Positions 1 to 64,000 of a DNA stretch of 64,000 nt are shown one piece after another; positions within the stretch are counted from its first letter, which is position 1, and every line of letters begins with the position of its first letter. Made by a program: the position numbers and the translations under genes. Source of the DNA: Rebecca billardiae RCC1528. Taxonomy: Eukaryota > Protista > Haptophyta. The notes beneath the pieces are model-generated. The model did no database searches and was not told the origin of the DNA. It saw only the letters and a list, made by a program, of their open reading frames with translations. The stretch lies in assembly GCA_965240325.2 (NCBI GenBank), contig OZ251223.1, positions 3,348,001 through 3,412,000 of the forward strand. Reading direction: 5' to 3'.

Positions 1-2
1 GC

Positions 3-578
3 CATGACGGCGGGCAGTCGGCGACAGACGGAGGCAGGGCGCACCACGGCGGAGACTGGCGCGAGCGCTGGCATGAGCGCGACCGGAGCGGCGAGCGCGG
101 GCGGGACGATCGAGAGCATGGGCGAGATGATCGCCGCGAGCGCGAGCCCGCCCGCCCTCGCGAGCGTGATCGCGGGCACGGCCATGAGCGCGACCGCCGT
201 GGCGACCATGACAGGCACCCTTTGCGTCAGCGCGACCGCTCGCGCTCGCGCGAACGCGAACGCGAGCGAGTCGGTCGCAGCGCGGATGAGGGCAGCAATC
301 GTGGTGGGAGCGACCGTGGTGGCCACTCACAGCGCAATGCCAATCCCCCGGAGCGCGAGCACCGGGTGGAGCCCTCACGCCCCTCCGGAAATGGCTCCGC
401 GCGCGACAGCACGCCGTCGCGAGGGGACGCGCATGCCGGCAGGGGCGGACCCCGGAGTCGCGGTCAAGGCCCCCGCCCAGGGCCTGGCCCGGGCGGAGGC
501 TCTGGACACGGAGGGGGCAGGAGCAACGGACCTCCAGGCGACCTTCGCGCTCGTCTGCAAGAGATGAAGCGCCGATGA
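3..578 (+). CDS. 3' end of an RS/RD/RE-rich protein, probably splicing/RNA-processing related (5'-truncated by the window)
   Basis: Frame open from position 3 to TGA at 576-578: HDGGQS...RERWHERDRSGERGRDDRE...RDRSRSRERERER...DLRARLQEMKRR*. An AT-rich 3' region follows. Confidence 0.65.
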   Translation, partial: HDGGQSATDGGRAHHGGDWRERWHERDRSGERGRDDREHGRDDRREREPARPRERDRGHGHERDRRGDHDRHPLRQRDRSRSRERERERVGRSADEGSNRGGSDRGGHSQRNANPPEREHRVEPSRPSGNGSARDSTPSRGDAHAGRGGPRSRGQGPRPGPGPGGGSGHGGGRSNGPPGDLRARLQEMKRR

Positions 579-817
579 TGTTATATATTTATTATTTTTA
601 AAAACATATCTGATGTAGTCGTAAGCTACTCGGTACTTAATACGCGTACGGCGGCCCGCGGCGGCGTACGCCAGTACAGTATGACAGAATCAGATGACTC
701 ATCAGATGAGCCATCATCGTCCGGTACGATCAACCGGTACTGCCGCTGCCACCGGAAACGTCGTCGCTGGCTATTGAAGGCGGCTGTGGGCCTCGTAGAG
801 CAGTTACCGTTGCCCAA

Positions 818-1668
818 TCACTTCTTCTTGTCCTCATCGGCTGGCTTGATCACACGCAAACGAATGAGCTCATCGCGTACGCTCTCAACACGGCTGAAGA
901 CGAGAAGCGCCGAGCCGAGCTGCGCCACCATCACTTTGCTGCCCGCGTACTTGACGTCAAGCGTCACGATGCGCTGGGAGGAACCGTCCTTGGCCTGGAT
1001 CTGCTTGCCCAGGCCATCGACCATCGACGAATAGACGAGCCTCAAGCGCGGGCTCTCCAGCGAGTACGTACCCGACAGGACATTCCGGATATTCGGAAAG
1101 GGTCCAAAGACGCGGAGGATCTCGTTAGCCTGTCGTGCGTAATGGCGGGCGGCGGGTTCCGCGTCCAGGGGTGCGTCAGGCGTGCGCGCCGGGCCAACGC
1201 ACGCGGGGTGAGATGCGGCGCACTTCGAGCTCTCACCTCGCACTTCTTCGCCTTCCCGGAGCCGATGCTGAGGAAGAAGTCCTCGAAGGACGTGCCGGGC
1301 AGCGTGTGGAGCCCAGTTCCAATCGATTCGAGCGCCTCAGCGGTAGGCACCCACTGCAGCGACCAGGCGCCTGCCACGAGATCGATTGTCGGGGCTTGGC
1401 CAAGGCCGACGAGCTTGTCAATCAGCGCGTCGATGGCCGTCATATCGCGCTTCGATTCGCCCACTCTCTCCAAGAGCTCTGTCTCGGCCGTTTCATCCTT
1501 TGGTTGCTGCGCGAGCGCTGACGGAGCTTTCTGCTTCTTGCGGGCTGCCATGGTCACGATGCGCGAGCGGCAGCCCAGTGCACGAGTCATAGAGACAGGG
1601 TGCATCGGCCGCACAAGCGCCGTCGCGGCACCCACGGCGAGCCAGGCCAGGCAGATTGTCGCCGTCAT
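818..1668 (-). CDS. Plastid-targeted PAP/fibrillin-like (lipocalin-fold) protein, 2 exons
   Basis: Exons 1668-1237 and 1129-818; GT..AG intron 1236-1130 joins KKCE|ANEILRVFGPF. N-terminal signal peptide MTATICLAWLAVGAATA followed by a basic transit-like segment. DALIDKL...VAGAWSLQW resembles the PAP_fibrillin N-terminus. Alternative ATG at 1692. Confidence 0.65.
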
Positions 1669-1864
1669 CGATGGGCAAGGCCGGGGCACCATGCTGAATG
1701 AAGTCCCCGCGCGTCTCTCTCGCGAGTGTTCGATGTCCTGAGCGTCCACTGTCGCGCGACTTCCGGCTTCGTCCCCGCCGAACTGCCGAAGAGTCGAAGA
1801 CTGAGCCATCGGCAGTCCTGCAATGGCGGTCGGAGGTGTGCGCGACTCAACCAACCAGACGACC

Positions 1865-3067
1865 ATGGGCGCAGCGCGCAGGGTCGCGGTGGCGTGTTTG
1901 CTGTGGGCGTGCCTCGTGCGCGAAGTGGGAGCTACCCAGCCGGCACAGCGAGCCCGCACGACGCTCGCACCACTCATCACAAGCGGGCGGGTTGCCGTCT
2001 GGGAGCGATCGGCAGGAGCCCAACGCGCCGCATCAGGCGCGGTCGGCGCAGGCTGGTCATCTGCGATGGCAAGGACGCACCGCGAGCCCCAAGCCGTCAT
2101 CCTCGTGGGTACATCGCACGTCATTGGGTCGCAGGACACGGCGCAGACTGTTCGGCACGTGATCGACACGATCCGCCCTGATGCGGTGGTTGTTGAGCTC
2201 TGCCGCTCGCGCACCGGCCTCATGTATGCGGGCGCTGACGCAGCGGAGTCGACGCCAGCCAACCCGTTCCGCGTGTACGGCTCGAGCGCGGAGTCGCCCG
2301 TGTCCACGCTCCTGCGCACACTCTCGCTCGGCGGGCCAGTGAGCTTGCTCCTTCGCCTGCTGCTGGCAAGATCAGCCGAGTCTGCACTTGTGGCTGCTGA
2401 CGCCGCGCTGCCCACGGAGGCGAACGAGCGCTACTGCGACTTTCGCGCAGCGCGTGAGGCCGCGGAGGCAGCAAACGCCACGCTAGTGCTCGGCGACCGC
2501 CCCGTTGAGATCACTTTCGAACGCGCCTGGCTCTCGCTCTCGAGCGCGGAGCGCTGGCAGCTGCTGCGTTCCGTGCTTGCACTCGGCGGGGGCGCAGCGC
2601 AGGGCCCCTCTGGCAAAGATGCGGCGGATGCCGAGCCGGGGGCGGATCTGAGCGCCCTCAAGGCCGGCAGGCCCGAGCTTGTGGCCGACGCCCTGGCCGA
2701 TACGCTCCGGCGGACCTTCCCTGGGCTGGCGCGCACCCTGATCGACGAGCGTGACATCTACCTGTCCCTCACGTGCAAGAGCTCCAAAGCGGTGGACGGC
2801 TGCTCGTGCGTCGTCGGCGTCGTCGGCCAGGGCCACCTGCAGGGCGTGCTGCGCGCGCTGGACGAGGACCACTCGGGCCAGTTCAAGGTGCTGACGCACA
2901 CGCCGAGGCGCGCCCGTGCCAAGCAGCGCGTGCTGGGCGTATCACGCACTCTGATCGACCGCCTTGCCTTCGACCTCGGCTTGGGCGGGCTGCTCTGGCT
3001 CGCTGTCGCTGTGGCGCAGTCAGAGATGACAATCGCCATCCCACCCATCCCCTTCATCGGCTCGTGA
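1865..3067 (+). CDS. TRABD: TraB/PrgY/GumN-family protein with N-terminal signal and C-terminal TM helix
   Basis: Motifs VILVGTSHV, IRPDAVVVELCRSR, LVLGDRPVEITFERAW, LIDERDIYL, VVGVVGQGHLQGV. Upstream in-frame ATG at 1823. Confidence 0.85.
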   Translation: MGAARRVAVACLLWACLVREVGATQPAQRARTTLAPLITSGRVAVWERSAGAQRAASGAVGAGWSSAMARTHREPQAVILVGTSHVIGSQDTAQTVRHVIDTIRPDAVVVELCRSRTGLMYAGADAAESTPANPFRVYGSSAESPVSTLLRTLSLGGPVSLLLRLLLARSAESALVAADAALPTEANERYCDFRAAREAAEAANATLVLGDRPVEITFERAWLSLSSAERWQLLRSVLALGGGAAQGPSGKDAADAEPGADLSALKAGRPELVADALADTLRRTFPGLARTLIDERDIYLSLTCKSSKAVDGCSCVVGVVGQGHLQGVLRALDEDHSGQFKVLTHTPRRARAKQRVLGVSRTLIDRLAFDLGLGGLLWLAVAVAQSEMTIAIPPIPFIGS

Positions 3068-3350
3068 CGAATTATTCATCGGTGACGATGCCCAACACGG
3101 CGCGCATCACAACTACATTCTGACGCGTGCGTCGTCACGCGTAGACAGACTTGCGCGCTTTAAGCTTAGTTTATAACTACTACAAATTCTGACGACAGTG
3201 ACTAGATGAGTCAAGCTGGTCAGAATAAGCTGCTATACAGTAGCAGCTTGCAGAGTCATCAGTGATCAGAATGCGCGCAGCGCGAATGGCAGGATATTGC
3301 TGGTCCCATATGCGACGTAGTAAACTGCTATCACATAGATTGTTCACGCT

Positions 3351-4579
3351 TCACTCGGCGACTTCACGGTCTGCCGACAGCGGCGGTGGCTCCGAAGGTG
3401 AACCGCCGGCCAGGCCCACAGCACCCACAGGCACAGGTGCCACATTTGGCGGAGAGCTGGCGCCCGAGCCCGGGCTGACGTTTTCCGGCTCCTTGGGGGA
3501 CGTGGCACGAGGTTGCGGGTCGGGTGAGCCGCCTGCAGGCGGGACTGCCGCGTCGGCGGCCGCCGTGGCGTCCGGCGCGGGGGTGGCTGCGGGCTGACCA
3601 GCCGCTGCGGTGCCACTCGCGCCGCCGTCGGTGTTCTGCGGCGGCGAGGACGCGGCCGCGCCCTGCTCAAGCTGCCTCAGTCGCGCCGTGACATGCGCCA
3701 CCTTTGCCTCCTTGCCTGGCACCTCTGAGCGCTCGAGCGTGTCCGCCGCTGCGCGGAAGTAGGAGATCGCCTCAGGCACCCGGCCGCACTTCTCGTGGGC
3801 GGCGCCGATGTTGTTGAGGGCGGTTGCATTTACAGCGGCGTCATCCGGCCGGAACTTGCGGTTGAAGGTGAGCACGTGCGCGAAGAGCACGAGCGCCTCC
3901 TCAGGCTGGCCCGCTGCGTACAATCGGAGGCCCTGCGCCCCAACCCCCACCCCAGCCAGACAACCGCCGACACACGCGTGTGCGAGGGGCGCGCGGACGG
4001 TGAGCGAGCAGTCAGCAGCGCGCACGCGCGTTGGCGCAGCCCGAGTGTGCTCTCGACTCGGCGCGCGCGGGCACGGCGTGGGCGCAGGTGCAGGGCGTTC
4101 GCCGGCATCGCACGCACCTCCTCCCACATGGCGCCGGCGACGGGCTGCGCGAGCGCCTCGTCTGCGCCGTCATCGGGCAGGGCGGCGCTCTCTGCCTTTG
4201 CGAGGCGCGCAAGCTTGCTCAGCACGTGGTCGCGCGCTCGGCGGCGCTGCTCGTCCCAGCGCGATTGCGGCTCGCCCGTGGCGTTGAGTACACCGATGGC
4301 CCGCTCGTAGAAGTAGATCGCCGCGTCTTTGCGCCCCACCCGGTCGTATGCCGACGCGAGGTTGTTGAGGTTGGTACACAGCCCCAGCGCGCCCGGCACC
4401 ATGTGCCGCTCGTTGATGGCCAGGCTGGCCTCGAACTGCTCGATCGCCTCCTCGTAGCGCTCGCTCTGAAAGTTGCCCATGCCCTGCTCGAACAAGGCGT
4501 ACCCGAGCTGCAGCGCCTCCTCGCGCGGCACACCGTCGTCGAGCTGCGCGCGCAGGGTGCGCGAGGCCTTGGACTCCAT
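3351..4579 (-). CDS. Tetratricopeptide-repeat protein (kinesin light chain-type TPRs), 2 exons
   Basis: Exons 4579-4118 and 3932-3351; intron 4117-3933 (GTGCGT..GCAG). TPR motifs YEEAIEQFEASLAI..NLNNLASAYDRVG and ALNNIGAAHEKCGRVPEAISYF. Low-complexity C-tail. Confidence 0.8.
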
Positions 4580-4803
4580 CGCCGATTCGCGGCAGAGGTG
4601 TCGACGGGCGGGCGAGGCCGCACCGGGAAGCACTGGCGCATCGCGCGTGAGCGGTTCGTCACTGTCAACGGGGCTGCGAAAAGGTTTGGTGCACAAGCTA
4701 TGACTGAACTTTGCGCTGTGTTCTTCCAGTACGACCTCATTACAGTACGCTTGTCCGAAGCCGCGAAGCGCGGCCAAGCAAGCCGACGACGCTGCCGGCT
4801 CGC

Positions 4804-7800
4804 ATGAGCCGCGCGGCCTTCGCGCTCCCCTTCTCGCCGGCGCTCGCGAGCGCGCTGCGCGGCGATGTGGCTTGGAGCGACGAGCGCACCGCCGTGATCG
4901 TGCGGAGCCTCGCACGTAGCCCCGAGCTCGGCCCAGCCCCGCGTGCCCCTCGGGCCGCACACGGCGACGATTGGTCTCGCGCGCTCGCGTACGCGCACGC
5001 GCTCGTCGCGGACCGCGCAGGTCTGCTCCGAGCGCTGGGCGCGCCGACGGGGTCGTGTGATCAGTCAAACACCGAACGCACACCGCGCGTGTGCATCGCC
5101 GACATCGACGCGCTGCTTGCGCGCGCTCCCGCCGACGCCGGCGCGGCTGCCCTCTCGGCTGAGCTCGCGAGAGAGGATGTGCTCTGGGTGCCTCTGGCCG
5201 CGGACTTGGAGTCCGCGCCCGGCGGCGTGATCGTGCCCGAGGCGCTGGCGCTCGCCGTGGCCGCGGGTGGCCTGCTCGACGCGCACGCCAGCGTCATGGT
5301 CGCGGCCGGCGTGTGCGCGGCGCTGCGCGCTGCCACGGCGCGCGCGGCTCACACGCCGGATGAGCCGAGCGTGGGCGACGGGCGCTGCGCGGCGCGCGAG
5401 TTGCTCGGCCGACTCGAGTCGGTGGCGCAGACGCCCTTCGACCAGCCCGCCGCCGACGCCGCGGCGAGCGCCCTCGTCAGCACGCCGCACCCCGACGGCT
5501 GCTCGCACGACGCTGTGCTCGCCTCGCTCGAGCGCGCGCTGGTGTGCGCGCAGCTGTGCGGCGACCGTGGCGCGCTCGGGCGGCTGGAGGAGGTGCTCGT
5601 GGCGTGCGTGGGGCACGCGAGCGGCGGCGTGAGCTCCGCCGCGGTGCGGCTGCTCAACGCGCTCTACGACGGCACGCCCTGGCAGCTCGACGCGCCGCTG
5701 CCCGTGCGCGTGCGCGCCGTCGGTCAGCCGCTGAGTGTGCGCGCCTCCGCCAGGCAGCGGCCCGCGCCGCTGTGCGCTGCCGAGGCCGAGGCCGACGGGC
5801 GCGGCGCGCACGCGGCGGCGGGCGGAGCCGATGCCGCCACGCATGGCCGACTCGCCGTGCAGCTCGCCGAGCCGCACAGCGCGTGCGCGTGCGCACCGTC
5901 CGAGCGCCCAGCCGGCGCCGCGCCCGGCGCCACCGCCGCGCCGCCGCTTTGGGCGCGGCGGGTCTCGCTCGTGCTGCTGCCCGAGGCAGCCGCCCCGGGG
6001 GCGCTCGGCGCGGCCGGCGCGCACGCCGAGGGGCGCGGACTGGAGGACGAGTCGGAGAGCGTGACGGAGGACGACGACGACTCCGACACCGAGTCCGACG
6101 GTGCGGCAGCCGACGGCGCGCGCGGCGCGCCGCGCGCAGATGATGCTGACGCGTGCGGCGCGCGCGCCGCTCGCCGAGAGCGCTGCGGCGCGGCGGGCGA
6201 GGCGGCGGGCGTGGGGCGGGCGCCTCGGTCGGCCGGCGCGCGCGGCGCGCTGCGCGTGGCCCTCGGCACGCTCCACCGCGCCGGCCCGTACGACTGGCGC
6301 CTCGTGCGAGTTCTGCGCGATGGCACCGTGCTGCCATGCGGCGGCGGCGCGGGCGGCGCGGGCGGCGCGGGCGGCGCGGGCGGCGCCGGAGCGCGCTCGC
6401 GCGGGCGGGTGCTGGCGCAGCCCGCGGACCTGAGCGGCGCGCTGAGCGTGGCGAGCGTGCGCTTCGGCGCGAGCGGCGGCGTGCCCAGCCCCCGCTCCTT
6501 CGCCGAGCTCGAGGCCGCGCTGCCCGCCGTCCGCGCGCGCGGCATCCGCGCGCTGATCCTCGACGACTGCGTGGCGGACGGCTGCGGCACCGCGGCGCGC
6601 GCCGAGCTCGGCGGCTGCCGCGCGCTGGCGAGCGCGTGCGCGCGCGCGGCGGAGCTGGAGATGCGCGTGCTCGTGCGCGTGCGGGCGAGCGTGTGCGCCG
6701 CGCGCGCGCACCGCAAGCACAGCGCGCACGCGCTCCTCGCCGCCGACGACCACCACGGCGGGCTCGGGCGCGCGCGCTGCGCCGACGTGCCCAGCAGGCT
6801 GCTCCTCAACTGGCGGGCGGCGGCCGTGTGGCGCCAGCTGCGGGCGGAATGTGCCGCGCTCGTGCGCGGCTGCGGCGTGCACGGGGTGTTCCTGCACGGC
6901 GCGGACGAGTGGCCGCGGCTGCTCCGCGCCGACGCGGACGAGCTCGGCCGCATCGACGCGGACGGCGAGCGCCACTACCCGGCGGCGCGCGCGCTCGAGG
7001 CACCCGTGGTGCGGAGCGGGCGGCGGAGCGGCGGCGCCGGCGGCGCCGGCGGCGGTGTGGACGGTGGCGAGCGCGGCGCCGACGCGCTGGGGTACTGGCA
7101 CAGCGGCGCGTTCGCCGCGGGGTGGCCCAATCCCCTCCTCCTCGCCCTCAGCGCCGCGCTGAGCGCGTGCGCCCACCCGGACTCGGGCGCGCCCAGCGCG
7201 ATCGTGCTGGCTGGCTGTTCGCACGCGGAGCGGGCGGCCGCGCTCAGCGTGTCCGGCTGTGTGCCCGCCGCGTGCCCGCTGCTGCTGCCGCCGACGGGCG
7301 GCGCGCGCGCCGTCGCGCTGCTGGCGCGCACGCTGCCGCGCGGCGCGCTGCTCGCCGCCCGCCCGCCCGCCTCGCCCGAGCCGCCCGCGCCCACCGCGGC
7401 CGGGGCCGCAGGCTGCGCACACCGCGCCGCTCCGCTCGGCGCGGCGGGGCGCGCGCACGGCGGCGCGAGTGGGGCGGCGCGCCCCGGGTTTGGCGGCGGG
7501 CCCTCCTCGAGCGGGCTGCAGAACGGGCTGCTCGCGCTCGCGCTGCCTGTCGTGGCGTGCGCCGACGAGGAGACGGCGGCGGTGTGGGCTCCGCCCGCGA
7601 GCGTCTCGCGTGCGGCGGCCGCGGCGGCATCGGAGGCGGCGGCGTGCGGTGGCACGGGCGGCCGGAGCAGCACCGGCGCGTGCGCGGACGCGCCAGCGCC
7701 GCAGTGGGCGGGCGGCGTCGAGCCGGGCCTGCCCCGCGAGAGCCCCGACGCGCCCACCTCGCCGCCGCCGCCGCTCCCCGCCCGCGCGGCCCTCCTGCGC

Positions 7801-10800
7801 GCGCGCGCGCTCCACCCGCACCTCTTCCGCGCGCCCGCACACGCGGTGCGCGCGCTCGAGCTGCGCGCGCTCGGAGGCGCGGCCGCGATCGGCGTCGAGC
7901 GCGCGTGCGCGCACGCGTGGCTGGCGCCGCGCTCCGGCTCGGCGGTGGTGTTCGCGATGGGCACGGCCGGCTGGGCCGTCCGCGCGGCGCTGCCGCTCCC
8001 CGCCGCCCTGCTCCGCGCGCGCGCCCTCGGCGGCGCGCGGTGCGCGCACGGCGTCGTGCTGCGCGCGCGCGCGCTCGCGCAGTCGGCGGGCGTGCGCTGG
8101 GCGGCGGGCGGCGCGCACGGCTCGGGCGCGGGGCTGTACGCCGCGGCGGAGCTCGCCTCCGGCCAGCTCTGGGTCGAGCTGCCGCCGTGCGCCGGCGGCT
8201 CGGCCGTGTGCATCGAGATCACCGCCGCGCGCGTCGACGGCGCCGTCGGCGAGTGTGGCTGCTGCACTGAGCCGGCGCCGGCGCCCGGCGCGCCGGCGGA
8301 CGCGGCGCGCGCGCCGGCCGCGCGCGCGTGCGAGGGCTGCCTGGCGGCCGAGCTGCTCTCGCACGCGACGGCGCGGCTCGAGTACCTGCCGCACGGCATC
8401 GACGCGCGCGCCAACGCGGCGGCGAGCCTGCTCAGCACCGGGCTGCGCGAGGCCGCGGCGACGGGCGACGGCGGCACGCTGTGCGCCGCGCTCGGCCAGC
8501 TGCGCGCGTGCACGCGCGCCGCGCCCGCCGTGCTGCGGCGCGCGCTCGCCACCGCGCACCACGCGTACTCGCTGCTGCCCGACGCCGAGCTGACGCGCAT
8601 GATCGCGCGCGTCTCGGCGGGCGGGCGCAGCGCCGCGCTCCCACCGGCCGGCAGCGGCGACGGCGGCGGCGGCAGCGGCAGCGGCGGCGGCAGCGGCAGC
8701 GGCAGCGGCAGCAGTGAGGCGGGCCGCAGCGCCTCCTCCGCCGCCAGCCTGCAGCTCGGGCACGACGATGGCGGCGCGGCGCCGCGCGCGGACGCGGCGG
8801 CGGCGGGCGCGGCGGCGACGGGCGCGGCGCCGAGCGCGGACACCGCCGATGTGGGCGCGGCGGGCGCGAGCGCGGCCGATGCGCCGTGCGTGCGATCGCA
8901 CGACGGCGCCGCGCCAGGCGCGCCCACATCGGCGGCGGCGGACGCCGCGCGGCCGGCGGAGCTCTCCGCAACGGCCGTCGGCGCGGTGGCGGCCGCTGGC
9001 GGCGGGGGCGGCGGCCTGGGGCGCGCGGCGCTGTGCAGCGCGGGCGGAGGCGGCATGAGCGCGAGCGCGAGCTCGAGCGTCGACTCGAGCGCCAACGCGG
9101 ACGGGCGCGGCGTCTCCGATGAGGAGGCGCCCTCGCGCGGCGGCGGCGGGCGCGCGGCGGCGGGCGCGGCGGCGGCGGGCTCGGGCGCCGCACAGCCGCG
9201 CGGCGCGACGCGCGCCGCGCGCGCGCGCGCCGACGCGCACGCCGACGGCGCGGACGGCGCCGCCGCCGCCGCCGCCGCCCTGGACGGCGTCTCCGCCGCG
9301 CTCGGCCACGCGCCTGAGCCGCCCCTCGTGATCGCCTTCATCGCGCCCGAGTTCGGCCCGATCTCGTCGGTGGGCGGGCTGGGCGTGCTGGTCGGCCACC
9401 TGAGCGCCGCGCTCGCCGCCGGCGGCGCGGGCGTGGAGGTGCACGTGCTCGTGCCGTACTGGGCCGTGAGCGCGCGCGGCGACACGGGCGACTACGCGCG
9501 CGCGCGCGGCGCGGGGCGGCAGGCGGCGTGGGCCGTGCGCCACTTCACCGTCGACGCGCGCGCGGACGGCGCGCCGCCCGCGGTCGCGTGCGTGCGCTCC
9601 GCGTCGCTCCGCGGCGTGCGCGCGCACCTGCTCTCGTGCGACGGGCTCTTCGGCGGGCGGCCGTACGCGCAGCTCGACCTGACCGCCGCGGCGCTCTTTG
9701 CGCACGCCGCCGTGCGCGCGCTCGAGGTGCTCGCCGTGTGCGCGGACGTGATCGTCACCAACGACTGGACGACCGCGCTCGTGCCCGCGACGATCCGGCG
9801 CGCGCGCGCCGCGCGCGCCGCGCCGCCCGCCGGCGTCGCCGAGCGCGCCGCCGCCGCCGCGATCTCGCGCGCCGTCCTCGTCCACGTGTGCCACTCGCTC
9901 GAGGCCGGGTACGAGGGCTCTCTGCTCGTCTCGAGCGCCGAGCTGGCCGCGGTTGAGGCGATGGGCGTGCCGGCCGAGCTGCTGCTCGACGACGCGCCCA
10001 AGCGCGGAGCCGGCGGCGCGGCGCCGGGCGCGCACGGCGGGCCGCCGTACGCGCCCGCCGAGCTCGCGGGGAGCCGCGGCGCGCGGGAGCAGCAGCAGCG
10101 GCGGCAGCAGCGGCAGCAGCAGCAGCTGGACGCGCGGCGCGGCGGCGGGGCCGGCGCCTCGGCCAACGGCGCGCACGCCGTCAGCCTCTCGCGCGCCGCG
10201 CTGCTCTGCTGCGACCGCTGGGCGACCGTCGGCCTCTCCTACTGCGCGCGGCTGCTGGAGATGAGCCGGCTCGCGCCGCTGCTGCGCGCGCGCGGCCCGC
10301 CCATCATCGCGCCGCCCGGCGTGCCCCTCGACGAGCACCGCGCGGCCATGGCTGCCCTCGCGCCCTCGCGCGGCGCGGCCAAGGCGCAGCTCCAGCGGCT
10401 GTGCTTTGGCGCGGCGGGCGTGCGCGCGGCCACGCCCCTCCTCGCCTTCGTGGGCCGCATCACGCGGCAGAAGGGCGTCCACCTGCTGCTCGACGCGCTG
10501 CCCGCGCTGCTCGAGCGGCGCGGCGGCGACGTGCAGCTGGTCGTCTGCGGACGCGCCGAGCCCGCCGACCGGTATGCACAGAGCTGCGCGCGCCAGATGG
10601 GCGCGCTGCGCGAGCGCTACCCGCACCACTTCTGGGCGCGGCCGGCGCACTACTGCGCGCACGGCGCGCTCGTCAACCTCGCGGCGGACGTGTGCGTGAT
10701 GCCCTCCCTCTTCGAGCCCGGCGGGATCGTGCAGCACGAGTTCTTCGCGGCGGGCGCGCCCGTCGTCGCGTTCGACACGGACGGGCTGCGCGACTCTGTC

Positions 10801-11049
10801 CTCGACTTTGACGCCTCGCCCGCGCGCGGCTGCGGCTTCCTCTTCCGCGACCACACGCACGGCGCGCTGCTCGATGCGATCGAGCGCGCGCTGCGCGTGT
10901 ACGATGCGCCCGACGGCGAGGCGGGCGCGGCGCTGCGCGCGAACGCCGAGCTGGCCGCGGTCGACATCTCGCACACGGCGCAGGTGTGGGAGGTCGAGCT
11001 GCGCCGCATGTGCAACCGGCTCGAGCCGGCGGCGGCGGCGGGCATGTAA
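4804..11049 (+). CDS. Giant GT5 starch/glycogen-synthase-like protein with an N-terminal degenerate GH13 (alpha-amylase-like) domain
   Basis: Single ~2080-codon ORF. C-terminal GT5 motifs: APEFGPISSVGGLG, VIVTNDWTTALVP, HVCHS, FVGRITRQKGVHLL, MPSLFEPGGIVQHEF, TDGLRDSV, GFLF. Central GH13-like motifs: SFAELEAALPAVRARGIRALIL, LGG..ARAAELEMRVLV, LLNWRAAAVW, GVHGVFLHGA. Hidden in-frame introns cannot be excluded. Confidence 0.85.
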   Translation: MSRAAFALPFSPALASALRGDVAWSDERTAVIVRSLARSPELGPAPRAPRAAHGDDWSRALAYAHALVADRAGLLRALGAPTGSCDQSNTERTPRVCIADIDALLARAPADAGAAALSAELAREDVLWVPLAADLESAPGGVIVPEALALAVAAGGLLDAHASVMVAAGVCAALRAATARAAHTPDEPSVGDGRCAARELLGRLESVAQTPFDQPAADAAASALVSTPHPDGCSHDAVLASLERALVCAQLCGDRGALGRLEEVLVACVGHASGGVSSAAVRLLNALYDGTPWQLDAPLPVRVRAVGQPLSVRASARQRPAPLCAAEAEADGRGAHAAAGGADAATHGRLAVQLAEPHSACACAPSERPAGAAPGATAAPPLWARRVSLVLLPEAAAPGALGAAGAHAEGRGLEDESESVTEDDDDSDTESDGAAADGARGAPRADDADACGARAARRERCGAAGEAAGVGRAPRSAGARGALRVALGTLHRAGPYDWRLVRVLRDGTVLPCGGGAGGAGGAGGAGGAGARSRGRVLAQPADLSGALSVASVRFGASGGVPSPRSFAELEAALPAVRARGIRALILDDCVADGCGTAARAELGGCRALASACARAAELEMRVLVRVRASVCAARAHRKHSAHALLAADDHHGGLGRARCADVPSRLLLNWRAAAVWRQLRAECAALVRGCGVHGVFLHGADEWPRLLRADADELGRIDADGERHYPAARALEAPVVRSGRRSGGAGGAGGGVDGGERGADALGYWHSGAFAAGWPNPLLLALSAALSACAHPDSGAPSAIVLAGCSHAERAAALSVSGCVPAACPLLLPPTGGARAVALLARTLPRGALLAARPPASPEPPAPTAAGAAGCAHRAAPLGAAGRAHGGASGAARPGFGGGPSSSGLQNGLLALALPVVACADEETAAVWAPPASVSRAAAAAASEAAACGGTGGRSSTGACADAPAPQWAGGVEPGLPRESPDAPTSPPPPLPARAALLRARALHPHLFRAPAHAVRALELRALGGAAAIGVERACAHAWLAPRSGSAVVFAMGTAGWAVRAALPLPAALLRARALGGARCAHGVVLRARALAQSAGVRWAAGGAHGSGAGLYAAAELASGQLWVELPPCAGGSAVCIEITAARVDGAVGECGCCTEPAPAPGAPADAARAPAARACEGCLAAELLSHATARLEYLPHGIDARANAAASLLSTGLREAAATGDGGTLCAALGQLRACTRAAPAVLRRALATAHHAYSLLPDAELTRMIARVSAGGRSAALPPAGSGDGGGGSGSGGGSGSGSGSSEAGRSASSAASLQLGHDDGGAAPRADAAAAGAAATGAAPSADTADVGAAGASAADAPCVRSHDGAAPGAPTSAAADAARPAELSATAVGAVAAAGGGGGGLGRAALCSAGGGGMSASASSSVDSSANADGRGVSDEEAPSRGGGGRAAAGAAAAGSGAAQPRGATRAARARADAHADGADGAAAAAAALDGVSAALGHAPEPPLVIAFIAPEFGPISSVGGLGVLVGHLSAALAAGGAGVEVHVLVPYWAVSARGDTGDYARARGAGRQAAWAVRHFTVDARADGAPPAVACVRSASLRGVRAHLLSCDGLFGGRPYAQLDLTAAALFAHAAVRALEVLAVCADVIVTNDWTTALVPATIRRARAARAAPPAGVAERAAAAAISRAVLVHVCHSLEAGYEGSLLVSSAELAAVEAMGVPAELLLDDAPKRGAGGAAPGAHGGPPYAPAELAGSRGAREQQQRRQQRQQQQLDARRGGGAGASANGAHAVSLSRAALLCCDRWATVGLSYCARLLEMSRLAPLLRARGPPIIAPPGVPLDEHRAAMAALAPSRGAAKAQLQRLCFGAAGVRAATPLLAFVGRITRQKGVHLLLDALPALLERRGGDVQLVVCGRAEPADRYAQSCARQMGALRERYPHHFWARPAHYCAHGALVNLAADVCVMPSLFEPGGIVQHEFFAAGAPVVAFDTDGLRDSVLDFDASPARGCGFLFRDHTHGALLDAIERALRVYDAPDGEAGAALRANAELAAVDISHTAQVWEVELRRMCNRLEPAAAAGM

Positions 11050-11150
11050 GTAGCTCTGCGCCCCGCCGGAGCAGACAGCGGGCAGTGCACTGTGCCAGTG
11101 CTGATGATCTGTGGCTCAGTACGGTCAGACAGTGACGCGACATCGGCTGT

Positions 11151-11153
<3 letters not shown>

Positions 11154-11211
<58 letters not shown>
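11154..11211. repeat. (CT)n microsatellite
   Basis: About 29 CT units between the convergent 3' ends of the GT5 and Nudix genes. Confidence 0.95.
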
Positions 11212-11213
<2 letters not shown>

Positions 11214-11313
11214 ACTGCGTATCATGCTCGCGTAGTCTACACTTTAGTATATGTGATGACGACGATCGTCTCGGAGGCCCTTCGAATCCCGAGGCAACTC
11301 AGAATGCGCCGCC

Positions 11314-12336
11314 TCATGCGTCGTCGGCGTCGCGATCGTCGCACAGATGAAGGCGGTCGCGGTGCAGCGCTGCGAGCAGCTCGACATAGTCAGGCTCAGA
11401 ATCGGCGGTGACCACGCCATGGCGGATGAGGAAGTCGAGCATCACCGCGACCATTGCCGGGCGAAGCGCACCGCTCCCTGCGCGGACCTCGGCCTCGAGC
11501 TCACGCATGGGCATCAGCCGGAACGCCTGGACCTCGCCGTCCGCGGCAGTCGGCTGCCAGTCCGCAGGGACCGGGAGGTCGAAGTTGAGATACACGGACT
11601 GCTTGAGCCGCGAGCCGTCGGGGCGGCTGGTCATCAGGCTGAGCGCGCCCGTGGCCACCGCGCGCGTGAATAGCTCGGCAGACACGCCCGCCTCCTCGGC
11701 CGCCTCCTTCTCGGCGTTGGCGCGCACACTCATCCCTGAGGCGAGCCCGCCCGCAGCGGTCGGGTCCCAGCACGACGGATAATAGCTCTTGTCTGCCGCG
11801 CGCTGTGCGAGCCACACGCCACGAGGGGGCTCCCCAGCCGAGAGGCCTGGCACGTAGCAGTGCACGTGCACGCCAGAGGACGTGGTGCCGAGCACCTGCG
11901 CGGCATTCCTGTCCACCGTCGCCAGGCGCGGAGCACCAAACGTCGGCGCGACGTCGAAACGCTCCCCGTGTCGGCCGGGCAGGATGCCTGCGGCGATGAG
12001 CGCGTCGGTGGCCACGTCGAGGGCCGCTGAACGCGAGCCTTCAGTGCCATCCATTGCGCGAGTCAGCCGGAGCGCGCTGGCACCAGCAACGCGTCCGCCT
12101 GAGCTCACCTCGAAGAGCGGTGTGCCACTCTCTCGCGAGGTGCATGCGGCAAGGATGGGCACAAGTGTCTGCTCCACCTGCCCCACGCAGCGGCCACCGA
12201 TGGAGAGTCCCAGGTACCTCGAGGCGTGGCGCGATGCATCAAGTGCGCGGATGCGCTCAAGCAACCGAGGCGCCTCCGTCGTGCTCGGGGCGATCGCGAG
12301 TCCCGCGGCGAGCATGGACACGGCCGCCGAGCTCAT
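11314..12336 (-). CDS. Nudix hydrolase, DUF4743 / plant NUDT20 / yeast YJR142W-like
   Basis: Nudix box GGLASGMSVRANAEKEAAEEAG. Family motifs DRNAAQVLG..GVH, WLAQRAADKSYYP, DGEVQAF, DFLIRHG. Hydrophobic N-terminus. Confidence 0.85.
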   Translation of the reverse strand: MSSAAVSMLAAGLAIAPSTTEAPRLLERIRALDASRHASRYLGLSIGGRCVGQVEQTLVPILAACTSRESGTPLFEVSSGGRVAGASALRLTRAMDGTEGSRSAALDVATDALIAAGILPGRHGERFDVAPTFGAPRLATVDRNAAQVLGTTSSGVHVHCYVPGLSAGEPPRGVWLAQRAADKSYYPSCWDPTAAGGLASGMSVRANAEKEAAEEAGVSAELFTRAVATGALSLMTSRPDGSRLKQSVYLNFDLPVPADWQPTAADGEVQAFRLMPMRELEAEVRAGSGALRPAMVAVMLDFLIRHGVVTADSEPDYVELLAALHRDRLHLCDDRDADDA

Positions 12337-13161
12337 GATTGTCGTCGAGAGTAAAATACTAAAATCCCGCCAGCCCGGGCCGCCTCCCCGTCCGGATCAT
12401 TGCTTGACCGGACACAGCATGATGACATGACGGCGCGCTGACTGGCACCTGACTGGCAGTCTGGCACTGGCAAGTGGCATGAAGTGACACTGACAAGTGA
12501 CAGCACTTTGACAAGTGACAGACAGACGATACACTACTCATACAGCAATACTGTCACTGTAGAGATAGACAGGCTACAGTTAGACAACGTCGATCGACAG
12601 GCTGCTACTGACGACCGTTGCTCATTAACAGTTACTTATTAGTTGCTACTCAGCAACAGCTAGAGCTACTTTAAAAGTGTAATTGAGCTAACTAGTAGCT
12701 GTGAGGCTGAGGCAAGCGTGTCTCTGCCGCGCTCGCCTGACGGGCTGACAGGACTCGGTCAGCGGGCCGCTCTCTGCGGAGTCACCGAGTCCGAGTCCGA
12801 GACCGAGTCAGTGCCGTGACGGCTTTTTACTCACCGAGTGGCGAGTGCCAACGCGGGGCAGTCGGCAGAACCGTCTGCTGTGCCGCGCCGAGTAGTAGAC
12901 AGTCACAGTCGTAGTGTTAAACTGGCGCCGGGTGTCCGCCTGCCGAGTCGTGCCCGACGGCTCGGTGAGGCAGCCTCGGCTGCCTCTCGGAGTGAGTGAG
13001 TCGGCACCGCTGAGCACTCCGTGCAGTAGCTCATGACTAACTATGAGGCTGCACGGTTGGCGCCTCCGCGCCTCGGACGCTCACGCTTGTCGCCTGTCGC
13101 CGTCGGCCGCGCGCGACAATGACATCGGATCGAATCTGTGCCTGCCGACTTGCCGAGTAGC

Positions 13162-14292
13162 TCACTTCTGGCGGTTCGAATCGTTCTCCGTGGTACCCGT
13201 ACCACGATCAGCGCTGGACGGGCTGGGCGCCTCATTCATTTCTGGCGAGTGTGGCGAGCTGGCGAGCACGAGCCCAGAGACATTACCCTCGAGCATGTAG
13301 CAGCCTGTCGCCGCCACGCAAAAGGGGAGCGTCAGCATGGGAGTGCCGAGCGCACCACCTATGGCCGTGTTGATACCCGCCGTGGCGACGGCGGTGGTGG
13401 CGGCGCCGCCGATGGACAGGGCGACGGCGGCCGGGGTGGGTACGAAGAAGACAGAGACGGCGAGCGAGGTGAGCGCCGGGTTGAACCCGCACAGGCCGTG
13501 CGCAATATCCGCTGCCTGCGCGCCCAGCAGGGCTGAGGTGAGCGCACCGACAGCGGAGCCACCGAGCAAGCTTGCAGCGCACAGCGGCGAGTACGTCGCA
13601 ACTCCAGCGAAGATGAACGCCCCCGCCGCGGCTGAATCCACGACGAAGATCTGCGAAATGCCCACTAGCGGCGACATCAACAGGTCGAACGCGCCTGGCA
13701 CCGCTGCCGCCGGCCCGTCAGTGGCCGCGGCAGCTGAAGCGGCGAGCGGCTGCACGCGCAGGAGGCCTGCGAGCGCAACGGCGTTGAAGGCGAGCGTCCA
13801 GTGCGGCACGCTGCCCATGGCACGCGCGCATGCCAGCGCGACGAATGGGGAGACTGCCGCCCCTGCGACGGTCGCGGCGGCAGGCACGAGCCCGTGAATG
13901 CCTGCCATCGGGAGGAAGACAGCAAACGCACAGCCAACGAGCGCGCCGTTGTAACCCATCAAGCCATCCTTGACGGCGCCTGCGTCGAGGCCGGCCAGCA
14001 TGGCGGTGACAGTCGCGGTGGCAGCGCCCGTGCCAGCCAGTGCCGCCAGCATGGGATCCCCCAAGGCGAGGCCGCCCATGATGACCGCGCCGGCGAGAGG
14101 CGAGTTGCAGAACACCACCTGCCCGACTCCTCGCAGCGTGGCATCCACGGGTGGCGGGAGCGAGAGTGCGGGCGTCGAGCCGCTCGGGCCACTGAGGGAA
14201 CGCTCGCTGAGAAGCGATCGCCCGAGGCAAGCAGCCGCGACGCGCGGCGGACCGAGGCGTGTCAAGGGCCGCACGCGAACAGCACGGAGCAT
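13162..14292 (-). CDS. UT: Urea transporter/channel (UT, SLC14 family) with an Arg-rich N-terminal presequence
   Basis: Duplicated UT motifs LRGVGQVVFCNSPLAG / GLMGYNGALVG and VGISQIFV / GLCGFNPAL; pore motifs WTLAF and LTLPFC; about 10 hydrophobic helices. Confidence 0.9.
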   Translation of the reverse strand: MLRAVRVRPLTRLGPPRVAAACLGRSLLSERSLSGPSGSTPALSLPPPVDATLRGVGQVVFCNSPLAGAVIMGGLALGDPMLAALAGTGAATATVTAMLAGLDAGAVKDGLMGYNGALVGCAFAVFLPMAGIHGLVPAAATVAGAAVSPFVALACARAMGSVPHWTLAFNAVALAGLLRVQPLAASAAAATDGPAAAVPGAFDLLMSPLVGISQIFVVDSAAAGAFIFAGVATYSPLCAASLLGGSAVGALTSALLGAQAADIAHGLCGFNPALTSLAVSVFFVPTPAAVALSIGGAATTAVATAGINTAIGGALGTPMLTLPFCVAATGCYMLEGNVSGLVLASSPHSPEMNEAPSPSSADRGTGTTENDSNRQK

Positions 14293-14553
14293 CCCGCCGA
14301 GCCGGGGGTACTCGACCGGGTAGACCTCCGGCTGGAGGGCCGAGCCGCCGAGGGCCGCTACAGTTTACTATGTTTTAACGTGCACACTTGGTTAAGGCGT
14401 GATATATTACAGTTTATTTGTTTTTTTAACGTGCGTAAGGCTCACGGTGGCAGGTTGCCGCTCTCCGAGAGAGACCTGGAAGGATGGCGGCGGTCGTCGT
14501 CGTCTGAACGAGATTACACTTCCAGCAGAGAGTGATCTTCGGCGAGTGACGGG

Positions 14554-16097
14554 ATGGCAATCAACCTGCTGCGCGACGAGCGCGTGTCACTCGCGGCGGA
14601 CGAGGAGTGGCGCTTCGAGGTTGATTACGGCGCGCAGGCGGCCGTGACCCTGAAGGAGGGGCTGGCGGAGATCTTTGGCACCGAGCTCGTGCGCGACCGG
14701 CGGTACACGTTCAGTGGGGTGAAGCTGGCCGTGTTCACGTGGCACGGCTGCTCGCTCGAGGTGGAGGGGGCTTTCTCGCACCAGTACATTGCGCGTGAGA
14801 CGCCGATGCTCGGCGTGCTCAAGTTCCACGAGGAGCTGGAGCAGAGGCGGAGCGCGGCCCTCGCCGCACTTGGGCGTGGTCCGCGCGTGATGGTCGTCGG
14901 CTCAGATGACTGCGGCAAGTCTACCCTCTGTCGCATCTTGGCCAACTACGCGGCACGGCGGAGCCACGGCACCACCTTCGTCGACCTCGACGTCGGGCAG
15001 CAGCTCTGTGGCCTCACTGGCTCGGTGAGCGCCGTCGCATGGCATGCTCCGTTCGACCTCGAGCTGGGTGCCGAGTACGCAGCTCCGGTGCGTTCACAGC
15101 CGCGGTGCAGAGCGACATGGCTGTGTGATCGCGTGAGCTCACCCCCCCCTCTCCCTCCGCGCGCGCAGCTGATCGTGCGCCGATCCACCCTCCCCCTGCC
15201 TCGCTGGCCTGTGCCCCCGCCGCCGCGTGCTGCAGCTCGCCTTCTGGGTGGGGCACGTCCGGGCGTCTGAGCAGGTGGCCTTGTATCGCCACAGCGTTGG
15301 CCGGCTCGCAGCGGAGCTCGATCAACTGGAGAAGGAGCACATCGGCGCGCGCACGTCCGGGATCATCGTGAACACCTCGGGCTGGGTCGATGGCGACGGG
15401 TACGAGGCGCTCATTCACGCAGCCGAGGTGCTGCACGTCGACACCATCGTCGTCATTGCCGACGATCGGCTGTATTCGCGGCTCACGGTGTGCGCGCGCG
15501 AGCGGGTGCGCGGGAGTGCATCACACCAGCCGGCGCGCGTGTGCCCGGAGCTGACGGCGCGGCTGACGCGGGGCGCGCGCGTGCGGCACGGCCGCTGGGC
15601 AGGGTCACTTCTCGCACAAGAGCCTGACGGTCATGCGTGTGCCCAAGTCTGGTGGCGTCGTCGTCCGTGAGAAGTCGTTCAAGCACGAGGGCCGCATGGA
15701 GCAGCTGCGCACGTACTTTTACGGCCACAACGGGCAGCTCTGCCCGCACTCGACAGTGGTGCAGCTGAGCGCCGTGACTCTACTCGTGATCGATGAGGCG
15801 CCGGCGCCGCCGGCCGACACGCTGCCCATTGGCACCATTGTGCAGCGACACGTGTTGCGCGTGGTGAAGGCGCCGATATCGCACTGGATTTCGTTACTCA
15901 AATCAGTGCTCGCTGTGTCCCTTGCTCAATCGGCTGACCAGGACGAGGTGCTGGCGGCCCCTATCGCCGGTATGGTGTACGTCACGCACGTCGACGTTGA
16001 TGGTGGTCGTGCAACCTTGCTTGCCCCCTCGCCGGCTGCGCTGCCGAGCACTGTAATCATTTGCGGCGCGATCAAGTGGCTCGAAACTGGACGATGA
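14554..16097 (+). CDS. CLP1: Polyribonucleotide 5'-hydroxyl kinase / mRNA cleavage factor Clp1, 3 exons
   Basis: Exons 14554-15087, 15236-15487, 15603-16097; introns 15088-15235 and 15488-15602 (GT..AG). Motifs AEIFGTEL, AVFTWHGC, P-loop GSDDCGKST, DLDVGQ, IVNTSGW, VPKSGGVV, YFYG. Confidence 0.93.
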
Positions 16098-16547
16098 CTC
16101 GACGATTCGTCCTGAGTCTGACGAGCAGGCGCGGATGGAAGACGCATCTTTCCAGCTACTGTCTACTCGACGCGGTAGCCGCGCCGCTCCGTCCGCCGTC
16201 GTCGAGCGTCGTTTATAACTACTACTAGCCCGGAGCGGCGTACTACAGCCATATCGAGACGGCCCGTATACTGCTAGAGTCTGACTAGAGTGACTACTAG
16301 AGTACTAGACCTAGTCGGAGCCCGATACTGACGGTACTCACGAGCAGCCATCTCGTCTACTCACTCAGCAGTGTCGATCATCTATCTAGCTAGCTAGTAT
16401 ATCATCGCGGACAGGAATGGGGACTCCGACGGTCTCGGCCGACATGTAATCAGTAATAATTGTATCGCTCGGCTCTGTCATGAGATTCTGTGTAGACACG
16501 GGTCCACGGGACGTGATGCCACGGAGACAAAGGTCGGACCGCGTGCG

Positions 16548-16999
16548 TCAGGCAGATGTCACAGGAACCACAGCCGCTGGCGCAGGGCTCACCGGCGCCG
16601 GGTCGTCCGCCGGGCTCGCCAGCGCTAGGTCGGCCACCGGGCAGGCTTCCTTGCTGTCCGAATCCTGGCCCGCGCTCGAGGTGCGCAGGCGGCACTCTCG
16701 GTTGATGCAGTAGCCGTTGCCAAAGCCACGCTTGCGCGAGCCACACTTGTTGCACAAGCCCTTGTCGGACTTCGTGACACGGCGGCGCAGCCGATGCTGT
16801 TGGAGAGCGGACGCGTCGGCGGCGATGATGATCGTTCGCGAAGGTATCATACTACCGCTGAGCATCACGGGCACCATGCCTGGCTGCATCACCTGGTATC
16901 CGCGGGGCGAGGTGGGTGAGGGCGAGGGCATACCAGATGGCGCGTAGCCGCCCAAGGGCGCGTTCGCCGACATGGCCGCAGGCACAGGCACATGCGGTG

Positions 17000-17063
<64 letters not shown>

Positions 17064-17065
17064 AA

Positions 17066-17129
<64 letters not shown>

Positions 17130-17158
17130 AAGCTGCAGCAGCAGCTGCTGCTGCTGAA

Positions 17159-17214
<56 letters not shown>

Positions 17215-18452
17215 ATGCCTGGGTGCATCTGCGGCAGCTGCTGCGCAAGCATCGATTGCATCTGCATGTGCGCGGGAAGGTGCTGCTGCGGCGGCGGCGG
17301 CGGCAGCAGCGATGGAGCTTGTGGCGATGGGGCCATGAATGGCGTCAGCTGCGGGAGATGGTAGTGGTACTGCTGCGGCTGCGGCTGCTGCGGCTGCTGC
17401 GGCTGCGGTGGCTGCTGCTGCTGCTGCTGCTGCTGGAGCTGCTGGAGCTGCTGGAGCTGCTGGAGCTGCTGGAGCTGCTGGAACTGCTGCGCCTGCGGCG
17501 CGAGCTGCGGCGGCAGCTGCGGCGGGAGCTGCGGTTGCGGCGGGAGCTGCGGTTGCGGCGGCAGCTGCGGTTGCGGCAGCTGTGTATACATCTGCGGCGA
17601 CTTGAACGCCTGCATCGGGGCCGGAGACAGGCCCATGGGCTGCTGATGTAGCGCCTGCAGCTGGGGCTGCGCCATCTGCTGGTGGCCCGGAATGTAGTGC
17701 TGCTGCGACTGCGGCTGCGGCTGCTGCTGCTGCGGCTGCATCGCGAGGGGATGGCCCTGGTTCTGGGCCTGGTGCTGCAGGTGCTGGATGAGCGGGCCGG
17801 GCGGCATGGCATAGTGCTGCTGCCCTGGGGGGGCCTGTGCGGCTAGCAGCGACATGCTGTTCGGTGCAGCGTAAGGTGCGGGCTGCGCGCCCCTCGAGCT
17901 CGGGGAGTGAGGAAGCTGATGCGGCTGAGCGGGAGCATGTGGTGGCAGGGCGGGAGCCCACGCAGCTCGGCCGCCATGAGCCGCCGATGCATGCGGGTCC
18001 AGCCCGCCACATGCCTGTGCCAACCCCATGCCGGCGCCCGGCACGGCAACGCCCATCATGCTCCCTGCGGAGCAGCGCTGAAAAGCGCTCATGCCGCTCT
18101 CGCGGGGGTCAGCCCCAGCCGCGAGCGCGTGCTCCGAGAGCAGCGGGGCGGGCGCGGAGGCCGGCGGTGCGCCTATGGTTATGCCCAATCGCCCCGACGG
18201 CGCGCTGTCGGGCGCCGGCGCCAGGGCCAGTGCTACTGCCGGGGCGTTGGCCATCCGCGCCGCGCTGCGCGCAGACGAGCGCGTGCCCACGAGCGAGTTG
18301 TCGAGGCTCGTGATCGAGCGCGACTGGTCGGAGCGGGAACGACGAAGGCGTGCGCTCGCCTTGCCCTCCGGTGGCGCGCCGTCCACTAGGTCCGCGTGCG
18401 CGTCGTCCGAGGCGAGTGCGGCGTCTCGAGGTCGGGACACCGCCGCTGGCAT
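16548..18452 (-). CDS. Q/P-rich intrinsically disordered protein with a C-terminal CxxC..CxxxxC zinc-ribbon-like motif
   Basis: Long ORF with a ~70-residue polyQ tract and C-terminal RRRVTKSDKGLCNKCGSRKRGFGNGYCINREC. Start uncertain: the frame is open up to 18659 with further ATGs. Confidence 0.7.
17002..17213 (-). repeat. (CAG)n coding repeat (polyglutamine)
   Basis: Near-pure CTG run on the + strand, interrupted by a few Leu codons. Confidence 0.95.
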
Positions 18453-19135
18453 GGGATGCGAGGCACGCGAACGACCTCTCGCGAGCGACTGACCGCTTGC
18501 CCAGCTCGAACTCGATTTGGGCACATCGCAATTCGGGGTGGCGAAAGGAGTATTCTGAGGGTAACCCGCGCATTCCATGCGCGGGTCCAGATGCCATCTG
18601 CACATAGGACATTGTGACCCGCCTAGAAGAATCACGTATCGGCTCGCTGTCGCTCGCACCGGCCGGCCAAGGGCGAATCGAAGTATTTGTAATATTTGCC
18701 GGTCCGTGGCATCGAATAGAGGAAGGGAACCGGCTTTTAGTCGGAACGTTCTTCTCTAAAGTCAAGGGAGGCCGCCTCGTCTTCTACTCTTGTGGAGGGG
18801 ATCTATCAAAGTTGCCGATTCATATGTGGCCCGAAGGTTCGTTTAATGATCTGCGGCTTCTGGCAATATGTGTACCGCTGAGACACAGCGCGAGATGTAC
18901 AAGGTATTGGTGTTGCCAATTGAGCTCCAGTCGCTCAAATAGGTAGATCCAATACCGCGACAACACTGGCGAACAAACACAACCGATGGCATTGGTTCAG
19001 TTCACTTCCACACCCCTCTCCAATTGTGTACACTGGTATGCCGTCTGGCTTTGAACACGGTTCGGCGACCGAGGAGAGCTTTGTACTTCCAGATTCCTCA
19101 CCTCGGCTTTTCACTTGGTTATCGTTACCCCGATT

Positions 19136-19199
19136 ACCACCCCCCTCGCTCAGATCTCATATATTCTAATTGATATGAGATCTGAGCGAGGGGCGTGGT
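19136..19199. repeat. Near-perfect 27-bp inverted repeat with a 10-nt loop
   Basis: accac-c-cccctcgctcagatctcatat / attctaattg / atatgagatctgagcgagggg-c-gtggt; one C.C mismatch. Confidence 0.9.
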
Positions 19200-19349
19200 T
19201 GTTTGGTCATATGTGAGCGGTGTCCCCTAGGAATTATCATAACGTCAATTGTTAGATGATCAATTGATGATTGATTATCAGTCCGGACGCCCCAAACCAC
19301 TTCCCCTGGGGAAGTGGGGAGCTCGACGGCCGTCTCACAGTCGCAGCGC

Positions 19350-22300
19350 TCACGTCGGCGGCACGTCGTCACCTGGCGCGCGCCGTGCGTGGTGTCGCGT
19401 CCTGGTCGTGGTGGGGCGCGCGTGCGTGCGGATCTCCTTGACGGCGGAGGCGAACGCCAGCGTGTCGAGCGCATCCTCGACGCGACTTTCGTCCGCGCTG
19501 ATGTTGACGATCATCACGAGCTTGGCGTTCCTGTTGAGCGCGGGCTGCAGCACCCGAGTGAGCGTTGACGACTCGTACGCGAGCTCGCTGTCAGGCGCCT
19601 CCTGTGTAGTGTGTGTGAGCGCGCGCGGCGCCCCGCGCGCGCGCGCGCGCGGGTGGGCTGAGCGTGAGCGCTACAGCCCAGTCGCGTCGAGCCACCCAGC
19701 GCGGTCGCCGCCGCAGCGGCCGCAGCATGGCGCGACGGGTGCGCGCGCGCGGCCGGGCGCCGCGCGCGCACGTGCAAGAGGCCGTTCATCACGCCGGCGA
19801 GCGCCTCGAGCGATGAGTTGATGTGCCGCCCCTCGAGGGCGCGCGCCGCGTGCTGCGCGCCGCTCGGGTCGCGCGCACCGCCGGCCGGCAACGCGACCGT
19901 GCCCTTCTCCGAGCCGGCGAGGTCGACGAGGCGCAGGCTCCCCTGCGCGACCTCGCCGCTCAGCGCGTCCTCGACGCGCACGCGCACGCTCAGCACCGTG
20001 TGCGAGCGCGAGGAGCGCTCGTTCCGGCTGGTCGGCGCAAACGTGCGGAAGCAGTCGCCAATCGTCATCAGGTTGACCACGTCGTCGACGGAGCGCACGC
20101 GCGCGCGGAAGAGGCGCGCGTCGTCGAGCTCGTCCGCGGGGGCGCCGGCGGGCGAGGCGCGCTCAGGCGGGACCAGCCCGTCGCGCGCCGCCGCCGCCGC
20201 CACGGCCTCGGCGCCGCCGAGCGGCTGCCGCTCCGCCTCGGCCATCAGGTCGACCACCTCGCCGTTGTAGATCTCGACCATCGTCGCGTCCACGCGCACG
20301 CACGCCGTCGCCGCCGCCGCCTCGGCCAGCGTCATGAGCTCGACCATGGCGCGGTACGAGAGGCCGCGGTCGCGGGGAGGGCCCTGCGCCGGGCGCGCAC
20401 GGCGAGGGGCGCACGCCCGGTGGAGCGCGCATCGGCCGCGCGGCCACGGGCGCGCGCGCGACGCCGCGCACCGGGGCCGGGCGCCGCCGCGGCGCGCGCG
20501 CGGCGCGCACACCATCATCGTGTGCGTCTTGCCGCTGCCCGTCGGCCCGTACGCGAAGACGCACGCGTCGTACCCGTCCAGCACCGACTGCAGCAGCGGC
20601 CGCAGCTCGGCAAACACGAGCGCCTGCGACGCGCCCGGCGGGAAGGCGCCGTCCAGCTCGAACTCGAACTCGCGCGCGGGCGGCGGCGCCGGGCGCGCGG
20701 TCGGCGGCGAGCTCGGCGCCGCGCCGAGCGTCGGCGCGTCGGAGAGGGAGGAGCCCGCGGCGGGTGAGCTGGGCCGCGCTGCCGCGACCGCCGCGCCGCC
20801 GCGCGCGGCCTCGGCGCTCGCGCTGCCGGACGGCGCGCCGCGCGCCGCCGCCGCCATGGCGCGAGGCTGCACGAGCACAGCCCCCTCCGCGCCCACGCGC
20901 ACGGCCTCGCGCGCGCCCGAGCCGTCCGCGCGCACGCGTGCCGGCCGCACGCGGCAGAGCACGCGGATGTTGCCCATCGCCTCGCGCAGCGCGTTCGTCG
21001 CGCGCCGCCGCGCCGCCGCAGCCGTCACGTACCGCTCCTCCGCCGCGCGCCTCGCCCCCGCCTCGGCGAGCGCGCGCCGCTCCGCGGCGGCGCGCGCGCC
21101 CTCGAGCGCGTGCGCATCGCGCGCGCCGCGCTCGAGCGCGCCCGCGAGCGCACGCCGAGCTTCGGACACGTCCGCCTCCACGTCGGCGAGCGCGCCGACC
21201 AGCACGCTGCTCGCCGCGCGCGCGCGCGCGTGCGACTCTGCGAGCGCGCGCGAGCCGTGCGCGGCGATGGCGCCCACCTCCGAGCGCACGCGCCGCATGA
21301 GAGAGGAGAGCTGCGCGGTGCCGTCCGTGCGCGCGCCGTGCGCGTCCGCGCGCGCACTCGCCGCGGCCTCGGCGTGGAGGGCGACCTCCGCGTCGGCGTC
21401 GTCGAGCGCGCTCGCGAGCGCGTGCACGGCCGCGCCCCCTTCGGCCACGACGCGCGCGCTCGCCGCCTCTGCGGCCGCGGCGCGCTCGGCGTCCGCGCTG
21501 CCATGCGCCGCGCGCGCGCGCTGGCCCGCATGCCGCGCTTCCGCTTGCTCCGCGCGGCGCGCGGACGCGGCGATCTGCGCGTCGGCCGCCGCCGTGCGCG
21601 CGTCGGCCGCCTCCAACGCGCGCACCAGGCACGCCGCCTCCGCCGCCGCCCGCGCCGCCGCGGCGGTCATGCCAGCGGCCTCGGCCGCGGCGCGCGCGGC
21701 CGAGTCGTGCGCGAGCGCGCTGTCCGCGTCCGCATCGCCGAGCGCGGAGGCCAGCGCGCGCTCGAGCGCGGCGGCGCGGCGCAGCGTGGACGCCGCGCGC
21801 GCGTCTGCCCCCGCGCGCGCCTCGGCCGCCGCCTCCGCCGCCGCCTCAGCCGCCGCCCTCGCTTCCTCCGCCCCCTCGGCGCGCGCGTGCGCCGCGGACA
21901 GCTCCGCAGCGCACCCCTCGCGCGCGTCCGCGCACAGGGCGCGCGCTCGGTCCGCGGACTCCTCGGCGGCACGTCGGGCGGCGCGCTCGGACGTGAGCTC
22001 GCCGAGCGCGTCCGACGCCGCGGCGAGCGCCTCCGCGTGCGCCTCGCGCAGCGCGGCCACGCGCGCCTCGGCGTCCTCCGCCGCCGCGCGCGCCGCGCGC
22101 ACCGCCTCCGCGCCCGCCTCGAGCGCCGAGGCCTTGTCGCGCGCCGCGCGCTCCGCGGCGGCGGCGGCGGCGTGCTCGGCGTGCTCGTTGAGCCTCGCGA
22201 GCTCGGCCTCGTGCGCCGCGCGCAGCTCGCCCACGAGGGCCATCGCGCGCCCCTCCGCCTCCGCCGCGCCGTGCGCCATGTCGCGGGCCGCGCGCGCGTC

Positions 22301-23287
22301 CGAGCGCGCGCGCGCACTCTCAGCCGTCTGCTCGGCGAGCTCGGCGAGCAGCTGCCGCTCGGCGGCGTCGTGGTCGTGGGCGACGCGGCGCGCGGAGGCG
22401 GTGAGCTCGGCCCACTGGCGCGAGAGCCGCGCCTCGGCGTCGCGCGCGCGCCCCTCAGCCTCCGTCGCGCGCGCCTCGGCGCCCTCCACCGCGGCCGCGC
22501 GCTCCGCGGCAGCGAGCAGCTTCGCTTCGCCCAGCGCAGCCGCCGCGCGCGCGCGCTCGCGCTCGAGCGCGGCGCGGCCCTCGGCCTTGGCGGCGGCGGC
22601 CACCTCGGTCTCGCCCCGCACGCGCTCACTCTCGAGCTCGTCGCGCAGCCGCTCCAGATCGCGCGCGTGCGCCACCCCGGCCGCCTCGAGGCGGCGTGAG
22701 AGCGTCTCCAGCTGCGCGTGCAACCGGCGCCGCTCGCCGTCCGCCGCGGTGGCGGCGCTCCGCGCGTCCGCCTCGCGCTTGGCCGCGGCGTCCAGCCGCT
22801 CGCGAGCGAAGCCCTGGTCCGTGAGCGAGCGCTCGGCCAGCGCCACCGTGCCGCGCAGCACCTCGCGCTCGCACGCCTGCCGCTTGAGCTGCTCGTCGCG
22901 AGAGCGCAGCTCGGCCGAAAGCGCCTCCGCCGCCTGCTCGGCGCGCGCCGCCTGCTCGCGCGCGGCCTCGAGCTCGGCGTCGAGGCGGGCAGCCATGCGA
23001 TGCGATGCGTGCAGGTTGTCGTTGGACGCGAGCAGCGCGCCGCTCAGCGTCGCGATGTACTCGGGCAGGTCGGAGAGGGCCGAGGGCGGCGGCGCGCCAC
23101 GCTCTTCCGCCGTGCTATCTTTGCGCAGCCCCGGGGCGGCCTTCCCGTCGGGCGCGGCATCGGCGAGGATGGCGTGCGGGAGCTCGCGCACGAGCCGCGC
23201 GAGCGAGTCCGAGAAGCCGGGGTGCTGCCGCAGGAACGTGCGCACCTCAGGCGAGGCCACCTGCAGCTCGCTCACGTTCAAATCCAT
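19350..23287 (-). CDS. Kinesin-14 (C-terminal motor) with a long coiled-coil stalk, 3 exons
   Basis: Neck GNIRVLCRVRP, P-loop FAYGPTGSGKTHTM, NERSSRSH, LVDLAGSE, INSSL, LTRVLQPAL..MIVNIS..TLAFA. Introns 20512-20384 and 19771-19602. Alternative ATG at 23338. Confidence 0.9.
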
Positions 23288-23767
23288 GCCGCCGCCGCCG
23301 CCGCACGGGCAGGACGGGGAGGAGCACTGGACTCGCATCAGCACTTCGTTCCTCCGGACTGTCGCCTGTCATTGTCAGCACATTCTGCCACGGCCCTTGA
23401 TTCTGCCGCCCTCACCGTCGTCGGGAAAGTTCCGCGAGCTGAACATTATTCATCTCGCTCCGAGGTAGGCGTCGAGGGGAGTGTCGCGCTGGCGCGAGGC
23501 TGCCGACCAGGTCCGTCACTCCCTATGGCTACAGTACGTCCTACGAAACGTCGTATTGTCATGATCTCGCCATTACGATCTGTACGCGGCGCTGCCAAGG
23601 CAGCCGAGCAGCTCAAGTCGCAAAGTAGCGCGCGCGTGCCATCCAAGCGTGCGCGGCACGCCTCCCGTGAAGCACTCGCCCGTCGCCGCGCCATCGGCGC
23701 CGCGCCGCCGAGGCCGAGCTCCGCCTGCCACGACTCACGAGGCTGCGCCGCGCGCTCCGTCTCAGCC

Positions 23768-25138
23768 TCAGGAATGCGTCACGTTGCGCGACTGCAGCTC
23801 AGAGCGGTCCACGGCGATCACGCCGATCACCTCGGGCTGCTTCTCGTCGGCCTTGCGGTGGACGTGCAGCTGCACCCTGCTGTTCATCGGCACCTCCTCG
23901 ACCGTCGAGAGCAGGTCCTCCACCGTCGAGATGGGCACGCCGTTGGCGCGCACGATCAGGTCGCCCAGCACGAGCGACCCGTCCGGCTTGCGCCGGCAGC
24001 TGCGCCGCCGGGGCGCGCGCGGCGGCGCGGCGCGGCGCGAGGCGTGAGCGCCTTGGCGCGTGCGGTGTCGCCGGTGGCGCGCGCGCGCGCGCGGCGCACA
24101 CCCGCGTACGCCCGCCGCGTGCGCCGGCGAGCCCTCCGGCGCCTCCATGACGAGCACGCCGCCCAGCTTGCGCCCGAGCTGGCCGCTCAGATTGCGCGTG
24201 ACGGTGTCGTCGGCCACGGTGATGCCGAGGGTCGGGCGGAGCGTGCGGCCGTAGCGGATGACCTGCTGCACGATCCGGCGGACAGTGTCGATCGGGATGG
24301 CGAAGCCGATGCCCGCGCTCGCGCCCGACGGGCTGTAGATGGCCGTGTTCACGCCGATCACCTCGCCCTTTGAGTTGATCAGCGGCCCGCCCGAGTTGCC
24401 GGGGTTGATGGCCGCGTCTGTCTGCACGCAGTTCTTGATGGGCCGGCCGCCGACGCCCATCACCTCGCGGCCCAGGGCGGAGACCACGCCGGTCGTGAGC
24501 GTGCCGTCCAGGCCGAACGGGTTGCCAATCGCCACGACCGACTGCCCCACGAGCAGCCCGGCGCTCGAGCCCACCGCCAGGGGCTTGAGCTCGGCGAGGG
24601 CGGCCGGCTCTGCCTGCATCTTGAGCACGGCGATGTCCTTGTCGCGCTCGTACCCCACGAGCTTCGCGTCGTATGTGGCGGACGATGCGAGCAGGCTCAC
24701 CTTCGCGCGCTGAGCCTGCTGGATCACGTGAAAGTTGGTGACGACATGTCCTTTTGTGTCCCACACAAAGCCTGAGCCCGAGCCGCGCGGCACCTCGACA
24801 GCGTTCAGCGAGAGCGACGACTCCTTTGCAAGGATGGAGGTCTGCACGAAGCCGACGCTGGGGGCACAGCGCTGAAAAAGGTCGACCACGTTGCGCTCTG
24901 TCTCCGTCATCAGCGTCGGCGACGCGGGCGTGCACGACTCGTCGCCGGACAGCTGCAGCGAGGTCTTCAGCCGCTCGACGAGCTCATTCTTCTCGAGGCA
25001 GTCGCGGTAGTCGACGCCGCGGTCAGCCAGCAAGCGGCGCAGATCGGCACTCGAGAGCGACTCAAGCCCGCGCCTGTGCATGCGCGAAGGCCACTGCGCC
25101 AGGCGCGCCCGCACACATGGCGACCGCACGGCCAGCAT
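23768..25138 (-). CDS. DEGP: Deg/HtrA serine protease with PDZ domain (Deg1/Deg8-like), 2 exons
   Basis: GSGSGFVWD, catalytic triad in VTNFHVI, DIAVL and QTDAAINPGNSGGPL; PDZ with GSPAHAAG..GDLIV. In-frame intron 24101-24000. Arg-rich, acid-free N-terminus. Confidence 0.9.
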   Translation of the reverse strand: MLAVRSPCVRARLAQWPSRMHRRGLESLSSADLRRLLADRGVDYRDCLEKNELVERLKTSLQLSGDESCTPASPTLMTETERNVVDLFQRCAPSVGFVQTSILAKESSLSLNAVEVPRGSGSGFVWDTKGHVVTNFHVIQQAQRAKVSLLASSATYDAKLVGYERDKDIAVLKMQAEPAALAELKPLAVGSSAGLLVGQSVVAIGNPFGLDGTLTTGVVSALGREVMGVGGRPIKNCVQTDAAINPGNSGGPLINSKGEVIGVNTAIYSPSGASAGIGFAIPIDTVRRIVQQVIRYGRTLRPTLGITVADDTVTRNLSGQLGRKLGGVLVMEAPEGSPAHAAGVRGCAPRARARHRRHRTRQGAHASRRAAPPRAPRRRSCRRKPDGSLVLGDLIVRANGVPISTVEDLLSTVEEVPMNSRVQLHVHRKADEKQPEVIGVIAVDRSELQSRNVTHS

Positions 25139-25283
25139 GCTGAGTCCTGGCCCGCAATTTCGATTTCGTTTGACGTGCATTCGCGCCGCGGGAATTTCCA
25201 GCTTGACCGGCCCGCCGCGCTTCGTCAACTGCACGAGCGCGGCCTGCTTGCTCGTCCATACGTAATCGTTCGGCGACTGCGTG

Positions 25284-26234
25284 ATGAAGCGCCGCAGCGG
25301 CAAGGGCGGCGAGGACGAGGCGGCGGCCAAGCCGGCCGCGAAGCCCGTGGTTGGCAAGAAGAAGGGGACGATCGCGCCGCCGGCGACGTCTCTCGGCCGG
25401 CGCATGGCCGCAGGCGCGCTTGGCTCGTGCACCGCCGAGGCGGGCACACTCTGGCTGGACACGTGCAAGGTGAGGCTGCAGGTGGCGCCAAAGGGTGCGC
25501 CGACGTCGCTCGTGGGCATGCTTCTCTTCGTGCTGCGCAACGAGGGTGTCGCCGGCCTCTACGGCGGCCTGACCCCCGCGCTCGCCCGCCAGGCGTCGTA
25601 CCAGTCAGTCAAGATGGGCACGTTTGAGCCGATCCGTGATTCGATCGCGGGCGTGGTCGGTGTGCCGGAGACGGAGGTCGTGCCGTTCTGGATCCTGGCC
25701 CTCGCGGGCGGGCTTGCCGGCTCGATCGGCACGGTGCTTGCCACCCCCACCGAGATCGCAAAGGTGCGCCTGCAGGCGGGCGCGAGCGGCGGCGTCGTCG
25801 GCACGCTGCAGCAGCTGCACTCGGAGGTTGGCCTCGCGGGCATGTGGCTCCATCCGAGCGTGATACCCAACGTGCAGCGCTCGTTCGTGGTCAACGCGGC
25901 CGAGCTCGCGGCGTACGAGTACACGAAGAACCTGCTCGTCAAGCGCTTCAAGATGCCCGAGACCATCCTCGTGCACACGGCCGCATCGATCGCCTCCGGG
26001 CTCATGGCGGCGCTCGCGTCGACGCCTGTCGACATGGCCAAGACGCGGATGATGAATGGGGACTGCGGCGCGTCGATGGTGCATTGCCTCGCGGAGGTGG
26101 TGAATGAGTTCGGCGTGATGGCCCTCTACGCCTCGTTCTTTGCCACCTGGATGCGCCTCGCGCCGTGGAACGTGCTCAACTTCGTCTCGCTCGAGAAGTA
26201 CAAGCGCCTCTTCGCGCACCTCGACATCCTCTGA
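25284..26234 (+). CDS. Mitochondrial carrier (SLC25), UCP / oxoglutarate-carrier-like
   Basis: Three repeats: WLDTCKVRLQ, PTEIAKVRLQ, PVDMAKTRMM. Also GLYGGLTPALARQ, PNVQRSFVVNAAELAAYE and WMRLAPWN, as in the UCP/OGC subfamily. Confidence 0.9.
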   Translation: MKRRSGKGGEDEAAAKPAAKPVVGKKKGTIAPPATSLGRRMAAGALGSCTAEAGTLWLDTCKVRLQVAPKGAPTSLVGMLLFVLRNEGVAGLYGGLTPALARQASYQSVKMGTFEPIRDSIAGVVGVPETEVVPFWILALAGGLAGSIGTVLATPTEIAKVRLQAGASGGVVGTLQQLHSEVGLAGMWLHPSVIPNVQRSFVVNAAELAAYEYTKNLLVKRFKMPETILVHTAASIASGLMAALASTPVDMAKTRMMNGDCGASMVHCLAEVVNEFGVMALYASFFATWMRLAPWNVLNFVSLEKYKRLFAHLDIL

Positions 26235-26574
26235 GCCCGGCGCGCGCCGAGGGCACGGCCATGCCCGTGCGTGCGCTCTCGCGTGCGCGCACTCTGGCGG
26301 GCTGTCGGCAGTGGCGTGAGGTGCAACGCGCGCGCACGACAGGGCGGCGAGCTACCATCTTGCGCCTCCCGCCGCTTGATCCTGAGCATCGAGCACGCCC
26401 ACCGCCCACGGCTCCACGCACACATGTATACCGTGTAGCTTACTCAGGCTCAGCTGAAGTCTGAACCCGGCAACCCGCCACAAAGCTCTACGCGCACCGG
26501 CTTCATCCGGCTGCAATACCCTCTGACGGGTGATGAGGCGTGTGATATTCACTGTCATCCGAAGACACTATATA

Positions 26575-26596
26575 ATATATATATATATATATATAT
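26575..26596. repeat. (AT)n microsatellite
   Basis: About 11 AT units in a convergent spacer. Confidence 0.85.
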
Positions 26597-27529
26597 TAAC
26601 GACGTGGTATGCAACGGGCAGGCGTCAAAGTCGTCAGCAAGCTGTAGCAGCATCAGATCGAGCAGCAGAGACAAACACCAGGATCATATACGGTAGTTAC
26701 GAACCGCGAGACTGTGCGCGACCGCCGCCGCCGGCCGCGCATGTTGTGATCCGATATTGATGAGTCGCGGTCGACTCGCGGCGGAGATGTCACGGGCACG
26801 GCGGGTCAATATTTGGTGAGCGCACTTAAAATAATATATATATATTATCAGACGTACTACTAATAGTACTAAATGAAAATTCCTCGTCGCGGGCTCGGTC
26901 AATCACAATCACATTGTCGGCACTCGTCGAGTGACTCAGTGATCGAGTCGCTGGCCGTGCCGGGCGCTGCCGGCGCCGGGCGCCGCCGGTACGCCCTGTA
27001 CTAGCTAGTACGCCAGCATATCCGGCCGATATCGCGCTGAGGCGTGCGCCGCGCTGAGTGACTTCGTGAATCAGGCGCGCTAGTCTTATAACTTATTGCG
27101 CTGTGGCATTAATATCATGATGATTATAGTTATACTCCTTGCTGACGTCTGACGAATCATGCGACGGCCCGTCGGGACTCGCGGCCTCAGACTCGGTGAC
27201 GGTCCGCCCCGCATGGCCGTCCGCCGGGCGTCCGCGCGACCCGAGCGGCGACGACGCGCGCGGCGGCTTCTTAGACTCAGGGCCGACTGGGCCGAGTGTG
27301 AAAGTGTACAGCAGCAGCAGCAGCGCAGCAGTCTGCTAGCTACATGATACTTTCTCTCTGCCCCGATGCTGAAGGCCGATGCCGATAGCGATGCCCCGTA
27401 CAGTAGTGTGCGGCGTGGCCGTCCCGCTTCCGATGCAACCGATGCCGATGGCAGCTCTGCACGCGGAATGCACGCCCCACTGCCGGCACTGGACCACTGG
27501 TCACTGGTGCCACTGGCCGACTGCACCGG

Positions 27530-28471
27530 TCACAGTCTCACTGACTTGCGGACGCGATCAATGTCGTCCACCAGACGGCGCAGCCGTGTCTGAAGTTCCG
27601 TGCGGTGGAGCGCACCCGCTGCCGACAGGCGTGCGTTCTCAAGGTCGAGCAGCATCCCCTGCACATCGGCGTCGAGCGCGCCGAGTGCCGCGAGCATTTC
27701 GCTGCTGTCGGCAATGCGGTGCTGCTGCTTCTTGACGAGCGCACGCGTGCGCCGCTCGAGCTCGACGAGCTGGAGTGAGGCGTCGCGCACAACGCGTGCG
27801 CCGTCGGCCTCGCGGTGATAGCTCTCGCGGAAGAGCAGCATCAGCTTGGCCCCGTCAGCCACGCCTGCAGCTGCCAAGGGCTCGTCATCATCGCGCTCCT
27901 TGCCCTTGAAGATCAGCTTCTGCTGCTCACGCGTGGCACCCGTGAGGCCCGAGAGCCGCAGCTTGAGGTCCCGAAGGGTCGAGTCGTTGGGCACGCGGAC
28001 GCTGTGCGTCTGCCCGCCGCCCACTACCTTCACGGACATGCCCTCGCCGTCGTCCTCCTCTAGTGTATCCGCCGCGGGACCAGCAGCTTCCACTGCAGGC
28101 ACATCGGACGGATGCGCTACGCTCCCTGCGGCCCCCTCGGCGCTCCCAGCACCGACGTCGGCTGTGGCAGCACCTGCCCCGTCAGAAGCGCCCGATGGAG
28201 GCGCGCGGATGCTACTCGCGTCGAACCCCGGGCGGAAGAGCAGCATGACCTTCGCTCCCTGCTGGAAGCCCGCAGAATCCAAGCGCTCATCGTCAGCGCG
28301 CTCCTTGCCCTTGTGCAAAATTCGCTGAGTCGAGGTCGGCGCGCCGGTGGCGGTCTCGAGCTGTGTCTTCAGCTCCTTCACCGTCGAACTCGCGCTTATC
28401 TCCACCGGGTACGTCTTCCCCGCCACCACCACCTTGAGGCTCAGCGTTGCGGTGGTCGAGCTGGCCGCCAT
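27530..28471 (-). CDS. Protein with two ubiquitin-like domains and a C-terminal BAG-like helical domain
   Basis: UBL1 LKVV..STVKELKTQLETATG..QRILHKGKE..GAKVMLL and UBL2 STLRDLKLRLSGLTG..QKLIFKGKE..GAKLMLL. C-terminal ..MLLDLENA..HRTELQTRLRRLVDDID resembles BAG helices 2-3. Confidence 0.8.
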   Translation of the reverse strand: MAASSTTATLSLKVVVAGKTYPVEISASSTVKELKTQLETATGAPTSTQRILHKGKERADDERLDSAGFQQGAKVMLLFRPGFDASSIRAPPSGASDGAGAATADVGAGSAEGAAGSVAHPSDVPAVEAAGPAADTLEEDDGEGMSVKVVGGGQTHSVRVPNDSTLRDLKLRLSGLTGATREQQKLIFKGKERDDDEPLAAAGVADGAKLMLLFRESYHREADGARVVRDASLQLVELERRTRALVKKQQHRIADSSEMLAALGALDADVQGMLLDLENARLSAAGALHRTELQTRLRRLVDDIDRVRKSVRL

Positions 28472-28640
28472 GCTGGCCGCGCAAATAAAGGCGCGAAAGG
28501 CCGAAAGCCCAATACAAGTAATAAAGACCGGCCGGTGCCGCGTGGACAGTGGCACCCCGTCGTCAGCAGGGCGGGGCATCTCCAGACGCCAGGGCGCGCG
28601 TTGTGCTGCCGAGTTTGGCTGCTCTCTCGTGTTCAGCAGC

Positions 28641-30217
28641 ATGCCCGCCAAGAAGAAGCCGCAGCCGCGCCAGCAGTTCTTCAATGCGGTGCGGGACGAC
28701 AAGGCGACGCGCTCGCTGGACACCATCAGATGGTGCCTGCGCCATGGCGGCGTGAGCGTACGCGCCGAGAACGACGACGGGCACACGGCAGTGCAGATCG
28801 CGGCTGCAGCGAACAAGGTGCAGGTGCTCGAGGTGCTGTGCGACTGGGTGAAGCAGTCGGGCCTTAAGGACGATCTCGACGTCACGGACGACGAGGGTCG
28901 CACCGCGCTCATGATGGCCGCGGCAAAAGGCCACGTCGAGTGCTGCAAGATGCTGAGCAAGGCCGGCGCATCTTGGACGGCCAAGTGTGACGACGGGATG
29001 ACGGCGCGCGATTACGCGGCGAAGCGTGGGAATCAGCCGCTGATCGCGATGTTCGACGGGGGCCTCGAGGCGCTCAAGCGCGAGAAGAACGTCGAGCCGG
29101 AGGACGACGGCGACGACGCGGAGGACGAGGCGAAGAAGAAGAAGTGGAGGATGGCGAGCCTCGACGCGAACAAGCAGGCGGAGCGCGAGGCGGCGACGCA
29201 CGAGGCGCGGCTGCGCGAGCGCGATCAGATCGAGTCGACGCTGGGCACCGCGCCGGAGGCAGTCTGGCCGGAGGTCAAGGCCGTCATCGAGTCGAAGGGC
29301 CGCGAGCTGTCGATCTCGAGGCCGAGATCGGACGACATGGACCCGGCGCTGTGGCACTGCATCACGCTCAACCTGCTGCGGCTGCGGGTGGAGGACCAGT
29401 CGCTTGCGCGGCTTCCGCCGCAGCTCGGCCAGCTGAACGCGCTCGCCACGCTGATCGTCTCGCAGTGCGGACTCGTCGAGTTGCCCGACGCGGTCAGTGC
29501 GCTGACCAAGCTGCGAGTGCTCGAGGCGGCTGGCAACAAGCTGCGCACGCTCCCAGCAGCGCTTGGCTCGTGCGCGGCCCTCGAGGTGCTCCAGCTCGCG
29601 GACAACGAGCTCGAGTCGGCGGACGTGCTCGAGCAGCTCGAGGCGGTCGTGACGCTCAACCTCGATCGCAACCGCCTCGCGCGTCTGCCTCTGCCTGACT
29701 CGGAGCACCTCAAGACGATCTCTGCGGCGAGCAACCAAATCACAGAGGTGCCGGCCGCAGTCGGCCGTTTGCAGCTGCTGCGCGAGCTCACGCTCACGGA
29801 CAATCAGCTCGAGGGCCTCCCAGCCGAGCTTGCAAACCTTACGCCCAAGGTGCGTGCGCGCACCCCATCGGCCGACCGCGTACCTGCGCGTGACGGCACT
29901 GACCGCGCCCTCCTCGTGCCACCCCGGCGGGCGTGGCGCGACCACAGGTGCTGCAGGTCGTGGCCCTCAAGGGCAACCCGCTGAGTGACCCGCGCGTGCG
30001 CCGCTTCGTTGAGGATGACCGCCCGTCGATGGTCAAGGACCTCCTCGGGCACTTGAAGAAGCACGGCGGCTCGAGCGGCGCCAGCGGTGGCGGGAAGAAG
30101 GGCGGGAAGGGGAAGAAGAAGGGGAAGGAGAAGGTGCAGGAAGAGGACGAGGAGGATGGCGACGGCGACCTCGCCGCACTGCTGGCGTCGATGAATGCTG
30201 GTGACGACGATGACTGA
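28641..30217 (+). CDS. Ankyrin-repeat + leucine-rich-repeat protein (LRRC47-like LRR), 2 exons
   Basis: ANK motifs GHTAVQIAA, GRTALMMAA..GH, GMTARDYA; about 8 LRRs. Intron 29850-29947 joins LTPK|VLQVVALKGNPL. Confidence 0.85.
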
Positions 30218-30520
30218 TCATAATGCGGACACGTACACCGGTCTCACTCTCAGTGGACTCGGACCACCGCTTTACAATCAGTAGATCGATCGAGTCATCG
30301 AGCCGAGAGAGCGGTGACTAACCAGACTAAGCAGTAGTAAGTGACTAACCTGCTAGCAGTCTGAGTCGATCGTATTCGTATGATTCTAAGTATGATTCGT
30401 GGCATCACTGTGGCAGGACCAAGGCGACGAAGCCTGCTGATATCGGCGCCGCAGCACATTTCGTCAGTGAGTGCGCGCTGCGTACGATGCGAGAAGTACG
30501 CAACTGTTTATAAATAGACT

Positions 30521-32623
30521 TCAAAAGAAATCGGGCGGCGCCTCTGCCAGATGCACGCCGTGGATGAAAGAGCTCATGCACGCGCGCGCCAGTGGCGAGG
30601 GCATTGCATCGAGGTCCTCGTCATCCGCATCGCCCCCGCCCCTGACGGCGGCCGTGGTGGCGCCGGCAGCTCGACTCAGGGCAGCGGCGAGAGCGCTGTA
30701 CGCGCCACCAGCGGCGACGGAAGCGATTTCCTCGTTCTCTGCAAAGATGGGCGGGTCGCAGTGCCGCCGGCGCGGGTCGCAGCTGCGGTGGGTCTCAAAG
30801 AGCTCGGCGCCGGGCGCTGTGAGCCGCTCGAGCTGCGAGGCCACGCGGTCGGCCGCACTTGGCGCCAGCCTGCGCGTGAGTCCGATGAGGAAGCAGGTGT
30901 ACCACGGGTCCGAGCTCCACCACGTGCACACGCTCCGCGTGCGCAGCGCGACGTACGCCTCGACGTCCTCGGGCCGCAGCTCCCCGGGCCGCACGCGGCG
31001 CGCGTCGGTGAAGAAGCCGTGCGCCGCGCCCCCCAGCTCTTCCGGCCGCGGCTCCGGGACCAGCAGCGTGCCGACGCCGCGAGGGAAGAGGACCGTGAAC
31101 AGCCCGCCCTCCAGGTCGATGTGATCGAGGCTCGCCTCGCGCGTCTCGCCCGAGCGCGTGGCGATGGTGCCGACCCGCCCGCCGCCCGTTGCGCCCGGGC
31201 TCGCAAAGTGCGACTCGAGCGCCTCGCGGTCGAGCTTGACGGCGCACATCTGCCGCGCCACCTCGTTGCGCATCGACACGTCTGGGCCCCCAGAGGCGCC
31301 GGAGATCGCGTTCGCCATCGGCTCGGACAGCGCGGACGCGCTGATCAGCTTCGCGGCGAGGTCGAAGCGCTCGACCCACTGCGGAGCCATCGCGATGGCG
31401 ATTCGACCGTCCCGCATCCGGCGGCGCAGCAGAGACACCTCGCGCATGATCGGCGACCGAGGCCGTCGCCAGAACATTCCGCCATGCGAGTTGGGCCCGA
31501 ACGAGCAGCGCAGCGCGAGGGCCGGGTACGGCGGCGGCGGGCGGGCTGAGCGCGGGCTGGCGGCGGTCCACGCGGGCGGCAGCCGGTCATCCTGGCAGAA
31601 CGGGTCGACGACCCACACAACCGGCGGCTCCTGCGACGCCCTCTCCTCTGCGCCCGCACCTCCGTCCAGCACCTGCGCCGACCACGGACACATGTGGCAC
31701 GCCGCTGAGTACCGGTCGTCTTCGATGTCGTTCGGGTGCACCACCTCGAGCTGGGAGCGCCCGTTGATCACGGGGATCGAGCCCGCAGGCACCGGCTTGT
31801 CCAGCGCGCGCAGCCTCCAGTGCCCGCTCGGATCGAGCGCAGCGTTGGCGCTGTGGGCGTGCGCACACTCCACAAAGTCGAGCGCGAGGCGGACAGCCAT
31901 CAGCCGGTCCTCGTGCGTGGCGCGCACCAGCCGACACAGCCGCTGGGCCCCGCCGCCAGGCGTGGACGCGCACTGCTGCGACAGGTCTAGCGCGTGGCGG
32001 ATGTCGGCGGCCGTCCGCGCTCGCCGCGCAGATGGCTCGGCGGTGCCCAGCTGCTGCGCCACGACCACAAGGGGCGGCAGCCATCCCGGCTGAGACGCGG
32101 CAGCGGCGCACGGCTCGGCCAGCAGTGCGCGCAGCGATTCGCGCGCACGCGCATCCGCTTCAGCAGACTGGTCGCGGCCATCGACGACGAAAATGATCCC
32201 GCGCGCTGACGTGCCTCCCGCCGATGGCCCGTCAAAGTACTCGCGCACGCGCGCCAGCGCCGCGTCCGTGCTCGCGCCCGTCGGATCGTCGAGGTCGATC
32301 GACACATGGCTCACGTCGAGGCCGTCGTCGCGCATGCACGCGGGAGCGAAGGCGCCATCGCGATCCTTGGAGAGAGTGGCGCTCGGCAGGTAGGCTCGCA
32401 TGACGGACTCGCGGCCTGCAGCTGCGGGCCCTGTCCAGAGGTAGCTGGACGGGCCAGGCGTGCGCGCGCCGCTCGAGTGCTCCATGCAGCTTGACCGATG
32501 CGCCTTCCAGTGCGCTCTTTGGCACTCCGCCGAGCAATAGGCGACCATCTGACAGCGACCGCATCGACGCAGCCCCTGGCTCTTCGAGCAGCCCTCAGCG
32601 CCGCAGCAGGCCGTCGCCGCCAT
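30521..32623 (-). CDS. MYND zinc-finger protein with a degenerate Arf/Arl-like segment
   Basis: CGAEGC..RCGRCQMVAYCSAECQRAHWKAHRSSC (zf-MYND); later EYF..GIIFVVDGRD..ARESLRALL..PLVVVAQQ..IRHALDL. Confidence 0.8.
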   Translation of the reverse strand: MAATACCGAEGCSKSQGLRRCGRCQMVAYCSAECQRAHWKAHRSSCMEHSSGARTPGPSSYLWTGPAAAGRESVMRAYLPSATLSKDRDGAFAPACMRDDGLDVSHVSIDLDDPTGASTDAALARVREYFDGPSAGGTSARGIIFVVDGRDQSAEADARARESLRALLAEPCAAAASQPGWLPPLVVVAQQLGTAEPSARRARTAADIRHALDLSQQCASTPGGGAQRLCRLVRATHEDRLMAVRLALDFVECAHAHSANAALDPSGHWRLRALDKPVPAGSIPVINGRSQLEVVHPNDIEDDRYSAACHMCPWSAQVLDGGAGAEERASQEPPVVWVVDPFCQDDRLPPAWTAASPRSARPPPPYPALALRCSFGPNSHGGMFWRRPRSPIMREVSLLRRRMRDGRIAIAMAPQWVERFDLAAKLISASALSEPMANAISGASGGPDVSMRNEVARQMCAVKLDREALESHFASPGATGGGRVGTIATRSGETREASLDHIDLEGGLFTVLFPRGVGTLLVPEPRPEELGGAAHGFFTDARRVRPGELRPEDVEAYVALRTRSVCTWWSSDPWYTCFLIGLTRRLAPSAADRVASQLERLTAPGAELFETHRSCDPRRRHCDPPIFAENEEIASVAAGGAYSALAAALSRAAGATTAAVRGGGDADDEDLDAMPSPLARACMSSFIHGVHLAEAPPDFF

Positions 32624-32983
32624 AGTGGTTGATGCGCGACGAGATTCTAGCCACGATGACCCACGCGGGCCCAAATTGAGAGCGCGAATAATTTGTTGGA
32701 TGGCTCATTTCGTCAAGAGCTCGCGCAGATTTGCGCCGCCCGTTTGCACTTTATTGCCACGGCCCTCTTAAGGCTCTAACCGGACAGGCACAGCGTTGTC
32801 ACAGTCTAGTAGTGTAGTCTTATTAGCTAGTAGTAAGACTGTAGTAGTAGTACATTAAGCTAAATACTACGCACCGGCCGTACTAACACTACGGACCGCC
32901 CTTGACTACGGTATCATGCTGCAAGATACTGATTCATGATTATGCTGACGAAGAGTAAGCAGAGTTATACAGATGTCAGATGT

Positions 32984-32988
<5 letters not shown>

Positions 32989-33052
<64 letters not shown>
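32989..33052. repeat. (AT)n microsatellite
   Basis: About 32 AT units. Confidence 0.95.
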
Positions 33053-33054
<2 letters not shown>

Positions 33055-33351
33055 TGTGACTCAGTGTGCTGCGGACAACTACACGGCTAGCATTTGACCA
33101 TTTATTCAGATTCAGCAATGATAATGGTGCCCGATTACTGATTAGTGATTAGTCGGATCGCCGCGGATCGGACCGGGACACCGCGCTGGCGACGACCGTG
33201 TCGTCTGCGCCCTTGAAGACGAGCAGAAGCTCTTGGCCTGCGGAGTGGCGAGCACGGTCCTGTGAGTGTGTCACGCCGTCTGCCGCGGAGACAGTGATGA
33301 GACAGCCAGCTGGCCGCGCGGCTGCTTCAAGGGTGCCTGTCAGAGAGATGA

Positions 33352-34071
33352 TTACTGCTGCTTCGGAGGGAGGCCCGGGCCCACGACGTTCACGCCGACC
33401 TCATTGCGGCGGAGGAAGTTTGGCACGACGAATGGGTCGTGGAAACCGTGGACAAGCGTCTCGCCATCGTGAGCGGCGCGCACCGTGCCACCGGATGCCG
33501 CGAGAGCCTCAAGCACCTGCTCCTTCTTCTTGGCGACGACTGAGTCGGCTGGGGGTGGCCCAGAGAACTTCACCAGTGCGGCATAGTGCGGCGGCACTTG
33601 CCGGAGACGCACCTTGGCGTCGCGTGGGATCGGCAGGGAGCCGAGAGAGCGCTTCGGCGACATGACGAAGGAGAGCCTGACCGTGCGATCGCGACTGATC
33701 GCCTGGCGCACCGGCGCCGTCATAGCCATCTTCTCCGACACCTCGGGTGGCGGCGGAGGGCGCAGGAAGCGCGCCTTGTCGCGTGGCACATTCTTGCCGA
33801 AGATATAGCCCGCAACTAGCTGGAAGCCGGACGAGGTAGCCTCCTTCAGGCCCGCTTTGATCGTGGCCTCGGCGATGTTGTACGACTCGTACCTACGCAC
33901 TTCGACGCCGCCAGGCAGCCGCATCACCACCTCGTACGCGGGCTGCTCAAGCCTATTTTCCGTGTGCCACGCGTAGATCCCACCCGCGTATCGGATCGCG
34001 AGCAGCGCGACGACCACGTAACTAGCCACCTTGGCAATCGTCAGGCCGAGGGCATTCGTGATGGCCACCAT
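33352..34071 (-). CDS. SOUL heme-binding family protein with an N-terminal TM anchor
   Basis: EQPAYEV, EVRRY, GFQLVAGYIFGKN, MAMTAPV, SFVMS, LPIPRD..V, FLRRNEV. Confidence 0.9.
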   Translation of the reverse strand: MVAITNALGLTIAKVASYVVVALLAIRYAGGIYAWHTENRLEQPAYEVVMRLPGGVEVRRYESYNIAEATIKAGLKEATSSGFQLVAGYIFGKNVPRDKARFLRPPPPPEVSEKMAMTAPVRQAISRDRTVRLSFVMSPKRSLGSLPIPRDAKVRLRQVPPHYAALVKFSGPPPADSVVAKKKEQVLEALAASGGTVRAAHDGETLVHGFHDPFVVPNFLRRNEVGVNVVGPGLPPKQQ

Positions 34072-34249
34072 CGCGAGGGCGCGCGAGCGACCGAAAACAC
34101 GCGCGCAAAGAATAAAGAAATGCGCGCAAACCGCAGAGAATTAATGGTCCGGGGGGCGGGGCATAGCTAATAGCTCGCGGATCGTCGCACCGGGCCCGGC
34201 ACTGCTAACCAGCAGGCTAGGCAGTAGTTCGTCGCTGGTTCGCCGAAAG

Positions 34250-35659
34250 CTACCCAGGGTAGGTAGCTCCGAGACTGACGGCGATGAGGCCCCGAACGGG
34301 AACTGGAAGCGCGGCCCGCCGGCAAGCACTGCGGTCCATGTACCCATACTCGTGCAAGCCGTCACACACGGCCGGGAGCGATAGCAGCTCTCGCGCGCAC
34401 GCGTCCCCATGCGCACGCCACCTGCCCGAGTAGACTGCGCTCCGATTAGCCGACGCCTCTACAGCGTGGTGCCGGACGTTGCCCAGCCCGAGATCGCGCT
34501 CAAAAATGCTCCCCAGACTGTCGAGTGGCACCGCGCTCGAGATGCGCAGCCGCGTGAACAGACGCGCCAACGCGGCGCGCCTGCCGCTCAGGTCCGCGCG
34601 GACCAAATCCTCAGCGCGCACGACGGTGTACCGGTCGCCGAGCACCCTCCGCGCGTACGTTGTCACGGCCAGGTTGGCGACCGCCCACACGATCAGCTGC
34701 TGCTTGGGGTTGGCAAAGCCCTTGCGCTGTGCCTTGGGCAGGCGGCATGCGCCCGCGCGCGGTGGGGCCACATCCGGCCCACACAAGTGATGCCACTTCT
34801 TCGCCGCCGCGCGGTTGAGCGAGAATGCCATGTCTCGCCCATCGCGCACGATGTGCACAAAGAGGTACCGGTCCTCAAACATGGCGTCGAGGGTCGGCAG
34901 CATCAGCATCGCGAGGCCGTGCTTCCAGCCGTGAGCGATGGGCACGACGCTGGCGGCGCGCTCGCACGGACGCCCAGCGGCGATGGTGACCGCCTCTGCG
35001 TAGCACGCGCGCATGGTGCGGGTGAGCAGAGCGTACGACTCGCACATCACGCCCGTCACCTCCCGCCGCAGCGCTGGCGCCACCTCTCGCAGTCCGTAGT
35101 CCGTCCGGCCACGAAGCGCAAGCAGAAGCTTACGAGACATGTCCGGCTCGCGGCCTCTAGTCCAGTCGTACTCAGGGTTCCAAGGGAACGGTGGCTGATA
35201 GAGGGAGCGGGCGGTCGTCGGACACCGCGTGCGCCCTGGGCGCTTGTCCAGGTGGCCGATGAACACGCCCGCGTCCTTCAGCACCTTTGCAATGCCACGA
35301 GTCGAGCTGCCAGGCAGACCACCGACGACGATCGGAAAGTCGTGTTGCATGCGCGGCGTGCTGGTACAGCCGGGCTCGGGCGGAAAGGCGAGCGGGGTGG
35401 ACTTGTTGCAGACGCTGTGTGGCGACCGTGGGCCCCATGCGGCTGCATCCAGTGATGGATCCCGTGCCGCACCTGCACGCAGATGCTGCCATGCCGAGCA
35501 CTCCGCGCCAAACGTGCTGGCCTCCGCATCCAGCGATCGCGGGAAGGTGGAGCTACCTGATGCGCACGCGAGGACCAGGGTTATGAGAGACCACCACTGT
35601 GTCACGATCTGCGCGGCAGCCGAGGCGTGCCGGCCCATCCCAGTGGGTGCCCAGCGCAT
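34250..35659 (-). CDS. Type II membrane sulfotransferase-like protein (Sulfotransfer_3-like)
   Basis: 5'-PSB-like IVVGGLPGSSTR, HGWKH, 3'-PB-like FVHIVRDGRDMAFS, VRAEDL; N-terminal hydrophobic helix. Start could be 35638. Confidence 0.75.
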   Translation of the reverse strand: MRWAPTGMGRHASAAAQIVTQWWSLITLVLACASGSSTFPRSLDAEASTFGAECSAWQHLRAGAARDPSLDAAAWGPRSPHSVCNKSTPLAFPPEPGCTSTPRMQHDFPIVVGGLPGSSTRGIAKVLKDAGVFIGHLDKRPGRTRCPTTARSLYQPPFPWNPEYDWTRGREPDMSRKLLLALRGRTDYGLREVAPALRREVTGVMCESYALLTRTMRACYAEAVTIAAGRPCERAASVVPIAHGWKHGLAMLMLPTLDAMFEDRYLFVHIVRDGRDMAFSLNRAAAKKWHHLCGPDVAPPRAGACRLPKAQRKGFANPKQQLIVWAVANLAVTTYARRVLGDRYTVVRAEDLVRADLSGRRAALARLFTRLRISSAVPLDSLGSIFERDLGLGNVRHHAVEASANRSAVYSGRWRAHGDACARELLSLPAVCDGLHEYGYMDRSACRRAALPVPVRGLIAVSLGATYPG

Positions 35660-35766
35660 GCAAAGTGGCAAGAGCTCGGCGTCGTCAACCCGTCATTCCG
35701 CCATCGTGAAAGAACCTACTCTTGTACTTCCGCCAGGCGCCAGCTTGCTCCCACGGTGCAGGCACG

Positions 35767-36039
35767 ATGGCCGCCGACGGCGCGCCTGCCAAGGCGGGGG
35801 TGGCCGTCTTCTACGACCCCCAAGACGCGCGCGGCGTCGCTATCGAGGACGTGGACGAGGATGACGCGCACACTGCGGATCAGGAACAGGTAAACATCCC
35901 GGCTGTCCCCGACGACGAGCTGATCGAGCTCCAGCTGTCGGCACGATCAGCATTGAGTGTGAGGTCAGCACCTCCGACGGATGGACTCCGAAGGACAGGG
36001 CCAGCTGCACGATCAAAGTGTCCGTGCATACTGATGTGA
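35767..36039 (+). CDS. Small acidic hypothetical protein (90 aa)
   Basis: ATG in good context, GC3-rich codons in the 5' half (MAADGAPAKAGVAVFYDPQDARGVAIEDVDEDD), divergent from the sulfotransferase like other head-to-head pairs. Confidence 0.5.
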   Translation: MAADGAPAKAGVAVFYDPQDARGVAIEDVDEDDAHTADQEQVNIPAVPDDELIELQLSARSALSVRSAPPTDGLRRTGPAARSKCPCILM

Positions 36040-37674
36040 GAAAACGCCACATAATCTTGCTTGTGAGATCATTAACGCTTCTTCAACATACCCCCCAGCT
36101 CAGCAGCGGCTAGCTTAGTAGCCGTCTCGTCTGGCGTCTCAATATTATTATTGAATAGTGAATATTACTATGACTCTGTGAACGGCTCCCGGGACGGGCC
36201 GCGGCCCGGTCACGCCTCAAGGTCGGACGCACGCGGCCCGCCGGGTGCCGATCCGTGGCTGAGTGCGGGCTGGCAGCAGTGAGTTAGGCAGTCGCCTGGC
36301 GCCGCGGCACAGCAGCAGTCCATCGATCATCAGCATTGTAACACTGCATTGTAACTCGCGCCGTCATTCACTCATAGCGCCTACAAGTACAGCTGCCATC
36401 GGAACAGTATACTATGACTCGAGCGAAATTGACTTAGGACAACCGTCTATTCTTTTAAACAATCTGCTGCTGCTAGCTAGTCTATTACGCCGTCGGAATA
36501 ATCAACTGAATCAGTGACGGGATGACGACTTATTTATGTAGGCGACAGCGACGGTCAAATGTACTGTATCCGAACGCAGCATTCCCAGGTAGCTAGTTTA
36601 GCTGCATTATATTGTCACTACGGATTCCAGTTTAAAATATAGCTATTAGTAGCTTATAACTTATAGCAGGTGATTCGATCAGCGCACCGACGATCGGCGG
36701 CGAATACCACTTACCAGGCACGTACCCAGGTTGCAGTGACTCATTTTTTCACTGGCCGTTCACGCTGCCATCATCGCCAGTAAGAATTATTCGCGGTCCC
36801 GTGTCCAGCATGATCGGAGACAGAGGCTTGCTGAATGAGTGAATACTGGGCATGCTACTGCCATCACAAGACCGACTGAAAAGTGAAAATAACTACAACG
36901 ATTGTCAACATGATCAACATCGTCGACGGCCCGAGTGACTTGTCGGCTTCTCCAGGCAGGAGCCGGCGAAACTGTCAGGTCGGAGCCGGACTGGGACTGG
37001 GAGCGTTGCAGCGCACTGAGACACGCGCAGGGCAGCAACGAGCAGTGGGCCAGTGCAGCGGGGCCGAGCCGCGAGCAGCGCCGGGCGAGCCGCGCCGGGC
37101 CCGGGCCAACGATGAACGGGACGCGCTGCCTAGCGCCTGATTCCGACAGGCGGCCGGCGCTGCCTCTGACCCTGTCGTGCAGGGGCTCCCCCGCCCGGCG
37201 CCAGTCGGAGCAGGAAACGAGGCACGCTGGACAGTCGAAGGCCACGTACCGTGAGGCCTCGGCCACTCCGGCCAGACTGACAGACAGGGCCGGAGAGTAC
37301 CGTGCGGCGGTGCAATTTCTGTGAAGCTTGTGCCAGTCATATGCAATCTGTCATATCTGTGAGTGACTGAGACCGTAGGAAAGAATACAGCTAGCCTGCT
37401 TACTAGACTTAGAGTAGCCTAGGAATAATGAACTCGTCATCCGAAGAGAGTATCTTCATCGGAGAGTCGGAGTGCATTCTGACGTAGCCTGTCTAGCCAG
37501 TCTGCTAAGTGTGATATGTCTTCAATTCTAGTCATCTGCTGGTGATCTGGCGGAGTCGGGAGTATCTGGACGAGATCATTCGCGCGGCGCATTCCGACGT
37601 AAGATAGTGTCTAAGGTCCCCTTCGGCGGCGCCACTGGGGCGTGTTCACTGTGATACTGCTAAGAATAATACGA

Positions 37675-37677
<3 letters not shown>

Positions 37678-37753
<76 letters not shown>

Positions 37754-37771
37754 ACGATGATGATGATGATG
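37678..37771. repeat. (AT)n microsatellite followed by (GAT)n
   Basis: About 36 AT units (37678-37749), then GAT repeats. Confidence 0.95.
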
Positions 37772-37961
37772 ATTGGCCTGGCCCCTGGCCGTGCGATAAC
37801 GGTGATGCCACGGGAAGTCCGCGATCCATGCTTGGCGGTATCGCCCGATCGGTCGGGCGGCGCTGCCAATTTACAATAATATTACAATATTAATATAGGC
37901 ATGCAATATGATAAGGCTCGAACGGCCCTGACAGGCCCAGGCTTCGTAGTCGCCAGCGTCA

Positions 37962-38657
37962 TCATCTGAACTGCATCGCATCAGCAGTGTCCTCAGCATC
38001 GCTTTCCCTGCCGGACTCGTGCGGCAATCCGTCCTCGCCCATTCCTCCTCGAGGTGAGCGAAGCGTTGCCGGATTGTGATGACCATCCGTCATGCCCAAT
38101 GGCATCTGGGCTGCCAGGCTCGAAGCAAACTGCTTCTCCCATTCTCTCGAGAACGCAGCGAGCTTGGAGGCGTACTCTCGTTCTGCAGCAACGCGCTGCT
38201 CCCCACTGACGGCCTGCAGCTTGAGCTGACGCTCGGCCCCCGTGAGGCCATCACCGAACCGCTTGTCGATCATCCTGCTCCTCCGCACCAGCGCGATGCC
38301 TGTAGCAAGATTTCGCCGCGTCAGCTCGCTTGTCCTACCGGCACGTACAAGTTCCTCCATCTCGCGCAGGTGCTCCTCTATCGTCTCATCAGACGTGAGC
38401 CGGGAGTTCGCTAGAAGCGCCGTTCGTTCCCACAGGCTCTCGGCAATCCTATCGAGATGATCCGTCGCCTTCGGGCCAGGCGGCGGGATGGAGTTGGGAG
38501 CCATCCCCGGGGGCATCGCCACTGGCAGCCACTGCCACGGCCATAACGACCACTCGTCGATGTAGTAGGCCAACGCAACGCTTGCCAATATCCACGGGAG
38601 TGCCTGCGCGATGGGGCGGGCCGATCGAAAGTTATCACGCCGTCGTCGGGCCGCCAT
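37962..38657 (-). CDS. Hypothetical single-pass membrane protein
   Basis: MAARRRRDNF.. followed by hydrophobic ALPWILASVALAYYI and a helical C-terminal domain. Start uncertain. Confidence 0.55.
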   Translation of the reverse strand: MAARRRRDNFRSARPIAQALPWILASVALAYYIDEWSLWPWQWLPVAMPPGMAPNSIPPPGPKATDHLDRIAESLWERTALLANSRLTSDETIEEHLREMEELVRAGRTSELTRRNLATGIALVRRSRMIDKRFGDGLTGAERQLKLQAVSGEQRVAAEREYASKLAAFSREWEKQFASSLAAQMPLGMTDGHHNPATLRSPRGGMGEDGLPHESGRESDAEDTADAMQFR

Positions 38658-38824
38658 GCCGAGCGAACCGCTGCGAGGTGCATGCCGGACTGCAGACCTG
38701 CTCAAGTGCTCACTGTTCATCACCACCCTTGGTTCCGGCATCGGAATTCACCGAGCAGGGGCGCGCGCGCAAACTCATCGGCACTCCGCGGTGGAGCAGT
38801 GCCGTCGTGCGGGAGCTGCGATCG

Positions 38825-39172
38825 ATGCGCGGCGCAGGGTCGAGCGCGCGCGCATGGCGCGCGGCAGCGCGGAGTGGACGAGCGCGTGTGTTTGGAAGAT
38901 CGTCAACCCGACTTCCCCAATCGCATGCTCGTCTCTTTGAAGCCCCTGCTTCGCGTACAATGCTGAACAGGAGGTACGGACACGCGCAGATGCGCGCACG
39001 TGCGCAATTGTTGGATGCGCTGTGCAGCTCAGTTCGGTGAGCACCCCTCGCCCGCTCTCCGCTGAGCAGGTGCATTGCAACGAACGTCGGCGTGGTATCT
39101 GCAGCGATGGAACTGCCATCTGTGGCGATGCAGATCATGGGTGGTGGTGGGCTGGATGACGACGAGTGCTAG
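38825..39172 (+). CDS. Small (83 aa) putative mitochondrial protein, 2 exons; not present as one ORF in the track
   Basis: Exon 38825-38973, intron 38974-39069 (GTACGG..CTGAGCAG), exon 39070-39172. Product MRGAGSSARAWRAAARSGRARVFGRSSTRL...CIATNVGVVSAAMELPSVAMQIMGGGGLDDDEC*. Confidence 0.5.
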
Positions 39173-40032
39173 CATTTCGGGCCGGCTTGGGCAGCACATC
39201 CATCTGCTCTCGCCGGCCCGTCGTCCAACAGGACTCGCTTTCCTCGCGAACATCTGTCCTACTGCACATATCGTCTCGCCATCGCCCTGGTTGCATCCAT
39301 CGACCTGTTCACTCGTGCGAATATGGAACGGACGCCGGTGACGGGTGAATGCCGATGCGTCAACGCTTAACCGTAATGCTGCTGTCTTCTCTCTGCTTCC
39401 AGGCGGTGTTTCAGCGACACCCGAAGGCGTGTAGTGAAGATTGGTGCGTGATGACCGTCATCCGGTTGCCGGTGCTCCGTGGCCGTGGCCGGTGGCGGTC
39501 GGCACGGCACCCGCGGGGGCCGACGACGGTCGACGCCCGGCGCGGCGGCCGCGGGCCTGCCCGGCCCCGGTGGCCGGTGCCCCGAGGCCGCCAGTGCCCG
39601 TGCCGAAACGCTAGGGCACTCAGGCTCAGCGTGGCAGCACGCAGTCTCATTGCTGCCAGCCGGCCCGTCAGTGAGGCCGCTCAGAGCTGCGGTCCACCCC
39701 CCCTAACTCCTAAGTCCGGTCAACGTTGTAGCGTTGCATCTACTTGGCTGTTGGCTCTTGAGATGCAAATGCCAAATCGACGCCGACGGTCCCCACGATT
39801 GCCCATCAATTGATCATCGCCGCGGCGCTGGCTCTGGTGATCTGCAAGGTGAGCGCGGGCAGCATCGGGGGTGCAAGACTGAGTGCGGCAGGCCGCCGGG
39901 ACCGCTGGGCTCGAGGCTCGGAGACTGCGCCTCAAGTCCAGCTGGCAGCGGCGGCATTGCAGGTTGGACGAGTGCAGCTCATCCTTGCTTCAGCAGGCTG
40001 GACGTGCGCTCCGACTCCCACCACCCGCGTGG

Positions 40033-40623
40033 CTACTCCACCTTCTGGCCGGTGAGCCGGGCTGTCAGGTCCTTGGCAGCCTGCTGCTGCATGACACCCT
40101 TGGGCGGCGCGAAACCCGTGACCTTCTGCACATTCGCACGCAATGCCATCGCGGTCAGGCTGTAGAGGAAGGCCACGGAGCACTCGGTCATGTCGGTACC
40201 CTCCATGCCACGGTGCGTAATGCCAGTCAGGAAGTTAAACGGCACGAACGGCAGCTTGGCGACGGGGACGCCGTCGAAGATGCTCGAGAGCGCCCAGTAG
40301 AAGGCGACCAGCAGCAGCGAGACAAATGCCATCGCGCGGCTCTGGTACGCGGCGATGTCGCGCTCGAGGTACCGCAGGTCGTCCTCGAACCGGCTCACAC
40401 GCTTCGCCTTTTGCTTGGCTGCCTTTGCAGCGTCCTTCTCGCTCTTCTCGGGGGTCGCCTTCGCGACCTCCATCTGCTTGGTGGTCCGGTCGATTGACTT
40501 TCGCAGGCGCTGGTACCCCTCTCTCCTGTACACGAGCAGCCACACCAGGAACTCGGATGCCGCAGCAGATGCCGCTGCGCCGAGCACGACGACGATCGCC
40601 TTCGACGCGAGTTGGAACCCCAT
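40033..40623 (-). CDS. TMCO1: TMCO1 (ER Oxa1-superfamily insertase / Ca-load-activated channel, DUF106)
   Basis: EFLVWLLVYR..YQRL, FDGVPVAKLPFVP, HRGMEGTDMTECSVAFLYSL..RANVQKVTGFAP. Confidence 0.93.
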   Translation of the reverse strand: MGFQLASKAIVVVLGAAASAAASEFLVWLLVYRREGYQRLRKSIDRTTKQMEVAKATPEKSEKDAAKAAKQKAKRVSRFEDDLRYLERDIAAYQSRAMAFVSLLLVAFYWALSSIFDGVPVAKLPFVPFNFLTGITHRGMEGTDMTECSVAFLYSLTAMALRANVQKVTGFAPPKGVMQQQAAKDLTARLTGQKVE

Positions 40624-40770
40624 CGCCGAGGCCGTCCGGCAGGTTTTTGACTTTTCGCCCGGTCGACCGGGCTTTTCGTCGTCGTCTCGCACGCTGATGA
40701 ATTGGAATTCTGGTACAGTTTGTTTTGGGCGCTGCGGCTCGGCTCCCTGCCTCCCTCGGTCGCAAGCCTC

Positions 40771-42687
40771 ATGGCGCCCCAAGCTGCCACGCAGCGCGCA
40801 CTCGTCGTGGTCGCGATCGTGGCGTGTTCCCTGCTTGCGCTGAGCACGCAGCTCCAGGACCTTCGCCGAGACTGCGCTGAGGTTGTGCGCCCTGCTCACG
40901 AGTTGTCGACGATCTCTGCAGCACCTTCCGGCGACGGGGCGCATGGCGACCTGGCGAGTGCTCACAGCACTCCGCTTGTCACGTCGGTCCCATCGCCGGG
41001 CTTCGTGGACGTACGGGGACCCATTGGTGCTGCGGTGCCTTTGCTCCCAGAGGAGAGCGCACGTCCATCCTCGGCCGCTGCGGAAACCGCTGTGCGCCGC
41101 ACGTTGAGCGACCCCGCGGAGGCGCCGCGGCCAGCGGCACAGACCGCCATACGCGCCAATTTGACACACCCAGCCTGGCCGCAGTTCCACTGGGAGAGCT
41201 ACGCCGACTGGCACCTGGCGCACTGGGATCACGCATGGACGGATAACCGCATCTTGCGCGAGGACCTGGAGGACCTCGAGGAGATCTGCGAGCGCGGGAC
41301 GGGCCTGATCTGGTGCACGCGTGTGCAGATCATTCAGCGTAGGCTGTACGTCAAGGACGTGCGCGCGCTAGAGCTCGACCGCGACTACGCGGTGAGCCGG
41401 ATCGCGCCGCTGATCGACATCATCAAAGCCCACCCGACGCTGCCGAATGTTGACCTCATGTTTGGACTCAACGACCAGCCACAGGTGGCGTACAACTACA
41501 GGGGGCCACACGCGCGCGCGCACGACGTGCTGCACCCTCCACCAATGTTCGGGGCGACGCTGAGCCCGCGCACCGTCGACATCCCATGGCCTGACTACTC
41601 GTTTTGGCTCCCAACACGCCCGCACAAGACGCGCACGCCGCCGTGGGACACGGCTCGAGAGGAGATCCTTGCCGCTGCTGCCGAGTGGCCGTGGGAGCGC
41701 AAGCGCCGCATCGCCTTCTTCGCCGGCAACATGCGCCACCCTGTGCGCCAGGAGATGGTCCAGGTGGCCAACCGGACGGACCACAGGGACCTCTTTGCGC
41801 TGCGCACCGTCTGGATTCACAAGACAGAGAGGCGCTGTGTGGGTGGCGGCGATGGGGACATCGACGACGGCGGACCGGGCATCCGTGAGCTGGGCTGCAG
41901 GTATGCCCAGCCCGACTTCTGCCGATACCGCTACCTCCTCAACCTCGGCAGCGGCGGCAACTACGCGAACAAGCTCAAGTACCTGCTGCTGTGCGGCTCG
42001 CTGATCATCCACGTGACTAAGCACAACGCGGTGCGCGCACGCGTGCCCGCGCTGGCCCCGCGCTGCGACCCCCTGCCCCTCACCGCGCACCTCTCACACG
42101 CGCGCACACGCGTCCGTTCCCCATGGCAGAACGAGGAGTTTTGGCAGTCGCACTTCGTCCCTGGTGAGCACTTCATCCAGGTGCCGTCGGCCGACCACGT
42201 GCCCGGCGTTTTGCGCCGGCTGATGACCGACCCGGTCGCAGAGGCGGAGGGTGCGCGCATCGCGGCAGCTGGCCAAGCGCGCATGGCCGCGCTCACCAAG
42301 GAGCAGGTGATGAGCTACTGCGCGACCATCCTCCGGGGATATGCGCGCCGCATGCGCTTCAAAGCCGCTCCGGTGCGCGGCGCGTTCGAGGTGAATTGCG
42401 TCGACGACCTGTGGCGGCACTACGAGAAGGACTTCCGGGAGCCATGGTTCGCGAAGATGATCACAAACGACAACTCGTCGTGCCTCCGCCCGCCAACGGC
42501 GCCGTTCCAGCCGCCAGGCTATGGCGGCGCGTATCGCGGCACCAAGGTGCCATGCCTTGCAGCGAACAACCTCGTGCTGAGGCAAGAGCGCTGCTTCCCA
42601 CCGAGCACGGCGGACGCGAAGCGCCTCGCATACCTCGACCGCATCTACAACGACAGCTGTGGCGACGTCAAGTGTCGCATCGATTGA
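40771..42687 (+). CDS. Glycosyltransferase family 90 (CAP10/KDELC/POGLUT-like), type II membrane, 2 exons
   Basis: LPNVDLMFGLNDQP, DIPWPDYSFW, WPWERK..AFFAG, CRYRYLL..YANKLKYLLLCGS, EFW..PGEHFI. In-frame intron 42031-42129. Confidence 0.88.
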   Translation: MAPQAATQRALVVVAIVACSLLALSTQLQDLRRDCAEVVRPAHELSTISAAPSGDGAHGDLASAHSTPLVTSVPSPGFVDVRGPIGAAVPLLPEESARPSSAAAETAVRRTLSDPAEAPRPAAQTAIRANLTHPAWPQFHWESYADWHLAHWDHAWTDNRILREDLEDLEEICERGTGLIWCTRVQIIQRRLYVKDVRALELDRDYAVSRIAPLIDIIKAHPTLPNVDLMFGLNDQPQVAYNYRGPHARAHDVLHPPPMFGATLSPRTVDIPWPDYSFWLPTRPHKTRTPPWDTAREEILAAAAEWPWERKRRIAFFAGNMRHPVRQEMVQVANRTDHRDLFALRTVWIHKTERRCVGGGDGDIDDGGPGIRELGCRYAQPDFCRYRYLLNLGSGGNYANKLKYLLLCGSLIIHVTKHNAVRARVPALAPRCDPLPLTAHLSHARTRVRSPWQNEEFWQSHFVPGEHFIQVPSADHVPGVLRRLMTDPVAEAEGARIAAAGQARMAALTKEQVMSYCATILRGYARRMRFKAAPVRGAFEVNCVDDLWRHYEKDFREPWFAKMITNDNSSCLRPPTAPFQPPGYGGAYRGTKVPCLAANNLVLRQERCFPPSTADAKRLAYLDRIYNDSCGDVKCRID

Positions 42688-42917
42688 GCCAGTGCGGCGT
42701 GCAGCTGCGATTCAGCCGAGCGACCAGCCCGCGCGGAGGCAGCCTGACCAGCCTCCGCGCGGCCACGCCTCCCCGGCCCACAGCCAACACCGCCAGTCAT
42801 CAGCAGCTAGGCCCGCCGCCGTCGGAGTTATATATATAAGCTAGGGAGTAGCTTGAAACGTTACGTTACTGACACCGTAACCGTCACTGTAACTGAGCCG
42901 ACTACTCTAAATATGTT

Positions 42918-43073
42918 ATTATTATCGGTCCGACTTTTCCGAGCCTGATGACGAGTGACGGGCGCAGACCGCGCGCTGACTCAGTGAAACTGAGCAGATT
43001 ATTATCATCGGTCCGATGACTTTGCCTATATGATGATCGGACTGGCGGACCGCGTGACTCAGTGAACGGCTGA
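42918..43073. repeat. Diverged tandem duplication (~76 bp x2)
   Basis: Copies 42918-42993 and 42998-43073 share attattatc..ggtccga..cttt..gcc..tgatga..gaccgcg..tgactcagtgaa..ctga. Confidence 0.75.
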
Positions 43074-43363
43074 CTCACTGTGGCGGCTGACTAGACCGGA
43101 CTGGCGCGGCACTGGCAGTCTGAGGCGGCTGACAGGCCCAGGCCCAGCCCCAGGGCGCGCCGGTCATCGACGACATCATCAGTACGTATATATGATCGGC
43201 TACGCCGATCTTCGGGTAGTAAACAACGAAGTTGAGGGCGCACGGCCCTAGCTAGTTCCGCGCGTGGCTGCGTGCGCCAGCTGCGCGCACCCGCTGCGCC
43301 CGCGTTGAGCCCATGCGAGCGCCGCGCCTGCGAGCACACGCGGCGGCTCGACATGCAGCCGCA

Positions 43364-43877
43364 CGGCTGACGGCAGTGTCGCTCGTGCGCCTGCCCGTGA
43401 TCAGTCTCAGCTCTGAGGCGCGCGCTCAGGAGGGCTGCGGCCGGGCCGAGCGCGATCTGCGCAGACGGTACAGCCCGTGGTGGCTCATGGGCAGCCCGAG
43501 CCCAAAGCCCGCCTCCGCCATCCGCGTCACAGCCGGCCGCTCCAGCCGAGGTCTCGCGTGCTGCGCTGCAGCCGTGCTCGGCCGAACCGGACGCCCGCCG
43601 AGCCGAAGCCGGGCACGCGGCGGCTGACGGCAGTGTCGCTCGTGCGCCTGCCCGTGATCAGTCTCAGCTCTGAGGCGCGCGCTCAGGAGGGCTGCGGCCG
43701 GGCCGAGCGCGATCTGCGCAGACGGTACAGCCCGTGGTGGCTCATGGGCAGCCCGAGCCCAAAGCCCGCCTCCGCCATCCGCGTCACAGCCGGCCGCTCC
43801 AGCCGAGGTCTCGCGTGCTGCGCTGCAGCCGTGCTCGGCCGAACCGGACGCCCGCCGAGCCGAAGCCGGGCACGCGG
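43364..43877. repeat. Perfect tandem duplication, 257 bp x2
   Basis: 43364-43620 matches 43621-43877 (identical translations in the ORF track); CGGCTGA occurs at both junctions. Confidence 0.92.
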
Positions 43878-44530
43878 CTGATGAGCAGTGGTAGCCAGGC
43901 GAAGCCGTCGTCGCGGGCGAAGCTGCGCTGGGTGATGCGGCTGAGCAGTCGGGTTACCGCGCACCGCGCGCGTGGCCGTGATGGGTCGGCACAGCCCAGT
44001 CAAAGACACGGCATCGTATCGCCCTCTGGCCGCCAGCAGCATCACCTCTGCCGTCTGCGAGCGACTCGTAGTTGCAGCAGCAGCTGCCAAGAGCTTGCAC
44101 AAAGAAACTGCGCGACGCCGACGGGCGCGCCGACGCGCGTGGACGCGGGTCGGCACCGGGGCGGGGCGCGAGGGGGGAAAGAGGCACGAATGCGATGCCG
44201 ACGGCCGTTGGGACCCACCGCAGCCGCGCGCACCTGCGCTGAGTCTGTCGGATTGAACGATCGTGCGGCGGCGGCCTACATGGGCAGTGGCGGCTTCTCG
44301 GCGCCTCGTTCGGAGCCTCGGCTCGGCCCGCCCGTCAATGCGCGAGCCACAAAGGCCGTACCATGGTATAGTATTAATCATGAAGGGAGATATTATGAAG
44401 ATTTGTCCGCTCAAGTTTATCGTTCATATTCGTCAAGCTGTCCCGGACGCGCCGGTATTAAATGGGAGAGAATCCGAAGGGTCGTGCATGAAGCGGTAGA
44501 AATTCTTATGCTCATGATAACTTTCAGGCC

Positions 44531-44566
44531 CGTCAATGCGGGTGGCGATTGCCACCCGCATTGACG
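44531..44566. repeat. Perfect 16-bp inverted repeat with a 4-nt loop
   Basis: cgtcaatgcgggtggc-gatt-gccacccgcattgacg. Confidence 0.92.
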
Positions 44567-45553
44567 TCGTATCAGTAGATGACCAAAAGTATATCAACAA
44601 GAGTAGCTTGATAACCGTATGATACCACGGCGCGCGGGAACGTCGATTCAAGCTACCCGCACAATACCATATCGCGTCGCTGCCATCATTGTTGATGAGC
44701 GAATTCAGGCCTCATCAACAAATGATCATATGGGTCGAGAGCGAGAATGTTCGCCTTCAGGCTATGTCGTTCATCTGAAATACAAGAATTGGATTGCCAC
44801 CGAACCAAATGTTTGGTTCGCTTTATGCAGAATCTCGTTTCAGTTGAATGGCGGGCGATCGTCTTTCGTTGAAACGGTGTTTTTGAAGCGCAGTTCTCTT
44901 AAGAGAAGAGGGATGCGTCTAATCTAAAACGCTGTTTTTCAGAAGCGCGTGAATCAAAGCTGACGACCCAACCTATCGTTTCTATGGTTGGCGAGCTGTT
45001 TCAGGCTCTTACAATTCAGGCATCTTACTATGACGGAATGTTCTAACACACGGCTGGTGTTATGTGCTATTCCACCCTGCATTCCCCTAAGTGTTACTAT
45101 CGTTAAAATTAAGGGGCAGTACAAACGCAATCATTGCGGCAGCGATATCCACTCATACGCGGTGGCCACCTACCCAAAAATCCCCAAAATCCTGCGCGCA
45201 TCCTCTTTTTGATTTTGCGGAGCACGTGCGCCCCCCCCCCCCGGCTTTCGCTCACGCTCAGACCTTTCGGGGGGGGGGGGGGGGGGGGGGCGTGCGCCAT
45301 TACTACTAGCTACTAGACCCCAACCGTATAAATAAGGCGTTACAATCATTCAATGCGATCAGTCTCGTTATAGGTCTCGCAGGTAATACGACCGAGGGAC
45401 TGACGGTCGACACTGGAGTCTTCGTAGCCTAAAAACTAAAAGTACCATCATATTTATCCCCCCCCCCCGGCCATTGAAGCCGAGCGTGACTGTCAGAGCG
45501 AAAGCCGAAACGGCGCAAGTGTCGGTGTGAACGATTGGATGTGTCAGTGCCAT

Positions 45554-45835
<282 letters not shown>

Positions 45836-47696
45836 AATCAAAAAGAATAATCATAATGGCGCGCACGCAGGAAATTTAGTGGTGATTTTTTCGTGGATAT
45901 GGATAACTGTCCAGGAGGGGATCAGACACACATTAAAGTGGCATACACGATTAGCCCGTAATGTCTGCTTGCTGCGCTACACGCGAGGCACGGGGGACAG
46001 CTGCCGTTGAGCTACAGGCTTATACACAACACCGTTTTCTGTGCGTGGATGACTTTTGATTGCGACAAGACCTTGTACTGTCCAAGATACCCCTCCCGCG
46101 AACAACATTTTGAATTGTCCAAGATGCCCCCTCGCCGTAGCTAGTACTTATTTTGGCTTAAAACATGGTTGAGATCACAGGCTGCTGCTCCGAGCCTCGA
46201 AGGCTACTAGTAGTAGTACTACTAACTACATTTTGTGGCCATGTAAGTCCGCCATGATAATCTTGAAAACGCCAGGCTACCTCCGTACTGCTAGTGATTT
46301 GTTACCAGTAGCACATTTCGAGTACTTATCGATGCCACGTTGCCACCGGATGACCAGCAGGTCTTACTGATTGTTAATGCTGGTCACCAGTTTTACTAAC
46401 CTCGTATAATCAGTTAGAATACACTTATACAGTAGTGACCAATACGTTATTGCCTGTAACGGCAACGGTGCCATTCGTCACTCGGCAACAGTACTGTCAG
46501 CACACTGGTATCAGAGTACAGTACGGTCCAGCGGCCCGTGCAGTAGCGTACAAGTACCCGGTCATTATGCCGGCTCGACACGGTGTAGCTAGTAATCCGT
46601 TGCTGGTAGTGGTACGTACCGTGCCAACGTGGCAATTCGGACATGTGACAAATTAGTACTACGCGTCACCACCCTGGCAGGGCACTCGCGGTGACAATAG
46701 GCTGACTTCCTAAACGGACGCGGACCGCACCGTATCTGTCAATCACGGCGAGCCACCCTTCCGTCTTTCAGTGCTGTGTTCTGTGGAAGCTATGAACACG
46801 TAGAACACATTGCCTACGTTACGGGGCTTGATGCCGAAAGCGCCTGTCCAACCGCAGTTCAAGCCCAAGCGCCACGACCGGTTAGCGGAGGTGGCGCAGG
46901 CAAGCTGGCGCGGTCGTACGAGCGCGTGAGCTTGAGCAACCGCTTCCCTTCCCGCTTAGTTCCACCACTCCCACATCCACGTGCCCGAGCGCGTGTGAGG
47001 CTACGTATCGGGGAATACGGTTGGGCAAGTAGGGGCCAGGATCGCCTGCCTGATGGCGCTGCTGACCTTTTGGCACGCCGTGCGACAGAGTAGACCTGCC
47101 AATGTTCCGTCTGACCCCACGCGTCACGATCCGATGGTTGGCTACGGCTGCTGCTGAGCGAAGCTGCGAATACTTGCGGCGTGTGCGCGCCTCAGCAGTG
47201 GCAGGGCGTGAGCAATCCTTGCACCAACTTCTTGACGTCACTCCGACTCATCCAATAATAATCAAGTGCCCCAGGCCTTCTCCGAGAAGACAGTGCTCTC
47301 ATATTGTACTTATTGCCGTTTTACCGGCTTTGGACCACGTGGGGAGTGCGCAAAGAGATGAATCGAACCCCTCCATGAATGTTTTCAGGGCGATCAGTCC
47401 GTTTAAACCATATGCATGTAAGCCGCGTGGGTATTCAATGAATAGGTGATGCGAATCCTTTAAAAAAATCTCGTGTGGGCTTCATCGAAGTCTGGTACTC
47501 TGGTACCCCTAACGGCCCAACCGTTGCGCAAGCTTCCACGGCTCAAAAGTTGTGCGTCAATGAGCCGTCACTTCGCGGCAGCGTCCACCCTCGTCAAAAC
47601 CTCGAGACGCCGGTCCAGTTACGTCGATTCTGACCAGCAAGGCGGACGTCTTGTCGAAAAACGCCCCAGATCTCAAACGCAAACCACGCTCACACC

Positions 47697-48488
47697 ATGA
47701 TGAACGACACCGGACACACGCGAGTCCTCGTGCGCCGCGCGAGTACGACGGCTCGAGCTGTGCACCATCTCCGCAGGCGGCTGAGCTGCGTGGAGGAGAA
47801 CGGCGAAGATGTCATCAACACACGAAGCACAACCGGTGCTGCTGGGCGGTACGCCGCTTTCGGCATCCGGATGCCCCAACTTTTCACCATGCGAGGTGCC
47901 GAGCAGCTCGAAGCCGCCGCCGCAAACGCCCACCGATACTCCAACGCAAGCGAAGTGGCCGACGTTCTTCGCCCTGTCTTCCCGCCGTGGCTCGTGTACA
48001 GCGGCGCAGCCATCGGCCTCGGGTACATCGGATTCGATGTGCTGCAGCACACCCACCGCGAGTCGCTGCGCCGGCCGGCCGAGCGGGACGTTGCGCGCGC
48101 CTTCTTCGAGAAGACCCTATTTCACGGATGTGCCAGCGTGCTGCTGCCGGCGACATTCATTCACCACGCCATGGGCTTTGCACGGACCGCCCTGCGGCGG
48201 GGCGCCTACCCTCGTTGGGCTGGACAGTGGGGCCCCTTGCTTGCCGGGCTCGCTGTCGTGCCACTCCTCCCTGTGATCGTCGACGCGCCAACGGAGATGA
48301 TTGTCGGAGCCGCTTTCGACGCCGTGTGGCCCTGGCCCATGGACCGCTGGGCGTCTACCACGCCACCCGAAGCTGTGCGACGCCGGCTAATGTCCAGCAC
48401 GACTGACCCCGCCGACCGACGCGCAAGCTGCCTCGTGCGCCGAAGCACGTTCAAGTTCACGTCGATCGACTACCCGAGCGAAGAGTAA
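47697..48488 (+). CDS. MTFP1: Mitochondrial fission process protein 1 (MTP18)-like
   Basis: RYSNASEVADVLRP..YIGFDV, TLFHGCASVLLPATFIH and WGPLLAGLAVVPLL..IVD match the MTP18 pattern. The true start may be 47871 or 47889. Confidence 0.8.
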   Translation: MMNDTGHTRVLVRRASTTARAVHHLRRRLSCVEENGEDVINTRSTTGAAGRYAAFGIRMPQLFTMRGAEQLEAAAANAHRYSNASEVADVLRPVFPPWLVYSGAAIGLGYIGFDVLQHTHRESLRRPAERDVARAFFEKTLFHGCASVLLPATFIHHAMGFARTALRRGAYPRWAGQWGPLLAGLAVVPLLPVIVDAPTEMIVGAAFDAVWPWPMDRWASTTPPEAVRRRLMSSTTDPADRRASCLVRRSTFKFTSIDYPSEE

Positions 48489-49524
48489 CGCGTGATCACT
48501 CGTCCTCTTCCTCCTAGACGGATGTGCAGCAGACGCCAAGATGGGCGGTGCTGCCTAGGCACTGGCGCTCTGCCGCCGTGTCGTCTGACGGCCGTGTCGC
48601 AGGCCGGCGCGGAAGGCGCCGCTACTGGCAGCCTGAGTGCCGCTACGCGGACAGCTGCCTGATAAGGTGCGGCAAGAATTACGAGCTGCCGCTAGTTACT
48701 AGATAGTGCTTATCAGGCCAACGCGGCTAATAGTGGTAACAGTACGTATCACTAGGCTCTACCTCTCAAGTTGGACTCTCGGGTTGCACCGGCCGCCGGC
48801 CGCCACCCCGCGGGCGCCGCCGCTGCGCGGCCCGCGGCCCGGCACCGGGCACCGGCACTGGCCGCGCGCGCCGGCGCGGCGCGCGCGCCGCCGCCGGGAC
48901 CAGCCACCAGGCACTCGCCTATGCCACGCCTGGCACGTGGCTCGACGGCGGCCGACTCGGCCGACCGTCGGCGGGCCCGAGTGCCCGGAGTGGCACGGCG
49001 GGTACCGTCGGACAGCCGTCAGTCCGGTCAGTGGTTCACTCGGACCGTGCTGCCAGATATGCAGACTGGTCTAACTCTAACTAGTAACTAAGTGACACTG
49101 CGGTGAGTCAGTGTCGCGCGGTGACTGAATGAGTGGACTGCGGACAGTCTGCATGTCGGGCAGCAGTCAGTGAACAGTCTGCATGTGGCAGTGGCAGTCT
49201 GCATGTGGCAACCGCCAGTCGTGGTGTGACGCCCGCCGAACTTCAGTTTCAGACGATGCGGCATCATGCAATGCAATGACGCCGATGCAATCTTCGCGCG
49301 GGTCTCGGTTCCTACTAACCGCGTTAGCCGCCCGTGGCCGTTAGCCGATTTATTTAGAATTACTAATTAGACTACTTACTCACATAGATAGTGACTTAGC
49401 TGAGTCAGCCGCCGCGAGCCTGAATCAGTAAGGCTTAACTCAGTAGTGCTGAGTTCGAGCCTGACGGTCCCGCGGCCCCGTCCGGGTCAATCATCAGCCT
49501 TAACGACTAGTAGTTACTAGTAGT

Positions 49525-49773
49525 TAGTAGCTTACGACGGCCCTCGTACCTCTGATTCTGAAGGCGCCATCGTCCGACGATGCTAAATCGCATCAGGCGG
49601 CTGACTCGGGGGATCAAGGTTCCGAGTAGTCTCGGCTACAGTACTAGTAGCTTACGACGGCCCTCGTACCTCTGATTCTGAAGGCGCTACTCATCGTCCG
49701 ACGATGCTAAATCGCATCAGGCGCGGCTGACTTGGCGGGGGATCAAGGTTCCGAGTAGTCTCGGCTACAGTAC
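49525..49773. repeat. Tandem duplication, 120/129 bp
   Basis: Copies 49525-49644 and 49645-49773 are identical except for three short insertions in copy 2. Confidence 0.92.
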
Positions 49774-50015
49774 TCGTCCGTTACGCGCATGATTATGATG
49801 ATACGTACGCGGTCCGTGTATCAGACTGACGGTCGGAGTAGGGTTCGCGGTACTCGGTGGCACTACATTAGTATAGCTCTGGGCTAGTTTACCAGGAAGG
49901 CAGCAGGAACGTTGCCTGACGCCCTGAGTCCTGACCGGGCCGGCCACCGGGCTGCTTCTTAGCTTAGGTCGTCGTCGCGTCTTCCGGATCGCCGGTCGCG
50001 CCCTGGATCCGCGGG

Positions 50016-52596
50016 TCATCCGCCTTGCCCCCGCGCACTATCTGCTGGCGGCAATGTCGCCAGCTCGATCAAGTCGGCAAGAAGCGCATGGTTCTGCTGC
50101 GTGCAGCCAATCAGGATCTGGAAGGCCTTGCAGAAGCCGTCGCGCTCATGCCGCTCGCGCATGCGAACCTCGAGTGTCTCGCCCGCCGCCACAAAGAGCG
50201 CCGCGCACGGATCAGCGGCCGATGCCCGGACCTGAGCGCAGTGGGCGCGAGTGCATGCGTGCGCGTGTGGGTGGATGAGCGGCCATCGACACCCGCGGGG
50301 CCGGCTAGGTGCACGGGGAGCGCGCCCGCCCCCCGCGCTCGCACGCGCGCACGTTCTGGATCGTCGAGAGCAACATGCTCACCAGGAGCTCGCCGTCTCG
50401 TGTCCAGCGAATGGCCTGCCCCGCACGGAACGCACGCGACACGGGATGCGCACAGGTCGCGCGGGGAGCGCGGCGCGGATCAGCCGACGCGGGGCATGGG
50501 CGGCCGCCCGCGCCGAGGTGCGGAGCGCACGTCGACGCGCGCACCGGCTGCGCACTGCCGAGGCTGGGCCCGCCCCACTCGATGCCGAGAGACACGCTCG
50601 CACTCGTCGTCAGCCCCGCAGACGAGATGGCAACGTCACGCGGCTGGACGAGGAAGCGCACGCTCTGCAGCAACCAGCCCTCGGGAGTGCCCAGGGCCTG
50701 GCGCGCCGCCTCGCGCCGCGCGCGTCGATTGGCCGCGGCAGTCGTCGCCGCCGCTGCTGCCGCCGCTGCCGCCGCCGCCGCCGCCTCTGACCCCGGAAGC
50801 GCGCCGCTCGCGCCAGAGCGCGCGCGCCCACCGCCGCACGTGGCCGGACCACCGCTCGGCTCAGACCGAACGTGCGCGCGCTGCGGCAGTTCGAGCGAGC
50901 GCGCGGAATCCTGCAGGAAGCTCACGTCGACACCGTCGGCGCTCGGTCGCTCGCCGCGGGCATGCGGCCCCAAGCTGCTGTTCGCAAGGCTGTCGGCACT
51001 CGACGGCCGTGCGCGGGCGACAGGCGAGCGCGGGGCGGCCTCGGCTGCGGCGACGCGCGCCATCGCTCCCCCGGTGCCGCCGCGGAGGGATGCGCTCCAC
51101 GCCGTGGACGCTACGAGCAGCGGGGGCTGCGCGGGCGACGGCATGCTCACCTCCGCGCCACCCGGCGTCTCCGAAGTGCACCCCGCCGCCCAGGTGCGCT
51201 GCGCCGACGCCGAGCGCGCCGCGCGCGGCAGCCGCCCCTGAGCTCCGGGCGAAGACAGGCGGCGGGACGCGCAGCCGGGCGCAGGCCCGAGCGGGGAGCC
51301 ACCAGGGATGGCTGCCGGCCTGCCGACGGGCGCATCGCCGAGCGAGAACTGCGGGTGGTCCCACGCGATGGGCGTGAGCACGCTCGAGAGGGGGTCCTCC
51401 TCGTCCTCCTCACCGCTGCACACGCCGTCAGCGCCGCCGCCGGGCGTCTCGCCGGCCATGAGCGTCGCATGCACATTCGGATCGGTCGCCAGCACGCGCG
51501 CGCGCGTCTCGCCGCCGAGCGCGAGCGCTTCCGCCAGCACGAACGGGACGCCGTGCTCCCCGCCGCGAGTGGGCGACCGGCCGCTCGCGTCCAGCCGCGG
51601 CCGGGCCGCCGATGGCCGCCTGGCGGGCGCGCTGCCATCGGCCGCTGAGCGGTGGGCGCACGAGTCTGCGCCCGAGCGCGGCTGCGTCGGCGGTGGCGTC
51701 GGGAGCTCGGCCTCGCGCCTGCGGTGCGAGAGCAAGCGCTCGTGGTCGCGGAAGCGCAGCTCCGCGCGGCGCGAGCGAGTGGGCAGCGCGCCCCCTGCCG
51801 CCTCGTACAGGTGGCTCAGCTGCACGAGCGCGAGCCCACTCGGCGCAGGCTGCGCGCACGCCGCGCTGGGCACGCGCGCGGGCGCGAGCACTGAGAGGCG
51901 CGGGAGCACGTAGCCCAGATTGTCCGCGAGCTCGGCGTGCTCGAGGGGCTCCCAGTATACTTGTGAGAGGTCTACCGCCGCGCACTGCGCCGCGCCGCCG
52001 CCCACGCGCTCGCGCGCCTCCGCCGCCGCGCGCACGTGATGCAGCAAGCAGGCGAGCGATGCGCCGCTGTGCAGGTCTGCCCCGAGCGTGCGGTGGTGCG
52101 GCGCGCTGATGGACGGGCGCGAGAGCCCGCGGCCATACGCGCCGAGGACTGCGTGTGCCCACGGCAGCGTGTCCACCGCGTGCCGCCGCGCTGCCCGCTC
52201 GGCGAAGATCGCAAAGAGCTCGGAGAGAAATCGAAGGATCAGCTCGCGCGGCGCGCCGGCGTACAACTGCTCGGCGGTGGGCATGTGCCGCGCGGAGGGG
52301 CTGTAGCGCCATACGACACAGAGCGCCTTCTCGATGTTGCCCATCGCCGCCGCCGTGGCGCGCAAGTGCCGGTGGCTGTTGATGCCGGGACCCTCGAGCA
52401 GGGCGGCGTCCGCCTCGGGTGCGATGCGCCGCAGCAGCTCGATCAGCGTGATGCCGTCCTGGAAGGCGCTGTGCACGTCGGCCTCTGTCAGAGGGAAGCG
52501 CGTGCACTCAGGGTACTGCGGCAACGACAGCGAGTTGAGCCAGCTCGTCACCACGGCCACGCCGTGGCGCTGGCCGCGCGAACTGGCAGGTGCCAT
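50016..52596 (-). CDS. Calponin-homology (two CH-like domains) cytoskeletal protein with a possible C-terminal PH-like domain, 3 exons
   Basis: CH1: SWLNSL..AFQDGITLIELL..GNIEKAL. CH2: DLHSGASLACLLHH..DNL. Introns 50544-50416 and 50352-50232; final exon VRASAADP..RDGFCKAFQILI..GG* ends at 50016. Confidence 0.72.
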
Positions 52597-52734
52597 GCCA
52601 GCTGAGCACGAGCGCGGGAAGAGCCTTGCCCTTCCTTTCCGCCAGTTTCCAAAACAGCCTTGTGCCTCAGAAGTTGCCGCCTGCCGGGGGCCGCCCGGAC
52701 TCCCTCGGTCCCGCGGCCGTTGCGCACGCCCAGC

Positions 52735-53145
52735 ATGGCGGTGTGGGGCAGGCTGGCTGATTTGGATGGGCCCCCTGGCGGGAAGGAGCGCTTGGGAGCC
52801 GAAGGCGAAGCAGGCGACGTCGAGGGCCGCGTCGAGAAGCTGCGCCGCGATTTTATCGAGCGCACCGAGAGGAAACTGAGCGGCCTGAGGGAGGACCTCG
52901 ATGCATCTGCAGGCTCCCTGGAGGCGGTGCTCGCAGACTTTGCGCGGAAGGCTGAGGAGGAGGAAGCATGGGTCGAGACGCAGCTCGCGGCGAATCGCGC
53001 GCGTGATCTCTCCACATCGCAGCTGAACGGAGACGATGGGCTCAGCGCGGAGGAGTCGCGTGAGCTGGACGCCAGGAGTACATTATGCGATGCGCTCGTG
53101 GAGCGTACGGTTTTCAAGGACATTGGGCCGGGATGGAGATTCTGA
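52735..53145 (+). CDS. Small acidic coiled-coil hypothetical protein (136 aa)
   Basis: MAVWGRLADL..VEKLRRDFIERTERKLSGLREDL..; GC3-rich codons; divergent from the CH gene. Confidence 0.6.
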   Translation: MAVWGRLADLDGPPGGKERLGAEGEAGDVEGRVEKLRRDFIERTERKLSGLREDLDASAGSLEAVLADFARKAEEEEAWVETQLAANRARDLSTSQLNGDDGLSAEESRELDARSTLCDALVERTVFKDIGPGWRF

Positions 53146-54244
53146 GATTCTGAGATCCCGCGCTCCCGACGCCCCAGCAGGCCCAATGACGTCGTCGTCA
53201 GGTTTGATGTCGGAAGAAGAGTCCGGCGATTGATGACAGCCGAACGTCATTTGCGTCATCTGCTGCTCTACGGCTACTGCCGCTACGCCAGGCCCGGCGC
53301 GTCACTGCCGCCGACCGACAATCAGCAGCAACCTGCAATGTGATGATGTGACTGATCCGACATTCCGAGGCCTGACCGCGGTGCGGCGCACCGGCGCACG
53401 CCGGCGGCACGGGCATACGCGCTGCTGTCGTCTCCTGTGCGCGGCGGAGTCACCGATCCTCACGGTCCTGCGCGCACTACCTGCGCGTGGACTGCCCGAT
53501 GACGCGGTGGCTATTACTCTGTACCGCGTGCGGCGTGGTCAGCCGCTGACTGACGGTTCGGCCGTAGACTCGCGGAAGTGAGCCGATGACGTACGGGTCA
53601 ACGGGCTACGGCGGCTGCCGCGTAGTACCGTGTACGTCTGCATGCCAGTAACTTTGATAAATTCTGTAACTGTAGTACGCCCCGCCGCAATTAGGTCGGG
53701 CGTCAGTCGGTCATTAATTGTCACTCACCGGCGGTCACCGGCCCACGGCCACGGGCGGTCCGACCGACTCTCGGTGACCGGGAACAGCATCAGAGACTGG
53801 CATGAGCCACCGGCACCGTGTGTCCCGGTAATGGCGGTAACCGGCACGACGAAGTCCTGCCGGCAACGCCAACGGTCCCCTAGATAGTATTAGTAGTCAG
53901 TAGATAATATTCTTAGATATTATGGCCCGCGGTGCAGGGCGGAGCGCGCAGCGTGGAGCCCGCACCAGCGGGCCCGAACCACGTTTCAAAAAGATCTTTG
54001 ATCAAGAAAAATAAAGGGACGGGGGGCGATTTTTAGGGCTGGCGGAGACCGAGTTTCGAGTTTTTGAGATCGCATAGAGAGGTCTATTAGGCCGAAAATA
54101 AGCGCGTCCAGCTGATTCCCTTAAGTAAAGTGCGATCTGGACGTCAGCTGGACGTGACATTAGTGTAACGGTTCGTTACGAGCGCGATTTTAAGTATGAG
54201 ATTGCCGCCAACCGCCAACCGATAAAAACGGCAAGGCAAGGGCT

Positions 54245-54389
54245 CGGGAAACTTGATCACTTGTAAATGTGAATAGTAAAATGCTCTCCCCGAGCGCGCC
54301 TGTCGCCTCGCAGGCGCACGGGAAACTTGATCACTTGTAAATGTGAATGGTAAAATGCTCTCCCCGAGCGCGCCTGTCGCCTCGCAGGC
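54245..54389. repeat. Tandem duplication, 74-bp period
   Basis: cgggaaacttgatcacttgtaaatgtgaat(a/g)gtaaaatgctctccccgagcgcgcctgtcgcctcgcaggc at 54245 and 54319; one substitution. Confidence 0.9.
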
Positions 54390-55800
54390 CGCGCGTCTCG
54401 CCCTCTCCTCGCTCCGCTCTCCCCGAGGCTGAGCTCGCGGCCCGCCTGTCACCTCGCAGGCGCGCGCCACGGACACATGCGCGACGAGATCGCGGCGGGG
54501 GCGGCGAGATCGCGGCGGGGGCGACGGGCAACAACCTGCCCGCGGGCGCGTTCGTCACTCGAGGAGCAGCGCGCAAGGGCGAGCCGAGTCCGGAGCACGC
54601 GAGCTCGTCGCTCGCCGACCGGAGCAGAGCGCGCCGCCCGCCGCCGCCGAGCGAGCGGCGCGGCAGAGCTGATGAGCCGGATGCGCCCGGAGCTCGCGCG
54701 GCTGAAGGGCGAGCTCGAGCACGCGAGCTCGCGCCTCGACGCCGAGCCCGAGCTCCTCCTCAACTCAGTCGACGGCGGCCCGGAGCAGAGCGCGCCGCTG
54801 CGAGCGAGCGGGCAGCGCGGCAGAGCTGATGAGCCGGATGCGCCCGGAGCTCGCGTGGCTGAAGGGCGAGCTCGAGCACGCGAGCTCGCGCCTCGACGCC
54901 GAGCGCGAGCTCCTCCTCAACTCGGTCGACGGCGGCGCGGAGGTGCAGCAGCGTGAGGACGAGCAGGAGCATCAGTGAAACGCGCGCCGGTTCCGGGTCG
55001 CGCAGCGGCGCCCAGCTGCCTGCCACGCGAGCGGCGGCCACGTGGCGCGAGGAGGCTGCGTGGGGAAATCGCCGCGCGCGTCGACGCGGCGATCACCGGG
55101 CTGCAGGCCTCGGCAATCGACGCGGTGCGCACCCTCGCCGCCAGCCGCGACGACTCCGCCGTCGAGCTGCAGCAGCTGCGCGCGCAGATGCCAGAAGTGC
55201 CGATGGGCGGCGGCGTATCAGCAGGCTGACGTGCACGAGCACGTGACACGCGGAGGCGCTAGGCGCCAAGCTGGCGAAGTGCGGCGCCGAGCTCGACGAG
55301 CTGAGCGACGCGGCAACGGACGCGCTGGGCGCCCGCGCCGCCATCGTCGCGGCGCCCTCCAGCAGCTCGAGCAGCTGTGGATAGTTGGCCGTCGAGGCGA
55401 CCGCGGGTGTGACTCACAGTGTGAGTGAGCCGGCGCGCGGCTCAGCCTGCCGCTGGCAGCCGCCGTCTTCGAGGCCGACGCGGCGGAGGAGGCGGCGGGC
55501 GAGCACGGCGGCGCGGTGGAGCAGGCGCGCACGCGCGGCGGCAGGCGCGACGCGCCGCTCGCCTCGTTCCACCGCCCCGAGCTCCGCTCGGTCGGTCTCG
55601 GTGCGAGGCTGCGCAGCCGGCAGGCCGGGGCCAGCAGTGGCGCGCGCTCTCGCTCTGCCGGCACGAGCGACCAGCGGCCCGTCGTCGAGCGCATGGCGCA
55701 GGGCGAGTACCTCAAGCAGGTGCGCCCGCTCGCGCGCACGCGCCGGCTCGCGCCGCGCCAGCGCCTCTCGCCCTGCCTGCGCGCGCGCGCCGGCCGCTAG
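54356..55800 (+). pseudogene. Fragmented coiled-coil protein pseudogene with an internal ~157-bp duplication
   Basis: Coding-like blocks in different frames with stops: ELMSRMRPELARLKGELEHASSRLDAE (twice, ~54620-54937), LRGEIAARVDAAITGLQ, AKLAKCGAELDEL, VVERMAQGEYLKQ followed by a typical GTGCGC donor at 55720 with no downstream exon. Confidence 0.6.
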
Positions 55801-56825
55801 TCCCCGCGGCGGCCCGCGGACCCGCGGCGACAGTCCTCGGCCCGCCGGCCCGGTGGGCGGCAGTGACTGAGTTGGCGGTGGCAGCTCAGGCGAACTGTTA
55901 CACATGTCAGACTGAGACAGCAGCCGACGGAGGGTGCGCCGCGGGCCCCGAACTACGTTCGTTCTACGGAAAAAGACCGCGGAACGCGGTCATAGTTCAT
56001 CTTATGGAATAACCGTCTGAGTATACTGATACTACTCGGGACTCGGCGCGGACTCTTCACTTACTAGTAATACTGACGTGATATGCCCGTCACTGCACGG
56101 CATTTATCAGACTACGAGGAGGAGTTCCGGGTTCGGTCCGAACTTCGGTCCACCCCCCCCACTCCCCAGTCCGGGAGCGTTACATCTTGACACTGCAATC
56201 GGCGGGATCGCCGCCTCTGATCACGGATCTACGATTATAACGATAGCTCCTAGACCACCCCAGGCGGTCCCTTGGAGTTGGACGACATTACGGCCCTGAG
56301 AGTGAGATGCCAGATGGATCATCAGCCAGACCTCCAATATTAGCAGGTTCAGGCTCTATGGTCTATAACTAAATACCCAGTCCGGGCCCCATTTTCGCAT
56401 ATATATAGGTGTCCGGAACGCTCACGGACTGAGTGCTGAAAGTCTGAGTCAGGGACGGGTAATTATATAGTAAAAATAGAGTCTGAACCAATATTGGGAG
56501 GTGGTCGGATGCGACATTTCTCGTTGAAGTCATCAATCGGGGGTCGGAAGCCGGACTCTGGTCACTCTGCTGCATCAGTGCATGGTCCGCTTGGTTGACT
56601 TCGGCTCGGTCAGGGGCCAGGGGGGCCCAAGACGTATTCCGGGTACTAGTCGTACTAACGGATCGGCTCTGGGGGGGGCGGTGGACCGGAGCCGGAGCCA
56701 CGAGCAGTGAAACGGTGGCTCGTGGACAGCCTGCGACAGTCCCTGAGTGACAGTGACACGGTGTCCAGTGTCAGACCAGCAATCTGAAATGTCTGCCTGG
56801 GAACTCGGAGTCCCGACCGTCCGGT

Positions 56826-58349
56826 TCATCGTCGTGTACCGTACTCGCTGAGATCCGACTCGGACGGAGTCGGCGGGATGTCCTCGCCGGAGTCCCCCTC
56901 TTCCTCCCCCGACTCCTCCACGGGGGGCAGCGGGCACGAGCTATTGCTGCCGATCGAGGACGCGCGGCTCCGGGTGAGTACACGCCGCGCTGTCTGGTAT
57001 CGCAGGAGCGCGGCCGCGTACTCGAGGCAGGTGCCGCTGTCGCCCGAGTCCGGTGCCCCGGCCAGGGGCGGCATCGGGATCGTCGTCGCGCGCTCGCGCA
57101 GGTGCTTGATCAGCGCCTGCGACTGCAGCGGGGCGCGCGGCGCGGACATGCGGCGCGGCGTGATGGACAGCCGCGGGAGCGGCTTGGGCTGCTGCACGAG
57201 CGCGCCGGAGCGCGACACCGCCCACAGCACGCCCGACAGGATGAGCGAGACGATGCCGGCGGCGGACATGGGCCGCCCCATGGACGGCGAGCCGTTCACG
57301 AGCGCGGCGCCGATCCACTGCGGCACGATCTTTATCCCGCTCACGATGCCCACCGTCAGCGTGGACGTCATGTACGTGAGCCATGTGCAGTTCACCTGGT
57401 AGACTGAGATGAGCAGCGCGCCGCCGAGCACCAGGGCCAGCACGCCGGCGCCGCCGTCCCAGAGCGCGCTCCAGAACGGGTGCATCTGTGCGGCCGGGCC
57501 CTCGAGCCCGATCGCGATGATCGCGGTGGTCACCGTCGCGATCGCCAGCTTGAGGCACGTGATCTCAATCGACGAGATCTCGCCGATCCGCTCCGCCGCC
57601 GCGGCGAATCGAAGCGTCGCGCGCCGCAGCGTCGCAAAGCAGAGCCCGAGCAGCGCGGGCGACGTCAGGTTGATGAGCACCGGTAGGATCATCGCGCGCG
57701 GCTCGTCGAAGTCGGCGCTGAGCTGGATGGCGAGGCACGTCGAGCCGACGAGCGAGAGCGCGCACGCCACCCAGTCGCCCGCCGACACCGGCCGCTCCTT
57801 GTTGAGCAGCCATGCGGCGACCACCGTCCAGACAATGTCTGTCGCCTGCAGCAGCACGTGCGTCGTCGTCGGCAGCACCTGCAGCCCGATGTTGGTGAGG
57901 CTGAACTTCAGGCCGAAGAGGACGCCCACGGGCGTGCAGATCCGGACCTTCTCAAAGAGCCCCGGCCCGAAAACCCACGACTTGTGCAACGTGTCGCCGC
58001 CTGCGCTGCTCGTCGACATGGGCGAAACGGGCGACACGGCGGCGCCATTGCTCTCCATGTCTGTGGAGAAGGGCGACGGGGGCGAGGCGCCCTGCAGGAG
58101 CGGTTGCCTCGCCGTCGTCTGTATGCGCGCGCGAAGGCGCGCGTCGCACGCCCACTCGAGCACGTTGGCCACGATCAGCAGCACGGCTGACGCGGCGAGC
58201 TGCGTGAGCGTCGTCGCCACCGGGTACGGGAAGCACGCAAAGACGCGCTTGTTGTAGATGGGGAGGGCAGAGACGAGGACCCAGAAGAGGAGGGTCGACG
58301 CGGCCACGGCCGCACGCTTACCGGCTTCGTGCGGCGCCGGCGGCGCCAT
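56826..58349 (-). CDS. Triose-phosphate / nucleotide-sugar transporter family (DMT, SLC35-like)
   Basis: PIYNKRVF..FPYPVATTLTQL, SLTNIGL, TSTLTVGIVSGIK; about 10 TM helices; disordered C-tail. Confidence 0.85.
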   Translation of the reverse strand: MAPPAPHEAGKRAAVAASTLLFWVLVSALPIYNKRVFACFPYPVATTLTQLAASAVLLIVANVLEWACDARLRARIQTTARQPLLQGASPPSPFSTDMESNGAAVSPVSPMSTSSAGGDTLHKSWVFGPGLFEKVRICTPVGVLFGLKFSLTNIGLQVLPTTTHVLLQATDIVWTVVAAWLLNKERPVSAGDWVACALSLVGSTCLAIQLSADFDEPRAMILPVLINLTSPALLGLCFATLRRATLRFAAAAERIGEISSIEITCLKLAIATVTTAIIAIGLEGPAAQMHPFWSALWDGGAGVLALVLGGALLISVYQVNCTWLTYMTSTLTVGIVSGIKIVPQWIGAALVNGSPSMGRPMSAAGIVSLILSGVLWAVSRSGALVQQPKPLPRLSITPRRMSAPRAPLQSQALIKHLRERATTIPMPPLAGAPDSGDSGTCLEYAAALLRYQTARRVLTRSRASSIGSNSSCPLPPVEESGEEEGDSGEDIPPTPSESDLSEYGTRR

Positions 58350-58724
58350 CAGCCGGCTCGTCGCCGTCGTGAGAGGCCGCGGCCGGCAGCGGCGCGGCGT
58401 GCTGCTCCCAACTCACGCTTATTGACGTAAGGAACAAGCAGCAAGGCTTTGTTGATGAGCGAAAGACTCGTAAACTACTCTTTATGATACGATTGAACCC
58501 CCTTGATGATACCCCCATACCCCCATATCGTGAGTATTCCGATAGATACAGTACGCGTACCCAGTCCGGTTTTCGCGTCGTGCGGCTCATGCCCCCTTGT
58601 CCCGGATTGGCTTTCAGCGCGGGGCAGCAGGCGGGGTGGCGGCCCTAACCCTGGTGCGGCCGAACGCGGGACCGCCCCTTGGCGCGGAGCGCGCCAAGGG
58701 GCTGCTGGCGCCGCCTGAGGCAAA

Positions 58725-61700
58725 ATGGGCGACTCCGAGGAGGAGACGGAGTACGAGGAGGGCGATGAGTCCGGCCGCTTCAGCCGGGTGTGTGCACGTG
58801 CTCGCGCGGCTGATTCGCGGCGCCTCGCAGCGCAGCAGCGCTCATTCGTACCCGGTGCCCGTGGCCCCGCGCAGTGCGCCGGCGAGATGCTCGGCGAGGG
58901 CAGCTTCAAGGTCGTGTACAGAGGATTCGACCACGAGCAGGGCCGGGAGGTTGCGTGGAACGTCGTCAAGCTCGCAAAGGGGAATTCGCAGGCGGAGAAG
59001 CAGATTGAGGTCGAGATCGAGCTGCTGCAGAACTTGCACCATAAGAACATCATCAACTTCTACGGGCACTTCCACGGGCATAACGGACGACTAGTCTTCA
59101 TCACCGAGATGATGACGTCGGGCACGCTCAAAGAGTGCGCGCCGTGCCGCCGCCCCCCTCGGCTGCTGAGCGGCGCAGATCAGGGCTCGCAGCGTTGAGC
59201 ACCCCAACCCGTGCTCCATGCTTCCGCGCGGCTGCGGCTGCGAGGCTGCGCGCCCGCGTGCATGCGCCCTTCTCGGCATCCTCGCGCGCGCGCGTGCGCT
59301 CACCACCCGCCCTCGCTTGGCGCCGTCGCGCCTCCGCCTCCGCCCGCGCGCGCAGGTTTGTGCGCAAGCACAAGCGTGTCAAGCGGAAGGTGGTGAAGGA
59401 CTGGTGCCGGCAGATTCTCGAGGGGCTCATGTTCCTGCACGACAGCAAGATCATCCACCGCGACCTGAAGTGCGACAACATCTTCATCAACGGGCACGTG
59501 GGCGAGGTGAAGATCGGCGACCTGGGGCTCTCCACCTCCGTCCGCATCGTGTCGCACGCCGCGAGCGTGATCGGTGCGCGCTGTGCGCAGCGCACCGGCG
59601 CTGCTGCGCGCTGCACGCGCGGCGCGGCACCCGCTCGGACCAACCTCGGTCGTGCCCTGACGCATGTGCTGCGCGCTCGGCGGCATGGCCCCTCGCCCGC
59701 GCGCCCGCCGCGCCGCGCAGGCACGCCCGAGTTCATGGCGCCCGAGATGTACAACGAGAAGTACGACAAGGGGATTGACATCTACGCGTTTGGCATGTGC
59801 GTGATCGAGATGGTCACCAACGAGTACCCGTACGCCGAGTGCCAGAACCCGGCGCAGGTGTACAAGAAGGTGACGCAGGGCATCAAGCCGGCCGCGCTCA
59901 CTCGCGTCGCCGACCCGGACACGCGCGAGTTCATCGAGTCCTGCATCGAGTTCGACGTGGAGAAGCGCAAGTCCGGCCCGGAGCTGTACGCCGCGCCCTT
60001 CCTCTCGGAGAACTTGGACGAGGACAACAAGCCGGTGGCGATCGCGGAGGTGGTCAAGATGCCCGCGGTGCCGGAGCACGAGGCCGCGGCGCAGGCGCAG
60101 GCGGCGGCGCAGGCGCAGTCGCGCACCGCGGCGCAGGCCGATGCGCAGGCGCGGCCACCGCCTGCGCCCGCGCAGCCAGCGCCGGCCGACCCGGCGGCGC
60201 CGAGCGCGCCTGCTGGGCCACAGCCGCCAACGCCGGCTACGGAGGGCGCGTCGGCCGCCGCCGCCGCGCCCACGCCGGCGAATGGCGCCTCGTCCGCCTC
60301 GACGGTCGCCGCCGAGCGGCCTCACGCATCGCCGGACCACGAGGTGACTGCAGACTCGTTCCGACGCGCGGCCGATGATGCTGGGGCGAGCCGGCGTGCT
60401 GCCGACGAGGCGGCGGCGGCGGCAGCGGCGGCGGCGGCAGCGGCGGTGGCGGCGGCGCGCGCGCAGACCGCGCACCAGCCCGTGGATCTGCAGAGCGTGT
60501 CGAGCGTCGAGGGCGCGGCCGAGACGGCCAGCATCGACCTCGAAGGGAGCGTGATCGTCAGCGAACACGGCGGCGAGATGGCGCGCGACGCCCAGATCGA
60601 GATCTCCCTCACCGTCAGCATCCAGGGCCAGCGCAAGGAGGTGAACTTCGTCTTCGCGTACAACCGCGATACGCCGGAGAAGGTTGCCGAGGAGATGCGC
60701 GACGAGTTATCGACGGACGAGTCCACCGAACGGATCGCCGGCATGATCCGCGAAGAGATCGCCCGCCGGCATTCAGGCATTGACGCGCCGCCCGCGCGAG
60801 GTGCCGAGGCCGACGCGCCACCGCCGCAGCAGCAGTGGCAGCAGCGCGTCGAGCAGCAGCCGCCGCCGCCGTCGCAGTGGCAGCAGCCCCAGCAGCAGCC
60901 GCCGCAGCCGCAGCAGCAGCAGCCGCCGCAGCAGCAGTACTACGAGCAGACGCTGCAGCCGCAGCTCAATTGGCCACAGCAGCAGCCGTCGCAGTCGCAG
61001 CCGCAGCAGCCGCAGCAGCAGTCGTGGCCGCAGTATCAACCGCAACAGTCGGCTGACGCCGGCGCATCCCAGCACCAGGGGGTGGCATTCGGCCAGCTTT
61101 ACCAGCAGCAGGCGCACCCTCAGTACCAGCAGCAGCAGCCGCAGCAGCAGCCGCAGCAGCAGCCGCAGCAGCCGCAGCCGCAGCCGCAACAGCAGCAGCC
61201 GCAGCAGCAGCAGCCGCCACAGCAGCAGCAGTACGCACCGCCGCCGCCGCAGCAGCAGCAGCCATCGCAGTACGCACAACAGTCGCAGCAGCAGCAGCAG
61301 CAGCAGTACGCTCAGGCGCACTCACAGCAGCACACGCAACAGCAGCAGTGGCCGCAGCAGCCGCAGCAGCCGCAGCAGCCGCAGCAGCCGCAGCAGCCGC
61401 AGCAGCCGCAGCAGCCGCAGCAGCCGCAGCAGCCGCAGCAGCCGCAGCAGCCGCAGCAGCTGCAGCAGCCGCAGCAGCCGCAGCAGCCGCAGCAGCCGCC
61501 TCAGCAGCCGCAGCAGCCGCAGCAGCAGCAGCAGCAGCAGCAGCAGCCGCCGCCGCAACAACCATCGCAGTACGCACAGCAGCCTCCGCAGCAGCAGCAG
61601 CAGCAGCCTCCGCCGCAGCAGCAGTACGACCCGCAAGCCTGGCAGTCGCAGCAGTACTTCGAGCACCAGCAGAGGCAGGTGCAGCCCGCCCAGCAGCAGT

Positions 61701-63965
61701 ACTACGAGCAGGCTCAGCAGTGGCAGCAGCCGCCGCAGCCGCAGCAGCAGCAGCAGCAGTCGGCGCAGCAGCAGCAGCCGCAGTCACAGCCACCGCCGGC
61801 GCATCAGCCGCCCGCGCATCAGCAGCCGCAGCAGCAGCACTGGCAGCAACAGCCGCCGTCACAGCCGGCGCAGCAGCAGCAGTGGCAGCAGCAGCCTCCG
61901 CAGACGCAGACGCAGACACAGACGCAGCCGCAGCAGCCGCAGCACTCGCAGCAGCCGCAGCAGCAGCCACCGCAGCAGCAGTGGCAGCAACAGCCGCCGC
62001 AGCAGCAGCCGCAGCAGCAGCCGCAGCAGCAGCAGCAGCAGCCGCAGCAGCAGCCGCAGCCGCTGCCGCAGCAGCAGCAGCCGCAGCCGCAGCCGCAGCC
62101 GCAGCCGCAGCCGCAGCCGCAGCAGCAACCGTCGCAGTACGCACAGCAGCAGCCGCAGCAGCAGCAGCAGCCGCAGCAGCCGGCGCAGCAGTGGCAGCAG
62201 CCGGCGCAGCAGCAGCAGCCGCCGGCGCAGCAGCAGTGGCAGCAGCAGCCACAGCAGCACGCACCCCTGCAACAGCCGCCGCTGGAGCCGCCGCCACCGC
62301 CGCAGCAGCAGCAGCCGCCGGCACAGCAGCAGCAGCAGCCGCCGCCGCCGCCGCAGCAGCCTCCGCCGCAGCAGCAGCAACCACCGCAGCAGCAGCAGCA
62401 GCAGCAGCAGCCACCGCAGCAGCAGCAGCAGTCGCTGCCGCCGCCGCCACAGCCACAGCAGCCGCAGCAGTGGCAGCAGCAGCCGCAGCAGCCGACACCG
62501 CAGCAGCAGCAGCCACTGCACACTCAGCCCGCTCCGCCCGCGCAAGACCCTCGCGAGCACGACGTCGGCGCGAGCAGCCCGGCCGCGCCCAGCCAGGACG
62601 GCGGGAGTGCCTCGTCCCAGCCGGCATGCTCGCATTCGACGGCAGCCGGCTCCTCCTCCCTCCACGCCATGCCGGCCGAGGTGGACACCGGCCTGCGCGG
62701 CGTGAAGGCGCTGAGCCGGCTCACGGTCGATGAAGGTGACGAGGCGGAGGGCGAGGACGGCGAGGAGGGCGAGGTGGACGCCGAGGCCGAGCAGCTGCGG
62801 CTGCTGCAGCTCGAGGAGGAGCACCAGCGGCAGAAGGCCGAGCTCGACGCCAAGTTCCGCGCGGAGAGGGAGGCACTCATGTACGCGCCGCGCCGAGCGC
62901 AAGCGCCGCGCCGAGCGCGAGCGCCGGCGCCCGTGCGCGCAAGCACGCGGACGGACCGGCGCTGCCGCGCCTCTCTCACCCGCGCACCCGCGCGTCGCGC
63001 TCGCGCGCTCCCGTCCCACCACGCCCGCCTCGCTGCGCAGGCAGAGCAAGGGCAAGAAGTCCGCGGTCCGCCGACGAGACTCCAAGTGCGCGACCGATGG
63101 CTCCGTGACGCCGGGCTCCAGCTCAACCTCGAGCCCGACGCGCCCACCGCTCCACCCGACGGTGTGGCCGGTGGGCGGCGATGCGGGCGCAGGCTCGAGC
63201 GCCGCGGCGGCGGGCTTGTTCCACTCTGCAGAGGACGCTCGCCCGGTGCCGCACTCGCGCTCCAACCCGGGCGAGCTCGACCGCGCCGCGCTCGAGCACG
63301 CGGATGTGGTCAGCACCCGCCCGCTGCGGAACGGCGGCCTGGTGCCCGCGTCAGGCAGCGTGCCCAACCTGCCGGTGGCCGCGGCGGCCGGCGCGACCAT
63401 GGAGCGGCCGGCGCAGCTGCAGACTGGCCCTGGATCAACCCCAATCAGCCCGTCGGCCAGCACGGCGCCGCACGCGCCGCCGCACCCCTCGCCGACGTGC
63501 GCCAGTCCGATTGCAGCAGCGACGCAGCCGGCTGTGAACGGCGCCGAGAGCGGCGCTCCCGCGGCGGGCGGCTTGGTCGGCAGTGGTGGTGCGTCTACGC
63601 CGAGCCTCAACGGCGCGGAGGCGCGCGCCGGCCCGCAGCACAGCCTCTCGACCGGCAGCCTGGACACGGGCGCGGCGGGCGCGCACGCGCTTCCGAAGAA
63701 GAAGCCGGAGGCGCAGCTGACCGTTGCCATGATGCGCGAGCTCGAGCTCAAGAACCTCGGCGAGCTCGGCAAGTCACGAGGCAAGGAGTCCGCTGCTGGG
63801 CACCACCCCACGTCGATGGGCGCGGCCGCTAAGCCCAAGGCGATGCAGGAGGCCCGTGCGAGCTCACAGCGCGGCAGCGGCCGTTTCGACGGGGACGACG
63901 GCGAGTTTCAGCAGTGGCAGCAAGCTGCGGGCGCGGCGGCGAAAGAGCGCGGCGGCCCCAGATAG
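58725..63965 (+). CDS. WNK: WNK (With-No-lysine) kinase with a CCT-like domain and a very long Q/P-rich tail, 5 exons
   Basis: Catalytic Lys in subdomain I ([12 protein letters not shown]); VAWN replaces VAxK; [45 protein letters not shown]; CCT-like [19 protein letters not shown]. Introns 58788-58874, 59135-59355, 59574-59720, 62881-63040. Confidence 0.93.
60826..62512 (+). repeat. CAG/CCG coding repeat (~560-aa Q/P tract of WNK)
   Basis: Includes a (CCGCAGCAG)n array at about 61352-61497 and recurrent PSQYAQQ and QQWQQ units. Confidence 0.95.
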
Positions 63966-64000
63966 CATGCGCCGTGCCGGTCAGCCGTGCCACGGGCGCC

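What the first reader, a model, noticed from the sequence alone, without database searches (positions are those of the whole stretch)
4804..11049. GH13-GT5 alpha-glucan synthase fusion in an apparent beta-glucan-storing alga
Seen: a ~2080-aa ORF with an amylase-like barrel (~6490-7150) and a complete GT5 domain (~9325-11030). Established: amylase-like + GT5 fusions are known from alveolate/parabasalid-type glucan synthases and, separately, fungal alpha-1,3-glucan synthases. Haptophytes are described as storing beta-1,3-glucan, not starch or glycogen. Inference: if the host is a haptophyte, this points to an unrecognised alpha-glucan pathway or a relic or repurposed enzyme.
Basis: partly seen in the sequence, partly recalled or inferred. 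Interest (0 to 1): 0.75.

Follow-up and report, generated by a model that had tools for sequence, protein, structure and literature searches.

The report
Divergent glycogen-synthase-type gene in a haptophyte
This alga, which should store beta-glucan, carries a real 2,081-residue gene of the old eukaryotic glycogen/starch-synthase family, with a dead amylase-like part and an altered transferase part, so it is a known kind of gene in an unexpected host, not a new kind of enzyme.

Summary
Window 4804-11049 (+) is one uninterrupted coding exon: GC3 is at least 0.84 in a single frame from about 5000 to 11010. It ends in a GT5 domain (Pfam PF08323 + PF00534).

The N-terminal 1,500 residues match no Pfam model. 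They are nevertheless homologous to the N-terminal extension of the eukaryotic UDP-glucose-type GT5 glycogen/starch synthases of Galdieria, Cyanidium, Toxoplasma, Gregarina and Acytostelium. That extension is GH13-like by profile search and by fold (Z about 19).

In the window copy the three GH13 acidic residues read R625, H698 and G804, so that module is non-catalytic. The GT5 module keeps its Asp, His, Arg, Lys and Glu core. It has lost four residues that are invariant in 15 of 15 other family members, including a donor-glucose O6-binding Asn, and it lacks the usual C-terminal CBM48.

The host looks like a pavlovophyte haptophyte. The genome holds one GT5, one intact GH13_8 branching enzyme and at least ten GT48 loci. 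I detected no GT35, GH77, GH133, GH14, GH15 or GT3.

A 2021 paper already notes alpha-glucan metabolism in Emiliania as unpublished data.

Verdict: a new, divergent member of a known family; its function is uncertain.

The parts
4804..11049 (+). Whole coding sequence, one exon, 2,081 aa plus stop
   Evidence: ORF list and translation. GC3 periodicity holds in one frame throughout. The start at 4804 agrees with the start of homologue P0012, whose residues 3-329 align to aa 8-339.
4804..5778 (+). N-terminal all-helical module (aa 1-325). The conserved core is aa about 205-320 and carries the family motif LNxLYDGxxWQL. Its function is unknown.
   Evidence: Matched by P0012 (45% identity) and about 15 other proteins at aa 230-320. 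In alignment A3, D289 and W293 are invariant. The AlphaFold2 model is helical and confident only for aa about 205-295.
5776..6423 (+). Region between the helical module and the barrel (aa 325-540), containing an acidic low-complexity insert. Its last part (aa about 448-540) folds as the beta-sandwich N-domain seen before the barrel in cyclomaltodextrinase, TVAII and GlgE.
   Evidence: VIA-align matches to 1ea9, 1jib and 5cim start at model residues 124-136, which is aa 448-460. The family motif G(F/P)YDW and GR(F/V)(I/L)xxP is conserved. The first part of this region has low model confidence.
6424..7395 (+). GH13-like (beta/alpha)8 barrel (aa about 541-864), non-catalytic. R625 stands for the region I Asp, H698 for the nucleophile Asp and G804 for the acid/base Glu.
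   Evidence: pLDDT 85-97. Foldseek and VIA-align matches are GH13 enzymes, apart from one GH31 chain at Foldseek rank 4. The family profile hits GH13 chains in the PDB: 4gkl at 6e-10, and 31 of 32 hits. Column counts: the nucleophile is D in 22 of 43 members, and the acid/base is E in 25 of 43 and D in 10 of 43.
7396..9324 (+). Pro/Ala/Gly-rich, mostly disordered stretch (aa 865-1507). It holds a possible amylase domain-C-like segment (aa about 1045-1190, judged by eye only) and a conserved helical linker before the GT5 domain.
   Evidence: pLDDT below 50 in the model. Composition is 25% Ala and 12% Gly. The domain-C reading is my inference from the sequence pattern and from the N-termini of P0113 and P0119; no tool result supports it.
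9325..10431 (+). GT5 N-terminal Rossmann half (aa 1508-1876), with a Gln/Arg/Gly-rich insert at aa about 1745-1800. It carries SVGGLG, NDW (D1654), H1697-S1698, G1810 and P1838.
   Evidence: PF08323 at aa 1510-1669. Homology to kin begins exactly at aa 1508. Motif table.
10432..11046 (+). GT5 C-terminal Rossmann half (aa 1877-2081). R1885, K1890 and E1971 are kept, and TGGL reads T1992-D1993-G-L. The protein ends without a CBM48.
   Evidence: PF00534 at aa 1877-2031. Alignment to E. coli GlgA. Motif table. No AMPK1_CBM-like sequence anywhere in the window. A convergent NUDIX gene lies at 11314-12336 (-).

Best explanation
Shown: this is a real, intact, single-exon nuclear gene of a pavlovophyte-like haptophyte. 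It belongs to the ancient eukaryotic, cytosolic, UDP-glucose-type GT5 glycogen/starch synthase family of red algae, apicomplexans, amoebozoans and many other protists. The family layout is a helical module, a GH13-like N-domain and barrel, a linker, and GT5. In this copy the GH13-like barrel has lost all three acidic residues and cannot be a glycosidase.

Inferred: the barrel is kept as a glucan-binding or positioning module. The GT5 module keeps the Asp of NDW, the His above the anomeric carbon, the Arg and Lys that hold the diphosphate, and the Glu. It therefore most likely still transfers glucose from UDP-glucose to the non-reducing end of an alpha-1,4 chain, probably slowly or with altered substrate handling because four family-invariant residues are changed. 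The genome's single, catalytically intact GH13_8 branching enzyme would then branch the product. This would give a small cytosolic glycogen-like pool beside the dominant beta-glucan made by GT48 enzymes. In short, it would be a reduced relic of the ancestral eukaryotic glycogen pathway.
For: - Coding status: GC3 periodicity.
- GT5 domain. phmmer gives 230-276 bits to the GT5 parts of the long family members.
- N-terminal homology: 68 proteins match, and 10 of the 11 longest ones scanned carry GT5, mostly with AMPK1_CBM as well. The named ones are Galdieria, Cyanidium, Toxoplasma, Gregarina and Acytostelium.
- GH13 nature of the module.
- Dead triad.
- Core GT5 residues kept.
- Intact branching enzyme: regions DVVHSH, GFRFD, AEE and YAECHD are present. 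It is 44-46% identical to fungal, animal and plant GBE and 58% identical to the Diacronema lutheri protein. A conserved branching enzyme implies that an alpha-1,4 glucan substrate exists.
- Window and P0001 are 51% identical overall and 63% identical in the C-terminal half, and they share the unusual residues. This argues for constraint rather than decay.
- Literature: this GT5 type is the UDP-Glc enzyme of eukaryotic ancestry (PMC6086201), and alpha-glucan metabolism in Emiliania is mentioned as unpublished (PMC7965971).
Against: - Four positions that are invariant in 15 of 15 other family members are changed: N to S1698 in the His-Asn motif, S to G1810, N to P1838 and G to D1993. The Asn equivalent to P1838 binds O6 of the donor glucose in solved GT5 structures (PMC6086201).
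- The usual C-terminal CBM48 is absent.
- No phosphorylase, GH77, GDE_C, beta-amylase, glucoamylase, GT3 or second GH13 enzyme was detected in the genome. A storage role would therefore lack a known mobilisation route.
- I have no expression data and no biochemical data.
- From my own knowledge, pavlovophytes are described as storing beta-1,3-glucan.
Confidence: 0.5

Rival explanations
1. Repurposed transferase. In this divergent clade, which I take to be the haptophyte one without having shown it, the GT5 domain has changed its donor sugar or its acceptor, for example to a sugar modified at C6 or to a non-glucan acceptor. It would then make a structural or secreted glycan rather than storage glycogen.
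For: - The Asn that binds O6 of the donor glucose is lost in all four lineages of the divergent clade, where it reads P, A, G or S, while 15 of 15 other members keep it (role of the Asn from PMC6086201).
- The clade sits on a long, well-supported branch: SH-aLRT 100 in the quick tree.
- Sister lineages have deleted the GH13-like barrel, and none carries the CBM48.
- No alpha-glucan catabolic enzymes were detected.
Against: - An intact, conserved branching enzyme is kept in this genome and in Diacronema lutheri, which points to ordinary alpha-1,4 chains.
- The residues for the diphosphate and the catalytic core are unchanged.
- The long branch may be inflated by the extreme amino-acid composition, which the tree tool flagged.
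Confidence: 0.22
2. Pseudoenzyme. Both modules are catalytically inert and the protein survives as a scaffold or regulator, for example binding glucans or partner enzymes.
For: - The GH13 triad is fully lost.
- There are four hits at GT5 invariant positions, including an Asp introduced into the TGGL glycine loop.
- The CBM48 is lost.
- A quarter of the protein is Ala, with long disordered stretches.
- This matches the earlier first-reader note s1-372207.
Against: - D1654, H1697, R1885, K1890 and E1971 are all retained, as is the GGLG loop.
- The odd residues G1810 and D1993 are shared with P0001 at only 51% overall identity, so they are maintained rather than drifting.
- The branching enzyme would have no substrate, because this is the only GT5 and there is no GT3.
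Confidence: 0.2
3. A fungal Ags1-type alpha-1,3-glucan synthase, with an extracellular GH13 transglycosylase, an intracellular GT5 and a membrane exporter.
For: It has the same order of a GH13-like part followed by a GT5 part.
Against: - No hydrophobic segment reaches a Kyte-Doolittle 19-residue mean of 1.9, and the protein ends right after GT5, so there is no C-terminal multi-pass membrane domain.
- The GH13 part is inactive.
- All named relatives are protist and red-algal glycogen/starch synthases, and none is fungal Ags.
Confidence: 0.02
4. Not a gene of this organism: a chance open frame in 82% GC DNA, a pseudogene, or a contaminant contig.
For: Stops are rare in such GC-rich DNA, and the antisense strand has a 1,969-aa ORF. 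The exact protein is not in the public protein collection.
Against: - Codon-position periodicity holds over all 6.2 kb.
- Homologues match three separate parts of the protein.
- There are no frameshifts or stops.
- The window lies at 3.35 Mb on contig C3, and that contig also carries a GT48 gene at 4.11 Mb.
Confidence: 0.02

Closest known systems
Eukaryotic UDP-glucose-type GT5 glycogen/starch synthase, e.g. Galdieria sulphuraria starch synthase XP_005707965.1, Cyanidium caldarium KAK4536037.1, Toxoplasma gondii 'putative glycogen synthase' EPR58431.1
   Same: The order of modules is the same: helical part, GH13-like N-domain and barrel, linker, GT5. Sequence homology holds in both halves. The family-specific GT5 features are present: Ser/Thr instead of the KxGGL lysine, and NDW instead of HDW.
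   Different: - No C-terminal AMPK1_CBM/CBM48.
- The three GH13 acidic positions read R, H and G, whereas Galdieria has LDNAQ and a Glu.
- Four family-invariant GT5 residues are changed.
- Composition is extreme, with 25% Ala.
- The host is a beta-glucan-storing haptophyte.
Unnamed metagenomic GT5 proteins P0001/P0104, P0002/P0113 (Tara Oceans marine metagenome) and P0003/P0119
   Same: They are the nearest GT5 relatives: 51-57% identity for P0001/P0104. They form one clade with SH-aLRT 100 and share the loss of the O6-binding Asn. P0001 also shares G1810 and D1993.
   Different: They lack the GH13-like barrel: none was found in up to 3.6 kb upstream or inside the 953-985-aa proteins. The window protein keeps it.
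GH13 enzymes with an N-domain: cyclomaltodextrinase 1ea9, TVAII 1jib, GlgE 5cim
   Same: The fold of the N-domain plus (beta/alpha)8 barrel matches: Z 17.7-19.0, 272-283 aligned residues, rmsd 3.3-4.0 A. Region II of the family aligns with VDGFRLD of TreZ.
   Different: Sequence identity is 8-17% across the 50 matches listed. The window copy has none of the catalytic Asp/Glu/Asp and fails Pfam PF00128.
Fungal alpha-1,3-glucan synthase Ags1/Mok1 (GH13 + GT5 + membrane domain)
   Same: A GH13-like part precedes a GT5 part in one polypeptide.
   Different: There is no membrane domain and no fungal Ags sequence among the relatives. The Ags architecture is recalled from my own knowledge, not tested by alignment here.

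Membership tests
Eukaryotic UDP-Glc-type GT5 glycogen/starch synthase (red-algal/alveolate/amoebozoan type) | GT5 catalytic domain, both Rossmann halves | tested here: met
   PF08323 at 1.5e-21 and PF00534 at 1.4e-18, both above their cut-offs.
Eukaryotic UDP-Glc-type GT5 glycogen/starch synthase (red-algal/alveolate/amoebozoan type) | GT5 domain closest to family members rather than to bacterial GlgA or plant SS | tested here: met
   230-276 bits to the GT5 parts of the Galdieria, Toxoplasma, Acytostelium and other long members, against 57 bits to E. coli GlgA. TIGR02095 scores 144.8, below its cut-off of 328. The tree had no bacterial or plant outgroup.
Eukaryotic UDP-Glc-type GT5 glycogen/starch synthase (red-algal/alveolate/amoebozoan type) | Long N-terminal extension with the conserved helical motif and the GH13-like module | tested here: met
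   68 hits to aa 1-1200. Ten of the 11 longest hits scanned carry GT5. Alignments A1 to A3.
Eukaryotic UDP-Glc-type GT5 glycogen/starch synthase (red-algal/alveolate/amoebozoan type) | C-terminal CBM48 (AMPK1_CBM); common in the family but not universal | tested here: not met
   No Pfam hit and no tblastn hit in the window. The Acytostelium protein P0025 also lacks it.
Eukaryotic UDP-Glc-type GT5 glycogen/starch synthase (red-algal/alveolate/amoebozoan type) | Family-invariant donor- and acceptor-site residues | tested here: inconclusive
   D, H, R, K, E and the GGLG loop are kept. Four positions that are invariant in 15 of 15 other members are changed: S1698, G1810, P1838 and D1993.
Eukaryotic UDP-Glc-type GT5 glycogen/starch synthase (red-algal/alveolate/amoebozoan type) | Alpha-1,4 glucosyl transfer from UDP-glucose | not testable with these tools
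   Needs an enzyme assay or complementation.
GH13 alpha-amylase family (as an enzyme) | (beta/alpha)8 barrel of GH13 type | tested here: met
   Foldseek probability 1.0, with the listed hits GH13 apart from one GH31 chain at rank 4. VIA-align Z 17-19. The family profile matches GH13 chains in the PDB.
GH13 alpha-amylase family (as an enzyme) | Catalytic Asp nucleophile, Glu acid/base and transition-state Asp, plus conserved regions I-IV | tested here: not met
   H698 stands for the nucleophile, G804 for the acid/base and R625 for the region I Asp. No NHD-type region IV is recognisable in the family consensus. No PF00128 hit.
Fungal Ags1-type alpha-1,3-glucan synthase | C-terminal multi-pass membrane domain after GT5 | tested here: not met
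   No hydrophobic segment, and the protein ends about 50 aa after the PF00534 match.
Bacterial/plastid ADP-Glc glycogen/starch synthase (GlgA, SSI-IV, GBSS) | KxGGL lysine, HDW motif, scores above the NCBIfam glgA cut-offs | tested here: not met
   S1522 stands in place of the Lys, and NDW in place of HDW. All glgA models score far below their cut-offs.

The most novel reading that the evidence does not exclude
The divergent GT5 clade to which this gene belongs, which I take to be the haptophyte one, has changed chemistry. All four lineages sampled have lost the Asn that binds O6 of the donor glucose, and the sister lineages have lost the barrel. If so, the enzyme no longer makes storage glycogen. 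It would build a different, still undescribed glycan, possibly together with the retained branching enzyme, in algae thought to use only beta-glucans.
Probability: 0.2. Interest if true: 0.7.

Novelty: new member of a known kind. Interest (0 to 1): 0.45.

Why it matters
Haptophytes are treated as beta-glucan storers. Models of storage-polysaccharide evolution propose that the ancestors of SAR and haptophytes had both alpha- and beta-glucan metabolism, and for haptophytes the only support I found is one remark citing unpublished Emiliania data (PMC7965971).

This locus gives a concrete, chromosome-level example in a pavlovophyte-like genome. One synthase and one intact branching enzyme are kept, the degradative half was not detected, and the synthase is visibly altered. 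That makes the question directly testable: does the alga make any alpha-glucan, and what does this enzyme transfer?

The data also show that the GH13-like extension of this enzyme family has lost its nucleophile in about half of the members sampled. This bears on how the 'one enzyme does it all' red-algal and apicomplexan synthases work.

Tried and rejected
- One search was my own slip: the piece was out of frame. I repeated it in frame.
- The word search with the whole protein found nothing. Low-complexity words probably filled the candidate list, so this says nothing about relatives.
- Pfam on three N-terminal pieces at E up to 10, and phmmer of the barrel piece (aa 500-966) against the PDB, gave nothing real.
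- The ESM Atlas pointed to TIM-barrel glycosidases of GH36, GH31 and GH66 at scores of 0.87-0.90. The fold class was right but the families were wrong.
- I looked for the barrel in the DNA around the nearest GT5 relatives (L002, L003, L009, L010, L012) with a family HMM. None was found.
- An exact look-up of the window protein found nothing in the collection, so I got no transcript evidence that way.
- The careful maximum-likelihood tree did not finish in 300 s. I used the quick tree, which is flagged for composition bias and has no outgroup.
- The N-terminal helical module folded with low confidence, so I did not search it against the PDB.
- A GT8 search gave 21 loci, but I did not resolve whether any of them is a glycogenin.
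- I could not search the Diacronema lutheri genome or any named haptophyte genome for the GT5 orthologue.
- Rejected readings: Ags1-type synthase, plastid ADP-Glc synthase, chance ORF and contaminant. The reasons are given under the rival explanations.

Full report

The region holds an open frame at 4711..11049 (+). The first ATG is at 4804, which gives 2,081 residues. The DNA here is 74-83% GC against about 65% around it, and the antisense strand also carries a 1,969-aa open frame. Length alone is therefore no evidence of a gene.

The decisive signal is codon-position composition. In the frame of this ORF, third-position GC is 0.84-1.00 in every 300-nt block from 5011 to 11010 and second-position GC is lowest. 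Outside these limits the pattern changes phase or fades. So the whole 6.2 kb is coding in one frame, with no sign of introns.

The start at 4804 agrees with homologue P0012, whose residues 3-329 align to residues 8-339. Upstream lies a TPR gene on the minus strand. Downstream lies a convergent DUF4743-NUDIX gene at 11314-12336.

**2. The GT5 part**

Pfam finds Glyco_transf_5 at aa 1510-1669 and Glycos_transf_1 at aa 1877-2031, both well above their cut-offs. NCBIfam glgA models match but fall far below their cut-offs. E. coli GlgA aligns in both halves.

**3. The N-terminal 1,500 residues**

Neither Pfam at E up to 10 nor phmmer of the barrel piece (aa 500-966) against PDB sequences recognises anything. 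The word-based search with the whole protein was empty. An ESM Atlas look-up gave only a weak lead to TIM-barrel glycosidases.

The exhaustive HMMER search with aa 1-1200 found 68 proteins. They cluster on two conserved stretches, aa about 230-320 and aa about 595-880. Ten of the 11 longest hits scanned (1,072-2,530 aa) carry a GT5 domain downstream, and most also have a C-terminal AMPK1_CBM.

The named hits are the Galdieria sulphuraria and Cyanidium caldarium starch synthases, the 3,004-aa Toxoplasma gondii 'putative glycogen synthase', a Gregarina protein and an Acytostelium protein. There is also an MMETSP transcript, P0080. The window's GT5 part scores 230-276 bits against the GT5 parts of these same proteins.

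Both halves therefore place the gene in the UDP-glucose-using GT5 glycogen/starch synthase family 'of eukaryotic ancestry', described for red algae, glaucophytes and many heterotrophic protists (PMC6086201; bioRxiv 10.64898/2026.09.25.754361).

**4. Is the extension amylase-like?**

Yes, at family and fold level.

- A profile of 44 family sequences hits the GH13 alpha-amylase 4gkl at 6e-10.
- A profile of 27 members that mostly lack GT5 hits 32 PDB sequences, 31 of them GH13: TreZ, TreY, branching enzymes, isoamylase and neopullulanase. The family's GvdGvhLDnaq aligns with VDGFRLDAVHA of TreZ.
- An AlphaFold2 model built with that alignment is confident (pLDDT 85-97) for aa about 484-854.
- Foldseek's top PDB matches are GH13 enzymes, apart from one GH31 chain at rank 4, at probability 1.0.
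- VIA-align gives Z 17-19 over 240-290 residues, including the beta-sandwich N-domain of cyclomaltodextrinase, TVAII and GlgE.

**5. The window's barrel is dead as an enzyme**

At the nucleophile column the family has Asp in 22 of 43 members, and the window has H698. At the acid/base column the family has Glu in 25 and Asp in 10, and the window has G804. The region I Asp is R625.

The nearest relatives also lack the nucleophile: P0017 has Pro, P0038 Thr, P0080 Glu and Toxoplasma Ser. Loss of catalysis in this module is thus widespread in the family and not peculiar to this gene.

**6. The GT5 active site**

I aligned the window with 18 family GT5 domains and tabulated key columns.

- Kept: the GGLG loop, D1654 (NDW), H1697, R1885, K1890 and E1971.
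- Changed, where 15 of 15 other members are invariant: Asn of the His-Asn motif to S1698, Ser of TVS to G1810, Asn of xNGx to P1838, and the first Gly of TGGL to D1993.

In solved GT5 structures the Asn equivalent to P1838 binds O6 of the donor glucose together with the His, and the His-Asn motif is described as strictly conserved (PMC6086201).

The P1838-type loss is shared by P0001, P0002 and P0003. G1810 and D1993 are shared with P0001, which is only 51% identical overall. That looks like maintained change rather than decay. The protein has no hydrophobic segment and no CBM48.

**7. Relatives and the barrel**

In a quick maximum-likelihood tree the window groups with P0001/P0104 (SH-aLRT 99). 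Together with P0002/P0113/P0116 (which include a Tara Oceans contig next to a Mg-protoporphyrin methyltransferase gene) and P0003/P0119, it forms a clade with support 100 on a long branch.

The tool flags composition bias, and the tree has no outgroup, so the depth of the branch is uncertain.

These relatives have no barrel, either upstream or inside the proteins. Their N-termini resemble only the segment that precedes the GT5 domain; this is my reading. Separate metagenomic fragments (P0012, P0017, P0038) do carry the N-terminal modules at 33-48% identity.

**8. Host and pathway context**

The window is at 3.35 Mb on contig C3 of a 72-Mb, 41-contig assembly. The own-genome searches found the following.

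| Family searched | Result |
|---|---|
| GT5 (PF08323) | one locus, this gene |
| GH13 (PF00128) and CBM48 (PF02922) | one enzyme, at C8:1011539-1013659; a second CBM48 match at C12 is the AMPK1_CBM protein listed below |
| AMPK1_CBM protein | one, at C12 |
| CBM20 | one, fused to GT20, at C27 |
| GT8 | 21 loci; glycogenin not resolved |
| GT48 | at least 10 loci |
| GT35 | none detected |
| GH77 | none detected |
| GT3 | none detected |
| GDE_C | none detected |
| GH14 | none detected |
| GH15 | none detected |

The enzyme at C8 is a full eukaryote-type branching enzyme with all four catalytic regions. It is 44-46% identical to fungal, animal and plant GBE. Its best named hit is Diacronema lutheri KAG8468126.1 at 58% identity.

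These searches read six frames exon by exon and score only the best candidates, so an absence is suggestive and not proof.

The Diacronema hit, the GT48 expansion and an independent note in this scan ('Pavlova-like alga', s1-355061) agree on a pavlovophyte-like haptophyte. I did not do a formal taxonomic placement.

**9. What it most likely does**

Shown: membership of the family, a dead GH13-like module, a GT5 core that is conserved but altered, and a conserved branching enzyme as the only partner.

Inferred: the protein still elongates alpha-1,4 chains from UDP-glucose, perhaps weakly, with the barrel serving as a glucan-binding module. Together with the branching enzyme it would make a small glycogen-like pool, a reduced relic of the ancestral eukaryotic pathway. 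I put this at about 0.5.

The main rivals are a change of donor or acceptor specificity (0.22) and a pseudoenzyme scaffold (0.2). An Ags1-type synthase and a non-gene are each about 0.02.

**10. Novelty**

The family and its occurrence in protists and red algae are known.

PMC7965971 lists Haptista among lineages with alpha-glucan metabolism. [quoted passage not shown] My literature searches found no description of the haptophyte enzyme itself, of its altered residues, or of the missing catabolic half.

I therefore file it as a new, divergent member of a known kind, of moderate interest.

The earlier first-reader note s1-372207, on this same stretch, proposed that both modules are partly disabled. 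My column counts support that for the GH13 part and partly for the GT5 part.

Noticed in passing
window 60821-62513, inside ORF 59135..63832 (+): A 1.7-kb imperfect GCA/GCC tandem array (periods 18, 27 and 45; 65-71% matches) lies inside a 1,565-aa open frame. The region has an AT skew of about 0.4-0.5.
   Followed up: no
own genome C27:536437-538134 (-), L016:190-1887: A 565-aa ORF joins a starch-binding CBM20 to the start of a GT20 (trehalose-6-phosphate synthase type) domain. This is a starch-binding module in an alga with no known starch.
   Followed up: partly
own genome C12:1783300-1785717 (+), L008:4301-6718: An 805-aa ORF has an AMPK1_CBM glycogen-recognition module at aa 80-162 and no other Pfam domain. 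This is the module that the window's synthase lacks at its C-terminus.
   Followed up: no
own genome C8:1011539-1013659 (+), L007:4540-6660: An intact eukaryote-type GH13_8 branching enzyme, the only GH13 enzyme detected in the genome. It is 58% identical to Diacronema lutheri KAG8468126.1.
   Followed up: yes
own genome: 24 PF02364 matches on contigs C3, C8, C11, C13, C19, C20, C24, C30 and C34: At least ten GT48 (beta-1,3-glucan synthase type) loci, several in open frames of 2,400-3,500 aa. This is a large expansion.
   Followed up: no
L012:1811-4768 (P0113) and P0119: The nearest marine-metagenome relatives of the GT5 domain are 953-985 aa long. They have lost the GH13-like barrel but keep about 440 aa before the GT5 domain.
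   Followed up: partly
window 36001-38000 and 44001-48000: Low-GC islands (0.53-0.55) lie in an otherwise 0.62-0.83 GC window. One of them overlaps another first-reader note about hairpins at 44531-45297.
   Followed up: no
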